A stretch of 64,000 nucleotides of DNA, taken from the IMG/VR virus record IMGVR_UViG_3300028416_000010. One strand, written 5' to 3'. The translations under genes were made by a program, and so were the position numbers. Of this stretch, positions 1-64,000 are shown piece after piece. Positions within the stretch are counted from its first letter, which is position 1; each line of letters opens with the position of its first letter. The notes beneath the pieces were generated by a model, which searched no databases, had not been told where the DNA came from, and saw nothing but the letters and a program-made list of their open reading frames with translations. The stretch is from an uncultured virus (IMG/VR IMGVR_UViG_3300028416_000010). Taxonomy: Duplodnaviria; Heunggongvirae; Uroviricota; Caudoviricetes.

Positions 1-141
1 ATCTATAGGTAATGATTGCCCTTGCTTTAGTGCTTCAGCATAAGCCTCTGCAAATCTCCAAACACTTATATTTATTGTAGTGCCTTTTTCTTTCGGGTCT
101 TTAACTCCAAAAAAATCCGTATAAAATTCTTTTCCTGTCAT
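1..141 (-). CDS. Partial cassette ORF starting in attC loop (MTGKEFYTDFF...QGQSLPID)
   Basis: ATG at 141; frame stays open off the window edge through the left attC arm. Confidence 0.6.
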   Translation of the reverse strand, partial: MTGKEFYTDFFGVKDPKEKGTTINISVWRFAEAYAEALKQGQSLPID

Positions 142-193
142 AATTTATCTGTATTTAATCGGGCAATAACTACCCATAGATTTAACGTTATAT
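1..193 (+). mobile_element. attC-like site (left end cut off by window) ending a third cassette array
   Basis: ATCTATAGGTAATGATTGCCC (1-21) pairs with GGGCAATAACTACCCATAGAT (161-181), followed by TTAAC-GTTATAT (G at 187). Same architecture as the attC-like sites at 17-25 kb. Confidence 0.75.
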
Positions 194-347
194 TTTAATA
201 TAATGAGAAACTATTTAATCTATAATGTTAAAATGAGATTTTCATCATTTATTTCTTCATTAGAATCTTTTAATTTTTCAAAGAATATTTTGTTATATAA
301 CGATAAATTTAATTAATTATTACAAAAAAATAAATATTTTTTTATTA

Positions 348-584
348 TTAATCTGGGACTTCAGAATTTTTCATTTGCTTTTTTATTTCAAATATGGAAA
401 CATTTAAAAATTTACCTACAAAATATAAAATAATACCTGTAAATAAAATTTTAAGGCTTATATAAAAATTAAACCATACCCAAACCAAAAGAAATATAGG
501 AAAACTACATATACCTAAAAATTTTAATAAATTCCCTATCTTTAAAGTTTTATCAAGTTTTTTTTTGGATTTTTCATTATTCAT
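348..584 (-). CDS. Small two-TM membrane protein
   Basis: Two hydrophobic segments in a 78-aa ORF. Confidence 0.6.
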   Translation of the reverse strand: MNNEKSKKKLDKTLKIGNLLKFLGICSFPIFLLVWVWFNFYISLKILFTGIILYFVGKFLNVSIFEIKKQMKNSEVPD

Positions 585-657
585 AAAACAATTATTTAAT
601 TTAAAATATTTAAATATAACTACTTAGGCTTTATTTTATTTTTTTGTAATAATAAAA

Positions 658-1674
658 TTAACTTTGTGCTGTTAAAAAACCAAAGTATTGTTCAGCGGTT
701 AGAGGTACTAATTCCCCTTCAGGTTTAACATCATAATTTAATTCAACAAGAAACACATCGCCCTGTCTTTTTAATTCTTTAATGTGATTACCTTCTATAA
801 GATTTTTATGTACTCTCATTGTAGATGCTACAGCTTCTAAGGGGTTATCTTTGTATTCATCCTCAATCCATAACCAATGTTCCTTATCGGTAGTTGTACA
901 CCAACATCTTAAAGCATATGATGACTCACCTTCCAGACCTAATTTAGTGATGTCTACTTTGTGTGTCTCATACACAACATCGTACTCTTTGTACCCCAAG
1001 AACTCACCACCAGGAGTAAACTCTTTGTGTCTAACTCTTTTACCATCAGTTTTGATACGCTCGTGACCCAATTCTTTAATCATGTCCACGATATCAATAG
1101 ACCCGAATACCTTAGCTTGGAACTCTTCGTTCTCAATTTTGAAAGCGTCTCCGTATGTGAATGGTTCAACCATATCATATAAGTCCAACAACTCATCTAA
1201 TACTGAATCACATTCAAAAATTGAACAATCGTTTCTAACGAACCTCACAGGAACACCATCACATAATGACAATAACTCTTCACGTTGTTCGGGAGTCATA
1301 ATCGCTCTGTATTGTTCATTTGAGTCCTCAGATAAATACATTCTGTTTAAATCTGCGTGATGTTGTTCGATTTCTTCATCGGTCATTAAGGACTTATCGA
1401 TATATCTAACATATGGATAATATGTGTCCTCATTTAGATATTCAAAGAATAAATCTTTACCATCTTTTTGTACAAACTCTGGGAAGAATGATTTAGCGTT
1501 TTTAACATTTCTAAACTTATCAATGAAACGTGTTTTAAAACGTTCTTTGTTTGTGAATACACCTTTAAGATATCTTACGACATCTCCGTTTGGTACATTC
1601 TCATAAAATGTTCCCTTTTCAAAGTCTAACACTAATTCTACATTCCAGTTGTTGTAATTGATTGTAATTGCCAT
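658..1674 (-). CDS. Phage protein with DUF6745-like C-terminal domain
   Basis: C-terminal 'ALRCWCTTTDKEHWLWI...LEAVASTM' and 'RQGDVFL' motifs resemble this phage family. Confidence 0.55.
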   Translation of the reverse strand: MAITINYNNWNVELVLDFEKGTFYENVPNGDVVRYLKGVFTNKERFKTRFIDKFRNVKNAKSFFPEFVQKDGKDLFFEYLNEDTYYPYVRYIDKSLMTDEEIEQHHADLNRMYLSEDSNEQYRAIMTPEQREELLSLCDGVPVRFVRNDCSIFECDSVLDELLDLYDMVEPFTYGDAFKIENEEFQAKVFGSIDIVDMIKELGHERIKTDGKRVRHKEFTPGGEFLGYKEYDVVYETHKVDITKLGLEGESSYALRCWCTTTDKEHWLWIEDEYKDNPLEAVASTMRVHKNLIEGNHIKELKRQGDVFLVELNYDVKPEGELVPLTAEQYFGFLTAQS

Positions 1675-1757
1675 AACTTATTTATTTGGTAGTTTATATT
1701 TAAAAGGTGATAGATAAAATAATTCACCTTCATTTTGAATTAAACTTAATTTATTAA

Positions 1758-1991
1758 TTAATCGTAAGCGTTTCTTAATTTTTTAGTTACTGGATTGAAT
1801 TCTTGTTGAACATATTTTATTACATTCTCAGACTCTGTAACTAAAGTACCATGTTCCCCATGTTTTATAATTCCCTCTCCGTTAACTTTTAATTTTAATG
1901 TTGAGTTTCCTAAGTCTTTTACTTCAACTGAAGAAGCTGACATTTCGTGAGTGTTTGTACTCGGCTCTAATACTACTGTTCTTTTTTTCAT
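1758..1991 (-). CDS. Small phage protein, usual partner of DUF6745-type genes
   Basis: 'IIKHGEHGTL...QQEFNP' motif, adjacent to the previous gene. Confidence 0.5.
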   Translation of the reverse strand: MKKRTVVLEPSTNTHEMSASSVEVKDLGNSTLKLKVNGEGIIKHGEHGTLVTESENVIKYVQQEFNPVTKKLRNAYD

Positions 1992-2165
1992 AATTCACAT
2001 ATTTATTTAATTATTACAAATTTAATTTATTTTTTTTAAAAAAAATAAAAAAATATTATAATTAATTAATTTTCTTTGAAATTAGTGATAGATTTAGTTA
2101 AATAACATAAAAAGACAACCAAAAGTGATTGCCTTTTTATTAAAAATATTTTAATCTTTAAACAG

Positions 2166-2645
2166 TTAATCATCGAAACCATTAAAAGGTTCCAAAGTAA
2201 AATCTTTATAATCATCAGGATTAATTAACCAAACATTTATTTCATTTTCTTCATCATAAACTTTAACAAAAGGAATAATACTATCATTTTTTATTCCACT
2301 AAAAAAACTTTGAATCTTTTTAAGTATATTATTATCTTTTTTTGTATTTATATATCTCAAAATCCCAAGGTTTGGAACCCAAGTTTCTTCCATTGACCAT
2401 TCTATATTATTATCATCTAAAAAATCAATTGTATTATCAATAGCTTTTTTTATATCATCATTTAACCTCCAATAAAAGTTTGCGCCATCTTTACCACCAG
2501 AATTAAAAAAATCTTTTTCTGTTTGCGTCATTTTATCTTTTCTTCTATTATAAATATCTAACATAGAATCATATTCAGGTGATGAATTTTCTTTTAAAAA
2601 AAATTTTTTAAAAGAATTCATCATATTTCTCATTTCCTCACTCAT
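2166..2645 (-). CDS. Hypothetical phage protein
   Basis: 159-aa ORF with upstream TATTTATA motif and a downstream hairpin terminator at ~2109-2138. Confidence 0.7.
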   Translation of the reverse strand: MSEEMRNMMNSFKKFFLKENSSPEYDSMLDIYNRRKDKMTQTEKDFFNSGGKDGANFYWRLNDDIKKAIDNTIDFLDDNNIEWSMEETWVPNLGILRYINTKKDNNILKKIQSFFSGIKNDSIIPFVKVYDEENEINVWLINPDDYKDFTLEPFNGFDD

Positions 2646-2930
2646 AAATTTATATTTTTATATAAATATTTTAAAATAATTAAGTCCAAAATGAATATCC
2701 TTCTAAATGTTTATGAAAATCAAATATAAAATTTTCATCATCTAAATATAATTCATAATTATCATTTTTTGAGTATCCTATTTCTTTTACATTGAAATCA
2801 TAATATTCATCAAATTCTATGAAAGAATATTCTTTTTTTCTTTTTTTTAATTTAATATTTTTATTTTTTATGCTCATGTTCTAATTCAAAATTTTAAAAA
2901 TGGTTAATGTATAATTTCGCATAAATGAAA

Positions 2931-3206
2931 TTAAGTGCAATTAGCCATACAATCTCTAAAAAGTTTACCAACTATCTCGTCATACTCTGCACTAGAAAAT
3001 TCTGTATGTGTCACGAATCCATTAAAATCACCTTTAGACATCCATTGTTCTTTTTCAAAAGGATAGCCTCCCAATAATCCAATAGCCATATTAAATCTAA
3101 CAAAACTACCCCCAGTAGTCATTTCATCAAATGATGTAGCAGACAACCATAATTCAATCCTTCTTTTAGCTTCTGCAATAATCTCTTTTTTTCTTTCTTC
3201 AGTCAT
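2931..3206 (-). CDS. Hypothetical protein
   Basis: 91-aa ORF with A-rich initiation region. Confidence 0.7.
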   Translation of the reverse strand: MTEERKKEIIAEAKRRIELWLSATSFDEMTTGGSFVRFNMAIGLLGGYPFEKEQWMSKGDFNGFVTHTEFSSAEYDEIVGKLFRDCMANCT

Positions 3207-3513
3207 AATAAAAATGTTTAAAATTGTATATATTTAACGCCTAACCAGGTCTTTTTTTAATTTCAATAATATAGTTCAATTTGTATATCCGTACAGCTAT
3301 ATTTTTTATAGCTTTAAAATTATTTGTTGTTTTTTAAATCCACAAGTTTTTTTTAAATAAAAAACTCAACCACTTCGTTGGACCATTGATGATAACCTTT
3401 GTTTTCAGTTTTATCTTTATAAAATTTGGATGAGCAAAACCTTTAATAACTTTCAATCCTATTGTTTTTATTATGAAAACAACACATATTTAACCATTTT
3501 TGTTTTTCTAATC

Positions 3514-3675
3514 TCATATATAAAATTTTTTATCGTCATACCAAACACAATATCCTATAGTACTATTGCTAATCATATAATAATTAAACGAATCAATCTT
3601 GAAATAACAATCATATCGGACTGCATTTGGTTTAATGAAACAATAATCTCTATATTGAACTTTTCTTAATCTCAT
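3514..3675 (-). CDS. Small paralogous 'MRL..K...K.F(Y/W)I' family protein (53 aa)
   Basis: Manual translation MRLRKVQYRDYCFIK...IGYCVWYDDKKFYI; near-duplicate of 6888-7049. Confidence 0.7.
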   Translation of the reverse strand: MRLRKVQYRDYCFIKPNAVRYDCYFKIDSFNYYMISNSTIGYCVWYDDKKFYI

Positions 3676-3860
3676 ATGTAAAACTTTTTTATTGTTGTTC
3701 CATCAAAATAACCATTACCATCAAAACCAGAGAAATAAGTTGTGATTATTGTTCCATCATAACCAACTCCAACACCAAATCCATATCTCTCACTATCTTT
3801 ATAAAACATAATGGATTCAATGTTTAGGTGAATATACTTATTTTTTTTAATTTTTTCCAT
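3672..3860 (-). CDS. Small 'K.FYI' family protein
   Basis: Ends TTIKKFYI; ATGA overlap with the next gene. Confidence 0.65.
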   Translation of the reverse strand: MEKIKKNKYIHLNIESIMFYKDSERYGFGVGVGYDGTIITTYFSGFDGNGYFDGTTIKKFYI

Positions 3861-4258
3861 TCATATGAATAATAAATTTCTCACTTTTTCCGTATTTACT
3901 TTTCTCCATAGCTGAAACGTGAATACCATTCCACATTTCTGTATGATAACAATACATGGTGCCATTTTTAGATATTCTACCAGCATTCATTACGTCTAGT
4001 AACGCTTCTATGGCTTCATAATCACCAATACCATCTCTTATCTCTATAATAAACTTACTCATCTTTGTTTTGGTTTATTTCATACCATTTAATTGGTCCA
4101 ATCATCTCACCATTATCATCTTCTATCATATACATCCATTCACCTTCTAATGTAATGATTGGTGATTCTGGTGTTGTTCTGTTTCTAAGTATTATCTTAC
4201 CTTTACCTTTAGTGGTTTCAATAATATCACCAACTTCATATATTTCTTCTTTACTCAT
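3847..4258 (-). CDS. Two coupled small hypothetical proteins (3847-4062, 4055-4258)
   Basis: Overlapping ORFs, both starting MSK at the AAGATGAGTAA junction. Confidence 0.7.
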
Positions 4259-4273
4259 CTTCTTTGTTTTGTT

Positions 4274-5065
4274 TTAAACATATTTAACTATTTCGCAATA
4301 ACCTATTCTAAACTCACCATCCTCATCAATAAGATATTCACCACTAGGTAAAGTATCAATATAATAATATCTACCACCTGTACTTTTACCTTTAATATCA
4401 ATAGTATCTTGTTGTGTATGTCCTACAATTTGAATATAATTCTTTTTTAAATCAGATTGTTTATTTGATAATTGTAATGATTTAGGTCGAATCCATATAG
4501 GAGATTGTCCTTCATTATCACCATAACCATTTGGACTAAACCCTGTATTGTTTCTATCATAATACCCATTAAATGTAAATTGGTTTGGTTTATGATGATA
4601 TAAATCATTGATAAACTCTCCAACACTATCGTAGTCTTCATAATCGTGAGACCAATAACCTGTATCTTTTAAGAATGTTTCACTGATACCAGCGTGAGTA
4701 CATAATCTATCATCTATTTGAACACACATTTGAAAGTGTTCTTTATTTTCATCAAAAAACATTTCAAATTCATACATCATATTGGCGTTGAAACCAGATG
4801 TTGAACCTTTACCTGTAATACCTCTCATGTAGTGGATGTCGTGATTTCCAATAAGTAGATAAACTCGTTTAGTTGGGTCTAATTCTTGTAATTTCTTAAA
4901 CTCAACAATATCACGAGCGTTTCTTAATTGTACTGTACCAGGAATATCAAATGAATCAAAGTAATCAGCGATAAAGACAATGTTATCTGCGTCCTTATGT
5001 TGTTCAACAATCTCCTTCCATATGTCTCTACCATGGATGTCTCCTATGTATATATTTTTTCCCAT
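4274..5065 (-). CDS. Calcineurin-like metallophosphoesterase
   Basis: Motifs GDIHG, ADYFD, GNHD, THAG, VGHT. Confidence 0.9.
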   Translation of the reverse strand: MGKNIYIGDIHGRDIWKEIVEQHKDADNIVFIADYFDSFDIPGTVQLRNARDIVEFKKLQELDPTKRVYLLIGNHDIHYMRGITGKGSTSGFNANMMYEFEMFFDENKEHFQMCVQIDDRLCTHAGISETFLKDTGYWSHDYEDYDSVGEFINDLYHHKPNQFTFNGYYDRNNTGFSPNGYGDNEGQSPIWIRPKSLQLSNKQSDLKKNYIQIVGHTQQDTIDIKGKSTGGRYYYIDTLPSGEYLIDEDGEFRIGYCEIVKYV

Positions 5066-5087
5066 AAACAGATATACTAAAAATTAT

Positions 5088-5381
5088 TTAATTATCTTTA
5101 TATTTCTCTCTAATTCTACCAAAAACTTCTTCATATGTCCATACCCAATTCATTTTTCCTTGTGATTCACCGATTAATATTGACCACAACTCTTTACCTC
5201 TTGGGTTATAGATTTCACCAGTGTCTTCAACAAAACCAGTCTCATCGTTTAATTCGGTTTCTCTAACCACAAAAGGTTTAATATACATAAACCAAACCCA
5301 CTTAAATGGTATTAAGATATACCATCTATATCTCCATAGTTTTTCAACCCAATTACATTCTTGAAATCGTTTATTTTTCAT
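5088..5381 (-). CDS. Hypothetical protein
   Basis: 97-aa Trp-rich ORF in operon context. Confidence 0.65.
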   Translation of the reverse strand: MKNKRFQECNWVEKLWRYRWYILIPFKWVWFMYIKPFVVRETELNDETGFVEDTGEIYNPRGKELWSILIGESQGKMNWVWTYEEVFGRIREKYKDN

Positions 5382-5432
5382 TTTTTATATTGTTTCCACT
5401 AATATAGTGTTTTTAATTGGATTAAACAACAT

Positions 5433-5773
5433 TTATACATGAAATCTTTTATAATTATAGAATATGTCATAACCGATAACTTTATCACTCATTTCGTAAT
5501 ACGTAGTATAGTGGTTACTACGAAAACCTTCAATCATACAAAAAATATATACAAAAGTATATTCACGCCCAGAAGAAATCTTTTTTAATCTCATATATAA
5601 AATATTTTAGTAGACCCATTTTCGAGGTAACCAAATGTTGTTAAATCATCATTATATCGTCTGACGGTATGATTACTAATGATTTGTTTATATTCACAGT
5701 ACCCATACCAAGCACCATGTTTATAGAGTATCCTACAACCTCTGTTAAATTCTTTACTTTTCGTCAATCTCAT
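5433..5773 (-). CDS. Two 'MRL.K...K.F' family proteins (5433-5594, 5591-5773)
   Basis: MRLKKISS...YKRFHV and MRLTKSKE...TKIFYI, joined by an ATGA overlap. Confidence 0.65.
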
Positions 5774-6110
5774 CGTTTAATATATAAATTTCGTTTAATT
5801 CGTATCTTTGCCCTTTTGTTGAAACGATATTGATGTTTGGTCTTATACCAACCCATTTAAAACCATGTTCTTTTTCATGATTATTGATTTCAACCATTTC
5901 ATATATATTTCTCATGTTGGGTTGGTTTTTGGATTTTTTATCAGCTAAGTTTTTTATTACCTTGTTCGAATCACTATCAAATGTCATTTCCATGTTAATT
6001 CTAACACGTTTTATTTCACCTATAGTTTCACTACCATATTTAGAAACATATACGAATCGTCTACCTACCCACATTTTTTCTAGTAATGATTTTACACTAT
6101 CCATATCCAT
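5754..6110 (-). CDS. Hypothetical protein
   Basis: 118-aa ORF. Confidence 0.7.
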   Translation of the reverse strand: MDMDSVKSLLEKMWVGRRFVYVSKYGSETIGEIKRVRINMEMTFDSDSNKVIKNLADKKSKNQPNMRNIYEMVEINNHEKEHGFKWVGIRPNINIVSTKGQRYELNEIYILNDEIDEK

Positions 6111-6160
6111 TATTTCGTTTTTATATTTTTCTGATAATCTTTTTATAATCTTATTCTTTT

Positions 6161-6347
6161 TGCTACTGGGGTGGGAATCGAACCCACAACCGAAAAGGTG
6201 TCTCTCATTTTCTTCATCAATATTATACCTAGCCTCAGTATTTTTCTATCAGAATATTAAAGTCTTACCTTAATCTCTTTAAGTTCGCCAGCCTAACTGA
6301 AATATCGTCCTTAAAGCATCGTGTTTTTCCTCTTAAACTACCCAATA
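6161..6347 (-). ncRNA. tRNA-like RNA with ~130-nt insertion replacing the anticodon arm
   Basis: Acceptor stem TATTGGG/CCCAGTA, D-arm GTTT-AAGAGGAA-AAAC, perfect T-arm GTGGG-TTCGATT-CCCAC. Confidence 0.7.
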
Positions 6348-6355
6348 ATATATTT

Positions 6356-6416
6356 TAGTACTCATACATGAATCGAACATGTTCGGAAGTCGTTCTCCTA
6401 GTAACCAACATGAGCT
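6356..6416 (-). ncRNA. Minimal tRNA-like element (acceptor + T-arm)
   Basis: GCTCAT/ATGAGT stem and ACATG-TTCGATT-CATGT T-arm, with only ~27 nt between them. Confidence 0.55.
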
Positions 6417-6484
6417 ATATATTAGGTAATGGAATCGAACCATCTAGAGTGAACCGCCTACTCATTGACCAAATAGTCCTAACA
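6417..6484 (-). ncRNA. Degenerate tRNA-like element
   Basis: TGTTAGG/CCTAATA acceptor, GAGT-N9-ACTC hairpin, ATGG-TTCGATT-CCAT T-arm; no D-stem. Confidence 0.55.
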
Positions 6485-6490
6485 TAATTT

Positions 6491-6590
6491 AAAAAATCTC
6501 AAAGGGGTCGTTGTAACCTTCATCTTAAACCTTTTCTAGAATGGGTTTAAAACCTGTTTCTCAGTTACCTCCATGATTAGGAGAGATTAT
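6491..6590 (-). ncRNA. 5'-truncated copy of the stem-closed ncRNA at 8435-8559
   Basis: ~100 bp near-identical to 8435-8533, with a compensatory C-G/T-A change in the TTAAAC/GTTTAA hairpin. Confidence 0.6.
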
Positions 6591-6723
6591 ATTAATACTA
6601 ATTCTTTAGCTTGGCCTTTATCTGCATAACATTGCAATATGTTTGCATGGTAATAATCATGTACTTTATAATCATCGTTTTTAAAAATAATATCACGTGT
6701 GTTATATTGGTCTCTAATTAATC

Positions 6724-7195
6724 TCATATCCAAAATCTTTTATTTTTATCATTTTTATCATAACCCAATATTGAACCAAGTTCGGTTCTATAATATATAT
6801 AACCCAACCATTTCAATTTCATAAAACCAAGACCACAAATACTTGTATTATAAAAACAATATGGATGTAACTCTTCTTTTTTCAATCTCATATATTAAAT
6901 CTTTTATCAACATACCAAACACAATATCCGATGGTGGTATTATTAATTAGATAAAAATTATTTGAGTCATTCAAGAAATAACCTTCATGTTGAGCATTAT
7001 TTCGTTTTATAAAACAATACTCTCTATATTGAACTTTTCTTAATCTCATATCCAAAATTTTATTTTATCATGTATTCTACTATAACCTTCAAACCAATAA
7101 TATTGTGAACCTTTATGTTTATAATATCCTCTAACATTATCGTACTCATTTTTATAGAAACAAAGTTCAACAAATATACTTTTTCCTAATCTCAT
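6724..7195 (-). CDS. Tandem of three 'MRL.K...K.(F)WI/FNI' family proteins (7046-7195, 6888-7049, 6724-6891)
   Basis: Manually translated 49-55-aa ORFs chained by ATGA overlaps; a fourth starts at 6727 and runs into the ncRNA copy. Confidence 0.7.
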
Positions 7196-7207
7196 ATATA
7201 AAACCTT

Positions 7208-7777
7208 TTATTCTTCATCTTTAAAAAAACCATAATTACCTTTTAAGAACCCATTAATTAGATTCATTTGTATTGGTACTCGTGTCACAAACATATAGTA
7301 TTCCACCATCCTATTCACTATAAAGATAACATCTTCTTCTGTATATGTTTTCTTATCCATCTTATAAGTTTTAAACGCTTCTTTAAGTTTTTCGTTTGGT
7401 TCTGGGGGATTTTCATTTGTTTCTATGATGGTCTTAACATCTTCCTCAGATAAATCCAAAGTATCACTTGAACCTTTTTTAGCTTCAGTTAATTCTTCTT
7501 CAGATAATCTACCCACAACCTCAATTTCAGATTCAATATAACCAAATGGACCTGGTTTCATACCCAGTAACTCTTCGACATTATATTGGTATTTTCTATC
7601 AATGGCTACCCAACTATCAAAACCAACACCTTGATGATTATTGTCATAGTATCTAACATCTAATTTATCCAAATCAATCACAACAAAATACTGACAACCA
7701 TTAACCGTTTGGTTAATATCAATGATGTCACCATTCTTAATTTCTTGATAGTTTTTGTCTTTAGCTACTCTTTTCAT
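7208..7777 (-). CDS. Hypothetical phage protein (YopX-like N-terminus possible)
   Basis: 'DKNYQEIKNGDII...EIEVVG' pattern resembles the YopX C-terminal motif. Confidence 0.5.
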   Translation of the reverse strand: MKRVAKDKNYQEIKNGDIIDINQTVNGCQYFVVIDLDKLDVRYYDNNHQGVGFDSWVAIDRKYQYNVEELLGMKPGPFGYIESEIEVVGRLSEEELTEAKKGSSDTLDLSEEDVKTIIETNENPPEPNEKLKEAFKTYKMDKKTYTEEDVIFIVNRMVEYYMFVTRVPIQMNLINGFLKGNYGFFKDEE

Positions 7778-8010
7778 AATCTTATTATCTTATAAGCCCA
7801 TTAATTTATTTATAATTTCTTTTCTTCTATTGTTTATTTGACTTAACTCATTTAATAAAATTGTTTGTTCTTGAAGTATTTCTTGATTTTCATCTAAAAT
7901 AACAACTTTTTCAAAAGATTCACTAGAAGTGTCAAAGTTATCTAAAAAACCTAAAGAATTTTGTAATCTTCTTAATTTATTAATATCAACCGATTTATAA
8001 CTTTTTTTAA

Positions 8011-8418
8011 TCATAATATATGTTTTTTAGCGTTTTCTAAATAAAATATGATATTTTCTTTACCTTGTGGGTTTGCTGAATGTACATGATATTCGGGTAT
8101 TCTAACACCTTTATCTAAACAATATTCAACTAACCATTTAGCACAATCCATACCAGTTTTCTCCATACTACCAAACTTCATATTCATTTCATCTTCGGAC
8201 ATATTATCATAATCTTCAGGTTTGAATTCATAGTGAAAATCAGCCAAATCATGGTCAAATGAAATTATATCAGGTAAACCATTTTTAGTGATGTAATCTA
8301 CAAATTCACCAAAGTTCCTAACTGTATCCCAACCTTCTTCCCAATAAAGTTTGGCGTTTGGCATATAGTAACAAGCATCCTTAACTTGTCTCATATCATC
8401 TAAAAATAGTTTTTTCAT
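8011..8418 (-). CDS. Cyclic-phosphate-processing receiver-domain protein
   Basis: LFLDDMR, ISFDHDL, TGMDCAKWL, HSANPQG motifs. True start is likely MKKLFLDD at 8418; the track extension overlaps the ncRNA. Confidence 0.8.
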   Translation of the reverse strand: MKKLFLDDMRQVKDACYYMPNAKLYWEEGWDTVRNFGEFVDYITKNGLPDIISFDHDLADFHYEFKPEDYDNMSEDEMNMKFGSMEKTGMDCAKWLVEYCLDKGVRIPEYHVHSANPQGKENIIFYLENAKKHIL

Positions 8419-8434
8419 AGTCTTAATATAATTA

Positions 8435-8559
8435 AAAAATCTCAAAGGGGTCATTGTGACCTTCATCTTAAATCTTTTCTAGAATGGATTTAAAACCTGT
8501 TTCTCAGTTACCTCCATGGCTAGGAGAGATTATTTCGATATTAATCTTCCTTTGAGATT
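8435..8559 (-). ncRNA. Self-promoted structured ncRNA closed by an AATCTCAAAG/CTTTGAGATT stem
   Basis: TACATTTG promoter immediately upstream, terminal stem followed by a T-tract, internal hairpins. Confidence 0.65.
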
Positions 8560-8586
8560 ATAACAAATGTAGTGATAACATTTCAA

Positions 8587-8925
8587 TTAACCAAAACATT
8601 CTTTGATTAATTTCAATTCATCTTCTTCTCTTTGTTTAATATAGATTGACCATTCTTTTCTTCCTTTTGGAGATAGCGTATATCCACTGTATGGTGATGA
8701 GTAATCATCTTCTGAACCATAATTAACTGATTTATAATCCAAAAATCCACATAACTTTAATATCTTAATATGTTTATCAACTTGATATCTACTTGTATTT
8801 AGAAGTGATGTTATATTACTTGGACTTATGATTCCTGGTCCATTATCTATACCAACAATGGTTGTATTGATAATTAACTTTATGATATCATTGGTTGTTA
8901 TTTTTTTATATTTAGTTTTTCCCAT
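8587..8925 (-). CDS. Winged-helix-like protein
   Basis: 'SRYQVDKHIKILKLCGFL...YTLSPKG' wHTH pattern. Confidence 0.5.
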   Translation of the reverse strand: MGKTKYKKITTNDIIKLIINTTIVGIDNGPGIISPSNITSLLNTSRYQVDKHIKILKLCGFLDYKSVNYGSEDDYSSPYSGYTLSPKGRKEWSIYIKQREEDELKLIKECFG

Positions 8926-9198
8926 AACCTTTTTTCAGTTAAACCTTTAATTAATATCTCAAATTCAGTATCATCAAATTCATTGACTCCTTCTTCAACA
9001 CAATCAAGAGTTGCATCTTCAATTTCGCAATCCATACAACATCCGCATGAAGCTGGAAATGTATGACTAATAGAAATTGTATTCGATGGTACATTTAAGA
9101 ATACTACTCTTTTACTTCCAGATTCATTTAAGTCTATATCAACATGAGATACAAAATCTGGAAACAACTCTCTTAATTTATCTGCTTTTGTCATATCC

Positions 9199-9807
9199 TT
9201 AATATTTTAATAAACTATCTGGATAATATAATAATGTTGGGTTTTTCTTTTGTATATCAACATCGGGATATGATAAGTTAAAACTCATAACATCAAACCT
9301 ATCAGTGATTAAATGATATCCATTCTTTGTTGGGATTGTTTCAATGATTTTATCACCAAAGGGTCTACACAAATCATTTATCGTAAACTTAATGGTATTA
9401 ACTTCTTGTTCATCTTTTGTGTCAACATCTACAATCCATCTTTTTTCTTTTGTGTTTAATTGACCTACAACCGAATCAAATATATGGGTTTGTTTATACA
9501 CACCATTTCTGATTCTTTTAGCTAATTCTTCCACCATATTTAAACCCACATCAAAATGATTTTGTTTTTGTATATGAATATAAACTCTAGCTTTGAAAAA
9601 TTCAGATAAACCAACTATCTCATCCCACCTCTTGTTTAAATAGTCAATACTATCAATAGCGTAAGTTTTTATTGTCCTTACCGATTGATGATTGTCTTTT
9701 TCACCTTCTGGTTGGTCTTTCTTTCTTTTGAATATGTATAACATATAGAAATCACCTTCATTTTCGAAGTTTAATAGTTTTTCTATAATTTCTTTATTGT
9801 TTATCAT
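9199..9807 (-). CDS. Conserved phage protein, possible AEP primase-polymerase fold
   Basis: WIVDVD (DxD) and TKNGYH motifs; start most likely MINNKE at 9807. Confidence 0.45.
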   Translation of the reverse strand: MINNKEIIEKLLNFENEGDFYMLYIFKRKKDQPEGEKDNHQSVRTIKTYAIDSIDYLNKRWDEIVGLSEFFKARVYIHIQKQNHFDVGLNMVEELAKRIRNGVYKQTHIFDSVVGQLNTKEKRWIVDVDTKDEQEVNTIKFTINDLCRPFGDKIIETIPTKNGYHLITDRFDVMSFNLSYPDVDIQKKNPTLLYYPDSLLKY

Positions 9808-9820
9808 AATAAATTTATTT

Positions 9821-9939
9821 AAAAATCTCAAAGGGTTAGACATACTTGCCTCCCTATTCGAGACACTATCGACACAGACTAACACCACTTGTCTCCAAGA
9901 TGGACGCTGATTAGGTTTGTGTCTAACCTCTTTGAGATT
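9821..9939 (-). ncRNA. Second self-promoted stem-closed ncRNA (different interior)
   Basis: Same promoter flank (TATATTTG) and terminal stem, extended by GGTTAGACA/TGTCTAACC; internal GAGACA/TGTCTC stem. Confidence 0.65.
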
Positions 9940-9966
9940 ATAACAAATATAGTGATAATATTTCAA

Positions 9967-12900
9967 TTATCCAATTTCAAATTTATCTTCATCAACATCA
10001 AAACTTCTATATACTTTAAGTCCTTTGTACTTGTTTTCAACAACCCAATCATTTTGACCATGTAAACCCAATTGACTACCAACGTATTGCCATTTATTTG
10101 GATGTACTATAATATGTTTTGGCTCTCTATGGTTATCAATTGCCCAGTGATGAATAGTACTATCTAACAAATCTTCGTAGTATGACTTTTCATTTAATTC
10201 TTTCATATTTTCGTTTACTTGATTAATTTGATATTGTATATGATTATAACCTAATGAGTACATGATGATTTAATTTGATTTATCCTTTCTTCAATTAACT
10301 TATCAATTTTTTCTAAAATAGGGTTTTCTACTTTATGTGTTAATTCTTGTGTTGGTAGATTATATATTATGGTGGGTAATGAATGACCATAGACACTATT
10401 TTTAAGTAAGTATAAACTATTTAGATGGGGGTCGTTTAATATCCTTTCCACTATTTCCTTTCTATCTTCCATAATACATCTATTTTAAATTAATTAACTC
10501 TTGTCTAACTTCTTTCCAGTAATTAATGACTGAATACCAACCCATAGGATATACAGGTTCAGATTTTATTATTTCATCAACACATATTAAAGAACAATCT
10601 ATAGCCCTTTCATTAAGGTTATATTCTGGTATATCTGAAATACTATAATAATATTTCTCATATATTTCTATTGCCTTTTCTTTTGGTGTCATAACTTAAT
10701 TATTATAATATTGTTCTTTTAATATTTTCGGTTTTCTACTTGTCCATTTGGACCAAACTCTATCAACTTTCCAGTGTGTTGGAATTGTACAAACAAATCT
10801 TAAATAAGGTAATAACGCTGTGATTCCAATTCCCCAATGAGATGGGTCGAATACCAATGCCAATTCAAAATCAAATGAATCTCTTGTCCATATCCTAAAA
10901 AACAACCAATGAAATGAAAAATTTGATGTGTTATGTTCATTCGATTTTTTGGTTGTTATATATGGAAGAAGTGGAAATGTTTGATTTGTATACCACTTTC
11001 TTTCTTTATATTCTGGATTTCTTTGTATATTACTCATAATTTTCTGTTTTTATACTTCTTCCTCCACAAGAGGTTATTAATTCTTTTGACCAAAATGGTG
11101 TCATTGGTAACCAATTATATATAAGATAATATGTACCGCCTTTCCATTTTCTATACCACTTATATTGAATCAATTCAAATTCAATAGATTTTTTAATTTT
11201 TGTTATCATAACAATCATTTAATATATTCCCCAACTTATAACATATCTTTCATTATAAGAAATTATACTATAATCTGTTTCTATAACTAAATCAGTGTGA
11301 TTCCCATCTTCAGAAGTTTCCCACCTAATCTTTTTTATAGTTTCATATTCTGGTTTAGGGCACTCTTTAGGTCTTCCTTTTGCTGATTGATTTAACACTT
11401 GGTCCAGTATTTTATCACCAACTTTCACTCTAGCGTATTTAATTTCTTTACTCTCCATAATTCCATTCATTAACAATAAAATCAATTTCTTCCATACCAT
11501 TGTTTAATCCTTGTTTACCACTATCAATCCACTGGACAACTTCCTTAATGGCGTTTAATCTCTTTTGGTTCCATTTGGTAATGTCGTCTTGTTTCTCACA
11601 CATAAAATTATATTCACCACCAAATATCTTAAAATGAAATATACCATCCTTTTCTCCTTCTGCCTGTATTAAACCAACATCAACACCCTCAATAAAGAGA
11701 GTGGTACCTTGTCTCTTCCAATCAGATACGACCCTATTACCATAATCGTATTTGATGTATATTTCTTTTGTGTTTCCACCTTTATATTCTTTAACTCTTC
11801 CCGTGTCTGTGTCAGTATCCATCCACATTAAAGAAAAAGGTGTCACATCAAAACCATTCATATCCCATATATCAAAACTAATTAACTCTTTTTTACCAGG
11901 TGATGACATAACATATTCACATTCGATACCATCGTTTAAAACTCTTTTTGGAATAAGGGTAACAGGTTGCCCCATGTCTAATGTATATCTTTTATCTAAA
12001 ACTATTTCCTTCTTACTCATAAAACAAATATAATTAATTTATGTCTTTAATACAACTTTATATTTGGTATTTTTTTAAATCTTTAAACGCCTCAATATCA
12101 AAAAACTCAGATTCTATTTTACCCATAACATCTTTTAAGAATCTACCTTGGGTTTCATAATCCATATTGGTTATGGCAGATTTAATAGACATAGATAATG
12201 ATGCGGTTAGTAGACCAACTAGTTCTAAATCAGACATTCTCTTATCTTCTTGAAAGTATTTAAAGTTAAGGTATATCCTACCATCATCTTTAACATTACC
12301 TTCTAAAATGATTCTTTTTAACTCTTCTTCACTCATCTTTGTTTTGGTTTAGTATTAATTAATAATTGTGGTAATTCATTTGGTTGTAAACTAATTACAC
12401 CTACACTACTTTCATGTATTTCTAATCCATAATCCCTCATACAAATAGAATATTCAACACCTTCCTTTGTTCTTAATATAATAGGATTATACACCTCTTC
12501 TAATACAACTTCCCCATAATCATTTACACTAACTATCTTCATCTTGTTTTAATTTTTCAACTAAATAATATGCTGGTAATCCTTTACATAAATCACCATC
12601 GAAATCAACATCCACCTGATATGAATACCCTCTACCAAAGGCATGTAAATCAGAATAACACCTCTTAACTATACCACTTTTACCTATATGTTGTCTTACC
12701 TTTGGTATTAAAGAAAATGTTTCACTATCTGTTTTCACAACTATTTCATCCAATTCCACAATGGAGTCAATACTAAATCCATAATTAAACGACCTCTCAT
12801 CAATTATCCTTTCAATATCAGACATCTTTGTTCTTTGTTCCTCATGAAACTTCTGAAACTTATCTAACGCACTAAGAGTGTGTTCTCTCATCTCACCCTG

Positions 12901-14537
12901 TACAGGTGTATCCGTTTCGTATTTAATTTTATTATCTTTACTCATCTTTGTTTTTGTTTAATATTTTTCACCTACTATTTGATATACTTCCCACAATAAA
13001 TCTCTGGCATTCTCCAACTTCTTTCTTATTTTCTTATGTTCATCACATACAGGATGTTCTACCAAATAATCATTAATGTTCATCATTACCATATGAGTTC
13101 TATCTAATAACTCATGATAGTGGAAATCACTTATTTCTCTTTTACTCATCTTTATTTAATTTATTAACACGCAAAACCTTCTCCATCATTTTCAATATTA
13201 TCAATCATCATCTTCAGTTGTGATATTAATAATTCTTTATTTTTACCACACTGATGCATTACAAGTAACTTACCATGACCATTAGAAACTGGGTCACCAT
13301 GTTCATCAAAACCACCTATATACGTACTTATTTGTTCAGTTTCAAACCATTTGGTTGGGACTTTTTCTAGGTAATCACTGTCAACGATACCATCCTCAAC
13401 CAATTTTTTATCATCATCTACCGTACCTAAACCAATAACCATTACTTCATCACTAGACCCTACTTCAATTTCGATATTAGATTCACCCTCTATTAATTCC
13501 CAATCATTAGAATTTTCAACTAAATCCATACTTATAGATTCCAAAGCAACAACTTTACCATTACCCCTTTGGAAGTTTAAGAAATTATCATGTTCATTTG
13601 TTTCACCAATAATCCCAGTATTTTTATGTCTATATTTACTCATCTTTGTTTTGGTTTATTTTACATAATTTCATTTTTTATTTACCAAAAGGCCATCCAG
13701 CAAAATCCTCTGAATCTATAATCGATTCAATTAACGAAACACCATAATCTTCATCAAGCGATGTAAATGTTATTTTGTCTATATTATATCCTTCAGGATG
13801 TTTCTTAGCATAAAACAACATAGCACCTGTTTCTGGTAATGTATAATCAAGATTGTCCTTTAAAGGTTTAATATACTTAGTATAAACTTGTTGTGCAGTC
13901 ATTTGTACAAATAATTCTTCCAATTCATTATTAGTGTTTTCCATAACTTAAACTGTTTTAATTTCTATTACTATTTTTTCACCATCAACAAACAAAGGAA
14001 TACTAACCGAATCATTTGTTGGATGACACATTTTAGGAAATTGTTTGATTTCATATTCCTATTTTGTTTCTTTACTACCTCCAATTGTTTCCCATATTTG
14101 TAGTGATTCTTGAATTTTTGTAGTGATTCGTTCTACTTGTTTTGATTTTTACATATTTTTCTCATTCTACTGTTAACATAATCTTCAGTTTCATCTCTTT
14201 CCAACCCAGCTTCCATCATTTCTTTATTACCTTGACCATAAATAAAAGCCTGCTTAATTTACTTCTCTAACTCTTCTATAGTTATTTTTATCTCTTTACT
14301 CATCTTTGTTTTGTTTTAATAATAATCCTCTTCATCCCAATAAACTTCCTTACCTAATTCTTTGGCAACCGCTTGAGATACACTATTTATACTAGCACCT
14401 AAAAACTCCTTCCATTCTGTATTAGGATTACAAATACAACTATTACCACCACTTGTTAGTTTAATTCTATCGACATCCCACTTAACACCAAAGTAATCAA
14501 GGAAGTCCTTACATCTATTTAATTCTTTCTCTGTCAT
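9967..14537 (-). CDS. Operon of ~15 small hypothetical phage proteins (62-190 aa)
   Basis: Contiguous or overlapping minus-strand ORFs in the track; no recognisable motifs. Confidence 0.7.
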
Positions 14538-14560
14538 ATTTCAAGTATAGTAAAAATTAT

Positions 14561-15043
14561 TTAAAATAACGAATTTAATAACACTGGTTTATAGTTTAAT
14601 TGTTCACAACACACATTTATATATCTTTCATCACCAATAATATCTTCATGTAAATGTCCATGTATGTTGATTTTAAATCTCTCTAATTCAATTGGATGTA
14701 TTGGTATATGTGTTAAAACATATCCTTTCTTTTTGTCTGTTACAGCACCAGAAACAGCGTTAACGTATTGTAACATTTTTTCGTTGTGTGAAGTTTTACA
14801 CATATCATGGTTACCTAAAACAACTTTTTTATTACCCTTTAGTAGACCTAGTTTATAATATTCAGAAGATTTCTCCATTGTTAAATCCCCTAAAATCCAT
14901 GTTGTATCACCTTTATTTACTACACTATTCCATGAATCGATAATGTGTTGGTCGTGTTCCTCTACACTACCAAACCCTCTATAGATAGCCATATTTTTAT
15001 GACCTAAATGTAAATCAGATATTATATAAACTTTTCCACCCAT
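14561..15043 (-). CDS. Calcineurin-like phosphoesterase (phage RNA-repair-associated type)
   Basis: SDLHLGH, LGD, GNHD, THIP, NIHGHLH motifs. Confidence 0.9.
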   Translation of the reverse strand: MGGKVYIISDLHLGHKNMAIYRGFGSVEEHDQHIIDSWNSVVNKGDTTWILGDLTMEKSSEYYKLGLLKGNKKVVLGNHDMCKTSHNEKMLQYVNAVSGAVTDKKKGYVLTHIPIHPIELERFKINIHGHLHEDIIGDERYINVCCEQLNYKPVLLNSLF

Positions 15044-15067
15044 ATTTCAAATATAATAAAAATTATT

Positions 15068-15900
15068 TTAATCCCACCATCTTCTAATATAAAATTCTAA
15101 AAGTGTATACAATAATTTATGAGCTCTTTCTTGTTTAGCTTGAGATTCTTTAAACCATTTATCTTTATTAGATTTTATTTCATCTCGTAATTCAGCATAT
15201 TTTTCATCAATCTCATAGTTCCATTTTATTGTGTTAAAACCAGGTCTATCTGGAATTTTTTCAAATACCCACTCATCAACATCTTCACCATAAGTGTCTT
15301 TTAGTTTTTGTTGGTATTCACAGGCGTAGTCTTCATCATATACTTTATCCATTAATCTACAAATCATACGAATTCTTTGAGCGTCAATATGTGAGTTAAA
15401 ACCATAAGCTTTATCAGATTCCATGAACTTAGCTTGTTTCAATAACTGATGTTTGAATACTTCTAACGAGTATCTATAATCAAAATCAAATTGGTTCCAT
15501 ACCACAGGAATCCAATTAATAATATTTTTAATTTGTTTATATTTTCTGCGAGGCCAGTAAGTGATGTTTCTCCAAATATTTTCTAATTTATTTTTCATAA
15601 TTATTCTTTGTATAATATTGTTTTAACTAAATTTTCCATAAAAAAATATGATGGTTCATGCCCTCCAATTTCAAATTGTGTTACTTCATTTATTGGTTTG
15701 TTTTCCTTCCAATCATAAATGCAAAAAAAATAACCATCATGCTCTAAAATCCATTCATATCTTGATTTCCCATCTCCAGAATTTATTCTATTTGGCTCTC
15801 CAAAAAGCTCAACCAATCTATAATAAGAAACATTAATTGAACCTCTATGTGAAGAACCAATTAATTTATCTTTTACTTTTTCTTTATAAACTCTTTTCAT
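15068..15900 (-). CDS. Two hypothetical phage proteins (15068-15598, 15601-15900)
   Basis: Full-length ORFs; the second has a 'DGKSRYEW...IYDWK' pattern. Confidence 0.7.
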
Positions 15901-15934
15901 ATATATTAATATTTAGAGACAAATTTAATAAATT

Positions 15935-16978
15935 TCATAATAATTTATATTCTGGTTTTAATAATTTCCATATATAATTCGAATAGTTTTTTCCATCATA
16001 CATTCTGAATAATATCGGTTGTAAGTGTTTGTCTTGTTTCTTAACCCATTCAGCATAAAACTTCTTCTCTGGTAAATCACCATCATAATTTTCGTATAAC
16101 ATATCAAACAACTTACCAGCATGTTCACTTATGGACATGAAACCATACTTTAATGATTTCTCATAGTCTCTTATTTGTGGGTAAAACTCATCTGGTACAC
16201 CATCAAAAACTTCTTCTATTGATTCACCATTTGATAATATCTCCCACACTGACTTAGTAGATATCATTGATATTATTCTATGAAGTCTTATATACTCTTC
16301 ACCTTTGATTTTCATTTTGTCACCATTGGAGAATCTAACAACAAAACCTTCTTCATTATCACCAACCATATCTTTCAAAAGGGTGAAGTCTTTTATACCA
16401 TCGTATTTCTTAACAACACTTAAACTTATGTTGGATATTAAGTTTTTAAATCTTATAGGTCCGTTGTGGATGTCTATCTCCTCACCAGACTCAGTATTTA
16501 TCATTCCCAATAATATAACGTCTTCAAATGAATATTTAACCACTATATGATTTTCATTATATATTATTTCAAATAGATAAGTATAATCTTTGTGTAATTT
16601 TTGGTATTCGTATTTGGATAATAATTCTAAACCTCTAACAGATTGTTCTGAAGTGAATGAACCACGAGTGGCGAATATCCATTCACCCTTGTAGTTAAAA
16701 AGTATTCCCAATGAACCATCCATTTTATCATAAACGCCAAAGTCTGAAGTTGGTGTGTGTTTACCCTCTTCCATATTGAAGAATTTTTTGAAAGGACGTG
16801 CTACTATATTACCTTCATCATCAGTTACCAACCCTCTACATTGTAATAGAGTTTCATCCCATAAACCTTCATATTGAACCTTATCTGAATAGTTCCATAT
16901 GGTTAATGGTAATGAAGGGTGTTTTTGACTAAACAATAAACCTTCTGATTCGTATTTATGTAATAATTTTAAATCCAT
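15935..16978 (-). CDS. T4 Rnl1-like RNA ligase
   Basis: Motif I KMDGS, plus RPFKKFFN, ATRGSF, LFEII, EGFVV, KIK. Confidence 0.9.
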   Translation of the reverse strand: MDLKLLHKYESEGLLFSQKHPSLPLTIWNYSDKVQYEGLWDETLLQCRGLVTDDEGNIVARPFKKFFNMEEGKHTPTSDFGVYDKMDGSLGILFNYKGEWIFATRGSFTSEQSVRGLELLSKYEYQKLHKDYTYLFEIIYNENHIVVKYSFEDVILLGMINTESGEEIDIHNGPIRFKNLISNISLSVVKKYDGIKDFTLLKDMVGDNEEGFVVRFSNGDKMKIKGEEYIRLHRIISMISTKSVWEILSNGESIEEVFDGVPDEFYPQIRDYEKSLKYGFMSISEHAGKLFDMLYENYDGDLPEKKFYAEWVKKQDKHLQPILFRMYDGKNYSNYIWKLLKPEYKLL

Positions 16979-16992
16979 ACCACAAATATAAC

Positions 16993-17026
16993 AAAAAAAG
17001 GTTAGATAACAAATATCTAACCTCTT
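16993..17026 (-). terminator. Intrinsic terminator downstream of cassette array 1
   Basis: AGGTTAGATA-N4-TATCTAACCT hairpin with adjacent A-run (T-tract on the minus strand). Confidence 0.7.
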
Positions 17027-17135
17027 AATTTTAAATTTTCTTTGTTCTATCTGAATAATTTAAATATGTAAACTTTTGTTCACAAATCTTTACAATTTTT
17101 TGATTTAGCATCCTATAACTATTTAATAATTAATA

Positions 17136-17166
17136 ACTTACAAAAAGGTGTTGATATATACTAGTT
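17136..17166 (+). other. attI-like primary recombination site, copy 1
   Basis: ACTTACAAAAAGGTGTTGATATATACTAGTT is identical to 62273-62303; identity ends exactly at the GTT of the first cassette. Confidence 0.75.
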
Positions 17167-17207
17167 GTAGTGCATTAAAACGACACCACAACAATATATA
17201 AAATCAA

Positions 17208-17366
17208 TTAATTATTACTATTTGCTTTTAAGAACATTATTGCAGTTTTGTAACTTTCAATCAATCTAAAGTAAGAGGCTTCTACAAAATCTTCTCTTGC
17301 TTTACTATGTTGTTTCTTTGCTTTTTTTAGTTGGTATTCCATCAACTTTATTGTTATCCAATCCAT
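17208..17366 (-). CDS. 52-aa ORF wholly inside an attC loop
   Basis: MDWITIKLMEYQLKK...FLKANSNN, between the arms of the first attC. Confidence 0.65.
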   Translation of the reverse strand: MDWITIKLMEYQLKKAKKQHSKAREDFVEASYFRLIESYKTAIMFLKANSNN

Positions 17367-17390
17367 AATTAACTGTTTTTATATTTAACG

Positions 17391-17675
17391 TTAGCAGCCA
17401 TTTAAGACCGCATCTACCAACGCTTGACGAGTATCAAAACAATCTTCGTCTTTTACCCAAAATTTGCAACCCATTTCACCACTTGTATGGTAAACTTCCA
17501 ATTCAATGTCGGTGTGTTCATATAGGTAATGTTTCTGACCTCTAATAGCTTCTACTTTGCCATTCATAATGTGTCGCCCATTTAAAAACCACACCTCTTG
17601 TCCGAAATTAAAACGGCTGCTAACAGCAGCTATGCCTAATTGCGGAGCTTCGTTGTAATCTGATACTTTTTCCAT
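17391..17675 (-). CDS. Cassette protein (starts in attC loop, stop in crossover GTTA)
   Basis: PQLGIAAVSS is the translated attC arm. Confidence 0.75.
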   Translation of the reverse strand: MEKVSDYNEAPQLGIAAVSSRFNFGQEVWFLNGRHIMNGKVEAIRGQKHYLYEHTDIELEVYHTSGEMGCKFWVKDEDCFDTRQALVDAVLNGC

Positions 17676-17744
17676 TTTATTATATTTTGTTGTTAATTAA
17701 AAATTTCGTTCTTTAAATCCGCAACTAAGCATAGCTGCAAACCG

Positions 17745-18032
17745 TTATGGTGCATACAGCTTCAACCTCTTAACTTGGTCAATCCCTTTTGCATTACAAT
17801 ACAAGGCAAAATTTCCTAAGTATTTATAACTTTCACTACTTATATCCATCGAACTACGTACATCGCCTAAGTTATCCCAGTGCTTTGCTACGTTCTGCAA
17901 TCCTAAAAACATACTTGCGTTCTTTGCAATCAAATAATTTTGCCTTTTTTCGCTACTAAGCAAGAAAGTACGCACCATAACAATGCGTATAATCCATTGC
18001 TTAAATTCTACTAATTTGTTAAGTATCTTCAT
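17745..18032 (-). CDS. Cassette protein (starts in attC loop, stop in crossover GTTA)
   Basis: QWIIRIVMVR is the translated attC arm. Confidence 0.7.
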   Translation of the reverse strand: MKILNKLVEFKQWIIRIVMVRTFLLSSEKRQNYLIAKNASMFLGLQNVAKHWDNLGDVRSSMDISSESYKYLGNFALYCNAKGIDQVKRLKLYAP

Positions 18033-18113
18033 TTTATAATCTTTTAGTTGTTATCCAAAGTCTGTGCTGTTAAACGCAACGTATCATACGCTCAACGTTA
18101 TAAAACATAAAAA

Positions 18114-18389
18114 TTATTTACACGGTTCGTTTTTTCTGCCACTACCTGTTTCAATCAAGTATGCCTTTTCGATTAACTTCAAATAAGATACTGGTTTGCC
18201 TCTATCAGTGTCACAAATAACTTTCTGTCTTTCTTCATTATAGTATCCTTCAGAAGTTAATCGAAATTCCTCACCATCGGGCATTCTAACTAAATCACCT
18301 TTTCTCCACGCAGATAATACTGGGTTATGTTCTATCCTATCCATAATTTTTACGTTTTTATAACAACAAATATAAGCAATTATTCTCAC
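18114..18389 (-). CDS. Cassette protein (start uncertain, possibly 18344)
   Basis: ORF in the cassette body; SH3-like 'KGDLVR' stretch. Confidence 0.65.
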   Translation of the reverse strand: MRIIAYICCYKNVKIMDRIEHNPVLSAWRKGDLVRMPDGEEFRLTSEGYYNEERQKVICDTDRGKPVSYLKLIEKAYLIETGSGRKNEPCK

Positions 18390-18473
18390 AATTCCAAATA
18401 AATGTTGTTTATTAATATTAAGTTCCGTTCTTCTAATTAAGTTTTCGTTAATAACTGCTTATATTTGCAACCG

Positions 18474-18614
18474 TTAGCAAACATCGTGTTTTAAGTTACA
18501 TTTGCTACATATCCAATACTCTTTTTTATCTGTTTCTTTTAGTTTGCCTAATCGGTACATATCAGATACTTTTTTTCTTTTATTGCACCAATCGCATTTC
18601 TTAGTCTTTGTCAT
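18474..18614 (-). CDS. 46-aa zinc-finger-like cassette protein
   Basis: CDWC...CSKC; stop in crossover GTTA. Confidence 0.65.
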   Translation of the reverse strand: MTKTKKCDWCNKRKKVSDMYRLGKLKETDKKEYWICSKCNLKHDVC

Positions 18615-18669
18615 AGTCACGTTTGCTAACATTATTTAAAAATCATTAAAACGCTTTTTACATTTAGCG

Positions 18670-18894
18670 TTAGCGGAAATGCCTTTTAAGAGCTTCATTC
18701 GTCTTTTCGGCTTTCTTGGAAAAATCATGGTCATATAATGCTTTATCTGTGCAATCGGCACATAATCCGTCATACATATCTCTATGAACTGTCCCGTCTT
18801 TTTTTAAGCAACCACTACATACTAAGGCACTATCCGCTAACAAGCGGTTAGCGTCATTGCCGTTTTCGTGGTCAATTGAAGTTTTGTGTTCCAT
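18670..18894 (-). CDS. Zinc-finger-like cassette protein (starts in attC loop)
   Basis: CSGC...CADC; NDANRLLAD is the translated attC arm. Confidence 0.7.
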   Translation of the reverse strand: MEHKTSIDHENGNDANRLLADSALVCSGCLKKDGTVHRDMYDGLCADCTDKALYDHDFSKKAEKTNEALKRHFR

Positions 18895-18971
18895 ATCAAA
18901 TTTATTTTAAAGTTAAAGTTTCGTGTTCCAAAGTCGGCAACGAACGCCAACCCTCAACCGTTATAAACAAA

Positions 18972-19157
18972 TTATACATATCCCGTTAATTCTCTAATGG
19001 CTTCATCTCTTTTTTTCTTTTCAGAAAAAGGTATTACATCGCCATCTAAATAAATACAATAAAAACCTTGTTCCTCGCCACTTTTCACTATTTTAACATT
19101 TGCCACATTAACATAAATAACACCGTCAATAGTTCCGCTTATCATTCTAAAATTCAT
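18972..19157 (-). CDS. Cassette protein
   Basis: 61-aa ORF filling the cassette body. Confidence 0.7.
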   Translation of the reverse strand: MNFRMISGTIDGVIYVNVANVKIVKSGEEQGFYCIYLDGDVIPFSEKKKRDEAIRELTGYV

Positions 19158-19301
19158 ATTTTCATCAGTTTATAACATTATTTAAAAATCATTAAAACGC
19201 TTTTTACACTCAACGTTATGTGTAAGTGTTCTGTTCATCGTTCTAATCAACATTTCGGTTGAAAATTTTAAAATAAAAATTCTACACACAAATTTAACAA
19301 A

Positions 19302-19823
19302 TTAATTTGAATAATCAAAATCATATTTTACTATAAGGTTTTTTGGTATAATCCCAAGATACGCAACAGAACCCCATATATCTAAACTTTCAATTATCTT
19401 TTCACTATCGGTTTCCGCTTTGTTCCAACCATATTTATTTAATATGTAATCATCATCCCAAGTTAATTTATCTAAATTTAATTTAGTAACATCAATCCAT
19501 AATCTCACTATTGGTTTGGTTTCATAGTTTTCTTCATTCTCATAATATTCATCCATCACATCCATTAGTGATTGTGGTAAATTCGCTTTATATAATGATT
19601 GTGACGTAGTTAAAAAAATACCTTCTGAAACATCTCTATAATAAGAATTTGGGTTTTTTCGTGGTATTAAACCCTCAATTTTAATATCATCTAAGTAATC
19701 AGTTAATGTATAATGAAAAAGATATTTCCCATCAATTAAATAGTTTTTAACATTATCATTTACATAGTTTTCATTCAAAAACTCTCGTATTGTGGTTTTA
19801 ATAAATTGTCTCAAATCTTTCAT
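19302..19823 (-). CDS. Cassette protein, possible ADP-ribosyltransferase/Tpt1-like fold
   Basis: 'LFHYT...IKIEGLIP...GIFLT' pattern; 'IKTTIREFLNE' leader; upstream TATTTATA motif. Confidence 0.45.
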   Translation of the reverse strand: MKDLRQFIKTTIREFLNENYVNDNVKNYLIDGKYLFHYTLTDYLDDIKIEGLIPRKNPNSYYRDVSEGIFLTTSQSLYKANLPQSLMDVMDEYYENEENYETKPIVRLWIDVTKLNLDKLTWDDDYILNKYGWNKAETDSEKIIESLDIWGSVAYLGIIPKNLIVKYDFDYSN

Positions 19824-20069
19824 CTTTTATTTTATATATAAATATTAACAATTAAAATTTCCACCGTTCTTTTTCTTTTAAAACTTTTGTTCAGTTCTCC
19901 GAATAAACATACTACCTTAATTAACCACACCTACACATAACAAGGTGTATATGTAATGTGAGGTTCAGTGTTATGTTAAAGTTCATCATTCTAATCAACA
20001 TTTGTGGTTAAGTGGAGTTTAGTGTTTCAAATCTCACACTACATATACACCCAACCGTTGTAAGTAATA

Positions 20070-20228
20070 TTATTTTTTAGGGTTTCTTGTTTTCCAAAAC
20101 TCTATTGCTTCTCTATGTGTAAAAAACTCGTGAAGTTCATAGAACCTTTCTCCGTTTTCTACATAAGCAAAATCCCATACTTCCCACTTATTTGTTTCTT
20201 TGTTTTTTACTGGTCTTTGACAATCCAT
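20070..20228 (-). CDS. 52-aa cassette protein
   Basis: MDCQRPVKNKETNKWEVWDF...RNPKK fills the cassette body. Confidence 0.65.
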   Translation of the reverse strand: MDCQRPVKNKETNKWEVWDFAYVENGERFYELHEFFTHREAIEFWKTRNPKK

Positions 20229-20350
20229 AATCTATTCATTTAGTTAAAAAATAATACATACTCACAACAACGTGTAAAATTCATTAAAACGAAATCTTAC
20301 ACAAACCGTTATAGCCCATTGTAGAAAACGGCAGACAAAACATTAAAAAT

Positions 20351-20959
20351 ATGGAGTTAGAAAAAAAACTCGACAAAGTATTAAATATTCTATATGACGA
20401 ATCCTTGTTGACGTTAAAAAGAATACCAACAACAGACATTGCTGTATTCGGAAAACGTAGATATGGACTTGATATGTCTGATACTGAAATATTATTAATA
20501 ATGGATACCTTACAAGATGAAGGATATGTTATTATGAATAAAGGCGATTTTTCAGGTTCAAATATGAAAATGCCAACATATTCCTTAACAAGTAAGGGGA
20601 TACGACTTAAACAAAATGGTGGTTTTGCATTTAAAAGACATGTTGAATGGTGGACAAATTTCTTAATTATTTCCGCTTCCATAGTGACTATTATTGTTGG
20701 TTTAGCGACAAGTATTGATTTTTATTTTAAATATTTATCCTCTCCAAGCGAAATAAATAATAGCACTGAAAACACTCAGACAATAACAGAACCAACCCCA
20801 AAAGCCGATTATAATATTGAATTTAGCGATACAGAAAAGACTAACAATGATAAAAATGGCAATACCAATACCAATCAAAACAAGATGGATACTATTACCG
20901 ACATTGACACCATTACTGACTCTATCAAGAAAACGGCTATCAGACCGACTAATAAATGA
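20351..20959 (+). CDS. Canonically oriented cassette gene: wHTH-like N-terminus, one TM, Thr/Asn-rich tail
   Basis: Only + strand gene in the array; followed by the attC at 21035-21165. Confidence 0.8.
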   Translation: MELEKKLDKVLNILYDESLLTLKRIPTTDIAVFGKRRYGLDMSDTEILLIMDTLQDEGYVIMNKGDFSGSNMKMPTYSLTSKGIRLKQNGGFAFKRHVEWWTNFLIISASIVTIIVGLATSIDFYFKYLSSPSEINNSTENTQTITEPTPKADYNIEFSDTEKTNNDKNGNTNTNQNKMDTITDIDTITDSIKKTAIRPTNK

Positions 20960-21171
20960 TTTTTTTCTTTTAAATAATGACATATTTTTAATTTTAACTA
21001 ATTGATTAATAATACAAAATACAAGAACAACGGACTATAACAGCGTATATGAGCAATAGCGGTTGTAGTGGTAAATTGAAGTTTAGTGTTTCTAATAAAG
21101 TTCGGTACTATCCGAAAGTTTATGTTTCTAAATCCGCTACTGCTCATATACGCAAAACGTTAGGCTTAATA

Positions 21172-21705
21172 CTACCACTCACTCCAATCAGCTATTGTTT
21201 TTTTGCCTTTAGAAATCCTTATAATGTTAGGCTCTAAAGTCTTTAAGGTTTCTTCTGTATCTGCATCTACATCTAGCCTGTATACTTCGTCACTATCACC
21301 ACCAATAGAAGCGTAAACCCTTTCTCCATCTTCGGTTATTCCTGCAAAACCAAAGCTATATTTGTAGTAACTGCTAAACTTTAGTTTAACATTACCATAC
21401 TTTTCGTAAATCTGTTCTTTTGTCATTTTATTGTCTTTTTTTGTTAATGTTCCGTACTAAGCCTAACACTGTACATAAGGCATTAAAACGCCCTCATGTA
21501 CTCAACGTTATGTGTAATGCTAGGGTTTTTCTAACCTCTTGTTTCTATTATATAGATTTTTCTTAATTGTGTTACTATCTTCCGTACCATTAGCTGATAT
21601 ATGATTGGATATTAAAATACCTTCCATTCTTTTAATTTGGTCAACTTCGTTTGGTATATGACCAATCCGCAGGTTATCCCATTTTTCAAGTTTACACTCT
21701 TTCAT
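21172..21705 (-). CDS. Two single-gene cassette proteins (21172-21426, 21520-21705)
   Basis: Each ORF fills one cassette body. Confidence 0.7.
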
Positions 21706-21843
21706 TTCAATTTATTTTTATCGTTAACAATCCGCACTACACACAATAACGTATATACCTCATTTTCGTACCTCAAACGGTGCATATACAAACCGTTATG
21801 GTGCAATTAAAAAAGCACATAACACAGAATATAAATAATAAAA

Positions 21844-22083
21844 TTAACTAATCACTTTTTTATCAGTCCAATTTTTTTCGCCTCTAAGAATACTTAACAT
21901 ATTCAACATATCGTCTTTATCATAAGATTCGTGGCAACCTTGTATATTAAATAAATAATCTTGCGACCACCAAGTCCAAAACAAAAAACGCTTTCGTTTC
22001 TCTATGATGTATTTTTTATTATTTCCGCCCACTGCATTATTAATAGATTCTATCAATCTATATTTTTGATTATCTTTCATCAT
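21844..22083 (-). CDS. 79-aa ORF wholly inside an attC loop
   Basis: Bounded by arms AATATAAATAATAAAATTAAC and GTTAATTTTACTATTCATATATT. Confidence 0.7.
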   Translation of the reverse strand: MMKDNQKYRLIESINNAVGGNNKKYIIEKRKRFLFWTWWSQDYLFNIQGCHESYDKDDMLNMLSILRGEKNWTDKKVIS

Positions 22084-22167
22084 CCGTTAATTTTACTATT
22101 CATATATTTTACGTTATAACCAATACTACATTATACGAACTAATTAACATTTTGTCACAAAAACTTT

Positions 22168-22467
22168 TTAATCAACGTGTTCACATCTTTCAAAAGTAAT
22201 TTCATTAAAATCTAAATTAATTTGGCATTTATGTAATTTCCATATATGGTTATTATTACTTGGAATTATGAAACCACTATTAAATAATTCATATTTTCCA
22301 TCAAACTTATTACCATCAACAACAATAAATTTAAATGGTTTCCATTTAGATTCACCAGTAAATTGTTTTGTCACATCCTCAATTATTAAAGTTGGGTTTT
22401 CATTAAATTGTATTTGGATAATAATATCACCCAAAATTAATTTACCGTTTTTTAATTCATTTATCAT
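22168..22467 (-). CDS. Cassette protein
   Basis: 99-aa ORF in the cassette body. Confidence 0.7.
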   Translation of the reverse strand: MINELKNGKLILGDIIIQIQFNENPTLIIEDVTKQFTGESKWKPFKFIVVDGNKFDGKYELFNSGFIIPSNNNHIWKLHKCQINLDFNEITFERCEHVD

Positions 22468-22839
22468 AATCTCTAATTTTATTTATAATTATTATTAAAA
22501 GTTTTTGTTTAGTATTTCAATCAAGTTTTTTCTTAAATTCACCGTACTGGTTATAACACCATATATAGTTTATAAGCCTGTTTAACATACTTTTTTAATT
22601 AGTAAGTTTTTCGTATGGCTTACAAAACCATATACTCAACGTTATACACAATATTTTTTAACAACCCATTAATTTGAGTTATCATTCTGGTTTTTAACCT
22701 CATCATCAATCATTTTATTAAGGTTTTCTTTGACCCAATCCATATTATCTGTGGAAACATTCATTTGACTTAGTTGGTTAAGTAATTCTGTTTTACTTTT
22801 TTCCATTTCTTCTTTAGTTTGTTTTTTCTTTTCCATATT

Positions 22840-23244
22840 CTATTTTATTTTTATTTCTTTACTTTTGGTATAATTTAATTTTTCACCTATTTTTATTAAT
22901 TCACCAATAATCATTGAATTTAATTTCCCATTTAACATCGCAAACGGTTCGTCACTTTTCTTAAAATTAAAACCATTATATTTAATAATTTTAGATGTTA
23001 AATGGTATATTTCATGAGTTAATGTATCAACACAAACACCGTCATCGGTTATTTTTACTAAGACATATACCAATTTTTCTTTTGGAATAAACTCACCAAT
23101 AACAATCCCATCAAAATCAATTTCACTTATTTTATAAAGTTTTTTCTTATTATGTTTTTTCTTTATCTTGTTGATTGGCTTACTTAAATCATAATCAAAA
23201 TAAATTTTAACTTTAATATCATATAATGGTATTTCTATTTTCAT
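22840..23244 (-). CDS. HExxH metallopeptidase-like cassette protein
   Basis: LTHEIYH plus a downstream E. The cassette also carries a 55-aa ORF (22669-22836) and a TATATTTG motif. Confidence 0.55.
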   Translation of the reverse strand: MKIEIPLYDIKVKIYFDYDLSKPINKIKKKHNKKKLYKISEIDFDGIVIGEFIPKEKLVYVLVKITDDGVCVDTLTHEIYHLTSKIIKYNGFNFKKSDEPFAMLNGKLNSMIIGELIKIGEKLNYTKSKEIKIK

Positions 23245-23347
23245 TTACAAATATACTAATTTATTTTTAATTTATCAATCCATTTCACAAAAATACAGTG
23301 TATAACAAATGATAAACAACATTAAAACGATTGTTTATCATCAGACG

Positions 23348-23590
23348 TTATGAGCAATGAAATTTATCATTAACCCAAATTTTAAACTTTTCTTTAAGTT
23401 CTTCCTTGCATTGCTCAGGTTGGTAATACCCGCTTATCTCACCATTAAACGTCTCATCACTTTCTAACCATCCATTATAAAAAGTTTCTGCGAGTAATGC
23501 CATTAATTTCACTTCACTGCTCATAACATCAGATATATGTAATTTTTTATCTGTGTTATTATCTTCTGTACTTTTTTTATTATTATCCAT
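23348..23590 (-). CDS. Cassette protein (starts in attC loop, stop in crossover GTTA)
   Basis: KKLHISDVMS is the translated attC arm. Confidence 0.75.
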   Translation of the reverse strand: MDNNKKSTEDNNTDKKLHISDVMSSEVKLMALLAETFYNGWLESDETFNGEISGYYQPEQCKEELKEKFKIWVNDKFHCS

Positions 23591-23674
23591 ATTATTTACG
23601 TTTTGTGTTTTGGTTTAAGAAAAACTACATATATCTGTAGCCGTTGTATGCAATTAAAAAATACATACAACACA

Positions 23675-23818
23675 TTATATAGTTAATTTTTTAACTTCCC
23701 TTTCTACTACTTTTATAGCTTCAATAACTTTATTATCTATAACTTTAGGTAAGTTACCTCTATCAAATAGCCACTCTCTATGTGCTTTTAATATAACCAT
23801 TGCTTCATATAATCTCAT
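23675..23818 (-). CDS. 47-aa ORF inside an attC loop
   Basis: MRLYEAMVILKAHREW...VKKLTI, ending in the left arm. Confidence 0.65.
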   Translation of the reverse strand: MRLYEAMVILKAHREWLFDRGNLPKVIDNKVIEAIKVVEREVKKLTI

Positions 23819-24147
23819 AATTTATATATTTTAATACGTTAAAAATCTAACCATATAACCCTACGTTATAGGTAATGCTCTTTAATTATATCCATAGCAC
23901 TCCATATTTTTTTTACTTCTGGTAATTCTCTGAACTCTTCAACTGTAAGCTCTTCTTTATCTACCATCAACTGCATCATACTCCAACTTGTATTCACCTG
24001 CAAAGTGTGGCTCAATGGGTATGCGTATAACAGTACCTAAAAAACAGTTGGTGTTATCTCCTACTTTAAGTTCGTTCCTTTCTTCTTGCTTTGTCATATC
24101 ATAAAATTTAGTGGTTGTAAATCCAACCGTTTCTTAGCTGCATCCCG

Positions 24148-24303
24148 TTAGCTGCAATAAAAAATAAGAGCTTCAAAATCACTAAAATTTATTACACCTT
24201 GCTTAACCCATCGGTACAGCATTTTTAGTTTTTCTTTTTCACTTTTCAATTCTTGTAATGTATCTACTTTTTCTTGGTATTTATATTCGTCTAGTTGTTT
24301 CAT
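24148..24303 (-). CDS. 51-aa cassette protein
   Basis: MKQLDEY...ALIFYCS; stop in crossover GTTA. Confidence 0.65.
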   Translation of the reverse strand: MKQLDEYKYQEKVDTLQELKSEKEKLKMLYRWVKQGVINFSDFEALIFYCS

Positions 24304-24436
24304 AATCTTATTTTTTAAAGTTCACTTCGTCAGCTAACAACGTGTATATTGCATAGCCTATCGGCATACGCACCATACACAATGCGTTATGTGTAAGTGT
24401 TCTATTCATAATTCTAATCAACATTTCGTTTGAAAA

Positions 24437-24847
24437 TTAAAAACCATAATGAAACCATTTATCATCATTTTGTAATTGCTCTTTTAATTGCTTGTTTATT
24501 TTCCATACTATATTTTGAGCAATAACAGAAGTTATCCCTTTAACATCAAAATCATAAGCAATTTGACCAATTGAATATACAAACATTCTCAATAATTCTC
24601 TTGGTATGTCAAATGTTATATCCATATCATTTGTGTAATTTTTACTAGAAAAGTTTATTTCATTACTTATTGGTCGCATAACTAAGTGATGTAAGTCTTC
24701 AAACCAATCCTTACTCAATCTTTCACAACCTTTTCTCATCATTGATTCAACCCAAGTACTCGATGAATTCCATTCTTCTCTTGTTAGAGAGATTTTAACT
24801 ACTTTTTCAAAGTAACTAATATTTGCAATTTTTTGTTTATAATCCAT
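24437..24847 (-). CDS. Cassette protein
   Basis: 136-aa ORF in a cassette whose attC is partly deleted. Confidence 0.7.
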   Translation of the reverse strand: MDYKQKIANISYFEKVVKISLTREEWNSSSTWVESMMRKGCERLSKDWFEDLHHLVMRPISNEINFSSKNYTNDMDITFDIPRELLRMFVYSIGQIAYDFDVKGITSVIAQNIVWKINKQLKEQLQNDDKWFHYGF

Positions 24848-24927
24848 ATGTTTTTATTTAATTTTTTTGTTCAGTTATCCGAATTAAGTTTCCACCTTCT
24901 CATACACCCATACGTTATGTGCAATAA

Positions 24928-25248
24928 TTAGCAAAACTGATAGTTTAATTCTGGCTGTAATTCCTTTATCATAATTCTCTCATTTGCCCTCGCTATTTCT
25001 TTAGTATCAAACTCCATTATAAGCACCTTGCTAAATTGTTTTGGTTTATGTTGCAACATTCGATGATACAAACTACCTGTATATCCTATGTACTTTATTT
25101 CATCATCATATACCAAAGCGTAGTTAAAATATCTCTCTCCACACTTTTTCAATTTTGTGGTTATTTGCTTTTTGCTAATTACAGTACATAACAAAGGCTC
25201 ATATTGCATAACCTTTTTTATCTCTTTTATTGATTTTTCTGGAGTCAT
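24928..25248 (-). CDS. GIY-YIG nuclease-domain cassette protein (starts in attC loop)
   Basis: FNY...KYIGYT...RMLQH...E...PELN. Confidence 0.75.
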   Translation of the reverse strand: MTPEKSIKEIKKVMQYEPLLCTVISKKQITTKLKKCGERYFNYALVYDDEIKYIGYTGSLYHRMLQHKPKQFSKVLIMEFDTKEIARANERIMIKELQPELNYQFC

Positions 25249-25678
25249 ATAGTTTTGTATTTCAATTAAATATTGTATGTAATTACCAGTTACGCAACAT
25301 AGCCAAACCGTTATCTGTAAGTGTTACGTTCATCATTCTAATTAACATTTCGGTTGGAAATTTTTAAAAAGTTATTTTTTTATAATCTCTAAATATGGCA
25401 TTGGTTTTTTCATTTTCGTAAATTTATATTAATTTAATTCATAACCATCAACAAAATAAAACTTTGGATACTTAATCGTTTTTCCATCAAAATCAAACCA
25501 ATACCACCCATCATATTCTTTTTGTGTTAAGTAACTCCAACCAGTCTTTAAATAACTTGTTTGGTGAGTTAAAATAAAGGTAACCCATTTTTGTTTATTA
25601 TTAACGTTTTCTTTTGTTTTTTTCTCGTTTGGGAATACTAACCCCATTATTTTTTTACTAACTTTACCCATCTTTATT

Positions 25679-26821
25679 TTAATTTAAAATTACATCAATA
25701 ATTTTATTCGTTATATTTCTAAAATACTCTTCATCATCACCCACTTTAGTTACCATAGCTGCGGTACCAATTCTTATACCTGATGTCTCCCAAACACCTC
25801 TAGGGTCATCTGGTATACTATTTTTATTTACAACTATATTATATTCTGATTCCAATTTGTCAGCAACTTCAGCACCTGACTTATCACCAGTATGAATTAA
25901 TATAATATGTGAATCAGTACCATCTGTTGTGATTTTAATTTCGTTTTCTTTAAGAATATCACACATATATTTCGACATCTTTATCACATTTTGTGAATAT
26001 TGAACAAAATCTGATTGTAGAGCCTCATAATAAGCCTGTGTTTTACCCGCAACTTGATTCATTAATGGTCCACCTTGTGTACCTGGAAAAACACCACTAT
26101 TTATTTTTTTACTATATTCCTCGTTATTCCAAAGAATCATACCACCTCTAGCACCTCTTAATGTTTTGTGTGTGGTAGATGTTACAAAATCAGCATAAGG
26201 TAAAGGTGAATCATATACTTTACCAGCAATTAACCCACTATAATGAGCCATATCAACCAATAGATAAGCTCCAACTGAATCAGCTATTTCTCTAAACCTT
26301 TTAAAATCTATTTGTCTTGGATAGGCAGAAGCTCCAGCAATAATTAATTTAGGTTTAACTTCTTTTGCCTTTTCCTCTATTTGATTATAATCCAACCAAC
26401 CATTAGCATCCACACCATAAAAATGGTTATCAAACCATTTACCACTGATATTGGCTGGTGAACCATGTGATAAATGTCCTCCTGATGATAAATCCATCCC
26501 CAAAATAACATCATTTGGCTTTAAGAATGCTTTAAAGATTGCTAGATTGGCATTAGCACCACTATGTGGTTGTATATTGGCGAAGTTACAATTATATAAT
26601 TTAGTAACTAACTCAATCCCATAATTCTCCAGTTCATCATAATGTTCACAACCATTATAATATCTTTTATTTGGATAACCTTCAGCGTATTTGTTAGTAA
26701 ACTCTGAACCACAATAATTCATAACTTCTCTGGATGTGAAGTTTTCTGAAGCTATAAAGTTATGCTCCATTTCTTGTCTACCCATTTCTTTGGATAGGAT
26801 TTGTCTTAATTTATTTTCCAT
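25679..26821 (-). CDS. glyA: Serine hydroxymethyltransferase
   Basis: IASEN, KYAEGYP, QPHSG, GGHLSHG, TTHKTLRG, PGTQGGP, SGIRIGT. Confidence 0.97.
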   Translation of the reverse strand: MENKLRQILSKEMGRQEMEHNFIASENFTSREVMNYCGSEFTNKYAEGYPNKRYYNGCEHYDELENYGIELVTKLYNCNFANIQPHSGANANLAIFKAFLKPNDVILGMDLSSGGHLSHGSPANISGKWFDNHFYGVDANGWLDYNQIEEKAKEVKPKLIIAGASAYPRQIDFKRFREIADSVGAYLLVDMAHYSGLIAGKVYDSPLPYADFVTSTTHKTLRGARGGMILWNNEEYSKKINSGVFPGTQGGPLMNQVAGKTQAYYEALQSDFVQYSQNVIKMSKYMCDILKENEIKITTDGTDSHIILIHTGDKSGAEVADKLESEYNIVVNKNSIPDDPRGVWETSGIRIGTAAMVTKVGDDEEYFRNITNKIIDVILN

Positions 26822-26835
26822 TTTTATTTTTTAAT

Positions 26836-26983
26836 TTGACCGACTTCAGGATTCGAACCTGTTTGTTCCATATTAGTTGACTACGTTAAGGTTATTTCCC
26901 TACTCGAGTTATTATTCCCATCAACATATTATTAGGAATAATCCTTGCGTCCAAGGACCGTGTATACCATCCACCAAGTCGGT
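26836..26983 (-). ncRNA. tRNA-like RNA with ~85-nt structured insertion in the anticodon arm
   Basis: Acceptor CCGACTT/AAGTCGG, D-arm GTG-GATGGTATA-CAC, T-arm CAGG-TTCGAAT-CCTG; insert hairpins TCCTTG/CAAGGA and TTATTCC/GGAATAA. Confidence 0.7.
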
Positions 26984-26988
26984 TATTC

Positions 26989-29514
26989 CTACATTGTCAC
27001 AAGTATATCTGTAAAATCTGTATCTTCATCTAATGTCTCAATAGGTACAGGACTCTTATCGATTATATTTTCTAATATTTGTTGTACCCATGGACTAAAC
27101 CCACACATATCATCTTTATACCCATAACCATTTTTGTTACACTTATACCAACTACCACTATGTCCTTCAAAATAGTAATAGTCTTCATCCTCTTCGACAC
27201 CAACAATACCACTATTCATTTTCCAACTATCACCGCTTGTATAACCACCTCTCCAACCAGCAAATACTTTAAAGTAAGGTTCTGATTCGTTTATTTTTAA
27301 TACTACCCATCGTTCTGGTATTTCTGTAACATTCATAATTATTCTATTTTAAATATTGTTTAACATAATCCCAAAGTGACTCAAATGAATAACAAATCGG
27401 TTCACCATTTTCATCAAAAGCTCCATATACACTTTTTGGGTTTAACATTTCTTCTTTGTTTTCAAAAGATTTATATTCACTCCAGTCTTTAGTTCCCCAA
27501 TCATTTTCGTAAATAAACCATTCAATCCATTCAACACCTTCTTCAGTAAAGAGAGTTTTTATTGTTGATTGGAACATTTTATAAATTGTAGTACATAAAT
27601 CATATTTACCTTCAAAGAAATCAAAACCCATATCATTTAATTCTGATGTTTGTCTTTGAAATTTTTGATAAGTCATTAATATTTCTAAGAAGTTTTTATA
27701 TTCCATTTTTAAAGTTCCCATATTGATTTGCGTTTATTTTTCTTTTTAAAACTAAACAATAATGCTATTTTTTGAATTAATCTTTTCATAAAACCTGTTT
27801 CTTTATTTATAATTTTTAAGAAACTCTTTGGGTATATCTTTGCTTAACCCTTTCATTATATTCTCTTTAATATATTTAATGTCTTCCTCGTCTTTAATAT
27901 CCTTAATTATTTCTCTAAACCTAATTAAGAAATCAACATTCTCGCTTTCACCATAGACATTAACTATTCTATCATGTAACCATTGTAAGTGTTCTGATTT
28001 TGTCATATCTTTTTATTTTAACTAAAATCTGTACTTGTTGATACTCTAAGGCCATCTATTTCTCTATCCACATATGATGAAGGGTTTGACATCCAAGAAT
28101 GATTTTCTCTCATATATTCTAAGTCTGCCACTCTACCATCCCATTCCAATGCCATCTGAATAAATTCTTCTGGATGCAGTTCTTCGCCATATTCATTAAC
28201 AACTCTTCTACTCCTAATAAAGTTTAATAACTCTTCTTTATTTGTGTAGTATTGGTTGTCGTTAAAGTTCCAACAAAACTTCCAACCGCTTGACCTCTTG
28301 CCTAAGTGGATTGAGTTATTACCAATGAATCTATCCCAAGGTGATAACCTATCCCACCCATCTTCATACATTCTAAAGTCGTCTTCACAAAGACCTGGAT
28401 TAGAAACATCCATAGATTTAATCTCTTCAATAAGTCTTTTTCTCTTTTCTTCTAGGTCTTCAACTTTTGGTATTGAATAGTAATTTGTTCCCATTTTTAT
28501 TAAAGTTTATTCTTTAACTGTAACAATTTCTTCCTCTTCATTATAGTTTTTTTGTCTGATAATATCGGTTTCAAATTGAAATTGGTCAGACAACACTTCT
28601 TGGCTACCATTTAAAGTAAAATCATACATATTCTCATTTAAATATTGGATAACTTCTTCTTCTGATAACCCTTGTAATTCAGTATAATCCTCGGGGTTTA
28701 ACTCAATTGTTCCGTATACCTCGTATACGTTGTAACTTTTTGCTAATCTAATTTTCATAATTTATTGTAATTTAAATATTAATATACTTCTGTAGTTTTT
28801 TTTGTGTTAAAACCACCATTCTTTCTATATGCCTCATCTACTTCACCAGATTCTAACCAAGCATTCTCTCCTTTTGTTTCTGAATCAAAAAACACTTTAT
28901 ATTCTTCTGGTTCTAATAATCTTGCTAAAGCATCTGCAACACCTTCATCTAATTCATCGTAGATATCATAGATATCAGCTTCATATGTGATGGTGTCTAA
29001 ATAATTTAAGAAATCTTCCTCCGTCTCACCTTCAAATGGATATGAGATACTTCTAAAATCTTTTGGATTTAATTCAACAACCTCTGATGATTTTGAGATT
29101 GTATAAGTTTTACATCTTCTTAATTGGTACATAATTTTATATTTTTATTATGTTTATTTTATTCATATATTGTTCAATCTTTTCTTTGTTGACCTCCTTT
29201 ATGTTATATCTATCTATTACTCTATTGGCAAACATAATATAATCTTTTTCAGTGTATTTAGATACAACATCCATACTATCAGTTGTTACCCAGCTATAAA
29301 CTTTCTTATATGTATATTTTGGTTTCATTCCAAAAAGCTTTATCCCAGGGAATACCATAAATTTCCTATATAATTCACATATAGTAATATCGTTACCAAA
29401 CCCACCTAATCTAAATTTGGTTCTAATGTCTCTACCTAATAAATCTTTAAATTCAAAATCCATAATTATATTTTTTAAATTAATACAATAATACTTATTT
29501 TTTTTTAATTTCAC
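26989..29514 (-). CDS. Run of hypothetical phage proteins (26989-27336, 27344-27721, 27803-28006, 28018-28494, 28507-28758, 28779-29132, 29137-29514)
   Basis: Contiguous minus-strand ORFs; 28507 and 28779 share an 'ELNP.D(Y/F)' motif (paralogues). Confidence 0.7.
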
Positions 29515-30202
29515 AAGGTTTTTTTTTGTTTGATGTGAAACTATACTCTTCTATAGGTTTAATCCAATTATATTTACTCATCTTTGTTTTATTTCTCGTT
29601 GTATGTAATAAGACTACTTTAGCTTTAGTGTTTCTTTTAAGTTTGCTCTTACATTTGGGTCTTTTAAGCCTTCAAGACATTGCTCTAACCAATCAGCACC
29701 ATATTTTTCAGTCATAGAATCTTCTATCCATTGTTTACCACATATAGTTTTATGATTAAATAAAAAGTTCCAAATTGTCTTTAAAGTTTCCATGTATATT
29801 TAATTTTAATTGTCTTTATTCAATTCTGATATCTTAAAGTGTAAAAAATTAGTGAAGGCACCCATTGTGGCTGAAAACCAACCACAAATGGTAAATAAAT
29901 CTTCTTTGGTTATCAATGAACATATTAAACAACTTGATGTCAATACTAAACCTAATATGTAAATATGTTTTTTCAAATTCATTTTGCTTTAATTATTGTT
30001 TCCCAATACTTTTAATCACTTCAACCATTCTTTGAAATTCTTTTTCTTTAGATTCGATTAGTTTATATTTTTCACTAAACATAAATCTCATCATTTTCAT
30101 AAATTGGTCGCTTGTTTTTAATCTAATTTCTGCATAATCATCAATTGCACTAACTAATACATCAACTCTTTCTCCTAATGTTATTTGTTTATTTTTCTAA
30201 TA

Positions 30203-30740
30203 TTATATGTAAAATCTTTTATCACTATATTTTTCGTTAAACCACCGTTCATAACCAACTCTAATTCCATTATTGAAATATTGTTTGTTCTTATCATAAA
30301 ACCTAACACCTTCAGTATTTTTCTTTATTCCATAAAAATATTTATTTATTCCAAAACCATCATTATGCATAACTGTTTTTAGTTTCATATCCAAAATTTT
30401 ATATCATTATGTATTATACTATAACCTTCAAACCAATAATACTTTGAATTTTTATGCTTATAATATCCAACAACATTATTGGATGGCTTTTTATGGAAAC
30501 AAATTTCAACAAATTTACTTCTTTCTAATCTCATATCCAAAATGTTTTGTTACGTTCATCTAATTCAAAACCAACAATTCTATCAACATCAGATGAATAG
30601 AATTGATTTAAAAATTCAACAGGTTTATTGTTAACTCTCCTAATATTCTTATACATTCGGTATCCTAAACAACTATACCATTGTTGTGGTTTATTGAAAC
30701 CCATTTCACAATTATCACCAGATTGATTTTCTAATTTCAT
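30203..30740 (-). CDS. Tandem of three 'M(R/K)L...K.F(W/Y)I' family proteins (30531-30740, 30385-30534, 30203-30388)
   Basis: ATGA-coupled; 30385-30534 is a near-duplicate of 7046-7195. Confidence 0.7.
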
Positions 30741-30938
30741 ACATAAAAATAATTTAAACGTCTAATAACATGTTAAGTTCTTCCTTTAAAACTGTCAATT
30801 CTTCTTTTGTTTCGTATCTGTAGTCTTGTTTAACCAATCAGAAATTATATTATTTGTTTTTTTCATATTTTCTTTAGTATTAATTTTATTTTTATTTATG
30901 GTGGAATATACGAACAGATGATTAATCATTTCTGTCTA

Positions 30939-33749
30939 TTACTTATTGGGTTTTCTCCAACATTGTATCCAAAAATTTAACCATAGTATTTGAATATCTA
31001 ATGAAAAATAATAACTTCCTATGTTATTTTGTTTATTAAATTTTAACACCAATCCGAAATCCCACCAATCCCAAAATATATTGATTTTGAATATTTTATG
31101 AATTAGATTTCCAAATGTTTTAAAATTCCTCATTATTTTTTAATTTAATTTGTTCAATAATACTTTCTATAGAATACTTAGGGTGAGGCGGATTTTCTTT
31201 ATCTCTAATCCTTGCTTGTAAAATAGCTCTTTTCATATCATCTTCAGTAAACATTTCTTGTTCAGCTGTTTTATATCCTTTGATGAATGAACCATAATTA
31301 TCTCCAATCTCATTTGTATTATTAGACCATTTATGCTCGTTTGCATCTATCCATTGTTCAGCTAACCATTCAACATAATCAGGAATACCTTCAAGTTCTA
31401 ACTCAGGTGATGCTGCTATGATTTTCACAACATCAGTTATTAACATTTCATCATTCATTGATAAACCAAATTTATCTTTAGGTATAAATGATTTACTACC
31501 ATTAGATTCTGAATAACTATGTATTTCATATATACAACCTTTTGATAAATGATACACAATATCTGTTTTTTCTACATATTTATCAACCCAAACATAACAG
31601 TTGTCTCTAATTTTAATTTTTTCTATGTTCATCTGTGTTATCTTTAACTGTTTTAACTACTACACATATAGTGTCTCCTATATGAAACAAATCTTCACCA
31701 TCAAAAGGAACATCAATAGTTACCATTTGTTTAGGGGATGTTACATAAAACTTTGGGTATCTTCCAACCCTAATATTACCTTCGTCTTTAGCTGTTACCA
31801 ACCCTTTAACAATTTCTGTGCTTACTACTGTATAATCTTGACTACAAGATATGAATGTAAATAACGTCAATGTGTATAATAATTTTCTCATTGTATTAAA
31901 TTTTTAAGTGTATATTCTATTGCTGCTGAGTAAGCTTCTGTTGGTGTTTTATGTTTAAACCCAGTGTCTTTACTATATTGTATAGATTCATCAATGTTCA
32001 ACCTTTTATAATTGAAATGCCACTCATTTCCATTTGTGTTTCTAACACATAACCAAATTCCATTCTTCTCATACAACCACATTACAACGTCTGCAATTGT
32101 TGGTGCTGGTATGTCACATAACAATTTATCCTTAGTCAATCGACCAGTATACGATGAAGTTTGATGCTCTACACCTCTGTATATGTAGGCTTCAACTGAT
32201 TTAATGATAATACTCTTATCAAGTAGCAACTTTGCAATTTCAAAATTTACTGGTGTGTTCATGTTACTTAATTTCTAAATTAAAAAAATCTGATTTTGCT
32301 AAATCTTTAGCTTTTGCTTTTCGCCATTTGTTATAAAACATACCAGGACTTTCGCCAGGCTCTTTATACTCAAGCATCAGAACTAAACCAAGTAATGTTT
32401 GTTTAAAGTAATAACGTCCTGTTAAATTACTATAAGTGCTATTTTTACTCATATCTCTTCCAGTTTCTACTTCTTATTAATTTTAACCACATATTAAAAT
32501 AATGTATTAAGTTCTTCTCTTAAAACTATTAATTCTTCTTTAGTTTTAGATAAATCTTTTTCATATTTTTTAATAAGGTAATCATGAATTAATTCACCAT
32601 CAATAAAATTACTTAATTTTTCTTTTGGATAATCCTTAACTATATCCAAATATTTTGAGTAACTTTTATACCTAAGAACAATCAAACTATAAGGATTTTT
32701 ATAATCATAATCAACTTTATGATAAGTGTCAAATATATCATCAATTAAATCTTCATAGTTCTCATCAAAGAAGAAAAGAATTTTACCATTTTCATCTCTT
32801 TTGACATCAAAATTAAACCAAGTTTCATCAGATATGTAACTCTTATCTCTATCAATAATCTTTTTAGATAAGTTAAGATTTAACGAACCATAACTCGTAA
32901 TAACTTTAACACTATCTAAATGTATACAAATACGAACACCTTTCTTAATAATTATCTCATTAACAATCGACTTATGTATACCATCAATTTGTGAAGATTC
33001 ATTAATGATTAATTTATCAATTTTTAATGGAATACACTCATTAATATTTAAGTAATCAGGTTTCCCATCTATAATAAATTGGTTTATTGATAAATCTCCT
33101 ATATTTTTTTGGAATACCAATTGGATTCTCTCGTCTTTATCGATTCTGATAATATCAATAGGTTTTTTTATTGTTACATAATTCACACCATATTGAAATT
33201 TAACACCAGTTAAACCTCTTTTTGGTTCTAATGTTGTTACTTCTTCTCCGTTTTTGAATTTTATATACATATTTTTTAATCTATTTTAATGTCGTCATAA
33301 TAGATAGCAACTCTAAAGTTCATTTCTTCTGTTAAAATACTTAACTTATCTATCGTCATTTCAACTTTAGTTTCACTATAATAATACTCATCATAGGTTT
33401 TTCTTTGCAAAAAACTATTTTCAATCTCAGGGAATACACCTTGCAAATCTCTCATTACGTTTCCTTCCACAATTCCATTTAAAACTAAATTTCTTTTCAT
33501 CTATTGTTGATTTAATATCCTTTCTAATTCTTGATTAAAAACACCTTTTTCATTTAAGGCACTTACCATCTCATCCCTTTGTTTTTTAAGGTATGTTATC
33601 ATATCCATCAAACTATAATAGGCATCTGAATAAGATTCTAATCCCTCAGTACAGGTTATGATGTATTCACTCTCTTCTTCTATATGTTTGATTGATATGG
33701 TTAAACCTTCAATTTTACCTAATATAATCATATTGTCTATTATTTTCAT
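30939..33749 (-). CDS. Run of hypothetical phage proteins, including a probable lipoprotein (31613-31891)
   Basis: Contiguous ORFs; lipobox-like FISC at 31613-31891. Confidence 0.65.
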
Positions 33750-34045
33750 AACATTTATTTTTTATTATAAACAAATATAAACAATATTTTATTAATTAAC
33801 CAATAATGTTATAAATTCTTGTCTTGTTATTTTTTCTAATTTCATAAATTCTTCTCTTGTTATTTTTTCTACACTTTTGCATCATAATAATATAACGAAA
33901 GTTTGTGTGTTTTATTACACTTTTATTAAACTCAAAAAATCCCCCCAGAAAAATAAAAAACGAATATACAAATGTAAGTTAATAAATTTTTTGTTTTTAT
34001 AATTTTTTTTTCTAAATTAGTAACGAATATTAAAAATTATAAATT

Positions 34046-34492
34046 ATGGGAAGATATTATGACGGAGACATCTCTGGAAAATTTATGTTCGGAGTACAAG
34101 ATAGTAATGCAGCGGATAGATTTGGCTCAATTGGAGAAACTGATGACTCTTATGAAGATGAAACACTTATTTATTCTTTTAATCGTAATCACTTAAATAA
34201 AGTTTCAAAAGAAATATATAAGTTAGAAGAGAGTTTAAATAAAAAACTAAAAGGTGCTGAAGAATTGTTGGATAATTTTTTTTCTGATGAACAAATAGAA
34301 ACTTATAACAATAGAAAAATTTCAAGATATTTCACTAAACATAAACCTGAAATCTGGAAAGATAAATATAAGGGATTCAAAGAAGATATGGTACAACTTA
34401 TTTTAAGTGATTACGCAGACTTGAAATTAGGAAGACAAATTCAAGAACAACTAATGAAACATGGAACATGCGGATTTGAAGCCGATAATTAA
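34046..34492 (+). CDS. Hypothetical phage protein (MGRYYDGDISGKF)
   Basis: 148-aa ORF with A-rich initiation region; a rare + strand gene. Confidence 0.8.
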   Translation: MGRYYDGDISGKFMFGVQDSNAADRFGSIGETDDSYEDETLIYSFNRNHLNKVSKEIYKLEESLNKKLKGAEELLDNFFSDEQIETYNNRKISRYFTKHKPEIWKDKYKGFKEDMVQLILSDYADLKLGRQIQEQLMKHGTCGFEADN

Positions 34493-34589
34493 TAGGAATC
34501 TTTAAATTCAATAAATAGGATTGGGGGGGTTTTCGAATGCGATTTTATAAAACTACAAAAAAACATTAAATCAAAAATCCCCCCAGACA

Positions 34590-35050
34590 AAAAATAATAC
34601 ACACAATACCTAAAACATATACACATATAATCATATACTCATATAAATAAATCCTATACATAAACATATATACACATATACACATACATAAAACTAAATC
34701 ATTTATAAACATATAATCAAATAACAATACACACCTATACACAATTATATATTTACATAAAACAATATATACACATATACACATATACATAATATAAACA
34801 TACAATACAAATATTCCATATATACACATATAGACATTTACTATATACATACACATACACATACATATACACAATATACACAATATACACATATAGACAT
34901 TTCCTACATACACATATAAACATTTCCTGGGGGGACGTGGGCTAAAATGTATAAACCCAATAAAACAGTATAACAAAACTAATCATAACATACTTATAAC
35001 ATCAAACCTAAATAAATCAATATACACATAATACACATATACAAATTTCT
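34590..35050. repeat. Low-complexity (CA/TA)-rich tract, ACACATAT-type units
   Basis: Almost G-free on the + strand; the mirror-image TATGTGTA tract occurs at 36120-36330 and 37200-37375. Confidence 0.85.
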
Positions 35051-36394
35051 CAACCAAATAAAATTTAAACCATTTTATAAAGGTTAATAAACAATTTATT
35101 TAAAATGTATAATATATCTTAATTATAACTCAATAGGGAGAGTTTTTTGCTTTTTCAATATTACACAATAGGGAGAGTTTTTTTGGGGGGTTTTTAAACC
35201 ATTTTTTGATAGTAAATATTATACCACTTTTTAACACTTTTTCCTACCTTTTTTTATAAGGTTTTTTTAATGCTTTTTTAATCAATATTTTAACTCAATC
35301 TGGGGAGAGTTTTTTATCTTAATTAATCCAAAATTGTAAATTTATTACTTTTTTTTGCATCTTTATAATAGTTTGATTATCAAACTGTTAACCTCTTTAT
35401 TATATGATGGTTTTTTTATAGGGAGAGATTTGGGGGGGAGAAAGTGGTAATTTGTGGTAAAAAGTGGGATACAGAGCTTCTAGCATCAAGGTCTGCTCCC
35501 CCCACAAATCCCCCCCACAGAGTCTGCAGTCACATCAACCAACGTTACAGATTTTGCAGGGGGTTTTTTAATTAAAAGTTTTTAATTTTTTTTAATTAAA
35601 AGTTTAAAATATGTTTATATGTAAATTGTTGTTATTAGGGGGGTTATGATTTTGTTTTTGAAATGTGGGTTAAATTTTGTTAATTTTTTTAATTAAAAGT
35701 TGATATTTTTTTTTAATTAAAAAATCTTTTTTTTGGGGTTTTGATTTTAGTGTTAAAGTACAGTTATAGTTATTCCCTCAGACAAAATGGTTAATTTTTG
35801 TCTATGTTGTTATCATAATAATCAATTTGACATTTTGGGGGTAGGTAAAAAAATCACATTGATTATTTTCCTATGGGTAAAAAAACCAAATTGATTATTT
35901 CCCCCCCAAAAATTGGTCAATAATTGTACATATGACAATTTAGTCAATAAAATTTCCGAATAATTTAGGTATTAAAGAGAATGTAAGCTTCTTTTCGCCT
36001 TACATGAGTTAACTTTTAACTTTGTCTCCTCTATACTATATAAACGTAATAATAATAATAAAATTACAAATTGTTTAAAAAAAGTTTAAATTTTTTTGAT
36101 TACTTTAAAAAGTGGTTTTTTATATATGTGTATATGGTAATTATTTTTGTGGGGGGTTTTGAATTTTGTATATGTGTATATATACAATAATAAATTTATA
36201 TTTTCTGAAAATTTTTTATTTATTTTTCGGAAAATAGTTTTGTTTTATTGTATATATTGTTTTTTGTATATGTGTATAAAGAAATAAAATCCTTTCCAGG
36301 TAAACCAAAATTTCCTATATGTGTATATACAAAAAAAGGAGGATAACAATTAAGTTACCCCCCTCATACAAACAATATATGAATTACAATTATT

Positions 36395-36955
36395 TTACCA
36401 AGATGATTGGTATAATACTATTTCTTTTTCAAAATCTACTTTCTCTAAAGTTTCTTCAATTTGTTTTATGGTATCTTCTATGTCATCAAAATAATATTCA
36501 TCAATAGATGTGCTACCAAAGAAGAAACCATCTCTTGTTGGAAGAGTACCTTTAGTTTTTTCGATTTGTTCTAGTTTATTTTCACAATCTTTTAATTCTA
36601 AAGTTTCTTTACAAAGTTTAAGTAGTGTTTCTAAATGTTCTTTTGTAACTTCTGCCATTTGACATTCATCAATTCCATTTTGACAATTTTCAACAAACCA
36701 ACCATGTATTTGATTTGCTTTTCTCCAATAACCTATTTTATCCATTATTGTTAACCAACTTAAATGTCCTTCTGTAACTCTTAATACATCTGCTAATTCT
36801 TTTATATTTTGTATGTCAGGACACATTTTAGTAAGTCCACCCCCTTCAATGAACTCTTCTAGTTCATAAGGTAATTTACCTTCTATTTCATCATATTGTT
36901 CTGGAGTTATTCCTTCAACTCTTTTTGTTTTAAATAAATACATGTCTAATCCCAT
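36395..36955 (-). CDS. Conserved phage protein (MGLDMYL...YWRKANQIHGWF...GFFFG...YQSSW family)
   Basis: Recognisable motif set common in phages; function unknown. Confidence 0.8.
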   Translation of the reverse strand: MGLDMYLFKTKRVEGITPEQYDEIEGKLPYELEEFIEGGGLTKMCPDIQNIKELADVLRVTEGHLSWLTIMDKIGYWRKANQIHGWFVENCQNGIDECQMAEVTKEHLETLLKLCKETLELKDCENKLEQIEKTKGTLPTRDGFFFGSTSIDEYYFDDIEDTIKQIEETLEKVDFEKEIVLYQSSW

Positions 36956-37413
36956 AACTAATAAATTTTAAAGTGAATACACACTAATATAGTAATTTTA
37001 TTTTAATTAAATCAAAATAATAAAAACTTTTTTAATAATTTTTTTAAAATAATTTTATATGAGGGTGGAATGATAGGGGAATGATAATAACTTTTATATA
37101 TACAATAATAATTTTATATTTTCCGAAAACTTTATGATTATTTTTCGGAAAATTTTGTTTTATTATTGTATAACTTGTGTTTGTGTGTTTTGCTTTTTTT
37201 ATATATGTGTATATGTGTATATGTGTATAAAATAAATAAGGGGGGACAATTGCCCCCCCTCTACTATTGTTTGATATAATGTTTATTGAATAATTTTTTC
37301 TATATGTGTATATATATATTATTTTTATGTATATGTGTATATGTGTTTATGTGTTTATTGTTATTTGTATGTATGATTTTTTTTCTGGGGTGGTTTTTTG
37401 TTTTTGTTATTGT

Positions 37414-39952
37414 TTAGAGAACAGGAAAACTTAATTCGTCTATACTCCCTTCTACACTTCCCCCATCATTCCCCTCATCATCTCTTAATGGTATAATATG
37501 GGTTCCATCAGTAAAAAAGATTATGATTGGTCTACTATACCAACCAGACTTTTCTGCTTCCTCAGAAGTCATGTATCTAACGTTTTTGATTGTTTTACCT
37601 ACTAATGCTTTTGCTCTATTGTTCCAAAAGTTTTCTAAATCTTCGTATCTCATAATTTATTAATCTTTAATATTTACAACATAATATAGTAAACAAGTTT
37701 TAAATTAATCAAAAGTTTTTTTGTTTTTTTCTATATGTGTATATAATTTAGGAATAATCTTTAAATCTTTTTAACTCTTCTATAAAGACTTTTTTTAGTT
37801 CGGGGGACCATATACCTTGTGAACCTAATGACATATTGAAAATTTTTATTACATCTTGTTCTGTGAATGTTTTTTCTTCTAACTCTGTTATATATCTAAG
37901 TACACTAATTGGTGTAGTTGCATAATTTTCTTCAGCGTTATTTTTGTAATATTCTAAATCTTTTGTTTGTTGTTCTGTGTTATCCATATTAATGTTTTTA
38001 ATGTTGTTATTATCATGTAGTAAAGATAACATTTTTTAATCAAAAAGTTTGTAAATTATTTTATTTTTTTTCTGGAGGGATTTTTAAGTGTGTATATTTT
38101 TTTGTGTAGAATCAATGTGCTGCTGCAGCCTTAAAAATGCAGCTGCAGCTTTTTGTTGGGGGGGGCAAATTAGATTTGTGGGTATACAATAATTTTTCAT
38201 TATTTTCCGAAAAGTTTTTATTTATTTTTCGGAAAATATATTTTTTTTATTGTATATCTGTGTTTATTGTTCTGGAAATTTTAATGAAGGCAATCGAAGC
38301 GTCAACTGTAGAAAAAAGAAAGGGGGGACAAAATCCCCCCAATCTTATAAAATTAAAACACAAACATATAATACAAATATAATAATTTTAAAATTAAAGT
38401 CAATAAAAAAGGGATACAATTTTGTGCACCCCCCTTTTATTATTCGTAAATAATTAAATCTTATTTTAGTTTATCATAATTTATGATTATTTCACTTTGA
38501 TTTTTAAATTCCATTTTCATTTTATCTTGACCATATATTAAATGTAGCTCCATTTGTATTGTGTTATCTTTTGATTTTCTCTTGTCTACTAACTCATAAA
38601 AACCCACTCCAGAAAAACCTTCTGAAAACCATTCTCCTGTTCCAACAAATATTAATTGATTTCCTTTGAAGTAATATAAAGAGTCAATGTAAAATGCTTC
38701 GTCAACACTACCACTTAACCAAGTTTCTATATATACTTTTTCTTTTTTGTTTTCCATTTTATATTTCCCGGGTTCTATTTGAGAAAAAGAATAGTTAACA
38801 ATTATGAATAAAGCAAATAAGTTTAATATAATATTTTTCATCACTAATCTAGTTTAACTTGAAATTCTTCTTTGATTGGTTCTTTTGTGATTAAGTATCC
38901 TATACGATTTACTAAATGCATACCTGATACATAATACATATCAATAGTAGGTTCTCCAAAATCATCTTCTACTTCTTCATCTCCTTCAATAATTGTAATA
39001 ACTCTATTTTCTTTAGCCATTTGTTGAACTACCAATAATTCATCTCCATAAGTTTCAAATAGACATCCATCAAAAGAAGCGTTATCTTCTAAGTGATTTT
39101 CAATAAGTTCATACTTTTCATAAAATTGCTCTTCTGTTAAATGTGTCATAAGTTCTATTTTATATTTTTTAATAAATCTTGTTTAGAAATAAAGTTTATT
39201 GGAGGATAATGATTTAAGCATCTTTTAATTTCAATTTCATGCAACGCAGCTTCTATATGTAGTTTAGCAAATTCTTTCATTGCCTCAATAAAACTTTCTT
39301 CATCTACTAAATATTCTGCATCTCCTTCTTCATGTTGAATAAGGTCTGCATACTCTTTAAGAAAATCTTTTGCTGTTGGTAACTCTTTCATATTATAAAT
39401 CTTTTAATGTTATATTATAGTATAGTAATCTTTTTTTAAAGTAATCAAAAAATTGTATTGTTTTTTTCTGGGGGGCTATTCTAATTCTTCTTTGAGTTTA
39501 TCTATTTCATCCCTTATAATAACAGCACTTTCAAAATCTTCATTACTTATAGCATCTTCTAAATCAATCTCAAGCTCTTCTATTTTATAAGTTTTATGTG
39601 ATTTCAAAATTTCACTTTTAGGTTTTATTTTACATTCAACTTCTAAACCTGCTGATGCTTTATGATGTTCGATGGAACCAGAAATTATAAAACCCCAACT
39701 ACTCAACACTTCTTTTAGTTCTGAAATTCCCATTGGCCCTTTATAGTACAATTCAGATTTATCAACTTCTTCTATACCTATTTTTTGTAATTGTGGATAT
39801 AGTTCTGTTATCCAATTATCAATTAAAAATTTCCCTTTTAAATCCCATGCTGTTATTAATATTGAATAACCTTCTAATTCAAAATAATAATATTTATCTT
39901 TATCCTTTTCTGTTAACTCTTGGATGTTTAAAATAAATTCGTTTTGTTTCAT
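37414..39952 (-). CDS. Small hypothetical proteins (37414-37653, 37748-~37987, 38461-38844 secreted, 38844-39149, 39155-39391, 39476-39952 with C-terminal UVR-like helix)
   Basis: ORF track; 'LEDAISNEDFESAVIIRDEI' resembles the UvrB/UvrC motif. Confidence 0.65.
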
Positions 39953-40018
39953 ATTGTATTTACATTAAAAAAATAATCCCCCACAAATTTACGTTTTTTA
40001 TTGGGGGGGTGCAAATTT

Positions 40019-42514
40019 TTATTTTTTAATTTTTGAAAGTTCTAAATCTATCATTTTCATTAATTCTCCCCTCATAAATTCTAAACCACTTCCTGTTTCT
40101 CCTACTTTATTATAATCTCTAAAAGTCCATTCGTAATTACTTTGAACTTCATTGAACATAAAACTAATTATTGGATATTTAACTTTTAATTCTTGTTCAG
40201 CTTTTTCAATGATTTCCATTTTTAAATAACCACTTAAATCTTCTAAGTTTGTTTTATCCATATATTGTTTTGCTAACTCTAAAATAGCTCTCCCTTTAAA
40301 TATTGAAGAAAAGTCTGTCGTTTCTTCAAATTGGCCCAATACAGGAACTTTAAATTTAAAAACATCTAACCCATTTAATAGAAGGTATTTTTTATACATA
40401 TTATTTTTAAAATATTTTTCGTATGTATAAGAATCTTTAGTGAAAGTGTTAATTTCTTTTATTTCTTCCATTTGAGTTTGTTTAACTAATAAATTTACAA
40501 AATCTTCATTTTTTAACAAATCTTCAAATGCAGCTTTAAGGCCTATAATTATATTTTTATCTTTTTTAACAAGTTCTAAATCTTTTTCTTTTACAGAAAT
40601 AAATTTATATTTGTATGCTTGTAACATTCTACTTAATTCAAATTGACTTATTAGAATTGAGTTACCTTCTTCATCTTTACTGACTTCAAATGTGTTTAAA
40701 GTTGAATCTGATGTAAAGTTATTTAGTTTGAAGCTAACTTTATCTAAATCTTTTAATTCTGCATGTTCATTAAGTGGGACTAAAACTACTTTTGTATTTT
40801 CATCTACATTAAAATCAAAATCTGTAATTTGTTTTTCTTCAACATTAAAAGTCATTTTAAGTTTTAATACATTACCTATTTGCTCTCTATATGTTTTAGC
40901 TTGAAATTTCCTTGCAAAAATTGTTTTTAAATTTTTGTCTTTTTTTGTAGCAACATAATTTGAACTTCTTTGTACTTTTGTTTTTTCTACTTCTTCATAA
41001 TTAATAACATTTATATTAATTTCTTTTAACAATTTAATAAAGTTATTATCTTTTAAGTCTCCCTCAAAGCCAAATAAGAAAATAATACCATTTAAACCTT
41101 TTTCTTCTATTTCTTTTTGTAGTGTTAAATTTTTATTATAATTACTTTTTTCATTAATTCTTTTAAATACTATTAAATTATTTTTTAATAATTCTTCATT
41201 TGGTAATTCACTATTAATTAAATTCTTTTTAGTAAAATAAAATCTATCTCCATTTAATATTTGGTAAAAATCTAATGAGCTTAAAGATAGACTTTTTAAG
41301 TTTGAATATGTTTTTACTTCTGGGTAGTGGTTTTTTATTAATGTTTTAGCGTTATAATTTCTATAAAAATCTTTAAATATAAATTCAACTTTTGAATGTT
41401 TACCAATACTCTCCCCATTATAACTAAAAGAGTTAAAGTACATAATTTTTTCTAATTCAGTTGTTTTACTTTTAAACTCTTCTAAAATGTTTGTTTCTAT
41501 AAGGTTAACTAACTTTTCAAATTTTGAAATTATTAATTTTATATTTTCTTCTGTATATTCAATATCTTCTCTACTTGCTGACAAAGTAAGTTCTCCAGTT
41601 TCAAAGCAAAGTAATATATTTCTTTTAACCGTTTTATAAGAGTGTCTTGAAATCATTGAATAAAGAAAAGAATTTTCTAATTTTCTTCTTGAATCTTCAC
41701 TAATTCTCCCCAATTTTGTAGTACTTAATGAATAAGGAATCCCATCAATTTCTAAAAACATTTCATCATAAGCTACATCGAATAAAGAAGTTTGGTAATC
41801 TCCATATATAACTCTAAAATCTTTTTCATTCAACAAATCTTTAATGTCTAAGTTTTGTTTTTCATTTTCAAACATTATTGTAGGTTGTACTTCCCATAAA
41901 GAAGTTGCTTTTCTACTTTCTTCTAAAAATTCGTATTTATCTTCTTCTTTAATAGGGACAATTATTTCAGTACCTGTTTCTTCTGTTGTTTCCATAGAAG
42001 AAACTAATATTAATTGTGAAACTTCTTGTCCTCCTTCATTAGAAATTAGTGCCTGATAGACATTGTGTAACCTAACTCCATTTTCTTCTGAAATAGTTGA
42101 AATTAAAAATTCATTAGTATAAGCAAATGGGGTTTTTGCACCAATACCGAATCCTCCTGTTTGATTATTTGAATCTCTTTTAGTTGAGCTACCGTATTTA
42201 AGAAAAACATTATCAATTCTTGAAGGGCTAATACCTACTCCACTATCTTTAAAAGATATAGAGGCTCCTTCATCTAGTAAACTGTTTGAACTAGAAATAT
42301 TTATTGTAATAGGTAAGTTGTTTTTACCAGCTTCTCTATTTGCATCTCTTGAATTTGAAGCAACCTCTCTACAAACTGCAGCAACTTTATTGGAGTATAA
42401 TTTATCTCTCAAAATGCTAACAATCATTTGATTGCTTGTATCTATTGTAAATTCTTTTTTAGAATTTAAGTTTAAAGTTTCTGTTTTTTCGCCTGTCAAA
42501 TTTTGCAATTTCAT
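40019..42514 (-). CDS. rIIA-like protein with N-terminal GHKL/HSP90-type ATPase
   Basis: LYSNK, REVASNSRDA, DSGVG, SSTKRDSN, GGFGIGAKTPFAY, GT; SASRE motif. Confidence 0.85.
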   Translation of the reverse strand: MKLQNLTGEKTETLNLNSKKEFTIDTSNQMIVSILRDKLYSNKVAAVCREVASNSRDANREAGKNNLPITINISSSNSLLDEGASISFKDSGVGISPSRIDNVFLKYGSSTKRDSNNQTGGFGIGAKTPFAYTNEFLISTISEENGVRLHNVYQALISNEGGQEVSQLILVSSMETTEETGTEIIVPIKEEDKYEFLEESRKATSLWEVQPTIMFENEKQNLDIKDLLNEKDFRVIYGDYQTSLFDVAYDEMFLEIDGIPYSLSTTKLGRISEDSRRKLENSFLYSMISRHSYKTVKRNILLCFETGELTLSASREDIEYTEENIKLIISKFEKLVNLIETNILEEFKSKTTELEKIMYFNSFSYNGESIGKHSKVEFIFKDFYRNYNAKTLIKNHYPEVKTYSNLKSLSLSSLDFYQILNGDRFYFTKKNLINSELPNEELLKNNLIVFKRINEKSNYNKNLTLQKEIEEKGLNGIIFLFGFEGDLKDNNFIKLLKEININVINYEEVEKTKVQRSSNYVATKKDKNLKTIFARKFQAKTYREQIGNVLKLKMTFNVEEKQITDFDFNVDENTKVVLVPLNEHAELKDLDKVSFKLNNFTSDSTLNTFEVSKDEEGNSILISQFELSRMLQAYKYKFISVKEKDLELVKKDKNIIIGLKAAFEDLLKNEDFVNLLVKQTQMEEIKEINTFTKDSYTYEKYFKNNMYKKYLLLNGLDVFKFKVPVLGQFEETTDFSSIFKGRAILELAKQYMDKTNLEDLSGYLKMEIIEKAEQELKVKYPIISFMFNEVQSNYEWTFRDYNKVGETGSGLEFMRGELMKMIDLELSKIKK

Positions 42515-42594
42515 ATTTCTTATTTTTAATGTTAATTATGTTATATTATAGTAATAGTCTTTTAAAGTAATCAAAAAATAAATCAATTTTTTTA

Positions 42595-43368
42595 TTATTT
42601 TTTAAAAATATCTTCAAAAATATCATAAGATATTTCAAAAAGTTTTTCATTTTTAATTTCAACAATTCCTTTAATGTTTTTAATTTCTTCTTTTTTGTAA
42701 ACTTTAAATCTTGAAACATAAATTTGATTTTTCATAGTAAAAGAAATTATATCAAATGGATTAATTAAAGCATAAAATTTAATTTCATCAATACTTTGTT
42801 TTGATATTAAACTTAAAGAAAAAGAAGTGTTATTATTTTTTACTCTTATAATATCTCCATTTTCTAACTTTGAAATTCTTATAGGTTCTCCAATTACTTT
42901 TTTTGAGATTTCTTCTTCTTCTTTTAATGTTATAGGCAATAATAAATTTCCTTGTTTAGTTAATCCTATTTCTTTAACTTCTTTAAATAAATTATAATAA
43001 CCTTCTGAAACATCTATTGAAGAAAAGAATATTTTTTTTGATAATTTGTATAGTGGCTTAACATCTTCCCCTGTTGACATTAATTCTATACCTTTTCTAA
43101 TTAGTAATTTAGAGAAGTTATTTGGTTTATTATGAAAACAATCTATTACATTTCCATTTTCTATTTTAAAGTATTTTTTAATATAATCAAAAAGTTTATC
43201 TTCAAAGTTATCAAATAGATTTAATATTTCTTGTGTATTATTATCAATAATATATTTATGTATGATATCAAAAAATTCAGGACTTTTTTCTTTTGAAATT
43301 GTTTGTTTTTTACCATTGACAAACACCATAATTTTCCCTCCCAGCTTAATTGCACTTACATTATTCAT
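42595..43368 (-). CDS. Divergent rIIB-like protein
   Basis: Adjacent to rIIA; 'GLTKQGNLL' and 'INPFDII...VSRFKV' echo rIIB motifs. Confidence 0.5.
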   Translation of the reverse strand: MNNVSAIKLGGKIMVFVNGKKQTISKEKSPEFFDIIHKYIIDNNTQEILNLFDNFEDKLFDYIKKYFKIENGNVIDCFHNKPNNFSKLLIRKGIELMSTGEDVKPLYKLSKKIFFSSIDVSEGYYNLFKEVKEIGLTKQGNLLLPITLKEEEEISKKVIGEPIRISKLENGDIIRVKNNNTSFSLSLISKQSIDEIKFYALINPFDIISFTMKNQIYVSRFKVYKKEEIKNIKGIVEIKNEKLFEISYDIFEDIFKK

Positions 43369-43414
43369 AATAACTTTTTTTGATTACACTATATTATAGT
43401 AAAAACTTTTTAAA

Positions 43415-44449
43415 CTAATCAATATCTTTAAAAGAAAATTCTCCAAAACAATCAACATTTTCTATTTGTTTATTTTTTTCTAAACTTTTATCTAAGTAAA
43501 AATTCCCACCAACACCAATATTATTACCTAAACTTAAAATGTTACATTTTACAATTAGATTCCCACCTATCAAAACGCCATTTCCAATGGTTACTGAATT
43601 TGTGCTAATTATCTCTAATGAGTTTGTAAGTTTAAAATTATTTGGTATTTCAATTTTATTTTTTGTATTTAAGATAATTTTATTTATATAAAATTCAACT
43701 CCTTCAAAAGCACCTATGCCAACTTCTAATTTGAACTCTGTTGTAAAAAAATCTGAATTAATTTTATTAATTTCTTTTATTGCTTTTAAATTTTCTTTAA
43801 ATGATTCTATTGTATAATCTTCTATTTTAGTAAAATTATATTTTTCATTAATTTGAACAAAATAATCTAAATATTCTGCCTTTGGTAAAGAGTTTGAACT
43901 ACCTTTAAATTCAATGATTATTTTATTGTCTAAATTTGCTTCTAATGTTAAATGTGGCTTATTAAATTTATCTCTTAAAGAAAAAGCTATTGAACTACCT
44001 GATGCAATTTTTGGCGCATGTGAACTATTACCAATACAATGGTTCATAAATTCTCCTTCTTCAATACAATCTTCTTTTGTTGATAATTTTACCCATTTAT
44101 ATTCTCCACAATCTAAAACAACATTTTTATTCTTTAAACTTTTTTCAGTTGAAACAAATAAACTTTGTTGATATGCTATTGCTTTGCTTAAAGCAGTTTC
44201 AAAATCATAATCATTTAAGTTTAAGTTTTGAACTTCTTTTTTCCAATTTAATATATTATCAATATTAATTGAAAACTGAATTAATCTTTCTCTATTTGAG
44301 AAAGAAAAGTTAAATTCTTTTAGTTGATTAGCAATCCATATAGAATATTTTTTATCTTTTTCTAAACACCATGTAGCTTTTTTTTCTGATAAACCTATTT
44401 TGTTTACCATAATATTCATTCTTTTGTCTTTGAATTTATTTGTGTTCAT
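43415..44449 (-). CDS. PcfJ-like domain protein
   Basis: EEGEFMNHCIG, FSLRD...PHLTLE, EFKGSSN; likely start MNTNK at 44449. Confidence 0.75.
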   Translation of the reverse strand: MNTNKFKDKRMNIMVNKIGLSEKKATWCLEKDKKYSIWIANQLKEFNFSFSNRERLIQFSINIDNILNWKKEVQNLNLNDYDFETALSKAIAYQQSLFVSTEKSLKNKNVVLDCGEYKWVKLSTKEDCIEEGEFMNHCIGNSSHAPKIASGSSIAFSLRDKFNKPHLTLEANLDNKIIIEFKGSSNSLPKAEYLDYFVQINEKYNFTKIEDYTIESFKENLKAIKEINKINSDFFTTEFKLEVGIGAFEGVEFYINKIILNTKNKIEIPNNFKLTNSLEIISTNSVTIGNGVLIGGNLIVKCNILSLGNNIGVGGNFYLDKSLEKNKQIENVDCFGEFSFKDID

Positions 44450-44784
44450 ATCTTTTTTTTGTATAATATAGTAAACTAATTTCAATGTAATCAAAAAAAC
44501 TTAAAAATTTTTTGGATGGTGAAGGTTTTTCTGGGGGGGTGTTTTTATGTTTATATGATATACAATATTATTAACGTATTTTCCGAAAAAATATTACAAA
44601 ATTTTCTGAAAATATTTTCTTTTTATTGTATACCATTCCCCCCCAATTTTAACAATTCCATCCATCTTCACCAGCAGCTGCAAACCTGCCGTAACTGTTA
44701 CAATTAATTTATTCCCCCAGGAAAAACAAAAAAGCGAACCTAAAAATAGATTCGCTCAATTGTGTAATTTAAATAAAGATAATC

Positions 44785-46590
44785 TTATATGTTTTTAAAT
44801 AAAAATTCTTTTTTTGTTAATTTAGCATTTTCTTCACTTTCGATTTCTGCTTCTAAATTTTCTATTAAATTGCCTATGTTAGGGATTTTATTCTTTATTT
44901 CATTCAATCCTTTTAATTCTTCAATCTCAGGAATACCATTAACCATACTTGCTGAAACGATATCCTCCGAAGGATTAAAACCATAATCTCTTAGTTCAGT
45001 GATTAACTGTGTTAAATTAGATTTATCATCTTCATTACTATGAATAACGTTAGGAATAATTATGTAAGCAAAAGGTTTATTAAACTCTCTAAAATTTTCT
45101 ACTGTTAACATTTCTTTTTCCAAATTAACTCTATCCTCTTTATCTAATCTTGCACATCTTCCAAATGTTTGTAAAAATTTAGATTTATTCAAAGTTCTTA
45201 AAGGCATAATTCCTGTAAAGCCACTTACATCAATTCCTTCTGCTAATATATCATAATGTAAAACAATCATCTCTTTTGTCTTATCATTACCACTTAAAGT
45301 TAAAAAAGCATAAACCTCTTTTAGTAATTGATAAGTTAATAATATCCTAGGGGCATTTACAACATAAATTCTAAATTGGCCTGGATTCATTAAAATGTCA
45401 TTCCCTATAATTGCTGATTGACAAAAAGTATTATGAGTTACAGTGAAATCTCCCAAAACAAAACGTCTATTTCCATCAATCTCAAAACCATAATAATCTC
45501 CTTCTCCTACCAATTCTACCTTAACACCAACATTAAGAACATTTTTAATTTGTCCTCTTTTTGTTGCTTTTTTTCTCGGTAATAAAGTTGGTATTGTATC
45601 TGTATCTCCACTAATATGACATCTAAAATATTCTCCTTCAAAATCTATTTTATTTATCTTAGCAATTTTATTTTTCTTATAACATGAAAACCCTAATGAC
45701 CTAATAAGAAAAATTAAATCATCCATCAACGTTTCATTAACTAATGTAATTTCAAAACAATTGCTAGATAAATGACCATCTCCATCTAAAATACCAGCCA
45801 ATAAAGCCATTCTCTCTTTTCTACTTGCAGTCTTATATAAAAGAGGTATGTGTTTATTATTAATTAAATTTAAGTCACGTAAAACGTTTAAAAAAATATT
45901 AGTATCCTTACTTGCTCTACCTTTAAATTTTGTATTTAAAGAAAAGTATTTACAATTTTCAGAGTCATTAGTTATTTTTAAATTTAAATCTAAATTGATA
46001 GCTTCTTTTTCTAAAAAATCAATTATCTCAACATCATTTGGATTAACGCTTATTCCTTGAACTCTTGAATTGCCATCTGCTAACCATAAACCTAATAAAT
46101 AAGGATTCAAAGGAAGTTCTTCTTTTTGTTCTTCAAAATCTACTCCTACCCTAAAACCTTTCAATGAATGTTTGGCAGTCTTAGAAACGTTAAGATAATC
46201 TTTTACTGTTATATCAACAATATCGCCTGTTCTATATTTTTTATCTAAAATAGTTAGATTATTTTTTCCAATACCAGTAACTCTTAAAGAAAGAATATGA
46301 CTTTCATTAACAGTATATTTATCTCCTTTAGTCGGTATGATATCATACATATTTTCCCTACCTCTAGCTAGTGATAATACTTTTCTTGGCTTACTATCAT
46401 CTCCCATTAATAAATCTCCAACTATTACGTCTTCAACATTTTTAATAGTACCATTGTACATCAAAATTTTTGTACCTTTCGCTAAACACTTACCTGTACC
46501 TGTGGGTAAACAAATTATTCCTTTTGGATTATAAAATGTTTTTGTAACAGCCTCTTTCTGATAATGATATAATTTACTTAAAATGTCCAT
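44785..46590 (-). CDS. SF2 (ResIII/DEAD-like) helicase with intein, apparently internally deleted
   Basis: Q motif, PTGTGK|T Walker A, APRILL, EGIDV, QTFGRCAR; no DExH/motif III region. Confidence 0.8.
   Translation of the reverse strand: MDILSKLYHYQKEAVTKTFYNPKGIICLPTGTGKCLAKGTKILMYNGTIKNVEDVIVGDLLMGDDSKPRKVLSLARGRENMYDIIPTKGDKYTVNESHILSLRVTGIGKNNLTILDKKYRTGDIVDITVKDYLNVSKTAKHSLKGFRVGVDFEEQKEELPLNPYLLGLWLADGNSRVQGISVNPNDVEIIDFLEKEAINLDLNLKITNDSENCKYFSLNTKFKGRASKDTNIFLNVLRDLNLINNKHIPLLYKTASRKERMALLAGILDGDGHLSSNCFEITLVNETLMDDLIFLIRSLGFSCYKKNKIAKINKIDFEGEYFRCHISGDTDTIPTLLPRKKATKRGQIKNVLNVGVKVELVGEGDYYGFEIDGNRRFVLGDFTVTHNTFCQSAIIGNDILMNPGQFRIYVVNAPRILLTYQLLKEVYAFLTLSGNDKTKEMIVLHYDILAEGIDVSGFTGIMPLRTLNKSKFLQTFGRCARLDKEDRVNLEKEMLTVENFREFNKPFAYIIIPNVIHSNEDDKSNLTQLITELRDYGFNPSEDIVSASMVNGIPEIEELKGLNEIKNKIPNIGNLIENLEAEIESEENAKLTKKEFLFKNI
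45430..46488 (-). mobile_element. Intein with LAGLIDADG homing endonuclease (353 aa) inserted in Walker A
   Basis: Starts CLAKGT and ends VTHN followed by T; LLGLWLADG and LLAGILDGDG motifs. Confidence 0.95.
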
Positions 46591-46963
46591 ATAGTAATAA
46601 CGAATTTATTTTTAAAATATTACATTTCTATAATAATATAGCAATCTGTTTTTAATGTAATCAAAAAAACTTAAAAAACTTTTTTGGATGGTGAAGTTTT
46701 TTCTGGGGGGTTGTTTTTATGTTTATATGATATACAATATTATTAACGTATTTTCCGAAAAAATATTACAAAATTTTCTGAAAATATTTTCTTTTTATTG
46801 TATACCATTCCCCCCAATTTTCACAATTCCATCCATCTTCACCAGCAGCTGCAAACCTGTCATAACTATTACAAATAATTTATCTTCCCAGAAAAAACAA
46901 AAAAGCGAACCCAAAAATAGATTCGCTCAATTGTGTAATTTAAATAAAAAAAATATAATCTCT

Positions 46964-47287
46964 CTAATATACGGTATAAGAAAGTGGATATCCCCTCTGA
47001 GTGCATGCAACATTGCCATATGTAAATTCATTATTATCTAAATCTTCAAATAAGCTCAAATAATATTGATAAGATATTTCTAAACTTTCTTTCTTTGTTG
47101 TTTGAGGTGGATAAAAACTTATTAAGTTTTGTTTTGGCATTCCACAAAAAACAATATATATTCTATTTTTTCCCCTCCCATAAAGTCTACAATCAGCGTA
47201 TTCTTTAAATGCTTTAAATGAAATTGGTCTTAAATTTTTAGATAAACCTAACAACTCCATTCTTTCAATCACTTCTACTGTTTTCAT
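46964..47287 (-). CDS. Hypothetical protein
   Basis: 107-aa ORF with its own promoter. Confidence 0.7.
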   Translation of the reverse strand: MKTVEVIERMELLGLSKNLRPISFKAFKEYADCRLYGRGKNRIYIVFCGMPKQNLISFYPPQTTKKESLEISYQYYLSLFEDLDNNEFTYGNVACTQRGYPLSYTVY

Positions 47288-47536
47288 TATATTGTATATG
47301 TTTTAATTTAATATATTATAGTAATTAACTTTCAATGTAATCAAAAATTTTAGTTATTTTTTTTTATGTTATTTTTCGGAAAATATTTTCTTTTTATTGT
47401 ATAACCACTATTTAAAAACTCTCCCTACCTCAGGATGACCCCGCTGCAATCCCGCTGCAACATGCAAGCAAAATTATACAAACAAAAAAAAGGACCCATT
47501 AAAAATGAATCCTTTCTTAAGTTTATAAATTTAAAT

Positions 47537-48142
47537 TTACATTAATTTTTTCAACTTCTTTTTTAGTCGATGAAATTTTGTTAAACAATTAGTTAAAGTT
47601 AATCCTGTTTCTTCTGCAATTTCTTCAAAACTCAAATTACTATTGAATCTTAAAAAGATTATTTGTTGTTCTTCTTTATTTAGTTTACTCACTGCTTTTT
47701 TAAGTCTTCTTATGCTTTCTGAATCTAACTCATTAGAAATTATACTTTCTTCTACGTTTAAACTTTTTTCTTTTATTTGAATAGTTTGAACTTCATTATC
47801 TCCTAAATCAAAAGAATCATCAATTCTTACCATTGAACTCCTAATAATATAATCTTTTTTACGTTTTAAATCCAAAAACATATTACGAGTAATTTTTCTC
47901 GTCCACCCCCCTAAAGAAGAATTGCTTTTTTTGGAGCTAAATTTATCTAACGAATAAAATAATTTAATCATAACTCTTGAAGTTAACTCTTCTGCTTTGT
48001 CGATATCTCCCCCAAAAAGTCTTATTGCTTCATATAAGGCAACTTTCTTTTGACTATCATAAATTTGTTTATGAAATTTGGTATTTCCTGATTTGACTTC
48101 CTCTAAACAAGTCAATATATCTATTTTATTTTCTTTTTCCAT
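47537..48142 (-). CDS. ECF-type RNA polymerase sigma factor
   Basis: Region 2 'AEELTSRVMIKLF...WTRKITRNMFLD' and region 4 'LNKEEQQIIFLRF...SFEEIAE...HRLKKKL'. Confidence 0.9.
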   Translation of the reverse strand: MEKENKIDILTCLEEVKSGNTKFHKQIYDSQKKVALYEAIRLFGGDIDKAEELTSRVMIKLFYSLDKFSSKKSNSSLGGWTRKITRNMFLDLKRKKDYIIRSSMVRIDDSFDLGDNEVQTIQIKEKSLNVEESIISNELDSESIRRLKKAVSKLNKEEQQIIFLRFNSNLSFEEIAEETGLTLTNCLTKFHRLKKKLKKLM

Positions 48143-48233
48143 AATATAATATAGTAATTATTTTTTTAACTAATCAATTTTTAACAAACTTATTTAATAA
48201 TTTTTACTTTTTAATTTGAAATTTGTTTCATAT

Positions 48234-48614
48234 TTATCTAAAATTTTTTTTCGCTTGCTCTTTTACTAGGTTCAATAAAAATTCTTTTTCTAATTCTTTT
48301 GGTTGACTTTTAATTTCAGAATACACTTTTTTACATTGCGTATGCATCCACAAAACATTCAATTCAATTTCTGATTTAATTCTACTTTCAATAACCTCTC
48401 CCCAGCCTTCTAACTTGCTAACTCTCCCCTCTTTACAAGCTTTATATAAATCTTCTATATTATTAATATTAAGTTTTACGTGTAACTCAGAAGCTTTCTT
48501 AAAATTAATACCATTGATAGCCGTTAAACCAAGGACACTAAAACTATTCGAATTTTTGTTGTATCCAGGAATTAAGTTATCTTTGTTATTTATATTTTTA
48601 TCTGCATTTTTCAT
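48234..48614 (-). CDS. Helix-hairpin-helix protein (PolX-like HhH)
   Basis: 'INGINFKKA...LNINNIEDL...KLEGWGE'. Confidence 0.7.
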   Translation of the reverse strand: MKNADKNINNKDNLIPGYNKNSNSFSVLGLTAINGINFKKASELHVKLNINNIEDLYKACKEGRVSKLEGWGEVIESRIKSEIELNVLWMHTQCKKVYSEIKSQPKELEKEFLLNLVKEQAKKNFR

Positions 48615-48758
48615 AAAACTATTTTAATTATTCATAATATAGTAATTTAATTTTGAGTTAGTCAATTAATTTGTAAAGTTCTCCCTTTTATTATAAGGCC
48701 TACTTTTTTTATGTAATTTATGTAGGCCTTACATTTATGTTGAAGTTTATTTGAATTT

Positions 48759-49535
48759 TTACAATTCTTTTTTAGTCACATTTTTAAAACCTTTCAATAG
48801 GTTATTATTTCTAGTTCTCCCCTCTTCTTTTTTGTAGCCAGTCCACCCTTCTTTTTTAAGTTCTTTAAGAGCTATACTAGCCTCACTACCTTTAGGTTGA
48901 GTACCATGAATTAATAGAGCAAAAGATTTATCTCCCTTATAAGCATGAGTATCATCATGGTCAATTTCTAAACCTAATTCTTCTGCTTGTTTTTCAGAAT
49001 ACACGACAACTACTTCTTTAAGTCCATATTCATCAATTAAGTGGTCTTGTCTACCTCCCCTAGAAGCATTTAATTTAAGGTTTGTAGGGATTTCATTTAA
49101 TCTAGCAACCCAAAAAGCAATAGATTTTGTATAAGCATAAAAAATCATATTTGGCATTTCTCTAGCAACTTGTAACCAAGCGTCAAAATATTTTTGATTA
49201 AAGAAGTCACCAGCAACATGAATTCTAATTATTGTTGCATTTTTTGGTAAACTTGTTTTAATTAAGTTAACAATAGTTTCAGTATTTTCTTTTTTGACTA
49301 AATCAAAATTATGCTTTCTTGCCTTAAAAGTACCTTTATATTGAGCCTCTTGAGAAGCAGAAAAACATCTAAATTTTGTATCTGGTCCATCTTGTATACT
49401 TAATTTATTAGTACTTTCATTCATAACAGCCTTAGACATACAATCTTTTGCATTTGGACAACTCCAACCAGACAAAAGACTAAAAGTGTAAATCTTATTT
49501 CCTAACTTTGCATTTCCTTTACTAAACTTCAACAT
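48759..49535 (-). CDS. Gp88-like phage protein
   Basis: GNAKL, SCP...C...CF, RIHVAGDF, FYAYTKS. Confidence 0.75.
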   Translation of the reverse strand: MLKFSKGNAKLGNKIYTFSLLSGWSCPNAKDCMSKAVMNESTNKLSIQDGPDTKFRCFSASQEAQYKGTFKARKHNFDLVKKENTETIVNLIKTSLPKNATIIRIHVAGDFFNQKYFDAWLQVAREMPNMIFYAYTKSIAFWVARLNEIPTNLKLNASRGGRQDHLIDEYGLKEVVVVYSEKQAEELGLEIDHDDTHAYKGDKSFALLIHGTQPKGSEASIALKELKKEGWTGYKKEEGRTRNNNLLKGFKNVTKKEL

Positions 49536-49918
49536 ATTTTTCTATTTTTAAATTACAATATAATATAGTAAACAACTTTCAAACTAATCAAAAAACAATC
49601 AAAAAAAGTTTATTTTTTCTATAAAAAGCTGATAATCAACAATTTAAAGGTTAAGTTTATTACATTTTTAGTTTTTTGGGCATTAACAAAAAGAAATATG
49701 TATACAATAAAAAAGTTTTATTTTCAGAAATTTTTATGATTATTTTTCGGAAAATATATAACTATTATTGTATATCCACTTTTTAGTTTTTGAGGTGCTT
49801 TTATTTTTTTCCTGGGAAATATTTGTTTGTATTAAAAAAAGTTTGTGTATTTGTATTATGATAAAAAACAAAAAAAGGTTACCAATTTGGCAACCTTTCA
49901 AATGATTCTAATAAATTA

Positions 49919-50767
49919 TTATAAGAGTGAAACAATATGTTTCATTAGTACTTTATCTTTTTCAAGTTTCTTTTCAGGCAATTCTTTTAAGTTAGTGTTA
50001 TATATTCCATAATTAAGAGCATTATAAAGAGTGAATAAATTTCTATCACAATTTTTGCTTTTAACATTTTCTCCATATTCATTAATATATTCTAACTCCG
50101 AACCTACTTCTAAATCAAATCTTTCTTTTGCAGTTTCTATAATCTTTTTTGATAAATTTATTTTTTTACCTATTAATTCAAGTTTTGACTTTGTTACTTT
50201 TTGTTTAGACATCTTATCAAAAATCACTACTCCCTCACTTGCATTATCTATAAAGTTTTGTACTTCTTGTAGTAATAAAAAAAGTTGTTCTTCATTATAA
50301 GCGTCTAAATTTTCAGGGGAAGACGCATGTTTAAAACTAGTTCTTATAGTTTCTCCTTCAGGTCTTGTTAAACCATTTGAACAAATTAATCTATGATAAC
50401 CTAATTCACAACGCATTATAGAACCACCATCATAAGAGTTCCATATGCTAATCTTTGGAAATATACCATTCACTTCTCCGAAGTCTTGTCTATTTGCAAT
50501 TATATAATCTACATAAAATTTAGATTTATTAATGATTTTAATAGAGCGTTTAAATTTTATGTTATTATTATTTAAATAATTTTCAATAGGTTTGAATATT
50601 TTGTCATTAGTTATTAAATTATATCTACTTGAACAAAAATTCAAAATGTTTTTAAATTCATCAACTATGGCATAATCAAATCCTGGGGGTGCTATAAAAT
50701 TGGGGAGAATTTTATTTAACTCTACCTTTTTCACTTTCTTGTATAAGTTGTTTTCAGATTCAAACAT
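49919..50767 (-). CDS. DUF932/DUF945-family protein
   Basis: NSYDG, RLICSNGL, FKH, LYNALN. Confidence 0.75.
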   Translation of the reverse strand: MFESENNLYKKVKKVELNKILPNFIAPPGFDYAIVDEFKNILNFCSSRYNLITNDKIFKPIENYLNNNNIKFKRSIKIINKSKFYVDYIIANRQDFGEVNGIFPKISIWNSYDGGSIMRCELGYHRLICSNGLTRPEGETIRTSFKHASSPENLDAYNEEQLFLLLQEVQNFIDNASEGVVIFDKMSKQKVTKSKLELIGKKINLSKKIIETAKERFDLEVGSELEYINEYGENVKSKNCDRNLFTLYNALNYGIYNTNLKELPEKKLEKDKVLMKHIVSLL

Positions 50768-50772
50768 GATTA

Positions 50773-51591
50773 TTATTTATTAAGTGTTACAATTTTAATT
50801 AAAGTTTCAACAAAATTTTCCATATCTTTTTCATTTGCACTTCTTTCAAAAGTGTCTTCTTTTGAGTGGCATAAACCCCAAGTTGAGCAATATCTTTGAG
50901 TTAATACAACATTTAATTCATCTTCTGTTAAGGTTCCTATACAACATGCATTTATTCCATTTCTTCTTGCATTAACACTTTCATTGTAAGGTGTACTAAC
51001 AATTTGTAATTCTCCCCCAGTAATACATTCTTTCAAATGGTTAAAGATTTCATTTTGTTCATTAATTCCCGAAACCCAATACTTATCTCCACAAGCCGTT
51101 AATTCAAGGGCATATAATTGTTCAACTAATACATTGTAATTTTCTATTTGTTCAATAACTCTATCAATACCTTTACCACCTACTTCTTCACAATCAGTAA
51201 AAGCCACAATAACATTATGAGTTAATTGGTCAACAGGTAGTTGACTTAATTTTAAACATAATTCAATTAAATTACAAACAGATGCTGTATTATCTTGACA
51301 ATTTTCTGAATTTGGATTAGCAATATCATGATGAGCAGTAAACATAATGCTAGTTGCATTATCTATATTAGAATTAAATTCCACTACTACATTTACTAAT
51401 TTTCTAGCTTCATTTAAATTTTTACTTCTTTCAATTGAAAATACATCTACCATATAAGGCACTCCTATTTCAGCTAAAGAGTTAATAATATATTCAACTC
51501 GTGGTGTAATAGGATTTAAAAAGCCATTACCAGAATGACTTTGATTCCTTATTGTTTTACACATATTATATAAATGATTATAACCTTCCAT
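50773..51591 (-). CDS. M28-family peptidase-like protein
   Basis: AHHD, QDNTAS, DCEEVG, CHSKEDT. Confidence 0.8.
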   Translation of the reverse strand: MEGYNHLYNMCKTIRNQSHSGNGFLNPITPRVEYIINSLAEIGVPYMVDVFSIERSKNLNEARKLVNVVVEFNSNIDNATSIMFTAHHDIANPNSENCQDNTASVCNLIELCLKLSQLPVDQLTHNVIVAFTDCEEVGGKGIDRVIEQIENYNVLVEQLYALELTACGDKYWVSGINEQNEIFNHLKECITGGELQIVSTPYNESVNARRNGINACCIGTLTEDELNVVLTQRYCSTWGLCHSKEDTFERSANEKDMENFVETLIKIVTLNK

Positions 51592-51906
51592 CTTTTCTTA
51601 TTTATTTAATTTATAATATAATATAGTAATTTAAAAGTAAATTAATCAAAAGTTCTATCATTATTTTTTTTCTATACTGACAAACTACTTATTTATGTAT
51701 ACAATAATAATAACGTATTTTCATAAAAAATATTACATTTTTTTAATTAAAAATTCTGAAAATAAACTAAAATTATTGTATATAAACACTTTATGATGTT
51801 TAACTCTGGATTAATGATGCTGCTTTTCTGGAAAGGTTATTGTATTTGTATAAGCAAAAAAAAGACCCCTCAAAATGAGGAGTCCTTCCAATAAAGTTTA
51901 TTTTAT

Positions 51907-54199
51907 TTAATTCCAAACATGTGTATCATTTAGGTTCAATTGTAAAACAGATTCTCTTAAAGAATTAACAACTTTAACATATTCTTCATATAAACACATT
52001 AGTTGTTCTGAATTTAATTCAGCAGATTCTAAATTTAATTCTCTTGTGTTTGACTCAATTTGGTTAGCCAAAAGATTGATTCTTTTAGTTAAACTTTTTT
52101 CTTTAGCTGTATAAACAACTACTTTTTTTCTAACTTCCTGTAAAACGTCCATAATTTAAATTTAATTATTTGTTAACCAATTTTCTAATAATAATTTTGC
52201 AATTTTAAAATCAGATGCTCTATTTAATTTTAAGTTATAAGATTTTGCAACAACCTTAAGATGAGGTAACATCATACTTAAAGGTTGTTTGCCGACACTT
52301 CTTTGATTGATAATTTCTAAATTCATGTTTTTATTTAGTATAGTAATAAAATACTAAGTTAATCAAAAAAAATGGTTTTTTATTTAAAAATATATATTTT
52401 TTTTGGGGGGGATTATATAATAAGTTCTAATGCTTGATAAATTTCTTCGTATAATTTATTTTCATTTAAGTTACCCTCTGAATAATCCATTATTACACTT
52501 AAAATTTGTGTTGTTGAATGATTTATTTCTTCTTCATCTCCATTTTTTTCTTCAAATTCATATTGTAATCTAACGGTAGCTCCATCTTCATCATCTAAAT
52601 CTTCACAACCTGTGCAAGAAAAATTATCTACTCTTACATCAAATTCTAAATAATCCATTTCAATTGGGTTTTCAAATTCTATTGTATCAATGGCTATACC
52701 ATAATAATCTTCTATATCTATTCTACCTACGTTTATTTTGTTCATTTTTTTTTATAAATTTATAATATATATTAATCAAAAATGGTTTTTCGGAAAATAA
52801 ATATAAATTATTGTATATTATTATAAATATAAAAACATACCCCCCAGGGAAAAGTCATCTGAAAATCCAACTTAAAATCAATAAAATAAAAAAAAGGCAA
52901 CCCTTTCGAATTGCCTTTAACACTATACTTATAACTTATAAAAACATTACCCTTCTTTATTTTTAGAAAACAAATCTAAATTTATCCAATTTATTAATAT
53001 TATTAAGTAACATAAAAACCCTAATGATAATCCATAGTATAAATTATACAACTTATGGAAATAATCTATTAAACAAACGAGTACAATTAAATTAATAGTT
53101 GAATACAATAAGTTAAAAAATATCTTTTGAAACATAATTTATAATATTGTAATTTCAGAAGTCTTTATATTATATTTTTCTCCATTGTCTAACCAAATTC
53201 CTAACCAATTCTTTTTTGTTGTTCCAAAAGCGAATGGGTGTGTAACTTCTCCCTTAAAACCATTAAGGTGTTTAAAATCTTTATCTTTAATATTAGATAA
53301 CATCACTCTTGTTCCAACTTCAATATTTGTTTGTCCTGCTTTCATAATTATTTTTTTAAAATTAATTTTTATTTTTGCTTAAAACATTTATCTATAAATT
53401 CTTTAGAATAACTACTTTCTAAATACATTTCTTTTGCATATTCTAATACTTCTTTTTTATTGTAAGGTATATCACTTTTTGAAGTCACTTCCTCATTTAA
53501 CAACACAAGAAACGCATCTCTTAAAAAAAAGAGTTCGCTTATTTCTCTTTCTAGTTCTGTTTTTGTGTATTCTATATAACCAAGAGAGCATTGTACTTTT
53601 ATAATTTCCATATCTTTTTTTTAATTAAATAATTTCACCATTTTCAATTTCTTTAGTTCTATCTAAAATTTTAATTTCTTTCAAAATGTATTTCCTAACA
53701 TCTTCTTTACTTAAGTATGGGGATTCAATATCTATTCCTAAAGAAAAAACGTATTTTTGTTTTGTTATAGTTATTTTTTCTCCAAATAAAAAATACTTTT
53801 TCCTTACACCTTTTTCTATACCCTCATAAAAATCAGTTGTAGGATTCATATACCTATCAACATAATTATCGTAATAAAAAGTTCTATTGTTTATTGTTAA
53901 TGATTTCATAATTATTCTATTTATAATATAATATAGTAATTTTATTTTAGTTTAATCAAAATTTAATTAAAGAAATTCAAATCAATATATTTGTATAAAT
54001 CTGAAATTTGATTAAAGTATATTGTTTCGTTTGGTGTAGTGTAATAAAGTTTGATTACTTCATCGTCTATGTTTAATAATAAATGAAATTCACAAAAATT
54101 CCCAATCTTAAAACTTTTTAAGCCATTATCTCTAATAGGATATTCTTTTACTCCTAATCTAATTACTTTTTCCTTTTCTAATAAATTTTGAAGTTTCAT
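51907..54199 (-). CDS. Cluster of small hypothetical early-type proteins
   Basis: ORFs 51907, 52413, 52947, 53139, 53369, 53625, 53963 in the track, several with their own promoter. Confidence 0.65.
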
Positions 54200-54612
54200 A
54201 ATATTATTGTTTTTTAAGTTATATAATAATATAGTAATTTTTTTTTAATGTAATCAAAATTTATTTGTTTTTTTGCTGGAGGGATTAATGAAGTGTATAA
54301 TTTATATGTGTGATGAATCTTTTGCTGCAGGGACAAAAATGCAGCTGCAGGATTTGCTGTGGGGTTGATTTGAGTTTGGGGGGTATGCAATATTTTTATA
54401 TTATTTTCCGAAAAGTTTTTATTTATTTTTCGGAAAATATATTTTTTTTATTGTATATCTATCATTTAAAAAACCTCTCTCCCCCAGAAGATGCTAGTTG
54501 CATGTGCCTCAAAAAAGCTGCACGCACAACATTTATAAAAGACAAAAACTAACTCCCAGAAACAAAAAAAGCAACCCTTTCGAGTTGCTATTATTTAGTT
54601 ATTTACTTTATC

Positions 54613-55335
54613 TTATTGTTCTTCTCCCCACTTTAATTTATTTCCATTTTCATCTGTACATTCACATGTTCCATCAGAATCATATTCACTTTCACATTCT
54701 CCACAATCTCCATACCAATCTACACATTCTTCAAAGAAAAAATCATCTGCCCTACAAATCTCATAAATTCCTTTAAAACCCATTCCTGACTCTTCATAGT
54801 TTAAGATAAAATGTAAATCAGGAAAATCACTTGATATTTTATCTAACCAAGCAGTTGGTGAAGCCCAAGCACTATCAAATGATAAAAATATACAATCATC
54901 TTCATTGATTTGAATATCTATATTTACATCCCATTTAGTACCCCAATAATTAACTCTCCAATCATACCAATTTTCTTCTTCTTCTTCTTTTGGTAATGGA
55001 TAAAAATTATTTAGTAATCCACTTTTTATTTCATATGTAACATCTCCACTTTCATTTAAAGATAAATTATGGTATGTATAAATTTTATCTTTTTTAAAGT
55101 CTTTGTTTATAAAATCATCAATAGGTTGAGTTTTAATTCGAGCAAATTCAGAAATGTTTTCAAGAAAATCAGGTTTTTGTTTTAGTTTTTCTAAAAATTC
55201 TGTTCTTAAATTTTCTTTCTCATCTGACTTGCAAATAATTTCAATATCTTTAGGTTTAAAAAGTATTTCTTTAAATTTATCTAAATCTTTTTTTGAACCT
55301 GTTATCTCTAAAGTGTTATAGCACCAATTTGGCAT
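54613..55335 (-). CDS. YubB/DUF1281-like ferredoxin-fold protein
   Basis: MPNWCYN, WYDWRVNYWGTKWD, FDSAWASP, YEESGMGF. Confidence 0.8.
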   Translation of the reverse strand: MPNWCYNTLEITGSKKDLDKFKEILFKPKDIEIICKSDEKENLRTEFLEKLKQKPDFLENISEFARIKTQPIDDFINKDFKKDKIYTYHNLSLNESGDVTYEIKSGLLNNFYPLPKEEEEENWYDWRVNYWGTKWDVNIDIQINEDDCIFLSFDSAWASPTAWLDKISSDFPDLHFILNYEESGMGFKGIYEICRADDFFFEECVDWYGDCGECESEYDSDGTCECTDENGNKLKWGEEQ

Positions 55336-55398
55336 AGTAAAAATTTTAAATGTTATAATATAATATAGTAATCTTTTATCAAACTAATCAAAAAAATA

Positions 55399-58300
55399 TT
55401 AAACTTTTCCTAATGCCCAATCAAACCACATTTCTTCTCTTGTTTTTTTTCTTTCAATAGGTTTATACCAATCAAGAAAAGAATCAGCCTGTTCTTTTGT
55501 CATAACTATTGGCTCATAGCCATCTAATTTAATATTTTTAATTATCCTTGTCTTCTCTTTAATAGTTTCACATTCAATAACGGTTGGACTACTATCTTTA
55601 TGTAATCTATAACCTATATAATATTTTTCCATAAATTGTTTTTTTAGCGTTACAATATAATATAGTAATCTCTTATCAAACTAATCAAAATTTGTATAAG
55701 TTTTTTTGTTTTTGCTGGGGGGATTTTAAAGTGTGTATGTTTTTTGTTTGTAACATGAATGTGTTGCTGCAGTCGTAAAAATGCAGCTGCAGCTTTTTGC
55801 TGTGGGGGTTAATTTGAGTTGGGGGTGTATACAATAATTCGCTTATATTTTCCGAAAAGTTTATGATTAATTTTCGGAAAATAATCAACTTTTATTGTAT
55901 GTATTATTTTGAAAATGTTGAGCTTGATTCATTCTTCGAGGAGCTGAGATGGTAAATTTTCTTTAGAAAAAACTACAAACAAAAAAAGCAACCCTTTCGA
56001 GTTGCTTAAATATCACATATAAAAACTTTTAATTAACTTATTTCCACATGTTCTTCAATTATAGAATTATAAGTTTCTAAACTACTTTCATCTAAAATTG
56101 TTTTACCACCTAATTCTATTTTTTTATTCAACAAAGATAATGAAAAATCTCTTATTTTTTTATCTTCTATTTTTAAATTTCCTTGTATTTCTAAAACTTT
56201 ATCTAACGCTTGATTGATTGTTGTTTTCATGTTTTTGTTTTTATAATAAATATTTAAAATTTTAATTTATGCTCCTATGCTATCAAGATAATCTTTAATA
56301 TACTCCTTTTCTATATTAGAAAGTCTTTCTTTTTCTATAAAGAACAACTCTTTCATTTCAAGACACTTTTCATCATTGCCATTTCTTAATTCTTCTTCGG
56401 CATCCAACCATAAATCAATTAATGTTTCTTTAGTCATTGTTTTAAATTTTAAATGTTATAGTATAATATAGTAATAATATTTTAATTTAATCAAAATTAT
56501 TGAAAATCTAAAATAATTTTTCCTTCAAACATTTCTAAATTTTCTTCATTACTTATTTCACATAAATGATTACTAAAAAATTTCTTTCCTTCTTCTGTTA
56601 AATTATACCAATTTAAAACTCTTGGAATTATAGAAGATGCAGGTTTTAAAAATCCTAAATGTTTAATGACCTTAACCTCACTTGGTAGTGCTAACAATAA
56701 AAGTTTTGTATCTAAATCTCCATTATTTAAAGCATTTAATCTTCTGTGAATTTCAGTTAAAACTCTTCTTTCTGATTTTTTAAATTTCATAATTTAATTA
56801 TTTAATTGTTCCGTATTCTCTCAATTCTTCTGTTAAATCTTGAATGACTTTTTGTTGTTGCTTTATTAATTCAACACATCTTAAAATCTCTTCTTTTGTG
56901 GGGTTATTACCAAAATAATATAATCTTTCTATATCTGTTGCTCTTTTTAATAATTCTCTATTATTAGTTAATATTCTACCTGTGTTTAAATAAAACTCTT
57001 CTCTATTTATTATTATATTGCTCATGCCTATTTTAATTTATATAATATAGTAATAATATTTTAATCTAATCAAAAAACTATAAACTTTTTAACATTCTTA
57101 AACCTCTTCTAATTTTTTCTTCTGAATATTCCCATTCTTTATAGAAATTATTATTTTCAAATTCTTTATAGAAAAAAGAAACAATATCTTTATATTGATT
57201 AACTAATTCAATTTCCTCAATACTTTTCCAACCACAATCTCCATTTTTGCTACTTGTTACTCCTGCAACATTAACATCATGAATAGTGTAATTAGTCACT
57301 TCACTGAAACGTTTTTTATTTTTCCCAATAGAATAATAAGATTTTCCTTTTTTATGATAAAGAGAAAATGAAATATTTATTGTATCATTAACATTAATAA
57401 AAGGTTTTAACACTTTGTTTCTCATTAATTTATCATAAACATTTCTATCTGTTCCAAAATGGATTGATAAATAATCTTCTCTACAAACAACTTCTAATCT
57501 ACTTTCAGTTAAATCAATAGCCATGTTTGCATGTACTACCCCATTTACTGCTGTTAAATCATCTCCATTTAACCAACGTACTCCGTAAGTTTTTAACTCA
57601 CTTAAAATAGAATTTATTATTTTTTCTGTCATAATGTTTGTTTTGTTATAGTATAGTATAGTAAACAATTATTAAAGTAATCAAAAAATGTATAAGTTTT
57701 TTTGTTTTTTTGCTGGGGGGACTTTTAAGTGTGTATATTTTTTGTGTGTAATATGAATGTGCTGCTGCAGCCGTAAAAATGTAGCTGCAGCTTTTTGCTG
57801 TGGGGGGAAATTTAGATTTGTAGGTATACAATAATTTTTTATTATTTTCCGAAAAGTTTCTATTTATTTTTCTGAAAATAATTACTTTTTTTTGTATACA
57901 TATCATTCAAAAAACCTCTCCCTTCATACAGGAACATATACAGGAACATGTAGGAATAAAATATAAAACAAATAAAAAAAGGCAATCATTTCTGACTGCC
58001 TTTTCTGCGTATTAACCATTAAAAATCTAAACTACTTATGGATAGCAAAGATAAAACAAATTTAAATAATTAAATTCAATTATCCAATTTTTTCATTTTT
58101 TATTTCACATCACAAGATAAATTTGATTTACGTTGCCTCTTTCATCTAAATGGTATTCATAACTTTTTTCTAATGTATTCGGTGTATAACTAAATATTAA
58201 ATCATCAATTTTGCCATGTTCTTCATTCATTTCATACTCTTTTGTTAATAATTGAAAAAAACTATCATCTTTTTGTTTAATTCTTTCAAAAGGTTTTTGG

Positions 58301-61300
58301 TTTTCAATCTCCAAGTCTATTGCTTGCATAATAATTTTTAAATGTTCTCTATCTAATTCAATAGGTAAGTGTCCTGCCATAATTTATTTTTTAATTAATA
58401 TTAAATATTTTCCCAACCTTCTAATTCATTTAGTTCAACTCCAATAGGTCTTAACCCATAAGGTTCTGCATTTAAGTAAAAGTCAAATGTATAACCTAAT
58501 TCTTCAACTTCATTTACAAGCCTTCTAAGTTCTACATAACTATCTACATCTTCATCAAAAGTATTAATTACTGATTTTATATTTTCAGGTATTAAATCGG
58601 GTGTTTCAAATAAATCTTTCATATTGTATAATCATTTGATATAATATAGTAACAATATTTTAGGTTAATCAAAACTATTGTACTTATTTAAAAATATTTT
58701 TTAATACATCATAATTTAAGTTTATCTCTACATTCCCCCCAAATAAGAAAATTGATAGTACGACAAATGTAACAAAAACAGCACAAGCATACATATAAAA
58801 TTTACTTAAAACATCAATTATTTGATTTAATATTTTTAACATTTTATTATTCTTTTTAATTGTTATTTAAAAAATTATACAAACTTTCAATAATTATTTC
58901 TCTTTCATCTTGTGTTATTCTACTCTCATCTAAAAGGTACTCATCTAAATCTTCTAAATTAGATTTATTAAATATATCAACAACATTTCCTATAACTTCT
59001 GCTGACATATATTTTCTATTGCCAATCAAATTAGAAAGTTCTTCATCTAACTTAGTTGAGAATATTTGAATACTTTGTGTTTTTTTGTCTACAATAGAAT
59101 GAAAACAATCTAAAAAAACAATTTCTACTTTTTCTTTATTCATTGTGTTTTTGTTTTTATAATATAATATATAATATAATATAGTAAAATTATTTCAATA
59201 TAATCAAAAAGTTTGTGGTTTTTATTTTTCCTGGGGGAGATTTTTGAAGTGTATAATTTATATGTATGATGGGCCTTTTGATACAGGGACAATAATGCAG
59301 CTGCAGGATTTGCTGTGGGGGCTGATTTGGGTTGGGGGGTATACAATAATATTAGATTATTTTCCGAAAAGTTTTTATTTATTTTTCGGAAAATATATTT
59401 TTTTTATTGTATATCTATCATTTAAAAAACCTCTCTCCCTCCAGAAGACGCTAGTCGCATTAACAACAAAAAAGTTATAGATACAAAAAACTAACCTCCC
59501 AGAAACAAAAAACCCCGCCTTATAAAAGACGAGGTTTCTATTCTTATTATTTTAATTTTAAATTATTAGAATTTCTTTTTCAGGTTCACCCATTTCAATT
59601 GTATGTTCAGGATATACTTCAATTAAAGCATTTACTAAATCATCATTATCATAATTCTCTCCCCCATTTCTTTCTTCAAGTATAATAGGCTCAATTACTT
59701 TCTTAATTTTTTCATTAGTTAAATTAGTCATTAAGAATAAATCTTCTTCTGCAAAAGACGTTGTTGAAATAACTACAAGTCTTAAATCTTCCATAATGTT
59801 TAAATATATAAAGTTACACGTTCATTGATTTCTTTAATTTCATATTCTCTGTTTGGATATTTACTTTCAAATTTATTGACAATTTTTTTAGCTTCATTTT
59901 TTGTTGCATATTTTAATTGTGGACTATAAAAAGAATACATATAACCTCTACTAGTATGTTTTGATAAATATCTCCCTTCAACTAATATAGTATAGTATTT
60001 ATCTAAATCAACTCTTAACTTTTCTTTCTTAGCCTTAGAAAAGTATTCCTTTCTTAACCTTTTAGGTTTATCTTCGGGCATATAACCAAACTCAACCGTT
60101 GCCTGTATTGGTGTACCCTTGAATAATTCATTACATTCATTAATTGCATCAATTAATTCTTGTCCACTTGTAACACTCTTACTGAAAGGTTCAATACCAT
60201 ATTCTCTTCTAGTTTTATCACTATAATAAGTGTTTTTAACTATTATAGTTACATGTTCCAAATTTAATTGCTCAATCGTTAGTGCTTTGCTACAACCTGT
60301 TTTAAATATACCTTCAAATTGTCCGTATGTAGTATTCCTTGTACTACCATTGATAGCAATACTACTCCAATATCCAAATGATTTATCATCATATTCCTCA
60401 AACCATTTATCTTTTTCTCTTTCATTGTTTCTATTGATAATATCTTGTCTTACTGACTTTGTATATTCAATCATTTCATCAAGTGTTAATACAACACTTT
60501 CATTGATATTGTACGCCCACCAACTTCTTGCACGTTTATTATTATAATCATAACAATTATTACTACCTGTTAATATCATTGGTACAAATTTATCTTCTGA
60601 CACTTTAATAAATTGTTTATCGTAAATAATTTCATAAGACATAATATAAATATTTTTAAGTTACAATATAATATAGTAAACAAATATCAAACTAATCAAA
60701 AATTGATAAACTTTTTTTGAAGAATATTTCTGAACCTGGGGGGATTATTTGTAGTTATACAATAATTATCTTATATTTTCCGAAAATTTTATACTTATTT
60801 TTCGGAAAATAATCCTTTTTTATTGTATATATTACTTTAGAAATGTTGAGCTTGGATTAACCTTCCAGCGTCTGGTATGGTAAATCTTATACACAATTAT
60901 CACAAAACCACCCCCCAGAAACAAAAAAAACAACCCTTTCGAGTTGCTTTACTTATATTATTATGTCTAATCAATTATTATTCATATACTATATGAATAG
61001 GTTCATCAATAAAGATATCTCCCCCATTACATTTTCCCCAACCTTGTTCAGGGTCTATTTTGCTTTTTGTAGTTGGTATTGTTCCGTTAAAATATTTCTC
61101 TAACACAACTGCAACACCATTACTTTCATTTTCTTCAAATATTAAATCACAAACCTCTCCCCAAGGCATTTTCCATTCAAAACTATCTCCTCTACTATTA
61201 GGATTAAACACACGTCCATAAGAATCATAATGTCCTCTCATTTCCTCAATCACTTTACCATTTTTTAACAGATACATTCTTACTGCATCTCCATCAAATG

Positions 61301-61846
61301 AACTGCTAGCAACTGCCTTATTACTTTCTTTACAAATAAAACTAAAACAACCCATAAACTTTTTTTAAATTAAATTATTTTATAAATGTCCACCATCATT
61401 GTTTGTGGAGTCTTGATATTCATATATAGTATCATAACCACTTAATGAATCTTCTGCTAAAGCATTTTCTAAAAGTGTGTCAATATGTTTACTTTCCATT
61501 AAAAAATTTTGCAATTCTTCTCCTACAATATTTTCATCAACTTCAACTTCGATAGTTGCTTGTTTAGAATAATGTCTTTCTATTGTTACTAAAACTTTTC
61601 TTGTCATATTATTTTTTTTATTATTTATAAATTATTTTCCCCGTATGGTGCCTCATTATAACTTTGGTAGTTGCAAGTCTTACATAAGTCTTGGTCATCG
61701 TCAACATCAAAGTCCATTTCTTCTCTAGGAAAATGTTCATGGCAGCTATTGCATATAAATAGTGGCTCATCTTCTGATAAATTTTTCATGTTATTTTTGT
61801 TTTGAATTATTAACTGAATTATTAATCTTTGATTTTTTAACTTCAC
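55399..61846 (-). CDS. Cluster of hypothetical early-type proteins (55399, 56033, 56497, 56798, 57078, 58105, 58401, 58856, 59558, 59800, 60978, 61380, 61625)
   Basis: Minus-strand ORFs, mostly directly downstream of the recurrent promoter. Confidence 0.7.
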
Positions 61847-62272
61847 TATGAATGAAATTTATCCAATCATTAAAGTTAAAAATAGGTTTCTTCGGTAAAA
61901 TAGTTTTCATATTATTTAATTTTTGTTACACATTAATATAGTAATAATTTTTCAAACTAATCAAAAAAATAAAAACTTTTTTTGAAGAATATTTCTGAAC
62001 CTGGGGGGATTATTTGTAGTTATACAATAATTATCTTATATTTTCCGAAAATTTTACACTTATTTTTCGGAAAATAATTGAATTTTGTTGTATATATTAC
62101 TTTAAAAATGTTGAGTTTGGATTAACCTTCCAGTGGCTGGGATGGTAAATCTTATACAAGAAAAAATGCAAACAAAAAAAAGACAACCATTTCTAGTTGT
62201 CTTTATATAAATTAATTTTGAAATTTGTATTTTTTTACTAAAAATACTTATATAATTTTCTCATTTTAAGAT

Positions 62273-62303
62273 ACTTACAAAAAGGTGTTGATATATACTA
62301 GTT
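62273..62303 (+). other. attI-like primary recombination site, copy 2
   Basis: 31/31 identity to 17136-17166; precedes the first cassette of array 2. Confidence 0.75.
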
Positions 62304-62517
62304 ATAGGGCATTTAGCGTTCTTTGGTTGCAAAGGTGAGGTATTCCACGTTTACAAGTTAAGTAAGCACCCCATTCATCAATTTTAGTTAATTCGCCTTT
62401 TACCTCTACACCATCGGTAATTCCACAAGTACCCACAGCGGAATAAAAACGCCCTATAACAACGTGTATAAAACCATTGCTATAAGTGCGTATATCAAAT
62501 TCTTTCTGTTTTTTCAT
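62302..62517 (-). CDS. Cassette protein (starts in attC loop, stop in crossover GTTA)
   Basis: SNGFIHVVIG is the translated attC arm. Confidence 0.7.
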   Translation of the reverse strand: MKKQKEFDIRTYSNGFIHVVIGRFYSAVGTCGITDGVEVKGELTKIDEWGAYLTCKRGIPHLCNQRTLNAL

Positions 62518-62586
62518 CTTTATGTCTTTTAATTAAGTTCAGTAAAAGCAACGGTTCATACACAAAACGTTATAAAACATTAAACT

Positions 62587-62886
62587 TCACCCCCATATAA
62601 AACCAATGTCAACCGAAAACTTTACATCCAATATGTAATCATTTGTTTCGAGAAACTTTTTATTTTTACCTTCTTTTGATATGCTGTATAAAATTACTCT
62701 ATCTGGAACATCTTTTTTAGAACATTCATTGTTGTCCTTTTGATGTTTAGAGTATTTTCTAACATATTCAAAAACACTACCCTTCTTGCTTTCTGTCCAA
62801 GGACTATAGTGAAATTCTCCTTTTACAATATCTTCTTTAAGTACACATGTACCTTTCATTTTAAATTTATTATTTAATTTTTCCAT
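62587..62886 (-). CDS. Cassette protein
   Basis: Likely start MEKLNNK at 62886. The third cassette carries a 38-aa ORF at 62963-63079. Confidence 0.7.
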   Translation of the reverse strand: MEKLNNKFKMKGTCVLKEDIVKGEFHYSPWTESKKGSVFEYVRKYSKHQKDNNECSKKDVPDRVILYSISKEGKNKKFLETNDYILDVKFSVDIGFIWG

Positions 62887-63545
62887 AATAAAACGTTTTA
62901 TAACAATGTATATAATTAACTCCACTTTGTTCCGCAAATCATATACGGAACGTTATGGACCATTATTCGTAAAAAAATTCTGTATCATATAATGATTTTA
63001 ATTGTTTACTTGTCAATTTATTTAAGTATACATCATCATACCCTCTTTCATTCCATAATCTGTACTTTAAACTTTCCATTGTTATTTAGTTTTAAATTAA
63101 CGGTGCATAAAACCATATAAAATTCATTTCGTTCCTCAACGCTTCATATACAAATCGTTATAATACAATATAGTAAACAAATATCAAACTAATCAAAAAT
63201 TGATAAACTTTTTTGAAAAAGATTTTTGGCTCCTGGGGAGGGATTTTTGTATAGTAGGCTTGTTTTATATTTATACAATATTTTATCCATATTTTCCGAA
63301 AATTTTCTATTTATTTTTCTGAAAATAATCACTTTTTATTGTATATCTTGCTTGTGTATTTTGAGGGGAATCATGTTTCACCAGGTCCTCACCAGGAAGA
63401 CTTAATAAAAACAAAAATCCTCCCAGTTAATCACAACACAAAAAACATATACAAAACAAAAAAGGCAACCATTTCTGATTACCTTTTTTTTAGATTAAAA
63501 CAAACACAAAAACAAAAACACTAACTATTTTTCATTATTAAAAAT

Positions 63546-63845
63546 TTAACTTTCTATATCTATTAATTCTCCTTCCCATTCTTTGCCGTTTAAAAACCAT
63601 TTTCTATTAGTTTGTCTAATTGAAACATTAGGCAAAGCATTTAATCTTTCTTTTGTAGTCGCAGTGTTATAACCACAATTTGTAATTGAAAGAGTATTGT
63701 TAGGGTCATTATATCTGTAAGCAATATCATTTCCAAACAAACTCAATATAGTTACATTAGGTAAAACTTTAACTTCTGTATTACTTTCACTAAAAGGAAC
63801 AGCATTTAAAAAAGCTTCAACTGATTTTTTTGTAATTTTTCTCAT
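63546..63845 (-). CDS. Conserved small phage protein
   Basis: 'LFGNDIA...T.TTKERLNAL...IRQ...WF' motif; likely start MRKIT at 63845. Confidence 0.7.
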   Translation of the reverse strand: MRKITKKSVEAFLNAVPFSESNTEVKVLPNVTILSLFGNDIAYRYNDPNNTLSITNCGYNTATTKERLNALPNVSIRQTNRKWFLNGKEWEGELIDIES

Positions 63846-64000
63846 AGTATTTCTTTTATAGTTACAACATAATATAGTAAACATATTTTAAACTAATCAA
63901 AAGAATAGTATTTTTTTTTGATGAAAGAATTTATTCTTGAGGAAGCTCAGACGGATTCTGAAGCTCAAAGGTTTATGATAGATTGGGGGGGGTATACAAT

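Follow-up and report, generated by a model that had tools for sequence, protein, structure and literature searches.

A tRNA-framed RNA with a long insert in the small-RNA array of a marine phage

The window, by which we mean the whole 64,000-nt stretch of DNA analysed, comes from a marine phage and carries on its minus strand an array of small RNA elements in the order leader RNA ('hiRNA'), M2, M1 and E1, followed by ORF118 (Table 1). E1, the element of interest, is 186 nt long and runs from 6347 down to 6162. A preliminary description of this DNA had placed a tRNA-like RNA at 6161-6347, which was right within 1 nt. It had also mentioned an Rnl1-type RNA ligase and phosphoesterases nearby; both were found by Pfam, as was a gene for a cyclic-phosphate processing receiver domain (cREC). 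A second RNA with a tRNA frame, E2, stands alone in front of SHMT.

Table 1. Positions of E1 and its parts, of the other RNA elements and of neighbouring genes in the window.
Feature	Position	Strand	Basis or remark
E1, whole tRNA-frame RNA gene	6162..6347	-	sequence reading, R1/R2 models, L043 twin, RNA contig
E1 acceptor stem, 5' strand UAUUGGG	6341..6347	-	7/7 pairs with 6164-6170
E1 D-arm GUUU / AAGAGGAA / AAAC, with G18G19	6323..6338	-	U8 A9 precede at 6340-6339
E1 remnant anticodon stem, 5' strand CGAUG	6321-6317	-	ARAGORN intron model
E1 loop bases CUUUAA, would-be anticodon UUA	6316-6311	-	ARAGORN intron model
E1 insert, 114 nt, tRNA position 37/38	6197..6310	-	ARAGORN intron model
E1 U38 and remnant anticodon stem, 3' strand UUUCG (6195-6191)	within 6188..6196	-	ARAGORN intron model
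E1 variable loop GUU, 3 nt	6190-6188	-	ARAGORN intron model
E1 T-arm GUGGG-UUCGAUU-CCCAC	6171..6187	-	only part of E1 matched by Rfam tmRNA and tRNA clan models
E1 acceptor 3' strand CCCAGUA and discriminator G	6163..6170	-	followed by C and A-rich DNA, without CCA
M1, 58-nt mini tRNA-like element	6358..6415	-	R1 17.0 bits, E 0.01
M2, 64-nt mini tRNA-like element	6420..6483	-	sequence reading; T-arm 8.5 bits with R1
Leader RNA copy 1, first array element	6489..6590	-	conserved in L041, L043, L046
Leader RNA copy 2	8432..8533	-	94% identical to copy 1
ORF118, first protein gene after the array	5754..6110	-	22 related loci
Rnl1-type RNA ligase	15935..16978	-	Pfam PF09511, E 2.1e-17; 38% identity to phage RNA ligases
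Metallophosphoesterases	4274-5065 and 14561-15043		Pfam
cREC, cyclic-phosphate processing receiver domain	8011..8466	-	Pfam PF20274, E 2.1e-21
E2, second tRNA-frame RNA, 146 nt	26838..26983	-	sequence and predicted fold; homologue in L040 and L042

The leader RNA is closed by a stem (AAUCUC/GAGAUU) followed by a U-run. Copy 1 is 93-95% identical in three related loci (L041, L043 and L046), with one compensatory pair among the 26 predicted. The second copy immediately precedes what is probably the true start of the cREC gene, near a promoter-like site (TTGAAA-18-TATAAT at 8586-8557, 11/12, TG-extended). In the RNA-library contigs, the leader reaches a depth of 47-276, summed over copies, against 6-11 in the flanks. 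IMG/VR contains no match to it; three exact 20-mer matches occur in genomes, and the one examined (L061) showed no further likeness. Local alignment of E1 with the leader was no better than 89 of 300 shuffles.

Both mini elements are reduced at the anticodon end. M1 has an acceptor stem, a D-arm and a T-arm, with a CUUCCGA stretch as linker and no anticodon stem; it is 98% identical in L041, where the pair 1-72 is G-C instead of G-U. M2, 94% identical in the same relative, has an acceptor stem with 6 of 7 pairs and a T-arm, without anticodon arm. The tRNA-like content differs between loci: M2-M1-E1 in the window, E1 and another tRNA-like element in L043, M2-M1 in L041, and none in L046. Default ARAGORN reported 0 genes in the window and detected no working tRNA in the array. 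ORF118 gave a confident structure model (pLDDT 87.7), for which Foldseek against the PDB returned nothing below E 0.016 (tandem Tudor / Sm-like); in PHROGs it matched only a family of unknown function (E 0.008).

Direct reading of E1 confirms the intact acceptor, D- and T-arms that had been claimed for it. One of the seven acceptor pairs is U-G. The D-arm region has U8, A9, A14, G18, G19 and A21, and the T-arm has G53, U54, U55, C56, A58 and C61; the feature set of a canonical tRNA (acceptor stem, U8, A14, G18G19, A21, G53, a UUCRA T-loop and C61) is present in full. The absence of an encoded CCA had been correctly noted, the discriminator G being followed by CAAAA. To estimate how often such a 5' half arises by chance, we shuffled the 400 nt that precede the T-arm, keeping their dinucleotide composition (n = 5000). 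A fully paired acceptor partner alone occurred in 461 shuffles, and an acceptor partner combined with U8 and a D-arm of 4 bp whose loop contains GG in 3. Two models were also used, R1 built from 20 tRNAs of a related phage and R2 from E1 alone. R1 gave 20.5 bits (E 9e-4) on the 3' part of E1, reached only by skipping the middle. R2 scored E1 itself at 242.5 bits and its twin in L043 at 242.3 bits, recovered 8/8 annotated T4 tRNAs (14.0-31.5 bits), and matched tRNA clusters of relatives 20 times at E<=0.01. The frame of E1 is a genuine tRNA frame, because so few shuffles reproduce its 5' half and because R2 finds true tRNAs in T4 and in the clusters of relatives.

An Rfam search, proposed in the preliminary description as a check, gave no match in the window at gathering thresholds, and beyond these thresholds E1 was matched only at its T-arm. 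In E-value mode no tRNA match was listed at the E1 region, only a 17-nt tmRNA-clan match to the T-arm with 15.5 bits. At E<=10, the stretch 6150-6360 gave 11 weak matches, none to an intron family. E1 does not show the 5-bp anticodon stem, 7-nt loop and family score of a canonical tRNA (Rfam RF00005). Rfam matches at chance level, obtained for E1 and also for the leader by itself, include weak C/D-box snoRNA look-alikes.

An insert of about 130 nt had been reported. This figure fits the ~131 nt that separate position 26 from the variable loop, and becomes 114 nt when the remnant anticodon stem and loop are counted. In the ARAGORN intron model, this remnant stem and the loop CUUUAA|U put the insert exactly at 37/38, in a model that is unspecific, since 276 of 300 versions of E1 with shuffled inserts are also called. 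The intron mode moreover returned two conflicting models for the real E1, one being Ser(uga) with an intron of 92 nt and the other 'Stop'(uua) with one of 114 nt. We rejected it as evidence for an intron and retained only the geometry of the 37/38 model. In place of the canonical anticodon loop, said to be lacking, there are a weak remnant stem and loop, and in the minimum-energy fold the CUUUAA bases, which contain the would-be anticodon, pair with insert bases 65-71. Hairpins H1 (RNA nt 32-71) and H2 (74-92) are predicted in the insert, plus a less certain 3' part. Two folds come into consideration, one in which the stem 27-31/153-157 surrounds the insert and one in which H1 takes the place of the anticodon arm. 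The whole molecule has no extra stability compared with shuffled sequence (z -0.55). The longest exact complement of E1 to minus-strand transcripts in the window is 11 nt, and no antisense target was found among them. A 15-nt same-strand repeat of E1 is present at 2242-2256.

Group I introns are usually about 200 nt or more and have a terminal G. E1 had been judged too short for a typical group I intron or for a tmRNA, and this is borne out by the 114 nt of the insert and the 186 nt of the whole element. We discarded a group I intron on this length, the lack of an Rfam intron match and the C at the end of the insert in the 37/38 model.

Contigs from two of three RNA libraries carry E1 in unspliced form. 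In run X8, a 199-nt contig (6157-6355, 0 differences) spans the whole element, and in run X20 one adapter-to-adapter fragment covers 6172-6417 with the insert kept. Such contigs carry neither RNA ends, strand nor abundance, and DNA may occur in RNA libraries. No joint skipping the insert was present in the contigs of the three RNA runs, from which a 72-nt product could escape. Contig cover is lacking over E1 in RNA run X12 and DNA run X4, and over M1 and M2 in X8 and X12, which is uninformative either way.

The twin of E1 in the mosaic relative L043 (2873-3058) is identical at 182 of 186 bases (97.8%). One difference lies in the 55-nt frame (A20>G in the D-loop) and three in the 131-nt middle (nt 54, 141 and 142), two of the latter at sites outside predicted pairs; insert and frame are equally conserved between the window and L043. 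In run X20, a variant disrupts one predicted pair of H2. L043 aligns to the window in 12 segments, of which E1 ranks first at 96.6% and the leader second at 95.6%, the remaining ten reaching 73.3-90.3%; the immediate flanks of E1 stand at 90.3% and 83.4%. Conservation starts at the 5' acceptor base of E1 and stops right after the discriminator and the following C (6162), that is, it covers the whole element. Recent exchange rather than selection could explain the high identity, because the relatives are mosaic and one coding segment of L041 reaches 97.3%. Covariation among homologues had also been suggested as a check; no pair of the insert is supported by it, since the known copies number just two to three and hardly differ in sequence. 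Neither a 24-mer nor a 17-mer taken from E1 had a match in IMG/VR, and the E1 model gave none in four related virus records. Across the window and 22 metagenome loci, it found E1 only in the window and L043. In a phage collection, the stretch 5000-8000 had no match at the DNA level and matches to E1 itself did not exceed the size of the T-arm, and the loci found via the cREC protein had no tRNA-like element within 10 kb.

The sister element E2 has a closed 8-bp/GACG hairpin at the position of the anticodon arm and a 74-nt domain at that of the variable arm. Its homologue in L040 and L042, whose copies are identical to each other, is 84% identical to it. Eight of the 41 predicted pairs are compensatory, two are one-sided and none is broken. 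Judging from these alignments, E2 is under structural selection, its fold without anticodon loop being kept via compensatory pairs. Local alignment of the E1 and E2 inserts was no better than 28 of 300 shuffles and gave no indication of homology.

The best reading of these data is that E1 is an RNA of the T4 RNAC or Lak 'enigmatic intron' kind. We consider it somewhat more probable than its contrary, at roughly 0.55, that E1 is a stable RNA without decoding function, formed around a full class-I tRNA frame, and that it serves as a tRNA look-alike in the contest between phage and host over tRNAs. That the RNA was found with the insert still in place makes a look-alike more likely than a working tRNA. 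The earlier proposal of a tRNA-elbow mimic or decoy stands in its structural half, with all elbow nucleotides kept, the anticodon predicted to be paired, the insert conserved and the contigs unspliced; on the functional side, no binding partner or target of E1 was found. The neighbours M1, M2 and E2 are tRNA-like and unable to decode, yet conserved, as a non-decoding role would have it. Conversely, an intron would be expected to show just such a 37/38 placement and a plausible loop.

We infer the processing, stability and function of E1 as follows. The element would be transcribed from the minus strand within the small-RNA array, ahead of ORF118. Its acceptor stem and D/T-loop elbow may let host tRNA enzymes excise and finish it, the 5' end being made by RNase P and the 3' end by a 3' nuclease and the CCA-adding enzyme, which is proposed because no CCA is encoded. 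The same tRNA-type processing could also make E1 stable. The insert would pair with the former anticodon bases, so that E1 could not read codons, and would display a folded domain where the anticodon arm ends. E1 might then act as a decoy, a sponge or an insert carrier in the contest over tRNAs. The array shares its leader with the cREC RNA-repair gene, and the Rnl1 ligase and the phosphoesterases are found in the same early region.

An unlikely alternative is that E1, M1 and M2 are only cis-acting RNase P / RNase Z cutting signals that separate the leader from the ORF118 mRNA and define the ends of both, in the manner of t-elements and mascRNA, the released pieces having no job. The head-to-tail arrangement between the leader RNA and the first ORF agrees with this, as does the variable number and order of elements in the window, L043, L041 and L046, which would be expected if any tRNA-like element sufficed; the start of the X20 fragment, 1-2 nt from the first base of M1, is a weak hint in the same direction. 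However, an insert of 114 nt is unnecessary in a cutting signal, and here it is conserved to the same degree as the frame. L046 moreover has no tRNA-like element at all, and E2, with its covarying internal fold, precedes SHMT without any array.

It is improbable that E1 is a tRNA with a protein-spliced intron, as the preliminary description had suggested in second place. An unknown nuclease would cut at 37/38 and the ends would be repaired and joined by Rnl1, cREC and the phosphoesterases, yielding a 72-nt ochre suppressor tRNA with the anticodon UUA. The exact 37/38 placement, the loop bases C32, U33 and A37, the stem pairs C-G, G-C, A-U and G-U, and the RNA-repair genes in the same region all speak for it, and a modified 72-nt tRNA would escape contig-level metatranscriptomes. 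Lak megaphages offer a parallel, their tRNAs having highly conserved introns and a T4-type RNA ligase being encoded (bioRxiv 10.1101/356790). However, ARAGORN calls shuffled inserts almost as readily and wavers between two models. The anticodon stem of the hypothetical product is weak, with three Watson-Crick pairs, one G-U and one U-U mismatch, and its variable loop has just 3 nt. TAA is a stop in this region, terminating 32 of 41 ORFs, SHMT among them; recoding of TAA was rejected, sense reading only fusing neighbouring genes. In the 64-kb window, 75 Pfam scans covering 66 distinct ORFs revealed no domain of a splicing endonuclease, and no bulge-helix-bulge motif was seen by eye in the E1 sequence. 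The insert ends in C and not in the terminal G of group I introns, Rfam gave no intron match, the insert is conserved like the exons, and the contigs contain no spliced joint. The suggestion is not supported.

Improbable to the same degree is a decaying, functionless tRNA gene with an insertion in its anticodon loop, the identity to L043 then stemming from recent recombination of mosaic phages. Some coding DNA of these relatives is indeed equally similar, E1 offers neither covariation nor a fold better than shuffles, and M1, M2 and the additional L043 element resemble damaged tRNAs. Against decay, the frame has lost none of the universally conserved tertiary nucleotides, E1 is the best of the 12 L043 segments with conservation ending exactly at its own ends, it is present in RNA libraries, and the similarly built E2 is under structural selection.

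More doubtful still is the idea that the repair enzymes of the phage itself splice E1, a nuclease cutting at either end of the 114-nt insert at 37/38, cREC and the phosphoesterases trimming and Rnl1 joining, and so release an ochre-suppressor tRNA(UUA) or another working tRNA on demand, the leader before the array and cREC being their common switch. If true, bacterial viruses would have their first known case of tRNA splicing by enzymes.

Readings of E1 as a small tmRNA, as a Y-RNA-like (YrlA) RNA or as an attachment site copying part of a host tRNA gene can practically be dismissed: the tmRNA (T-arm 15.5 bits over 17 nt against a gathering score of 47) since the tmRNA mode of ARAGORN returned 0, YrlA (14.7 bits against 69, T-arm only) since the ends of E1 form an acceptor stem, a different helix from that of YrlA ends, and the attachment site since the 3' 22-mer of E1 occurs in 0 of 185,579 species genomes. 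Both tRNA halves are present, and Pfam showed neither an integrase nor a Ro-type domain in the window ORFs.

T4 RNAC (species 1 RNA, rnaC, 139 nt) and RNAD are, like E1, phage small RNAs arranged head to tail with tRNA or tRNA-like genes on the coding strand. Their roles are given as unknown (PMC3014915; PMC12685909). RNAC has a T-arm beside a terminal stem and long internal hairpins without anticodon loop, and E1 shares this combination within a phage tRNA-like array. E1 differs from rnaC in still having the 7-bp acceptor stem and U8, along with a D-arm that contains G18G19 and the remnant of an anticodon stem. The two show no homology: rnaC receives 13.3 bits from R2 (E 0.029), less than any of the 8 T4 tRNAs, and is matched by R1 in its T-arm alone (14.3 bits). 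The E1 array also differs from the T4 cluster in that default ARAGORN finds no working tRNA in it.

Lak megaphage tRNAs contain 'enigmatic', highly conserved introns for which no splicing mechanism is known (Devoto et al., bioRxiv 10.1101/356790). There as in our case, the phage tRNA genes are over-long and missed under bacterial settings, the insert lies in the anticodon loop and is near-identical between phage genomes (for E1, three differences in the 131-nt middle compared with L043), and a T4-type RNA ligase is encoded. The Lak phages infect gut Prevotella, use an alternative genetic code and have sense anticodons (Phe, Gly, Thr, Tyr), whereas E1 has a would-be UUA and a weak stem and lies in a region of a marine phage where TAA is a stop codon. 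Apart from T4 RNAC/RNAD and the Lak introns, we found no description in the literature of an E1-type RNA or of such arrays.

Many tRNA-shaped phage genes escape standard finders and stand in no RNA catalogue. RNAC and RNAD have remained without a known role for about fifty years and the Lak tRNA 'introns' without explanation; the E1 locus is a well-defined case, with a complete tRNA frame, a classic intron site, unspliced RNA in natural samples, a covarying sister and, via the leader shared with cREC, a physical link to RNA-repair genes. Should such RNAs serve as decoys or carriers, or be tRNAs that are spliced conditionally, the contest between phage and host over tRNAs would gain an RNA layer.

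Engineered tRNA scaffolds hold a foreign RNA at the anticodon end of a tRNA and are processed and stabilised by the tRNA enzymes of the cell. E1 likewise has its insert at the anticodon end. Such scaffolds (PMC3753655; PMC3401473) are man-made, while for E1 such processing and stabilisation are only presumed; if they occur, E1-type RNAs would be a natural version of this laboratory trick. Other tRNA-shaped, non-decoding elements sit inside longer transcripts as cutting sites for tRNA-processing enzymes, namely the t-elements of plant mitochondria (PMC1920247) and the mascRNA of MALAT1 (PMC8457004). Both are small and, unlike E1, have no conserved 114-nt insert; M1 and M2 fit them better.

E1, an RNA gene of 186 nt built on a tRNA frame, is genuine: it derives from a tRNA, is conserved and expressed, and is absent from catalogues. 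Most likely, with a probability slightly above one half (about 0.55), it is a non-decoding scaffold RNA. This reading fits its intact elbow, the conservation of its insert, the presence of unspliced RNA in libraries, its non-decoding tRNA-like neighbours and the existence of a sister element, E2.

The window is phage-like, with 27% G+C and nearly all genes on the minus strand. The tRNA-like structure placed at 6161..6347 by the preliminary description is present there. Its acceptor stem (UAUUGGG/CCCAGUA) is paired at 7/7 positions, one of them U-G, and U8 and A9 are present. The D-arm reads GUUU-AAGAGGAA-AAAC, with A14, G18, G19 and A21, and the T-arm GUGGG-UUCGAUU-CCCAC, with G53, U54, U55, C56, A58 and C61. 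The discriminator G is followed by CAAAA and therefore no CCA is encoded, as that description had noted; its neighbouring Rnl1-type ligase and phosphoesterases are likewise recovered by Pfam.

Features of the window and of related loci
Feature	Coordinates	Strand	Remarks
E1	6347->6162	minus	sequence read directly
M1	6415-6358	minus	58 nt; R1 17.0 bits; upstream of E1, T-arm-bearing
M2	6483-6420	minus	64 nt; acceptor 6/7 pairs, T-arm, anticodon arm absent
Leader RNA, copy 1	6590-6489	minus	~100 nt; ahead of M2/M1/E1
Leader RNA, copy 2	8533-8432	minus	94% identical to copy 1
E2	26983-26838	minus	146 nt; tRNA-frame RNA directly upstream of SHMT
Rnl1-type RNA ligase	15935-16978		Pfam
Metallophosphoesterases (two)	4274-5065 and 14561-15043		Pfam
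cREC (cyclic-phosphate-processing domain)	8011-8466		Pfam
SHMT, sigma factor, rIIA-like protein	in the window		Pfam
Extra tRNA-like	L043:3113-3187		directly after E1 copy; R1 38.3 bits, near-canonical
Order, window			leader, M2, M1, E1, ORF118
Order, L043			leader, E1, another tRNA-like; ORF118 further on
Order, L041			leader, M2, M1
Order, L046			leader, then ORF

The 400 nt located 5′ of the E1 T-arm were shuffled 5000 times with their dinucleotide content kept. A fully pairing acceptor partner arose by chance in 461/5000 shuffles, and such a partner together with U8 and a D-arm of 4 bp whose loop contains GG in only 3/5000. A tRNA model (R1), for which 20 tRNAs were taken from a 214-kb related phage, matched the 3′ part of E1 with 20.5 bits (E 9e-4). 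A model built from E1 itself (R2) recovered 8/8 annotated T4 tRNAs (14.0-31.5 bits) and produced 20 matches at E<=0.01 in tRNA clusters of relatives. Taken together, the shuffles and both models indicate that the E1 frame is a true tRNA frame. Default ARAGORN detected no tRNA in the whole window. The Rfam search suggested in the preliminary description gave no match in the window at gathering thresholds and, in E-value mode on E1, a match to 17 nt of the T-arm only.

The window stretch is listed for 24 seawater runs, including 6 RNA libraries, and contigs from three RNA runs and one DNA run were aligned; such data give no RNA ends, strand or level. Run X8 contains a 199-nt contig over 6157-6355 with 0 differences, corresponding to E1 with its insert and 5-8 nt on each side. 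One adapter-to-adapter fragment of run X20 (6172-6417) comprises M1, a mini tRNA-like adjoining E1, and E1 in unspliced form, and run X12 has no cover over E1. Cover is very uneven, from 0 to 276 over 1.6 kb, an unevenness that points to RNA and not to contaminating DNA. No joint skipping the insert occurred in any run, in contigs that could miss a rare or short spliced product.

In the minimum-energy fold of E1, insert bases 65-71 are predicted to pair with those of the anticodon loop. Two hairpins, H1 (32-71) and H2 (74-92), would form in the insert, whose 3′ part is less certain, and the whole fold shows no gain in stability over shuffles (z -0.55). ARAGORN in intron mode proposed two models of E1. 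One of them, with bad stems, reads E1 as Ser(uga) interrupted by a 92-nt intron. The cleaner model has a tRNA of 72 nt and an insert of 114 nt, a stem made of C27-G43, G28-C42, A29-U41, the mismatch U30-U40 and G31-U39, a loop CUUUAA/U giving the anticodon UUA, and a variable loop of 3 nt only. The intron call in itself carries no weight, because 276/300 versions with a shuffled insert were also called intron-bearing tRNAs. It is possible that E1 is an intron-bearing tRNA from which the insert is spliced out: the insert lies exactly at 37/38, repair genes are located nearby and the 72-nt product would be invisible in contig data. The nearest published description (bioRxiv 10.1101/356790) is that of the 'enigmatic introns' of Lak phages, conserved tRNA inserts given there without a known mechanism. 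However, the stem is weak and the variable loop very short, the anticodon would be ochre in a region where TAA ends 32/41 ORFs, SHMT included, domain searches of the window ORFs found no splicing endonuclease domain, and the insert has no group I features. The 37/38 geometry likely reflects the history of E1 as a tRNA gene with an anticodon-loop insertion, and is no proof of splicing.

E1 could also be read as a pure processing signal, a role that fits its neighbours M1 and M2 better than E1 itself. M1 keeps the acceptor stem and both the D- and T-arms but has lost its anticodon stem, a CUUCCGA stretch forming the linker; the alignment suggests that it may derive from a Gly(UCC) tRNA. Both M1 (98% identity) and M2 (94%) are found at L041:1762-1889, and M1 pair 1-72 is G-U in the window and G-C in L041. 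The extra tRNA-like of L043, missed by ARAGORN, has a CAGCAAG loop with A33 and mismatches at the two top acceptor pairs. In four phages, namely those of the window and of L041, L043 and L046, ORF118, a small protein gene, is located downstream of the array of leader and tRNA-like elements. Its product, conserved in 22 loci (L039-L060), carries an invariant FVY-SKYG motif, and its predicted fold (pLDDT 87.7) shows only a weak resemblance to tandem Tudor or Sm-like barrels. A more distant phage of higher G+C (L008, G004:49292-49452, minus) harbours a 57-nt tRNA-like (RF00005, 40.9 bits) whose acceptor, D and T arms are connected by an 8-nt linker; it adjoins a 92-nt element that carries two T-arm-like hairpins, and ACAAA follows each of these two elements. 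In the 214-kb relative, the 27-tRNA cluster includes an odd 80-nt tRNA-like with a CUUAUAU loop (L009:1395-1505, G001, minus), matched by R1 in its T-arm only; ARAGORN further calls two 'tRNA-???' genes with irregular anticodon loops.

No close relative was found among GenBank phages or in IMG/VR. A metagenome scan with ORF118 (5754-6110) as query retrieved 22 loci, and the L043 copy of E1 is identical at 182/186 bases. Of the four differences, one is A20>G in the D-loop, another (nt 54) lies in a hairpin loop and two are at nt 141-142. Three of them fall in the middle 131 nt and one in the 55-nt frame; the insert is thus conserved equally to the frame. L043 is a mosaic relative, aligning with the window in 12 segments of 73.3-96.6% identity. 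E1 is the top segment (96.6%, a few flanking bases included) and the leader, an RNA heading the array, the second (95.6%), with 90.3% and 83.4% on the two sides of the array. The likeness begins at the first acceptor base and stops after the discriminator and a C. Simple decay of a tRNA gene, which the damaged look of the array might suggest, is at odds with such sharp and high conservation. In another relative, L041, a coding segment reaches 97.3% identity, so that the similarity may stem from recent exchange instead of selection. With so few differences, covariation is uninformative for every E1 pair; in run X20, the change nt 88 U>C disrupts a pair predicted in H2. R2 searches revealed no further E1 homologue in four related virus records, and none beyond L043 in the window and the 22 loci.

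Among the observations that fit a non-decoding scaffold is E2, in which the acceptor stem is perfect and D- and T-arms are both present. An 8-bp hairpin with a conserved closing GACG loop occupies the anticodon-arm position, and a 74-nt domain the variable-arm position. Its homologue, 84% identical, occurs in two identical copies (L040:2743-2888 and L042:3194-3339) with non-alignable flanks. Of 41 predicted pairs, 8 are changed on both sides yet still paired, 2 on one side and 0 are broken. These compensatory pairs, and the closed hairpin replacing the anticodon arm, identify E2 as a structured, selected, non-decoding RNA. The E1 and E2 inserts show no significant likeness. T4 RNAC, which in the T4 record combines a T-arm and a terminal stem enclosing long hairpins, is not homologous to E1 (13.3 bits), and E1 is far more tRNA-like; the role of RNAC is described as unknown in two reports (PMC3014915; PMC12685909).

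The most interesting lead is that the E1 array is tied to RNA repair via a leader RNA common to cREC. The second leader copy, preceded by a strong promoter-like site at 8586-8557, stands directly 5′ of what is likely the true cREC start. The leader is 93-95% identical in three mosaic relatives (L041:1658-1759, L043:2766-2866 and L046:728-828), and ends in a closing stem and a U-run; of its 26 predicted pairs, one is compensatory. With all copies summed, its contig depth was 47-276 in RNA runs versus 6-11 in the flanks, and 7 versus 5 in the DNA run; the contig 'loose ends' at 6489 and 6590 are flanks of copy 2. No Rfam family matched the leader, which could be an attenuator, a riboswitch-like switch or a small RNA. 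Between its two copies, a 189-aa ORF (7208-7777) gives a borderline match to TacA, an antitoxin domain (E 3e-4; 21.1 bits, the cut-off being 21); the toxin that pairs with TacA acts on charged tRNA.

Elsewhere in the window, at 36000-64000, dense families of promoter-like sites (up to 19 copies) are repeated between short ORFs, with paired TTTTCCGAAAA-type palindromes (<=13 copies) and seven copies of terminator-like hairpins; phage early regions typically look like this. A 601-aa ORF (44785-46590) carries Hint and homing-endonuclease domains and is intein-like. It is flanked by direct repeats of ~290 nt (44503-44788 and 46675-46959), 91-97% identical and 2.17 kb apart.

Follow-up and report, generated by a model that had tools for sequence, protein, structure and literature searches.

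Does this phage carry an integron-like array of mobile gene cassettes, and if so, which enzyme would build it? The integron, which is defined by its integrase IntI and that enzyme's special domain, is the classic example of how genes are stockpiled and shuffled. In the window, which is the whole 64-kb stretch of viral DNA that we analyzed, a first-pass annotation had described about 21 imperfect hairpins that run from AAC to GTT, with the bases after each GTT complementary to the distant box of the unit that follows. We found that positions 17136–25410 are an integron-like cassette array.

The array is divided into 21 units by 22 GTT boundaries, with the first at 17164 and the last at 25310 of the 64-kb window. 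An exact-match scan found 14 perfect 9-mers (GTTNNNNNN) in succession from 17390 to 23519, each of them followed by its own reverse complement. Outside the array, such pairs were AT-only and scattered across the 64 kb. In a gapped comparison, the pairing lengthens to about 14 nt, between a box a' (GTTA-N6-AT) and a box a (AC-N6-TAAC), with one conserved mismatch (A.C on the plus strand and G.T on the minus strand). As in classical integrons, where a cassette begins with bases that pair with the inverse core of its own site, the N6 of a' is complementary to the a box at the far end of its own unit (100 of 126 positions). With permuted a'/a pairings, 47 ± 6 of the 126 positions were complementary, and none of 10,000 permutations reached 100. 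Across the adjacent hairpin, the a box and a' are complementary at a mean of 2.25 of 6 positions, which is the chance level. So the pattern in the annotation is real, and all eight of the example pairs that it quoted are present where it placed them. The signature is clear in about 17 of the 21 units; among the weak cases, units 12 and 13 pair after one indel, the pairing is weak in unit 18, and it is missing from unit 20. The mobile unit is TTA-N6-AT, the body, AC-N6-TAAC, the hairpin, and a final G.

The carrier is a large marine phage, and the units of the array are mostly single-gene. All of the units are on the minus strand, except that no strand was assigned to unit 10. An a'/a comparison of 11/12 was obtained for units 2, 3, 5, 8, 11, 14, and 16. 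Some units have a hairpin with an ATG inside: unit 2 (17390–17743; ORF 17391–17675, 94 amino acids; a box ending at 17624; 119-nt hairpin; leader of 17 codons), unit 3 (17744–18096; ORF 17745–18032, 95 amino acids; a box ending at 17981; 115-nt hairpin), unit 6 (18669–18959; ORF 18670–18894, 74 amino acids; 118-nt hairpin), unit 16 (23347–23642; ORF 23348–23590, 80 amino acids; 115-nt hairpin), and unit 21 (24914–25309; ORF 24928–25248, 106 amino acids, with a weak GIY-YIG/endonuclease match; 117-nt hairpin). Unit 4 (18097–18472; ORF 18114–18389, 91 amino acids; a box ending at 18364) has a hairpin of 108 nt that is 87% identical to a sequence in a 462-kb uncultured phage.

Short hairpins are found in unit 5 (18473–18668; ORF 18474–18632, 52 amino acids and Cys-rich; 38 nt), unit 7 (18960–19214; ORF 18972–19157, 61 amino acids; 38 nt), unit 9 (20057–20307; ORF 20070–20228, 52 amino acids; 39 nt), unit 11 (21159–21506; ORF 21172–21426, 84 amino acids; 39 nt), and unit 15 (22641–23346; ORFs 22669–22836 and 22840–23244; 40 nt). 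These match the R1 model with 53.6, 56.4, 57.9, 63.5, and 72.1 bits, respectively, and the hairpin of unit 15 is 93–96% identical to sites in the loci L071, L032, and L052. Lower R1 scores were obtained for unit 1 (23.6 bits at 17152–17204), unit 12 (19.9 bits at 21737–21806), and unit 19 (22.7 bits).

In unit 1 (17164–17389), the body is tiny, with a' and a separated by a CATTAAAACG loop alone, and the ORF (17208–17366, 52 amino acids) is in the hairpin part. Similarly, units 13 (21795–22112) and 17 (23643–23864) have tiny bodies of 29 nt, and their ORFs (21844–22083, 79 amino acids, and 23675–23818, 47 amino acids) are in the hairpin part. Unit 8 (19215–20056; ORF 19302–19823, 173 amino acids; 115-nt hairpin) and unit 20 (24386–24913; ORF 24437–24847, 136 amino acids) both start with a 55-nt repeated element. 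Unit 20 lacks a clear a box, and its ORF has 40% amino acid identity to a cassette ORF of the locus L085. Unit 10 (20308–21158; 117-nt hairpin) contains the sole plus-strand ORF of the array (20351–20959, 202 amino acids), which has a weak winged-helix match. The remaining units are unit 12 (21507–21794; ORF 21520–21705, 61 amino acids), whose a box fits with one indel only; unit 14 (22113–22640; ORF 22168–22467, 99 amino acids; 83-nt hairpin); unit 18 (23865–24146; ORFs 23866–24015 and 23957–24097), whose a box is weak (8/12); and unit 19 (24147–24385; ORF 24148–24303, 51 amino acids; 47-nt hairpin). At the distal end of the array (25310–25410, plus strand), the 55-nt element occurs for the third time, after the last GTTA box. 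One contig departs from the window's sequence at 25409.

Folding indicates that each stretch between an a box and the a' after it is a real imperfect hairpin (38–143 nt), and the minus strand usually folds slightly more stably than the plus strand. We aligned 100 distinct short sites, drawn from the window, the Polaribacter phage P12002L, and 78 other loci, and all 12 stem pairs covary. Stem cells are paired 82.8% of the time, versus 54.7% after shuffling (0/500 as high) and 31–45% when slid. As in attC-type sites, these hairpins run from AAC to GTT, the stem covaries, and the cassette limits are at GTTA. Unlike integron sites, the R-box pairing extends over about 14 nt and includes a conserved mismatch, the unpaired spacer is one-sided, and the short sites have an invariant loop. 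Across phages, the hairpin sequences are conserved far more than the genes are.

The arrangement of the genes also differs from that in integrons. In classical cassettes, the ORF lies 5' of its attC and is transcribed from a platform promoter, whereas here, the ORFs run opposite to the site's polarity in 20 of 21 units, and starts and leaders lie within the site. The boundary's TAA is the stop codon in 7 of the 21 units, and the start codon is inside the hairpin in 6–7 units, sometimes in the hairpin loop. The long-form hairpin lies 5' of the gene and holds the start codon and the first 17–22 codons. The cargo genes are co-directional with the recombinase gene and with the remaining phage genes.

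At one end of the array, we found the stub of a recombinase gene (17034–17111, minus strand), with 26 codons and then a stop. The stub is 67% identical to the N-terminus of the recombinase of locus L115 over 24 amino acids (tblastn), and the DNA at 17044–17166 is 72.8% identical to L115 6975–7097. Next to the recombinase gene is a candidate insertion site (17136–17164, plus strand), which is attI-like; its crossover G is at 17164 and the sense strand reads AAC|TAGTATATAT... An AAC|TA-TATATAT motif lies 40–60 nt 5' of the recombinase start in 7 of 8 among the loci listed, and it is present in the phages L268, L269, and L286 as well. Another similarity to integrons is that a tyrosine recombinase gene lies at one end, with the position and polarity of intI relative to the sites, next to a simple attI-like site.

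The 64-kb window contains no intact recombinase. Because only a 26-codon stub of its recombinase gene remains, the array is an orphan, and the annotation's wording that the phage "uses" cassette recombination is not borne out for this genome as covered here. Furthermore, none of the eight array-bearing viral records that are rated at least 90% complete contain a tyrosine recombinase; therefore, most arrays are orphans, and activity must come in trans or lie in the past. The window also has a second array of three units (62273–63170, minus strand), whose attI-like 29-mer is identical to that of the main array (G at 62301). Its boundaries are at 62569, 62952, and 63157; the exact-match scan found the pairs 62301/62452 and 62569/62896, and the R1 model matches at 62894–62963 with 30.8 bits. 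There is no recombinase stub at this second array.

The enzymes that adjoin this family of sites are XerA-like tyrosine recombinases of about 270 amino acids that lack the IntI insert. To quantify the association, we chose 80 viral loci by recombinase homology alone and searched them with the site model (E ≤ 0.001). We obtained 118 matches, with at least one in 46 of the 80 loci, and all 118 were 5' of the recombinase gene, on the opposite strand, and in a single polarity. The best NCBIfam model for the recombinase is XerA_Arch. With NF040815 (XerA-like; cutoff of 220 bits), the phage proteins score 165–201 bits, and two of eight bacterial relatives are above the cutoff. With TIGR02249 (IntI; cutoff of 265 bits), intact relatives score just 136–215 bits and always match in two stretches. 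About 48 residues are absent relative to the IntI chain 2a3v, while protein P0001 matches the XerA chain 4a8e in a single stretch. The catalytic R-K-H-R-H-Y motifs are visible in the recombinase alignment (A2). The additional domain that is specific to IntI is thus missing: the window has a stub only, and the intact relatives lack the insert. The enzyme is XerA-like, and because it lacks the IntI insert, this is not a classical integron.

Comparisons between viruses suggest that the cassettes move as units. Two unrelated viral contigs have one cassette in common (L056 395–1310 and L078 6005–5091; 95.9% identity over 916 bp). The match begins at (C)GTTA and ends past the hairpin at ...CCGTTA, with unrelated flanks. 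L268, L269, and L286 are near-identical phages, with 97–99.6% identity in the recombinase and the downstream DNA; their cassettes are 99.9–100% identical and differ in order and number. All three of the internal block ends fall 3 nt or less from the AA|C point that was predicted. Also, among the 19 distinct places listed where contigs break, 6 are within 2 nt of a cassette boundary, versus about 0.5 expected. Because metagenome assemblies may mis-join at repeated sites, these differences in order and the contig breaks may be partly artifacts. No circular junctions were seen among the assembled contigs, which are a type of data that is blind to rare forms. The annotation had read the array as the trace of circular cassettes that insert at G|TT, and had suggested comparing cassette content and order in related phages. 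The cassette that is shared from GTTA to GTTA, the reordering at the predicted point, the recombinase linked in fixed polarity, and the stub with its attI-like site all agree with that reading.

We consider it likely that the array is the cassette part of an integron-like platform for gene capture, one that circulates in phages, probably those of Bacteroidota, and in which the XerA-like recombinase inserts cassettes at the attI-like site. We infer that the enzyme acts on a folded single strand and that the intermediates are circular. In a free circular cassette, the two ends and the hairpin would fold into one long hairpin. The recombinase would cut G|TT at the foot of this long hairpin, and the cassette would then be joined to the attI-like site, just 5' of the recombinase gene. 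Insertion at the hairpin's foot would therefore leave the cassette with its own a' box at the near end and the a box and hairpin at the far end. An orphan array would change only if a recombinase were supplied from elsewhere in the genome, by a co-infecting phage, or by the host.

Could these instead be true integron attC sites, acquired from and serviced by a host IntI? A CALIN has at least two attC sites and no integrase nearby, and the 64 kb has no intact recombinase. The GTTA/TAAC core, the two-box hairpin layout, the row of mostly single-gene units that each end in an imperfect hairpin, and the circular-cassette signature are as in integrons and CALINs. Qi et al. 2023 reported phage CALINs, which are small clusters of attC sites in virulent phages, with as few as two predicted sites (three in TJE1), and interpreted them as classical attC (PMC9892861). 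One of their sites, P12002L_attC1 (NC_028924 30003–30070), belongs to the family described here; it was predicted as attC by HattCI only, but the Infernal attC model did not detect it, and of the six sites tested, it is the one without recombinants with IntI1 (PMC9892861). Moreover, our sites are linked in fixed polarity to another recombinase family without the IntI insert, and the stub at the array's end belongs to the XerA-like family, not IntI. The unpaired spacer is one-sided (1 nt versus 5 nt), which is unlike the spacer arrangement of attC sites. Overall, a classical CALIN seems unlikely.

The hairpins could also be regulatory promoter/terminator elements like the PeSLs of T4-type phages, with genes shuffled by homologous recombination and no dedicated recombinase. 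PeSLs are conserved stem-loops with expression signals that precede ORFans in plastic regions of large phages, and small circles have been documented and proposed as vehicles (PMC2839356). Here too, the hairpins are intergenic and 5' of each ORF, some contain start signals, they are far better conserved than the genes, and most array-bearing phages lack a recombinase. However, PeSL exchange, as described in the available part of that source, is driven by homology at varying points within the repeat, without cassette-specific ends or an identified recombinase (PMC2839356), whereas the limits here are fixed at G|TT. Complementary ends that are specific to each cassette cannot arise by homologous exchange, and the link between the sites and a recombinase family is strict, so we view this explanation as very improbable. 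We give even less weight to the idea that the boxes and hairpins act in RNA (in mRNA stability, processing, or translational control) and that the units are immobile. The conserved mismatch would be a G.U wobble on the transcribed strand, the minus-strand folds are the slightly more stable ones, and contigs from a metatranscriptome library span most of the array, with DNA carry-over as another possible source. But the limits of identical cassettes are exact even where context and order differ, the arrays are accompanied by a recombinase and an attI-like site, and we found no Rfam family matches.

The platform we propose, which is phage-borne, also resembles the Xer systems. These include XerA of archaea, the dif modules of Acinetobacter plasmids, and the integration of CTX phage via a folded single strand. 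Their enzyme is likewise small and Xer-like, with no accessory domain, and the substrate may be a folded single strand, but they have a single dif-like site per element or inverted pairs of sites. We know of no Xer system in which an array is extended at an attI-like site next to the gene for the recombinase. In the literature that we searched, we found no phage array of comparable scale or with a XerA-like enzyme. Small clusters of attC sites had already been published for virulent phages, and one of those sites belongs to this family; a phage recombinase, an attI-like site, or a 20-cassette array are not described in the available part of that report (PMC9892861).

On balance, we lean towards a broader reading, in which phages of marine and fresh waters have a gene-capture system of their own that parallels integrons but is distinct from them. 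Its minimal XerA-like recombinase would insert circular single-gene cassettes just 5' of the recombinase's own gene, and the one-sided hairpin sites would also serve as portable gene-start modules (promoter region, ATG, and leader peptide). Anti-restriction methyltransferases and ORFans would pass between unrelated phages, and orphan arrays would depend in trans on co-infecting phages or on host homologs. The circular form alone would have a perfect 14-bp foot, which would tip the reaction in favor of capture. Such a system would accomplish what integrons do, with a simpler enzyme and a site of another design, in virulent-type phage genomes. If it is active, it would explain how phages exchange ORFans and anti-defense genes, orphan methyltransferases among them, with no need for sequence homology, and tools keyed to IntI and canonical attC would overlook a large class of gene-capture platforms. 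It also provides a manageable system in which to test the minimal requirements for a tyrosine recombinase to act on folded DNA.

The annotation's description of the cargo as "mostly phage-type genes" is not borne out: 22 of the 25 array ORFs have no PHROG match. Methyltransferases are recurrent cargo of other arrays, and P12002L_attC1 adjoins a DNA methyltransferase as well. In the small genome G002, up to a quarter of the sequence is cassettes.

We consider it quite likely that the array is a site-specific cassette platform. Its 22 fixed GTT boundaries (17164 to 25310) delimit 21 units, and each unit has a box at its near end (a', GTTA-N6-AT, where N6 is six variable bases) that pairs with a box at its far end (a, AC-N6-TAAC). 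In an exact scan, 14 perfect pairs (GTTNNNNNN and its reverse complement) follow in succession from 17390 to 23519. With gaps allowed, the pairing covers ~14 nt with one conserved mismatch. The first-pass annotation had claimed that the bases after each GTT are complementary to the far end of the following unit and not to their own hairpin, and this is borne out: the N6 of the a' and a boxes of the same unit are paired at 100 of 126 positions, versus 47 ± 6 when permuted (none of 10,000 permutations reached 100), and the complementarity across the adjacent hairpin is just 2.25 of 6. The signature is clean in about 17 of the 21 units. It requires an indel in units 12 and 13 and is weak in unit 18, and an a box is missing from unit 20.

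The hairpin between the a box and the next a' (which we call X) is 38–143 nt. The short form (units 5, 7, 9, 11, and 15) combines a 12-bp stem with an invariant loop (CATTAAAACG). It is flanked by 0–3 nt after the TAAC versus 5–6 nt (CTCAAC or CAAACC) before the GTTA, so the unpaired spacer is one-sided. The long form is ~115 nt, with a GTATAT/ATATAC box in its arms. The ORFs of 20 of the 21 units are encoded by the - strand, and seven units use the TAA within the GTTA box as their stop codon. In 6–7 of the long sites, an ORF is opened by an ATG in the loop, 17–22 codons ahead of the a box. Units 1, 13, and 17 have a body of only 18–29 nt, and their ORF is in the X part. In classical integron cassettes, the ORF comes first and is followed by attC, read from R'' to R'; relative to the site, the ORFs of our array have the opposite orientation.

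What is the mobile unit? The signature is compatible with two models, in which X goes with the body on its one side or with that on its other side. A methyltransferase cassette is common to two other loci, L056 (395–1310) and L078 (6005–5091), with 95.9% identity and unrelated flanks. The match begins with (C)GTTA and ends past X at ...CCGTTA. These shared limits imply that the unit is TTA a' - body - a - X - G, which leaves every ORF joined to its own start. They also rule out a crossover on the hairpin's other side (Model B), in which canonical ORFs would be split from their starts.

Cassette content and order among related phages, which had been suggested as a check in the first-pass annotation, also point to rearrangement at these sites. 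In L268, L269, and L286, which are close relatives of one another, the recombinase and the downstream DNA are 97–99.6% identical and the cassettes are 99.9–100% identical, and the order of the cassettes differs: L286 has ...S P..Q T U and then the attI-like site, while L268 has (S) P..Q R S and then the attI-like site. All three internal block ends are within 3 nt of the point, between AA and C, that is predicted by the site model. In the window itself, 6 of the 19 distinct break places listed (of 79) for the contigs of four seawater runs are within 2 nt of a cassette boundary (17392, 17743, 18096, 18366, 23642, and 23672), with ~0.5 expected by chance; because mis-joins at repeats are possible in assemblies, we view these breaks, as well as the cassette orders, as supportive and not as proof. 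We saw no back-joints (circles) in the contigs of the four runs, and five "skip" joints, with sides of 21–24 nt, are unreliable. Coverage of the array by a metatranscriptome library is not proof of transcription. Two other contig breaks (17136 and 17176) are explained by a second array of three units (62273–63170): it lacks the recombinase stub, and it is headed by a paralogous attI-like site, as the same 29-mer heads both arrays.

Arrays of this kind are not confined to the window. Many of the loci returned by a pattern scan of viral contigs have arrays with the same signature, such as L042 (9 pairs) and L089 (8 pairs). With a regular expression, we obtained 108 distinct short sites, and we aligned 100 of them, after leaving out four that were unlike the family (in L050, L061, L082, and L153) and four of irregular length (L058:6754, L079:5346, and sites in L131 and L142). 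The invariance of the AAC, loop, and GTT was imposed by the design of the search; the stem was not imposed. Among the 100 aligned sites, all 12 stem pairs show two-sided changes, and 82.8% of stem cells are paired versus 54.7% when shuffled (0 of 500 shuffles as high) or 31–45% when slid. R1, a model of the short hairpin sites, has nine matches in the window at E ≤ 0.1, every one of them on the + strand; five of these are training sites. At the DNA level, the likeness of the window to other loci is limited to the hairpins (up to 96–98% identity), and the genes are unmatched.

The cargo ORFs of our array are nearly blank against Pfam, and 22 of 25 have no match in PHROGs. In other phage arrays, DNA methyltransferases (N6_N4, C5, and MT-A70 types) are the cargo most commonly recognized, often with several per array (L044, L051, L055, L056, L057, L062, L078, L088, L095, L040, L058, L042, and L102). 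This recurrent cargo fits an anti-restriction role. A relative of the window's cassette ORF at 21172–21426 (49% amino acid identity, L102 9540–9880) is flanked by a different direct repeat (ATGCTTACAAG) and not by hairpin sites.

Few of the array-bearing contigs encode a tyrosine recombinase. Of their records, none in a set of five contains PF00589, and 30 in a set of 32 lack it, as do all eight that were rated at least 90% complete. For instance, G002 is a myovirus whose 38.5-kb genome is complete and has terminal repeats; arrays span roughly a quarter of it, and it has no tyrosine recombinase. The two PF00589 matches are a 270-aa ORF adjoining the array in L166 (P0001) and a 199-aa copy in L115 (7027–7626) that has lost about 65 internal residues. 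Using tblastn, we found further array-adjoining copies that are intact (L073 and L107) or cut by the contig end (L032). The copy in L109 (4333–5043) is truncated at its C terminus ahead of the catalytic tyrosine, and L085 has a 17-aa stub (6391–6441; tblastn). The window has a 24-aa match (17034–17105; tblastn) in an ORF of 26 codons and then a stop. Decay of the recombinase gene is thus frequent, with a deleted copy in L115, a truncated one in L109, and stubs in L085 and the window.

The first-pass annotation had proposed a search for an IntI-like tyrosine recombinase. The 64-kb window contains a stub of the array-linked enzyme, which is XerA-like and lacks the insert of IntI. The best model for P0001 is XerA_Arch (164.9 bits, cut-off 220), and its match to the integron-integrase model is in two stretches and below the cut-off (148.4 bits versus 265). 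Similarly, P0001 aligns to XerA (chain 4a8e) in a single stretch, while its alignment to IntI (chain 2a3v) covers residues 19–184 and 213–268, with 28 residues in between versus 76 in IntI.

An alignment scan identified 205 viral relatives of the recombinase. In the best 80 of these loci, R1 has 118 matches (E ≤ 0.001) within 46 loci, and by our reading of the table, all 118 are upstream of the recombinase gene and on the opposite strand. The layout of the window agrees. Also upstream of the recombinase gene, in 7 of 8 loci, is ...AAC followed by a TATATAT-rich run (17136–17164 in the window); the window's attI-like string had no exact match elsewhere in an exact-match scan.

The 193 bacterial relatives are mostly from Bacteroidota, with 40–57% identity, and 16 of the best 80 bacterial loci have at least three signature pairs. 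A host origin of the phages' short-site family is unsupported, as the short type is nearly absent near the bacterial homologs: we found only six weak R1 matches in 853 kb, of one polarity. ORFs have the classical orientation in the bacterial loci L213 and L221. In the Bacteroidota chromosomes L220, L236, L231, L211, and L254, the recombinase homolog is followed downstream by arrays that have the same end signature and co-directional ORFs; this layout matches neither that of the phages nor that of classical integrons.

How might the cassettes move? We propose that a circular cassette would fold so that a, X, and a' form a single hairpin, and that a recombinase would exchange strands between G and TT, with the attI-like site adjoining its own gene as the partner. 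The catalyst would be a XerA-like enzyme, acting on a folded single-stranded substrate and supplied in trans to orphan arrays, which outlast the decay of the recombinase gene. The N6 boxes that flank the hairpin are unpaired in the array and would be perfectly paired in the circle, and we speculate that this could favor capture over loss. We also considered an IS200/IS605-like HUH mechanism, but it is the tyrosine recombinase, and not an HUH gene, that is associated with the arrays. Another candidate was ligase-based circularization via the adjacent T4 Rnl1-type RNA ligase (15938–16978, identified with Pfam). We dropped this idea because the ligase is unlinked to arrays in its relatives: just 1 of 39 loci (L032) has an array, and it is located elsewhere on that locus. 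Relatives of the SHMT on the other side of the array (25682–26821, Pfam) had no array in 9 of 9 loci.

Qi et al. 2023 (PMC9892861) describe clusters of attC sites in virulent phages. The P12002L_attC1 primer in that paper corresponds to NC_028924 30003–30070, which is a member of the window's site family. In that study, this site is predicted by HattCI only, and it is the sole site of six without recombinants with IntI1. PeSLs (PMC2839356) bear a general resemblance to this system, but their recombination is homologous and its position varies. Our full-text literature searches turned up no account of a Xer-type enzyme in a phage cassette system.

The window has low G+C (23–31%), and 131 of its 148 non-overlapping ORFs (at least 45 aa) are on the - strand. 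Other phage-type Pfam matches include a sigma factor, GP88, and Kyano_Gp96, and a 601-aa ORF with Hint and LAGLIDADG homing-endonuclease domains (44788–46590) indicates an intein within a phage gene. The RNA ligase has relatives on IMG/VR contigs as long as 254 kb, and the stretch is present in seawater metagenomes. We read it as a piece of a large marine phage. The host is probably a member of the Bacteroidota, as a Polaribacter phage has a site of the family and recombinase homologs occur in that phylum. A tRNA search of the window found none, and within 15000–28000 no Rfam family was identified, with just three matches at chance level.

Some units share other elements. A ~55-nt repeat starts three units right after the GTTA box (19215–19270, 24386–24440, and 25310–25365), with a partial copy at about 19965–20010. 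On the coding strand, this is the 3' end of the cassette. The element may be a terminator or 3' module. The leader or promoter region upstream of a 173-aa cassette gene (19824–19932) is 70–85% identical to L071, L077, and L042, where it fronts other genes, and contigs from two runs change to another gene exactly at 19827. The hairpin of unit 4 (18338–18444) has a 107-bp match with 87% identity in LR756500, a 462-kb uncultured phage record; this was the sole match when we compared the region to 50,697 phage records with megablast. Outside the array, the window encodes a protein with a cREC_REC (cyclic-phosphate processing receiver) domain (8014–8466), a weak match to a TacA1-like antitoxin (7211–7777), and two metallophosphoesterases (4277–5065 and 14564–15043), all of which are possible counter-defence genes.

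Follow-up and report, generated by a model that had tools for sequence, protein, structure and literature searches.

Leader-trailer processing stems enclose the rRNAs in rrn transcripts, and RNase III sites lie between the early genes of phage T7. PeSL cassettes of T4-type phages were reportedly described by Arbiol and colleagues in 2010. In the sections of Comeau et al. 2014 (PMC4122927) that define them, PeSL include a sigma-70-like promoter (-35/N17/-10) after the stem-loop; as portrayed there, they are conserved stem-loops between small ORFan genes in the hyperplastic regions of large virulent phages, they mark places where related phages differ by an insertion, deletion or replacement, and a dedicated recombinase is not involved. 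The phage-related parts of Qi et al. 2023 (PMC9892861) report CALINs in virulent phages and activity of IntI1 on phage attC sites. Finally, the passages of PMC11893778 on the repeats of Ssn/NTS, GIY-YIG single-strand nucleases, describe oriented hairpin repeats that cluster around genes, a loop that is dispensable or extendable for recognition, and a small single-domain nuclease gene with repeats on its flanks. Some of these traits have a likeness in the locus analysed here.

The window is a stretch of 64,000 nucleotides from an uncultured virus (IMG/VR IMGVR_UViG_3300028416_000010). Its genes include RIIA, an Rnl1-type RNA ligase and a sigma factor. Between about 17.16 and 25.31 kb it carries an array in which stem-loop repeats lie between small variable genes, and which differs at the level of whole cassettes from L198-L200 and from metagenome contigs. 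The phage is marine, large and virulent, with the array in its variable region, and the host is probably a Bacteroidota bacterium. The original prediction had singled out three loci in this array (Table 1) as 'inside-out' integron cassettes, in which a 29-bp inverted repeat forms an empty body and a complete gene is carried between the arms of an attC site. The three inverted repeats and the three ORFs, all on the minus strand, are indeed present at the positions given. The reading of their layout holds in part.

Two kinds of self-closing block alternate along the array, and this two-phase layout is new here. Type 1 blocks run from a GTT-arm to an arm-AAC, and the cassette junction (marked ^) falls directly after AAC. 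Type 2 blocks, from the junction to the next GTT, open with about 5 unpaired nt and close with about 3; between these lie a stem, its interior and the returning stem. Both types can house a gene in their interior. For most of the window's cassettes, type 2 is a small hairpin that has the conserved loop CGTTTTAATG or else an interior of 59-72 nt with a start codon in it, and the gene runs into or sits in type 1. The three cases differ: a short gene begins and ends within type 2, its leader and trailer arms being the type 2 stem, and type 1 is reduced to its minimal form, a conserved 29-nt hairpin (H). Since the gene thus lies in type 2, where the interior of a short hairpin is usual, and type 1 has shrunk to H, 'inside-out' is a valid parse of these cassettes. 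By membership the sites are not integron attC sites.

Table 1. Positions of array features in the window (^, cassette junction).
Feature	Position	Strand	Details
Junction-box array	17390..25310	minus	22 boxes (xAYAAC^G or xCTAAC^G), cassette delimiters
Ordinary cassettes (examples)	17624/17390, 17981/17744, 18630/18473, 21467/21159, 22557/22113, 23527/23347		gene within GTT-arm/arm-AAC
H copy 1	17164..17192	minus	reads GTTGTGGTG-TCGTTTTAATG-CACTACAAC^; basis: sequence, chance test of pattern, fold
Trailer arm, case 1	17196..17215	minus	stop codon inside; pair I10
ORF, case 1	17208..17366	minus	52 aa
Leader arm, case 1	17365..17384	minus	start codon at its end; pair I10
Arm pair I10, case 1	17196-17215 / 17365-17384		20 nt; 90% complementary; 149 nt between
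H copy 2	21795..21823	minus	reads GTTATGTGC-TTTTTTAATT-GCACCATAAC^; arm type II of H family
Trailer arm, case 2	21829..21848	minus	pair I13; both mismatches G.T
ORF, case 2	21844..22083	minus	79 aa
Leader arm, case 2	22086..22105	minus	pair I13; junction ...GGTTATAAC^ at 22113
Arm pair I13, case 2	21829-21848 / 22086-22105		20 nt; 90% complementary; 237 nt between
H copy 3	23643..23671	minus	reads GTTGTATGTA-TTTTTTAATT-GCATACAAC^; arm type I of H family
Trailer arm, case 3	23675..23695	minus	last seven codons and stop; I11 mismatches 2 G.T and 1 A.A
ORF, case 3	23675..23818	minus	47 aa
Leader arm, case 3	23838..23858	minus	pair I11; conserved in L146 and L109
Arm pair I11, case 3	23675-23695 / 23838-23858		21 nt; 86% complementary; 142 nt between

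A partner upstream with at most one mismatch in 12 is found for 6 of the 22 junction boxes, against 33 of 2000 random 12-mers, 16 of 1275 other ...AAC 12-mers and 1 of 22 when the boxes are searched downstream. Of the 12 positions in the box that precedes case 2 (22113-22124), all but one are complementary to 22546-22557. For 13 of the 22 boxes the best partner in an ungapped search has 3-4 mismatches; for some of them a partner that is gapped or lies farther away was seen by eye or by an inverted-repeat search. A common loop, CATTAAAAC, is shared by six window sites in a single orientation, and the loop CGTTTTAATG recurs in 88 contexts on 38 different stems. The cassette at about 21040-20308 carries a gene on the opposite strand (20351-20959), so that stems in a minus-strand transcript cannot serve that gene.

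Each of the three ORFs is bracketed by 20-21-nt arms that are complementary at 86-90% by Watson-Crick pairs and at 95-100% once G.T/U wobble on the gene strand is counted; the seven mismatches over the three pairs are, on that (minus) strand, five G.T and two A.A. The inverted-repeat search recovered the three pairs independently. Each leader arm has its partner in its own trailer arm, not in a neighbouring site, and the alternative pairing that would have refuted the original prediction was not seen. In case 1 the junction ...GCTAAC^ (17390) is followed by the 5-nt linker GTTAA and the leader arm, and in case 3 the junction ...CCTATAAC^ (23865) by the linker GTAGG and the leader arm. The flank-complementarity score is 30, 32 and 17 for cases 1, 2 and 3, and at least 30 in 1 of 110 non-array ORFs; the low score of case 3 is due only to the position of its trailer arm within the ORF, past the 8 nt allowed. 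With RNA parameters the minimum free energy (MFE) fold of the three cassettes contains the leader/trailer stem and H (z = -1.7, -2.0 and -3.9). With DNA parameters the stem is kept in case 1 and absent from the MFE in case 3, and case 2 has z = -0.37. Enclosure of the ORFs thus stands as originally described, but the enclosing elements do not: the outer R''/R' boxes of the three long sites have a pair probability of 0.000-0.002, and it is the leader/trailer stem adjoining H that surrounds the ORF.

Two of the three enclosed ORFs are conserved. The case 2 protein has homologues with 80-85% amino acid identity in L072-L075 and 34% in L076, and none of these has H beside it; the case 1 protein has homologues with 58% identity in L015 and L020, and L079 has the same C-terminus, trailer and H as case 1. 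L146 and L109 retain the case 3 trailer arm, and L088 retains part of it. This leader/trailer/H frame holds unalignable ORFs in four contexts (the window, L146, L109 and L088, the last three with ORFs of 46-52 aa), and genes have therefore been exchanged between constant arms. The capture of genes into a hairpin loop, proposed earlier as a route of cassette genesis, finds no support in these data.

H itself is a conserved, recurrent module, neither an accident nor the odd empty body it had been taken for. It was found in 52 distinct contexts among 128 IMG/VR matches, and also in four Bacteroidota genomes, always in gene orientation. Its arms covary: the family comprises two arm types, whose positions 4 and 6 differ in a compensatory way. 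The flanking sequence diverges straight after AAC. The three copies close locally with a pair probability of 0.85-0.98 on both strands. The pattern GTTGT-N17..21-ACAAC has two matches in the window against 0.20 expected, a count reached in 3 of 100 shuffles; the remaining copy, GTTAT...ATAAC with a one-base bulge, lies outside this pattern. Copy 1, the final block of the array, with a cassette junction at its AAC end, has a local fold probability of 0.92-0.98 and bears the loop CGTTTTAATG of the other hairpin class, which ties H to the same family. Leader/trailer complementarity is a general trait upstream of H: 13 of the 38 H instances reach a score of at least 24 there, compared with 2 of 38 in the downstream control. 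The other side of this count is that 25 of the 38 show no strong leader/trailer partner.

Cassettes in related phages and in seawater metagenome contigs break at ...AAC^G. The cassettes at 18100-17738 and 17748-17389 recur in L198, L199 and L200 between unrelated flanks, with breaks at ...TAAC^G, and metagenome contigs part from the window at 17392, 17743, 18096, 21799, 23642, 17170/17176 and 24388. The points 17170/17176 fall at H copy 1, and contig divergence is likewise seen at 21799 (copy 2) and 23642 (copy 3), so that the AAC end of H is a breakpoint in all three cases.

The strand on which these stems keep their pairing is the gene strand, that is, the mRNA-sense strand. Mismatches in twelve cassette inverted repeats, read on this strand, are 18 G.T, 2 A.C and 8 others, and the 38 distinct stems of the CGTTTTAATG hairpins have 31 G.T and 5 A.C. 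About 7% of the stem pairs are G.T, a share usual for RNA helices. G.T is also the mildest mismatch in single-stranded DNA, and the wobble asymmetry therefore fixes the strand and not the molecule. This asymmetry is the basis for a putative role of the stems as RNA. The array region is present among contigs from an RNA library, a presence that is not proof of transcription. The resemblance to rrn and T7 stems lies in the long helix formed from both sides of a functional unit within a single transcript, in the tolerance of G.U pairs, and in the separate folding domain made by each unit. Here, in contrast, what the stems surround is a small protein gene or a gene-free unit of 60-90 nt, and their fixed GTT/AAC ends coincide with DNA breakpoints.

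Could the loci nevertheless be integron-type attC sites, folded as single-stranded DNA and recombined by an integrase of the host or one not yet seen, with a terminal structure grown to 140-240 nt so as to hold a gene? The polarity on the folding strand would fit (5' ...AAC, a 5-nt as against a 3-nt spacer, stem, variable interior, 3' GTT). The bottom strand of integrons is cut at the 5' box, and the breaks fall at that box here; the two ends of a cassette are mutually complementary, as if derived from one hairpin in a circle. Within what the phage-related parts of PMC9892861 describe, the likeness extends to mostly single small genes set apart by imperfect AAC...GTT hairpin sites with unequal unpaired spacers, to a site structure kept while its sequence varies, and to the lack of a nearby integrase in CALINs; those phage CALINs and the IntI1 activity also speak for this explanation. 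Yet no Phage_integrase match at E<=0.01 was obtained in the 44 window ORFs scanned, including all 17 of at least 200 aa, and none of 5 related phage records, 3 of them at least 90% complete, gave a PF00589 match, with the positive control matched in 14 of 14 genomes. AAC/GTT is invariant, but the usual boxes, ATAAC/CTAAC and GTTAT/GTTAG, depart from RYYYAAC/GTTRRRY at further positions. On the folding strand the gene comes after its structured site, an order that mirrors the one in integron cassettes. Instead of a variable, non-coding terminal structure, the interior of the three sites holds an ORF, and loops elsewhere, such as CGTTTTAATG and TTTTTTAATT, are conserved. Sites and the blocks between them are both self-closing, with a gene in either, and wobble pairs are frequent on the mRNA-sense strand, at an RNA-like share. 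Together with the unpaired outer boxes, these features make an integron origin improbable; by membership the sites are not integron attC sites, and the attC identity assigned to them earlier is not supported.

A still slightly less probable explanation is that H is an autonomous signal placed after short genes (a 3'-end RNA stability element, a phage-polymerase terminator or a protein-binding site) and that its GTT/AAC ends and its place in the block layout are incidental. The extreme conservation of H, loop included, its constant orientation and its occurrence after gene-free structured units at many IMG/VR loci would agree with this. No T-run was found 3' of the H stem, and H is thus not an intrinsic terminator. 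Moreover, H shares its GTT...AAC ends with the gene-enclosing arms, its AAC end is a breakpoint, and copy 1 has the loop of the other class. Chance palindromes of AT-rich DNA would be invited by the low G+C (23-31%) of the window, by self-complementary TATATA-type boxes and by sigma-70-like promoter matches at chance level (59, against 55.3 +/- 8.5 in shuffles, for a sigma-70 model that may not be of the host's type). This explanation retains practically no probability: it is refuted by the shuffle test, by arm partners far above all three controls and by the 52 H contexts, the hairpin and arm elements being kept across dozens of unrelated contigs.

The three loci belong to a common, conserved packaging of swappable genes in phages of Bacteroidota-type hosts and do not represent a gene-swallowing integron site. 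We think it somewhat probable that they are ordinary members of a two-phase, stem-closed phage cassette system, with stems that would act mainly at the level of the transcript and with integrase-free shuffling. As parts of the transcript, or of the mRNA-sense strand at any rate, the stems may act as self-contained folding or processing domains, which would let a cassette work in any neighbourhood. Co-infecting phages could shuffle cassettes and their contents where the conserved stems have their bases, with no need of an integron integrase; microhomology or hairpin-guided template switching and a structure-specific enzyme not yet described are candidate routes. Invariant GTT/AAC ends and exact AAC^G breaks count against this account: they are the expected leavings of a site-specific enzyme, and a purely regulatory role does not explain them. 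A bolder and rather doubtful version would give one integrase-free cassette system, with two alternating kinds of self-closing stem, to Bacteroidota phages and to part of their hosts alike; the loop of either kind could hold a gene, a small structured RNA or nothing. Its stems would be both transcript domains and places of DNA exchange, through a structure-guided mechanism not yet described (template switching guided by hairpins, or cleavage of the folded gene strand by an enzyme at AAC^G), and H would be the minimal obligatory exchange site.

Likeness to the other described systems has limits. The hexamer 17 nt after GTTTTA varies (TTATAA, TTAGGA, TTGACC, TTGTGA etc.), so that GTTR alone is conserved and a -10 is not, and the PeSL description, in the sections of PMC4122927 drawn on here, lacks gene-enclosing long-range arms and a two-phase grammar. 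A weak GIY-YIG-like ORF (24928-25248) is itself an array cassette with 23-nt arms; its match (E 0.0075) is below the Pfam cut-off, NCBIfam gave no match and the solved chains none that was meaningful, and it has relatives in 0 of the 5 related phage records. The array is therefore not linked to Ssn/NTS, and that candidate was dropped.

If the layout is true, large lytic phages of marine Bacteroidota-type hosts would pool small accessory genes in a portable format that needs no integrase, the gene being swappable and the folded frame constant. It would provide a testable rule for locating cassette borders in uncultured phage genomes, and would allow 'looks like attC' to be separated from 'is an integron' in counts of viral attC-like sites. 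It would also explain the movement of ORFans between phages that differ greatly in size; records of 45 kb, 95 kb and >300 kb have cassettes or modules in common.

The array runs along the minus strand, the gene strand of the window, and alternates between two kinds of self-closing block, a layout derived from the intergenic sequences and from a partner search for each junction box. Each cassette has ...A(T/C)AAC or ...CTAAC at its end and is followed by a G, the first base of the next cassette (junctions are marked ↓ below). For 6 of the 22 junction boxes, the 600 nt upstream contain a reverse-complement partner with no more than one mismatch in 12, and for three further boxes one with two mismatches; the controls gave 33/2000 for random 12-mers, 16/1275 for other 12-mers ending in AAC and 1/22 for a downstream search. 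The partners start with GTT. A type 1 block is thus written GTT-arm ... arm-AAC↓ and encloses a gene in most instances, while a type 2 block fills the stretch from a junction to the following GTT and consists of about 5 nt, a stem, an interior, the second stem strand and about 3 nt. Three kinds of type 2 interior occur in the window, the third being a whole short ORF (see the table). The spacers of case 1, the first of these gene-enclosing blocks (...CTAAC↓GTTAA-stem...stem-ATT-GTTGT), are those of the short sites, for example ...ATAAC↓GTTGA-stem-CGTTTTAATG-stem-AGT-GTTAG. The original prediction had described cases 1 to 3 as 'inside-out' attC cassettes with the gene in the hairpin loop. The sequence and ORF calls confirm the positions that it gave for the three ORFs and for the three inverted repeats of 29 bp, and the array layout, case 1 spacers included, makes 'inside-out' a correct formal description: gene and short loop are swapped between the two block types.

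Table. Coordinates and properties of features of the array and of the surrounding phage genome
Feature	Position	Strand	Details
Type 2 interior, kind 1			10-nt loop CGTTTTAATG; six sites, one orientation throughout
Type 2 interior, kind 2			59-72 nt, annotated start codon inside in several; inverted-repeat pairs I1, I3, I5, I14, I15
Type 2 interior, kind 3			whole short ORF; cases 1, 2 and 3
Case 1 arms	17196-17215 / 17365-17384		20 nt, 90%
Case 2 arms	21829-21848 / 22086-22105		20 nt, 90%
Case 3 arms	23675-23695 / 23838-23858		21 nt, 86%
Minimal site	18834-18852	minus	CGCTAAC-CGCTT-GTTAGCG
~40-nt module, four copies	19225-19265, 19985-20010, 24385-24424, 25310-25350	minus
GIY-YIG-like ORF	24928-25248	minus	106 aa
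Its arms (I2)	24914-24936 / 25170-25192		23 nt, 87%
Terminator-like hairpin	16996-17026	minus	strong; 13 pairs, then T-run
T4 Rnl1-type RNA ligase	15935-16978
Serine hydroxymethyltransferase	25679-26821
RIIA-like protein	40019-42514
Intein-bearing gene	44785-46590	minus	601 aa; Hint and LAGLIDADG homing-endonuclease domains
Sigma factor	47537-48142

The minimal site lies in frame within the annotated ORF 18670-18894, the end of which is again CCGCTAAC↓. Several ORFs (17391-17675, 17745-18032 and 23348-23590) have their start within a type 2 interior and continue through a GTT (valine) codon into type 1. The sole plus-strand gene of the array (20351-20959, 202 aa, weak winged-helix match) lies inside the paired arms GTTATAGTCCGT (~21040) and ATGGGCTATAAC↓ (20308), whose minus-strand pairing includes two G.T wobbles; the frame is therefore independent of cargo direction. 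A roughly 40-nt module, ATGTT(G/A)ATTAGAA(T/C)(G/A)ATGAAC..ACACTTACA(C/G)ATAAC↓, ends at a cassette junction in each of its copies and translates as MLIRxMN(R)TLT(H/D)N; the annotation lists two of these copies as ORFs of 35-38 aa (19182-19289 and 24308-24424).

The 29-nt hairpin, H, follows each of the three enclosed ORFs (17164-17192, 21795-21823 and 23643-23671). The window contains two matches to the pattern GTTGT-N17..21-ACAAC, where 0.20 would be expected, and the third copy is of the form GTTAT...ATAAC with a bulge. All three gene-spanning inverted repeats were recovered by a repeat search without prior assumptions, and five of the seven arm mismatches are G.T on the gene strand. With RNA parameters, each cassette has as its minimum free energy structure a long stem of leader and trailer that encloses the ORF, followed 2-5 nt later by the 29-nt hairpin (z-scores -1.7, -2.0 and -3.9); cases 1 and 2 fold likewise with DNA parameters. 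The outer AAC and GTT boxes do not pair across the gene (probability 0.000-0.002 in the three cases) and are engaged by the 29-nt hairpin instead (0.85-0.98). The proposal that these are unrelated small hairpins whose arms amount to consensus boxes was dropped, the 20-21-nt arms ruling it out.

A search with the loop and 3' arm of H matched at least 121 IMG/VR stretches. Among the 128 matches examined of those listed, a complementary 5' arm is present in 52 distinct 48-nt contexts, which include two from the window itself and one chance-like. Two arm types occur among the matches listed, GTTGTATG/CATACAAC in 32 contexts and GTTATGTG/ATCATAAC or ACCATAAC in 13; the changes that distinguish them, at stem positions 4 and 6, are compensatory. 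About 16 nt are conserved upstream of H (the 'TATAT box'), read here as the 3' strand of the type 2 stem; on the downstream side, divergence begins directly after AAC. In 13 of 38 instances, the 30-nt stretch that precedes H has a complementary segment still further upstream (score of at least 24), against 2 of 38 in the downstream control.

Many H loci enclose no gene but 60-90 nt of foldable, G+C-richer sequence, possibly a small structured RNA in cassette form. Gene-free cassettes (~150 nt upstream of H) occur in the related loci L081, L098, L102, L142, L113, L101, L111, L110 and L127; their leader ..AATATGAGTAGTAAGG.. pairs with the trailer ..CCTTATTACTTATATT, G.T wobbles recurring at fixed positions, and the cassette of L102 contains two T-loop-like hairpins (GGTTCGAxTCC). 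An identity as tRNA was rejected, with 0 tRNA genes in 12 loci. Rfam gave no match in 12 related loci with gene-free units, and the three hits in window positions 16500-26000 (E 0.43-0.67) lie far below gathering scores, none being credible.

The most telling result on gene movement is the alignment of case 3 with the related loci L146, L109 and L088. Relatives of its 47-aa ORF were compared through DNA patterns and related loci: the leader and the trailer-plus-H are near-identical, whereas the 46-52-codon ORFs between the arms are unalignable across the four contexts. Genes are thus exchanged while the frame around them stays constant. For case 1, homologues 58% identical are found in two contigs, where leaders and trailers differ from those of the window yet are mutually complementary in both; a third contig shares the C-terminus, trailer and H. 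Case 2 homologues are 80-85% identical in four contigs and 34% in a fifth; the hairpin adjoins none of them, and the innermost 10-nt arms alone are kept in two. Ordinary cassettes also recur as whole units: identity is 90% between 18100-17738 and L198, and 91-94% between 17748-17389 and the matching stretches of L199 and L200, with unrelated flanks past ...TAAC↓G. In contigs from four seawater runs, divergence from the window sets in at 17392, 17743, 18096, 21799, 23642, 17170/17176 and 24388; these positions are cassette junctions, among them the AAC edge of each of the three hairpins.

In a contig of seawater metagenome X15, 21799 is joined to 23245 with six other letters between and four ORFs gone, leaving the leader almost abutting ..CCATAAC↓, a natural emptied cassette. 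In runs X7 and X8, the joint 18119 > 18338 deletes or replaces the ORF that the arms 18102-18117 and 18343-18358 enclose. This joint and 17168 > 21723, 20059 > 23302 and 23169 > 25363 have sides of 21-24 nt, possibly repeat-derived, and are hints only. Contig depth in the RNA-library run X7, which shows presence only, is 188 at 17194-17487 and 5-15 past 19.2 kb.

Pairing bias indicates which strand folds. Non-Watson-Crick pairs on the gene strand comprise 18 G.T, 2 A.C and 8 others in 12 cassette inverted repeats, and 31 G.T, 5 A.C and 28 others in 38 distinct stems around CGTTTTAATG. The excess of G.T over A.C implies that pairing is kept on the mRNA-sense strand, and a G.T share of about 7%, as in RNA helices, favours a role of the stems in the transcript. 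The gene strand could also fold as DNA. The favoured reading is that the stems are self-contained folding or processing domains of the transcript, which would make each cassette independent of its neighbours, and that their conserved bases are the places of exchange, no integrase being involved. A site-specific enzyme that reads structure is still a candidate, in view of the exact AAC↓G breakpoints and the invariant GTT/AAC ends. The GIY-YIG-like ORF of the array (Pfam E 0.0075, below cut-off) is itself a cassette. Single-strand nucleases of GIY-YIG type, termed Ssn, are outlined in PMC11893778; follow-up searches gave no support for assigning this ORF to them.

Membership of the attC/integron system, the other part of the original prediction, is not borne out. 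No tyrosine recombinase was detected in the 44 window ORFs scanned, all 17 of at least 200 aa included. Five records of related phages, of which three have a completeness of at least 90%, were likewise negative (the control was positive in 14/14 genomes). Unlike in integrons, the loops are conserved and the gene order relative to the site is mirrored, and the boxes match those of attC in AAC/GTT only. On the features tested, the array is not an integron. It does resemble a CALIN, and CALINs in virulent phages have already been published, as reported in PMC9892861. PeSL arrays, as outlined in PMC4122927, share the setting and the association with indels, but their defining sigma-70-type promoter is absent here as far as a consensus scan tells, that scan being at chance level. 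A promoter reading, with loop GTTTTA as -35 and GTTATAA as -10, has a constant spacing of 17 nt in its favour; it was rejected, since the second hexamer conserves GTTR only. A published description of the two-phase layout was not found in the main texts of the literature searched. New are this description, the recognition that the 29-nt hairpin is a minimal block of wide occurrence, and the evidence that different ORFs are carried by one frame.

The exact 29-mer H is also present in four bacterial genomes (L201-L204), all Bacteroidota: a Flavobacteriaceae complete genome, a Saprospiraceae MAG, an Ekhidna MAG and Flavobacteria bacterium BBFL7. In each chromosome it is preceded by a short ORF whose leader is of phage type. 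These copies hint at Bacteroidota as the host group and at cassettes shared between phages and hosts. No integrase was found among the 9 ORFs within 2.5 kb of H in L201 and L204; an NTF2-fold immunity protein is among the neighbours in L201. No Shine-Dalgarno-like sequences were seen upstream of window start codons in the intergenic sequences of the array, which fits this host group; Bacteroidota are not known to rely on them.

The window is part of a large virulent phage, with a G+C content of 23-31% and nearly all genes on the minus strand. The public runs containing it are seawater metagenomes and metatranscriptomes. Among annotated phage isolates, megablast of 15900-26900 returned a single 107-base match (LR756500.1) and blastn of 23560-23900 none, and RIIA relatives are at most ~32% identical; no named close relative is therefore known among them. 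The host protein of the intein is terminase- or helicase-like. Just downstream of the array lies an RNA-repair-flavoured set (4274-5065, 8011-8466, 14561-15043 and the RNA ligase gene), comprising two metallophosphoesterases, a cyclic-phosphate-processing receiver domain and the Rnl1-type ligase. The terminator-like hairpin, which separates the RNA ligase gene from the last cassette junction (17164), marks where the transcription unit of the array ends downstream.

Follow-up and report, generated by a model that had tools for sequence, protein, structure and literature searches.

The analyzed window is a stretch of 64,000 nt that contains two rows of integron-type attC hairpins (17164-25319 and 62301-63166) and, at its left edge, the end of a third row (1-196). 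Every attC lies on the plus strand, and the cassette genes of the window rows lie on the minus strand. Read along the plus strand from one G/TT crossover to the next, a cassette unit comprises one small minus-strand gene and one folding site (R'', L'', loop, L', R'). Site and gene have opposite orientations, which places each site upstream of its own gene. The preliminary description had all but one cassette gene running against the classical orientation, and the longest ORF is indeed on the minus strand in 20 of 21 row 1 cassettes and two of three row 2 cassettes; the third row 2 cassette lacks any ORF of at least 45 aa. This layout is at odds with the integron definition of sense-oriented genes with a promoter at the integrase end. 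The source is a large marine phage, and about two dozen small genes without assigned function are stored in this cassette-wise manner. The obtained features are presented in Table 1.

Table 1. Cassette rows, attC sites, cassette genes, and adjoining features of the window.
Feature	Position	Strand	Evidence
Last attC of a row extending left of the window: L'' 1-21, loop ~140 nt, L' 161-183, R' GTTAT at 187	1..196	+	read from sequence
Terminator-like hairpin, 13 pairs and T run, downstream end of minus-strand cassette row	16996..17026	-	
Phage recombinase gene remnant, 26 codons then stop	17031..17111	-	tblastn, translation, alignment with intact genes
attI-like junction of row 1, conserved sequence ending at G/TT	17136..17164	+	alignment with junctions beside intact recombinase genes
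Cassette row 1, 21 cassettes	17164..25319	+	
Row 1 crossover G	17164, 17390, 17744, 18097, 18473, 18669, 18960, 19215, 20057, 20308, 21159, 21507, 21795, 22113, 22641, 23347, 23643, 23865, 24147, 24386, 24914, 25310	+	
Gene, 94 aa, loop start, through L'' and R'', crossover TAA stop	17391..17675	-	
Long attC, 139 nt	17615..17753	+	R2 102.3 bits; fold
Gene, 95 aa, loop ATG, second ATG within R'', crossover TAA stop	17745..18032	-	
Long attC	17972..18106	+	R2 102.7 bits
Long attC; gene's first ATG (18344) just outside R''	18355..18482	+	covariance model
Gene, 52 aa, first ATG at R''/L'' border, crossover TAA stop	18474..18632	-	
Short attC, loop CATTAAAACG	18621..18678	+	R1 61.6 bits
Gene, 74 aa, loop ATG, crossover TAA stop	18670..18894	-	
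Long attC	18832..18969	+	R2 90.9 bits
Short attC	19167..19224	+	R1 67.9 bits
Long attC; its gene 19302-19823 begins ~110 nt beyond R''	19932..20066	+	covariance model
Short attC	20259..20317	+	covariance model
Sole cassette gene in classical orientation, 202 aa; weak, sub-threshold winged-helix match	20351..20959	+	
Long attC	21032..21168	+	R2 111.1 bits
Short attC	21458..21516	+	covariance model
Short/mid attC	21738..21804	+	covariance model
Mid attC, 103 nt	22548..22650	+	covariance model
Short attC; identical L''-loop-L' recurs in L033 and other phages	23297..23356	+	covariance model
Gene, 80 aa, loop ATG, second ATG within R'', crossover TAA stop	23348..23590	-	
Long attC	23518..23652	+	covariance model
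ORF, 46 aa, from loop ATG; call uncertain because another frame overlaps it	23957..24097	-	
Long attC	24022..24156	+	covariance model
Gene, 51 aa, crossover TAA stop	24148..24303	-	
Short/mid attC	24329..24395	+	covariance model
Gene, 106 aa, loop ATG; weak, sub-threshold GIY-YIG/endonuclease matches	24928..25248	-	
Long attC, last of row 1	25183..25319	+	covariance model
attI-like junction of row 2, no recombinase gene adjoining	62272..62301	+	
Cassette row 2; crossovers 62301, 62569, 62952, 63157	62301..63166	+	
Gene, 71 aa, sole in-frame ATG in loop, crossover TAA stop	62302..62517	-	
Row 2 attC	62451-62578, 62895-62961, 63102-63166	+	covariance models

Two covariance models (R1 and R2) built from the window's own sites found 20 distinct sites, all on the plus strand and confined to 17615-25319 and 62451-63166; the single minus-strand match was the mirror of a plus-strand match (22.7 versus 102.3 bits). 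Additional crossovers at 17164, 17390, 22113, 23865, 24914, 62301, and 187 were read by eye. The left-edge attC was missed by both models; its loop holds the start, at 141, of a minus-strand ORF (1-141). The window sites have the imperfect inverted repeats (R''-L''...L'-R'), the RYYYAAC and GTTRRRY cores, and the single-strand folding that define attC, and the 20 model-detected sites place the window among CALINs, which have at least two attC and no integrase nearby.

As in integrons, the R'' of a cassette pairs with the R' at its opposite end: in 16 of 24 cassettes, at least 9 bases of the R'' 10-mer agree with the reverse complement of the own R'. Across the six non-core bases, counted in the 20 cassettes with a placed R'', the match was 5.1 of 6 to the own R', 2.55 to the adjacent R', and 2.14 to those of other cassettes; the own-R' sum was reached by none of 10,000 permutations. 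The bottom strand, which has the gene sense, gives a more stable fold than the top strand in each of the 21 excised forms. Covariation in 69 phage sites, none of them from the window, in an alignment fitted to the model, gave 94.8% of cells paired (23-45% in slid controls) and 283 cells changed on both sides versus 84.7 in shuffles, with 0 of 500 shuffles as high.

The inverted polarity extends to other phages. Genes are antisense in 55 of 62 intervals from nine phage rows, whereas in Bacteroidota chromosomes the same model detects the same site family with genes co-oriented in 18 of 19 intervals. The sites are asymmetric, with a spacer of 1-3 nt after R'' and 5 nt before R', and this asymmetry is the same in the bacterial rows. 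In related phages, 11 of 11 loci share one geometry: a recombinase gene and a conserved junction occupy the same row end, and the gene is on the opposite strand on the R'-upstream side. The co-oriented bacterial rows and the constant position of the recombinase and junction support the view that the inversion is not an artefact of reading near-palindromic sites.

The recombinase of the related phages is an Xer-like tyrosine recombinase of 266 residues, which starts about 55 nt beyond the conserved junction and is directed away from the row, like the integrase of a classical integron. Since the genes are inverted, they share their direction with the recombinase and the rest of the phage genome. 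The protein matches PF00589 at 122-130 bits and aligns over its full length with XerA (4a8e, 141.7 bits). Its alignment with IntI4 (2a3v) falls into two separate stretches, 41 residues take the place of 89 in IntI4, and the segment defining integron integrases is absent; the score on TIGR02249 is 146-161 bits against a cut-off of 265. Membership in a curated Xer family was also rejected, because no full-length match exceeded the cut-offs of NF040815 (the best-scoring model, 195.4 and 184.2 bits, cut-off 220) or of the XerC and XerD models (146-161 bits, cut-offs 330-335). In the window, tblastn with the 266-aa recombinase of L302 revealed only the remnant, which corresponds to residues 1-23 (78% identity, E 1e-6), and none of the 31 window ORFs of at least 140 aa matched PF00589. 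A complete integron with integrase was thus rejected as a description. No PF00589 match was found in G008 and G009, complete related huge phages that bear site rows, or in LR756500.1, which also bears such rows. An identical 29-mer is located at the row 1 junction (17136-17164) and at 62272-62300 and ends at G/TT in both rows, as does the conserved junction of the related phages; the point where the row 1 junction ends is also where L079 and L111 cease to be homologous.

Comparison of related sequences revealed breakpoints at G/TT. The homology between L043 and L104 stops at GTTA, metagenome contigs diverge from the window at 17392 and 18096, and cassettes shared by L001 and L033 and by the window and L045 keep the gene with a different downstream site. 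Other breakpoints fall at the R''/L'' border (window positions 18358 and 18366 in metagenome contigs; L083/L111) and at a start codon (19826 and 19827), and exchange is thus not confined to G/TT. Whole sites and 5' leaders also recur before unrelated genes. Much of the shuffling may result from homologous recombination, for which the repeated sites would provide the matching sequence.

Eight ORFs had been proposed to initiate in the attC loop. Positions bear this out for the seven starting at 17675, 18032, 18894, 23590, 24097, 25248, and 62517, which begin 51-66 nt before R'', and reading of the sequence does so for the eighth, at 141. An in-frame loop ATG is present in seven of 11 long window sites and, across all long sites with an ORF through R'', in 26 of 31; such an ORF is lacking in 18 of 49 long sites. 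Upstream, the frame of the gene remains open across R'' and L'', with a median of 24 codons against about 9 for the two remaining frames (Mann-Whitney p = 4e-8), and is open for at least 17 codons in 28 of 38 cases versus 21 of 76 (Fisher p = 6e-6). For the gene at 17391-17675, the residues invariant among eight homologues begin right after R'', and those from F22 to H35 come before the next ATG; apart from the loop ATG, no ATG, GTG, or TTG precedes them. These patterns in the sequence support predicted translation from the loop. The leaders PQLGIAAVSS, NDANRLLAD, and KKLHISDVMS were recovered as first quoted, and QSLPID follows from bases 1-20. The recurrent peptide motif that had been attributed to a DNA-structure footprint is real, the leaders having L-N/G-I-x-x-V-S/M in common. 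The conserved motif of the loop is also present in bacterial sites with genes in the opposite direction.

All seven stops previously assigned to the crossover (17391, 17745, 18474, 18670, 23348, 24148, and 62302) are TAA opposite GTTA. Among the 23 window cassettes whose minus-strand ORF is at least 40 aa long, seven use the crossover as the stop; overall, 14 of 85 do. A site can thereby supply the stop of the neighbouring gene. The earlier proposal that one site acts as initiation region, coding sequence, and stop is supported for long sites; it does not extend to most stops, nor to the short and mid-size sites, which hold no gene starts and whose genes start downstream. A strict Bacteroidota-type promoter consensus was found in one of 11 long window sites (18367-18398, minus strand, within the attC at 18355..18482). 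Neither this consensus (13 matches versus 7.5 expected) nor a sigma-70-type promoter (58 versus 55.2) was enriched in the window.

The rows might be genuine and the loop ATGs unused, with translation starting at or after R'' and the leaders being an ORF-calling artefact of an AT-rich open frame. The ORFs at 18032 and 23590 have an extra ATG inside R'' that is an equally good start, the genes behind short and mid sites do start downstream, and the gene calls of the database homologues come from similar programs. However, the excess of open frames, the invariant residues of 17391-17675, and the lack of any other in-frame ATG in 62302-62517 make this explanation unlikely. The sites could also have been read backwards, the real crossover being at the R'' end of ordinary gene-then-attC units. 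The order R', gene, R'' has a formal symmetry, and the breakpoints at the R''/L'' border would fit, but the spacer asymmetry and strand call are those of the co-oriented bacterial rows, the recombinase and conserved junction stand at the R' end in all 11 loci, the 29-mer ends at G/TT in both rows, and shared genes bear different downstream sites; we consider such a reversal highly improbable.

A further possibility is that the hairpins serve gene expression rather than site-specific recombination, as leader, terminator, or processing stem-loops like those of T4-type phages, and that genes are shuffled by homologous recombination between these repeats, with no site-specific enzyme involved. The recurrence of sites and leaders before unrelated genes, the better folding of the gene-sense strand and hence of the mRNA, and the lack of a recombinase in the window and three related complete genomes are in line with it. 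An RNA signal would nevertheless not need an R'' that matches the distal R' of its own cassette (p below 1e-4), the same family forms bacterial chromosome rows with genes facing the other way, and a tyrosine recombinase adjoins the row in 11 loci with constant geometry, so that this account appears quite improbable. The region is probably the cassette store of a phage integron-like system with inverted genes and loop starts, in which a recombinase would move the cassettes.

In such a system, the 266-residue recombinase of related phages, or a relative from the host, would move cassettes by strand exchange at the G/TT of the folded strand, and cassettes would persist only if their gene runs in the direction of phage transcription. 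These would have to carry their own start signals, for which the loop may be the only free part of the site. The loop of long sites holds an A-rich leader and the predicted start codon, and translation would run through L'' and R'' into the gene, the translated arms stamping the N-terminus with an L-N-I-x-x-V-S/M-type footprint. Many genes extend as far as the distal cassette end, where a TAA is built in as the complement of GTTA. In this window the recombinase gene has been reduced by deletion to 26 codons, which would make the window rows passive stores at present. We lean slightly towards the broader proposal that large phages of Bacteroidota run an integron lineage of their own, with a compact Xer-like recombinase, a conserved junction, and inside-out, self-starting cassettes swappable between phages, in which the hairpin would serve as 5' leader, start codon, and first dozen codons of the gene. 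If so, one recombination grammar would serve two gene pools, the phage and the host chromosome, distinguished by strand.

Classical integrons, both class 1 and sedentary chromosomal ones such as those of Vibrio, share with the phage rows the folding sites of R'', L'', L', and R' with AAC/GTT cores, the complementarity of R'' to the own R', one small gene per cassette, and the more stable bottom strand, and share with the related phages a tyrosine recombinase beside the first-cassette conserved junction that reads away from the row. In contrast, phage cassette genes are antisense to the site, so that no common junction promoter can drive them; the phage loop carries a predicted start codon and the arms would be coding, the L boxes have a conserved GTATAT-like core, and the 266-aa recombinase is without the integron-integrase segment. 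Inverted cassettes with their own promoter, e.g., toxin-antitoxin cassettes (PMC13108822), occur in chromosomal integrons and resemble the phage ones in having a gene independent of the common promoter of the integron. They form a minority class in sense-oriented rows. Unlike in these, inversion is the rule in the phage rows and the start lies inside the site.

Phage genomes have been described to contain 17 CALINs with at least two predicted attC each, one of them in the Flavobacteriia phage Polaribacter P12002L; according to extracts of that study, these are integrase-less attC clusters of virulent phages, like the window rows, with cassettes in the typical direction or divergent sites, and the same extracts report no inverted-gene rule, coding loops, or phage-specific short recombinase (Qi et al. 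2023, PMC9892861). Our literature search found no publication describing a layout of inverted cassettes with a start inside the site. Promoter-early stem-loops (PeSLs) of T4-type phages, defined by an early promoter and a stem-loop flanking mobile ORFs, are repeated stem-loops with expression signals between small accessory genes and have been linked to modular shuffling. By this general description, they resemble the window sites as stem-loops between small phage genes; to our knowledge, PeSLs have no cassette-specific R'/R'' pairing, AAC/GTT cores, or dedicated recombinase. Compared with Xer recombinases such as XerA of Pyrococcus, with which it aligns end to end, the phage enzyme adjoins cassette rows and would not act at a chromosome dif site.

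Small minus-strand ORFs alternate in the 17164-25319 region with elements that read on the plus strand as ...TAAC, a short spacer, an arm, a loop, an arm, a 5-nt spacer, and GTTA..., corresponding to the attC order R'', L'', loop, L', R' with the crossover (G|TT) in R'. The sites fall into two size classes, with a loop of 60-75 nt or with the loop CATTAAAACG. Covariance models, one per size class, gave 20 distinct sites across the window, every one of them on the plus strand and inside 17615-25319 or 62451-63166. These models replaced two homemade hairpin scanners, one too strict (6 sites) and the other noisy (136 matches vs. 97-129 in Markov controls); an R'/R'' 10-mer search across the entire window was likewise noisy, as well as symmetric. 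An additional site was found at 1-196, so the end of one more row falls at the left edge of the window.

The two ends of a cassette are matched to each other. In 16 of 24 cassettes, the 10-mer preceding ...AAC is the reverse complement, over at least 9 of 10 bases, of the GTT... 10-mer at the cassette's far end. When only the six non-core bases are counted, R'' of the 20 cassettes in which it could be placed matches its own R' at 5.1 positions, compared with 2.55 for the adjacent R' and 2.14 for other cassettes; no match as high arose in 10,000 permutations. When a site is joined to its own R', as it would be in an excised circle, the fold comprises a 10-bp R stem and a long L stem with an asymmetric internal loop (1-3 nt vs. 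5 nt) between them. Stability is greater for the excised than for the array form in 19/21 cases, and for the bottom than for the top strand in 21/21. In 69 sites of 16 other phage loci, 94.8% of cells are paired and 283 show changes on both sides, compared with 84.7 after shuffling (0/500 as high) and with 23-45% pairing when the partner is slid, in an alignment that was fitted to the model and is thus biased towards the structure. In three cassettes (23643-23865, 17164-17390, and 21795-22113), R' and R'' are almost adjacent and an entire small ORF (47-79 aa) lies in the loop between L'' and L'.

The preliminary description held that all but one of the cassette genes run antisense to the classical orientation. 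Because R', gene, R'' is a symmetric arrangement, this reading hinges on which end is the crossover. The short-site pattern matched the site family in more than 129 viral stretches and in more than 123 from genomes, the genome records listed being mostly labelled Bacteroidota; the long-site model then detected 116 sites in the viral set (75 loci) and 72 in the bacterial set (78 loci). The same R''/R' chain is present in bacterial rows. The longest open frame between sites lies on the site's own strand in 18/19 intervals of the rows of Tenacibaculum, Bacteroidales bacterium CF, and Psychroflexus, whereas in nine phage rows it is antisense to the sites in 55/62 intervals. Tblastn detected a recombinase gene next to the row in 11 phage loci, and in each of them the gene adjoins the row end lying upstream of the first R' and is encoded opposite to the sites. 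The inverted orientation is supported by the strand bias, the constant position of the recombinase, and the conserved junction described below. Long rows of the family with sense genes occur on the chromosomes of Tenacibaculum (L215), Bacteroidales bacterium CF (L235/L237), and Psychroflexus (L209). A 5.5-kb contig binned as Methanolobus carries eleven sites, antisense genes in 8/10 intervals, and site and gene-start segments in common with the window; this contig appears to be a phage fragment put into an archaeal bin.

Cassette genes were further proposed to start in the attC loop, with a recurrent leader peptide as the footprint of the DNA structure, and to stop on the crossover TAA. An in-frame ATG located 51-66 nt before R'' and continuous with the cassette gene was found in 7/11 long sites of the window, and the ORF at 141 has the same arrangement. 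In the window and nine phage rows, an ORF of at least 40 codons passes through R'' in 31/49 long sites, 26 of which have a loop ATG, and 18/49 have no such ORF. Upstream, the gene frame is open for a median of ~24 codons and the two alternative frames for ~9 (Mann-Whitney p = 4e-8); the gene frame is open for at least 17 codons in 28/38 cases vs. 21/76 (Fisher p = 6e-6). All eight database homologues of the 17391-17675 product (54-95% identity) contain a leader, with invariant residues A16, S20, and then F22 to H35. The next ATG, at codon 37, comes after these residues, and the stretch from the loop ATG to them is free of ATG, GTG, and TTG, which implies that translation of this gene begins upstream of R''. 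The loop ATG of 62302-62517 is the sole in-frame ATG. Loop starts are supported for most long sites of the window but not for the mid-size sites with an ORF through R'' (n = 7) or the short sites (n = 3), none of which has a loop ATG, and the ORFs at 18032 and 23590 have an alternative second ATG inside R'', reading GTT-ATG. The footprint itself is upheld by the pattern that the leaders share (QLGIAAVSS, KLGISDVMC, NLNISDVSS, and QLNIGAVMC). The TAA complementary to the crossover TTA serves as the stop in 7/23 window cassettes and in 14/85 overall, and another 47/85 genes end within 30 nt of it; the crossover stop is a compaction with a built-in backstop rather than a rule. On the whole, the original observation was confirmed and its interpretation is supported.

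We next consider how the cassettes are exchanged. A single crossover at G|TT would account for the cassette common to the phage loci L043 and L104, in which homology stops at GTTA, and for the metagenome contigs that diverge from the window at 17392 and 18096; genes common to L001/L033 and to the window/L045 carry differing downstream sites. Evidence against a single crossover comes from contig departures at the R''/L'' border (18358, 18366) and at a start codon (19826, 19827), and from the loci L083 and L111, which have a gene and R'' in common but differ in their L parts. Contig joints with sides of 21-32 letters were left out of this analysis. Since the breakpoints lie at several positions, shuffling acts on genes, sites, and leaders as independent modules, and homologous recombination probably contributes to it. 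In two sequencing runs (X7 and X9), the gene 18097-18366 is flanked by different sites on both sides, with breaks coinciding with the crossover (18096) and with the R''/L'' border (18358, 18366). The cassette gene 24386-24914 is 86% identical over 532 nt to positions 806-1337 of L045, which has a full long site where the window has only the L' half; this half site suggests a deletion inside the site.

Of five large phage contigs, three have a PF00589 recombinase adjoining the row; no PF00589 match was obtained in LR756500.1 or in two complete related phages, although site rows occur in all three. The phage recombinase is 266 aa long and its top family match is NF040815 (195 and 184 bits vs. 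a cut-off of 220), while TIGR02249 scored 146-161 bits in two stretches (cut-off 265). It aligns with XerA (4a8e) end to end and with IntI4 (2a3v) over residues 18-172 and 214-262, leaving 41 residues facing 89 of IntI4; we take this gap to cover the integron-specific segment. The best 120 listed relatives (at least 77% identity) are nearly all 266 aa long and are XerD-type recombinases where the source gives a name. Bacterial relatives beside rows are 38-48% identical, and Bacteroidales bacterium CF has a 292-aa relative at its row's upstream end. In two of the recombinase-bearing phages, homology spans the recombinase gene and ends at ...ATA|GTTAT. The same junction occurs twice in the window, where one copy is accompanied by a recombinase gene remnant; an exact 24-mer of the junction had no match in viral contigs.

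Features of the row boundaries and other genes of the window
Feature	Coordinates	Strand	Remark
T4-type RNA ligase	15935-16978		window gene
Bacteroidota-type promoter consensus	16983-17013		ahead of RNA ligase gene
Terminator-like hairpin, 13 pairs	16996-17026	-	directly after recombinase remnant, then RNA ligase gene
Recombinase gene remnant, 26 codons	17031-17111	-	start 56 nt from junction
...ATA|GTTAT junction	17136-17164; 62272-62301		two copies
Serine hydroxymethyltransferase	25679-26821		window gene
Phage gene with intein	44785-46590	-	601-aa ORF, Hint and homing-endonuclease domains

These results support an integron variant borne by phages, a row of self-starting cassettes in inverted orientation that relatives combine with a short Xer-like enzyme, and support the window row as an enzyme-less remnant of such an integron-like system. 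The available part of PMC9892861 reports small CALINs and a few integrons in phages and does not describe the inverted-cassette layout, and that of the IntegronFinder 2.0 paper (PMC9024848) gives Salinibacter as the only Bacteroidetes with a complete integron. We found no printed description of the layout in literature outside subscription journals. If this interpretation is true, one DNA stretch is under two constraints, base pairing of the folded site and coding of an N-terminal peptide, which would make the rows a natural test bed for how double constraints on DNA resolve. The N-terminal motif common to many small phage proteins would be a site footprint and no functional domain. Integron-type gene capture would reach lytic-type large phages with their own, different enzyme, and a big pool of small unknown phage genes would be mobile as units. 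Integron finders that demand the IntI-specific segment and sense genes would miss or misread phage rows, and the Bacteroidota chromosomal rows may also escape tools that demand this segment.

Promoter scans revealed no enrichment of sigma-70-type sequences (58 vs. 55.2) and 13 window matches to the strict Bacteroidota-type consensus (7.5 expected), of which a single one falls in a site (18367-18398), so a promoter in every loop is unsupported here. The conserved loop motif was also rejected as a phage promoter, since it is present in the family's bacterial sites as well. Metatranscriptome libraries contained up to 0.91 of the sampled words, with contigs over 30/30 and 29/30 bins that are blind to strand, ends, and level and may stem from DNA. 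Contig depth was greater at 17.0-18.8 kb in two RNA libraries, which is no proof of transcription since DNA may occur in such libraries. None of the 24 cassette proteins matched Pfam at cut-off, and PHROGs gave three weak matches.

The window has a G+C content of 27%, carries nearly all genes on the minus strand, and includes a sigma factor and an intein-bearing ORF among its recognizable genes. Public runs containing the stretch are seawater metagenomes, and we regard it as belonging to a large marine phage with a putative Bacteroidota host, as inferred from the occurrence of the same site family. The sole megablast match of the cassette row among phage records is a 107-base site in LR756500.1; region 39000-47000 had no match. 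An Rfam search of the window found no family, including in a non-coding repeat of ~350 nt (a G-run and the 'ttttccgaaaatttt' motif) that flanks row 2 and is present in three copies (61925-62300, 63167-63500, and 63870-64000). In three minus-strand genes, the 3' end carries a conserved ~60-nt element immediately past the crossover (19215-19275, 24386-24445, and 25310-25370); it contains a small CAAC...GTTG hairpin, and part of it recurs in the loop of site 19932-20066.
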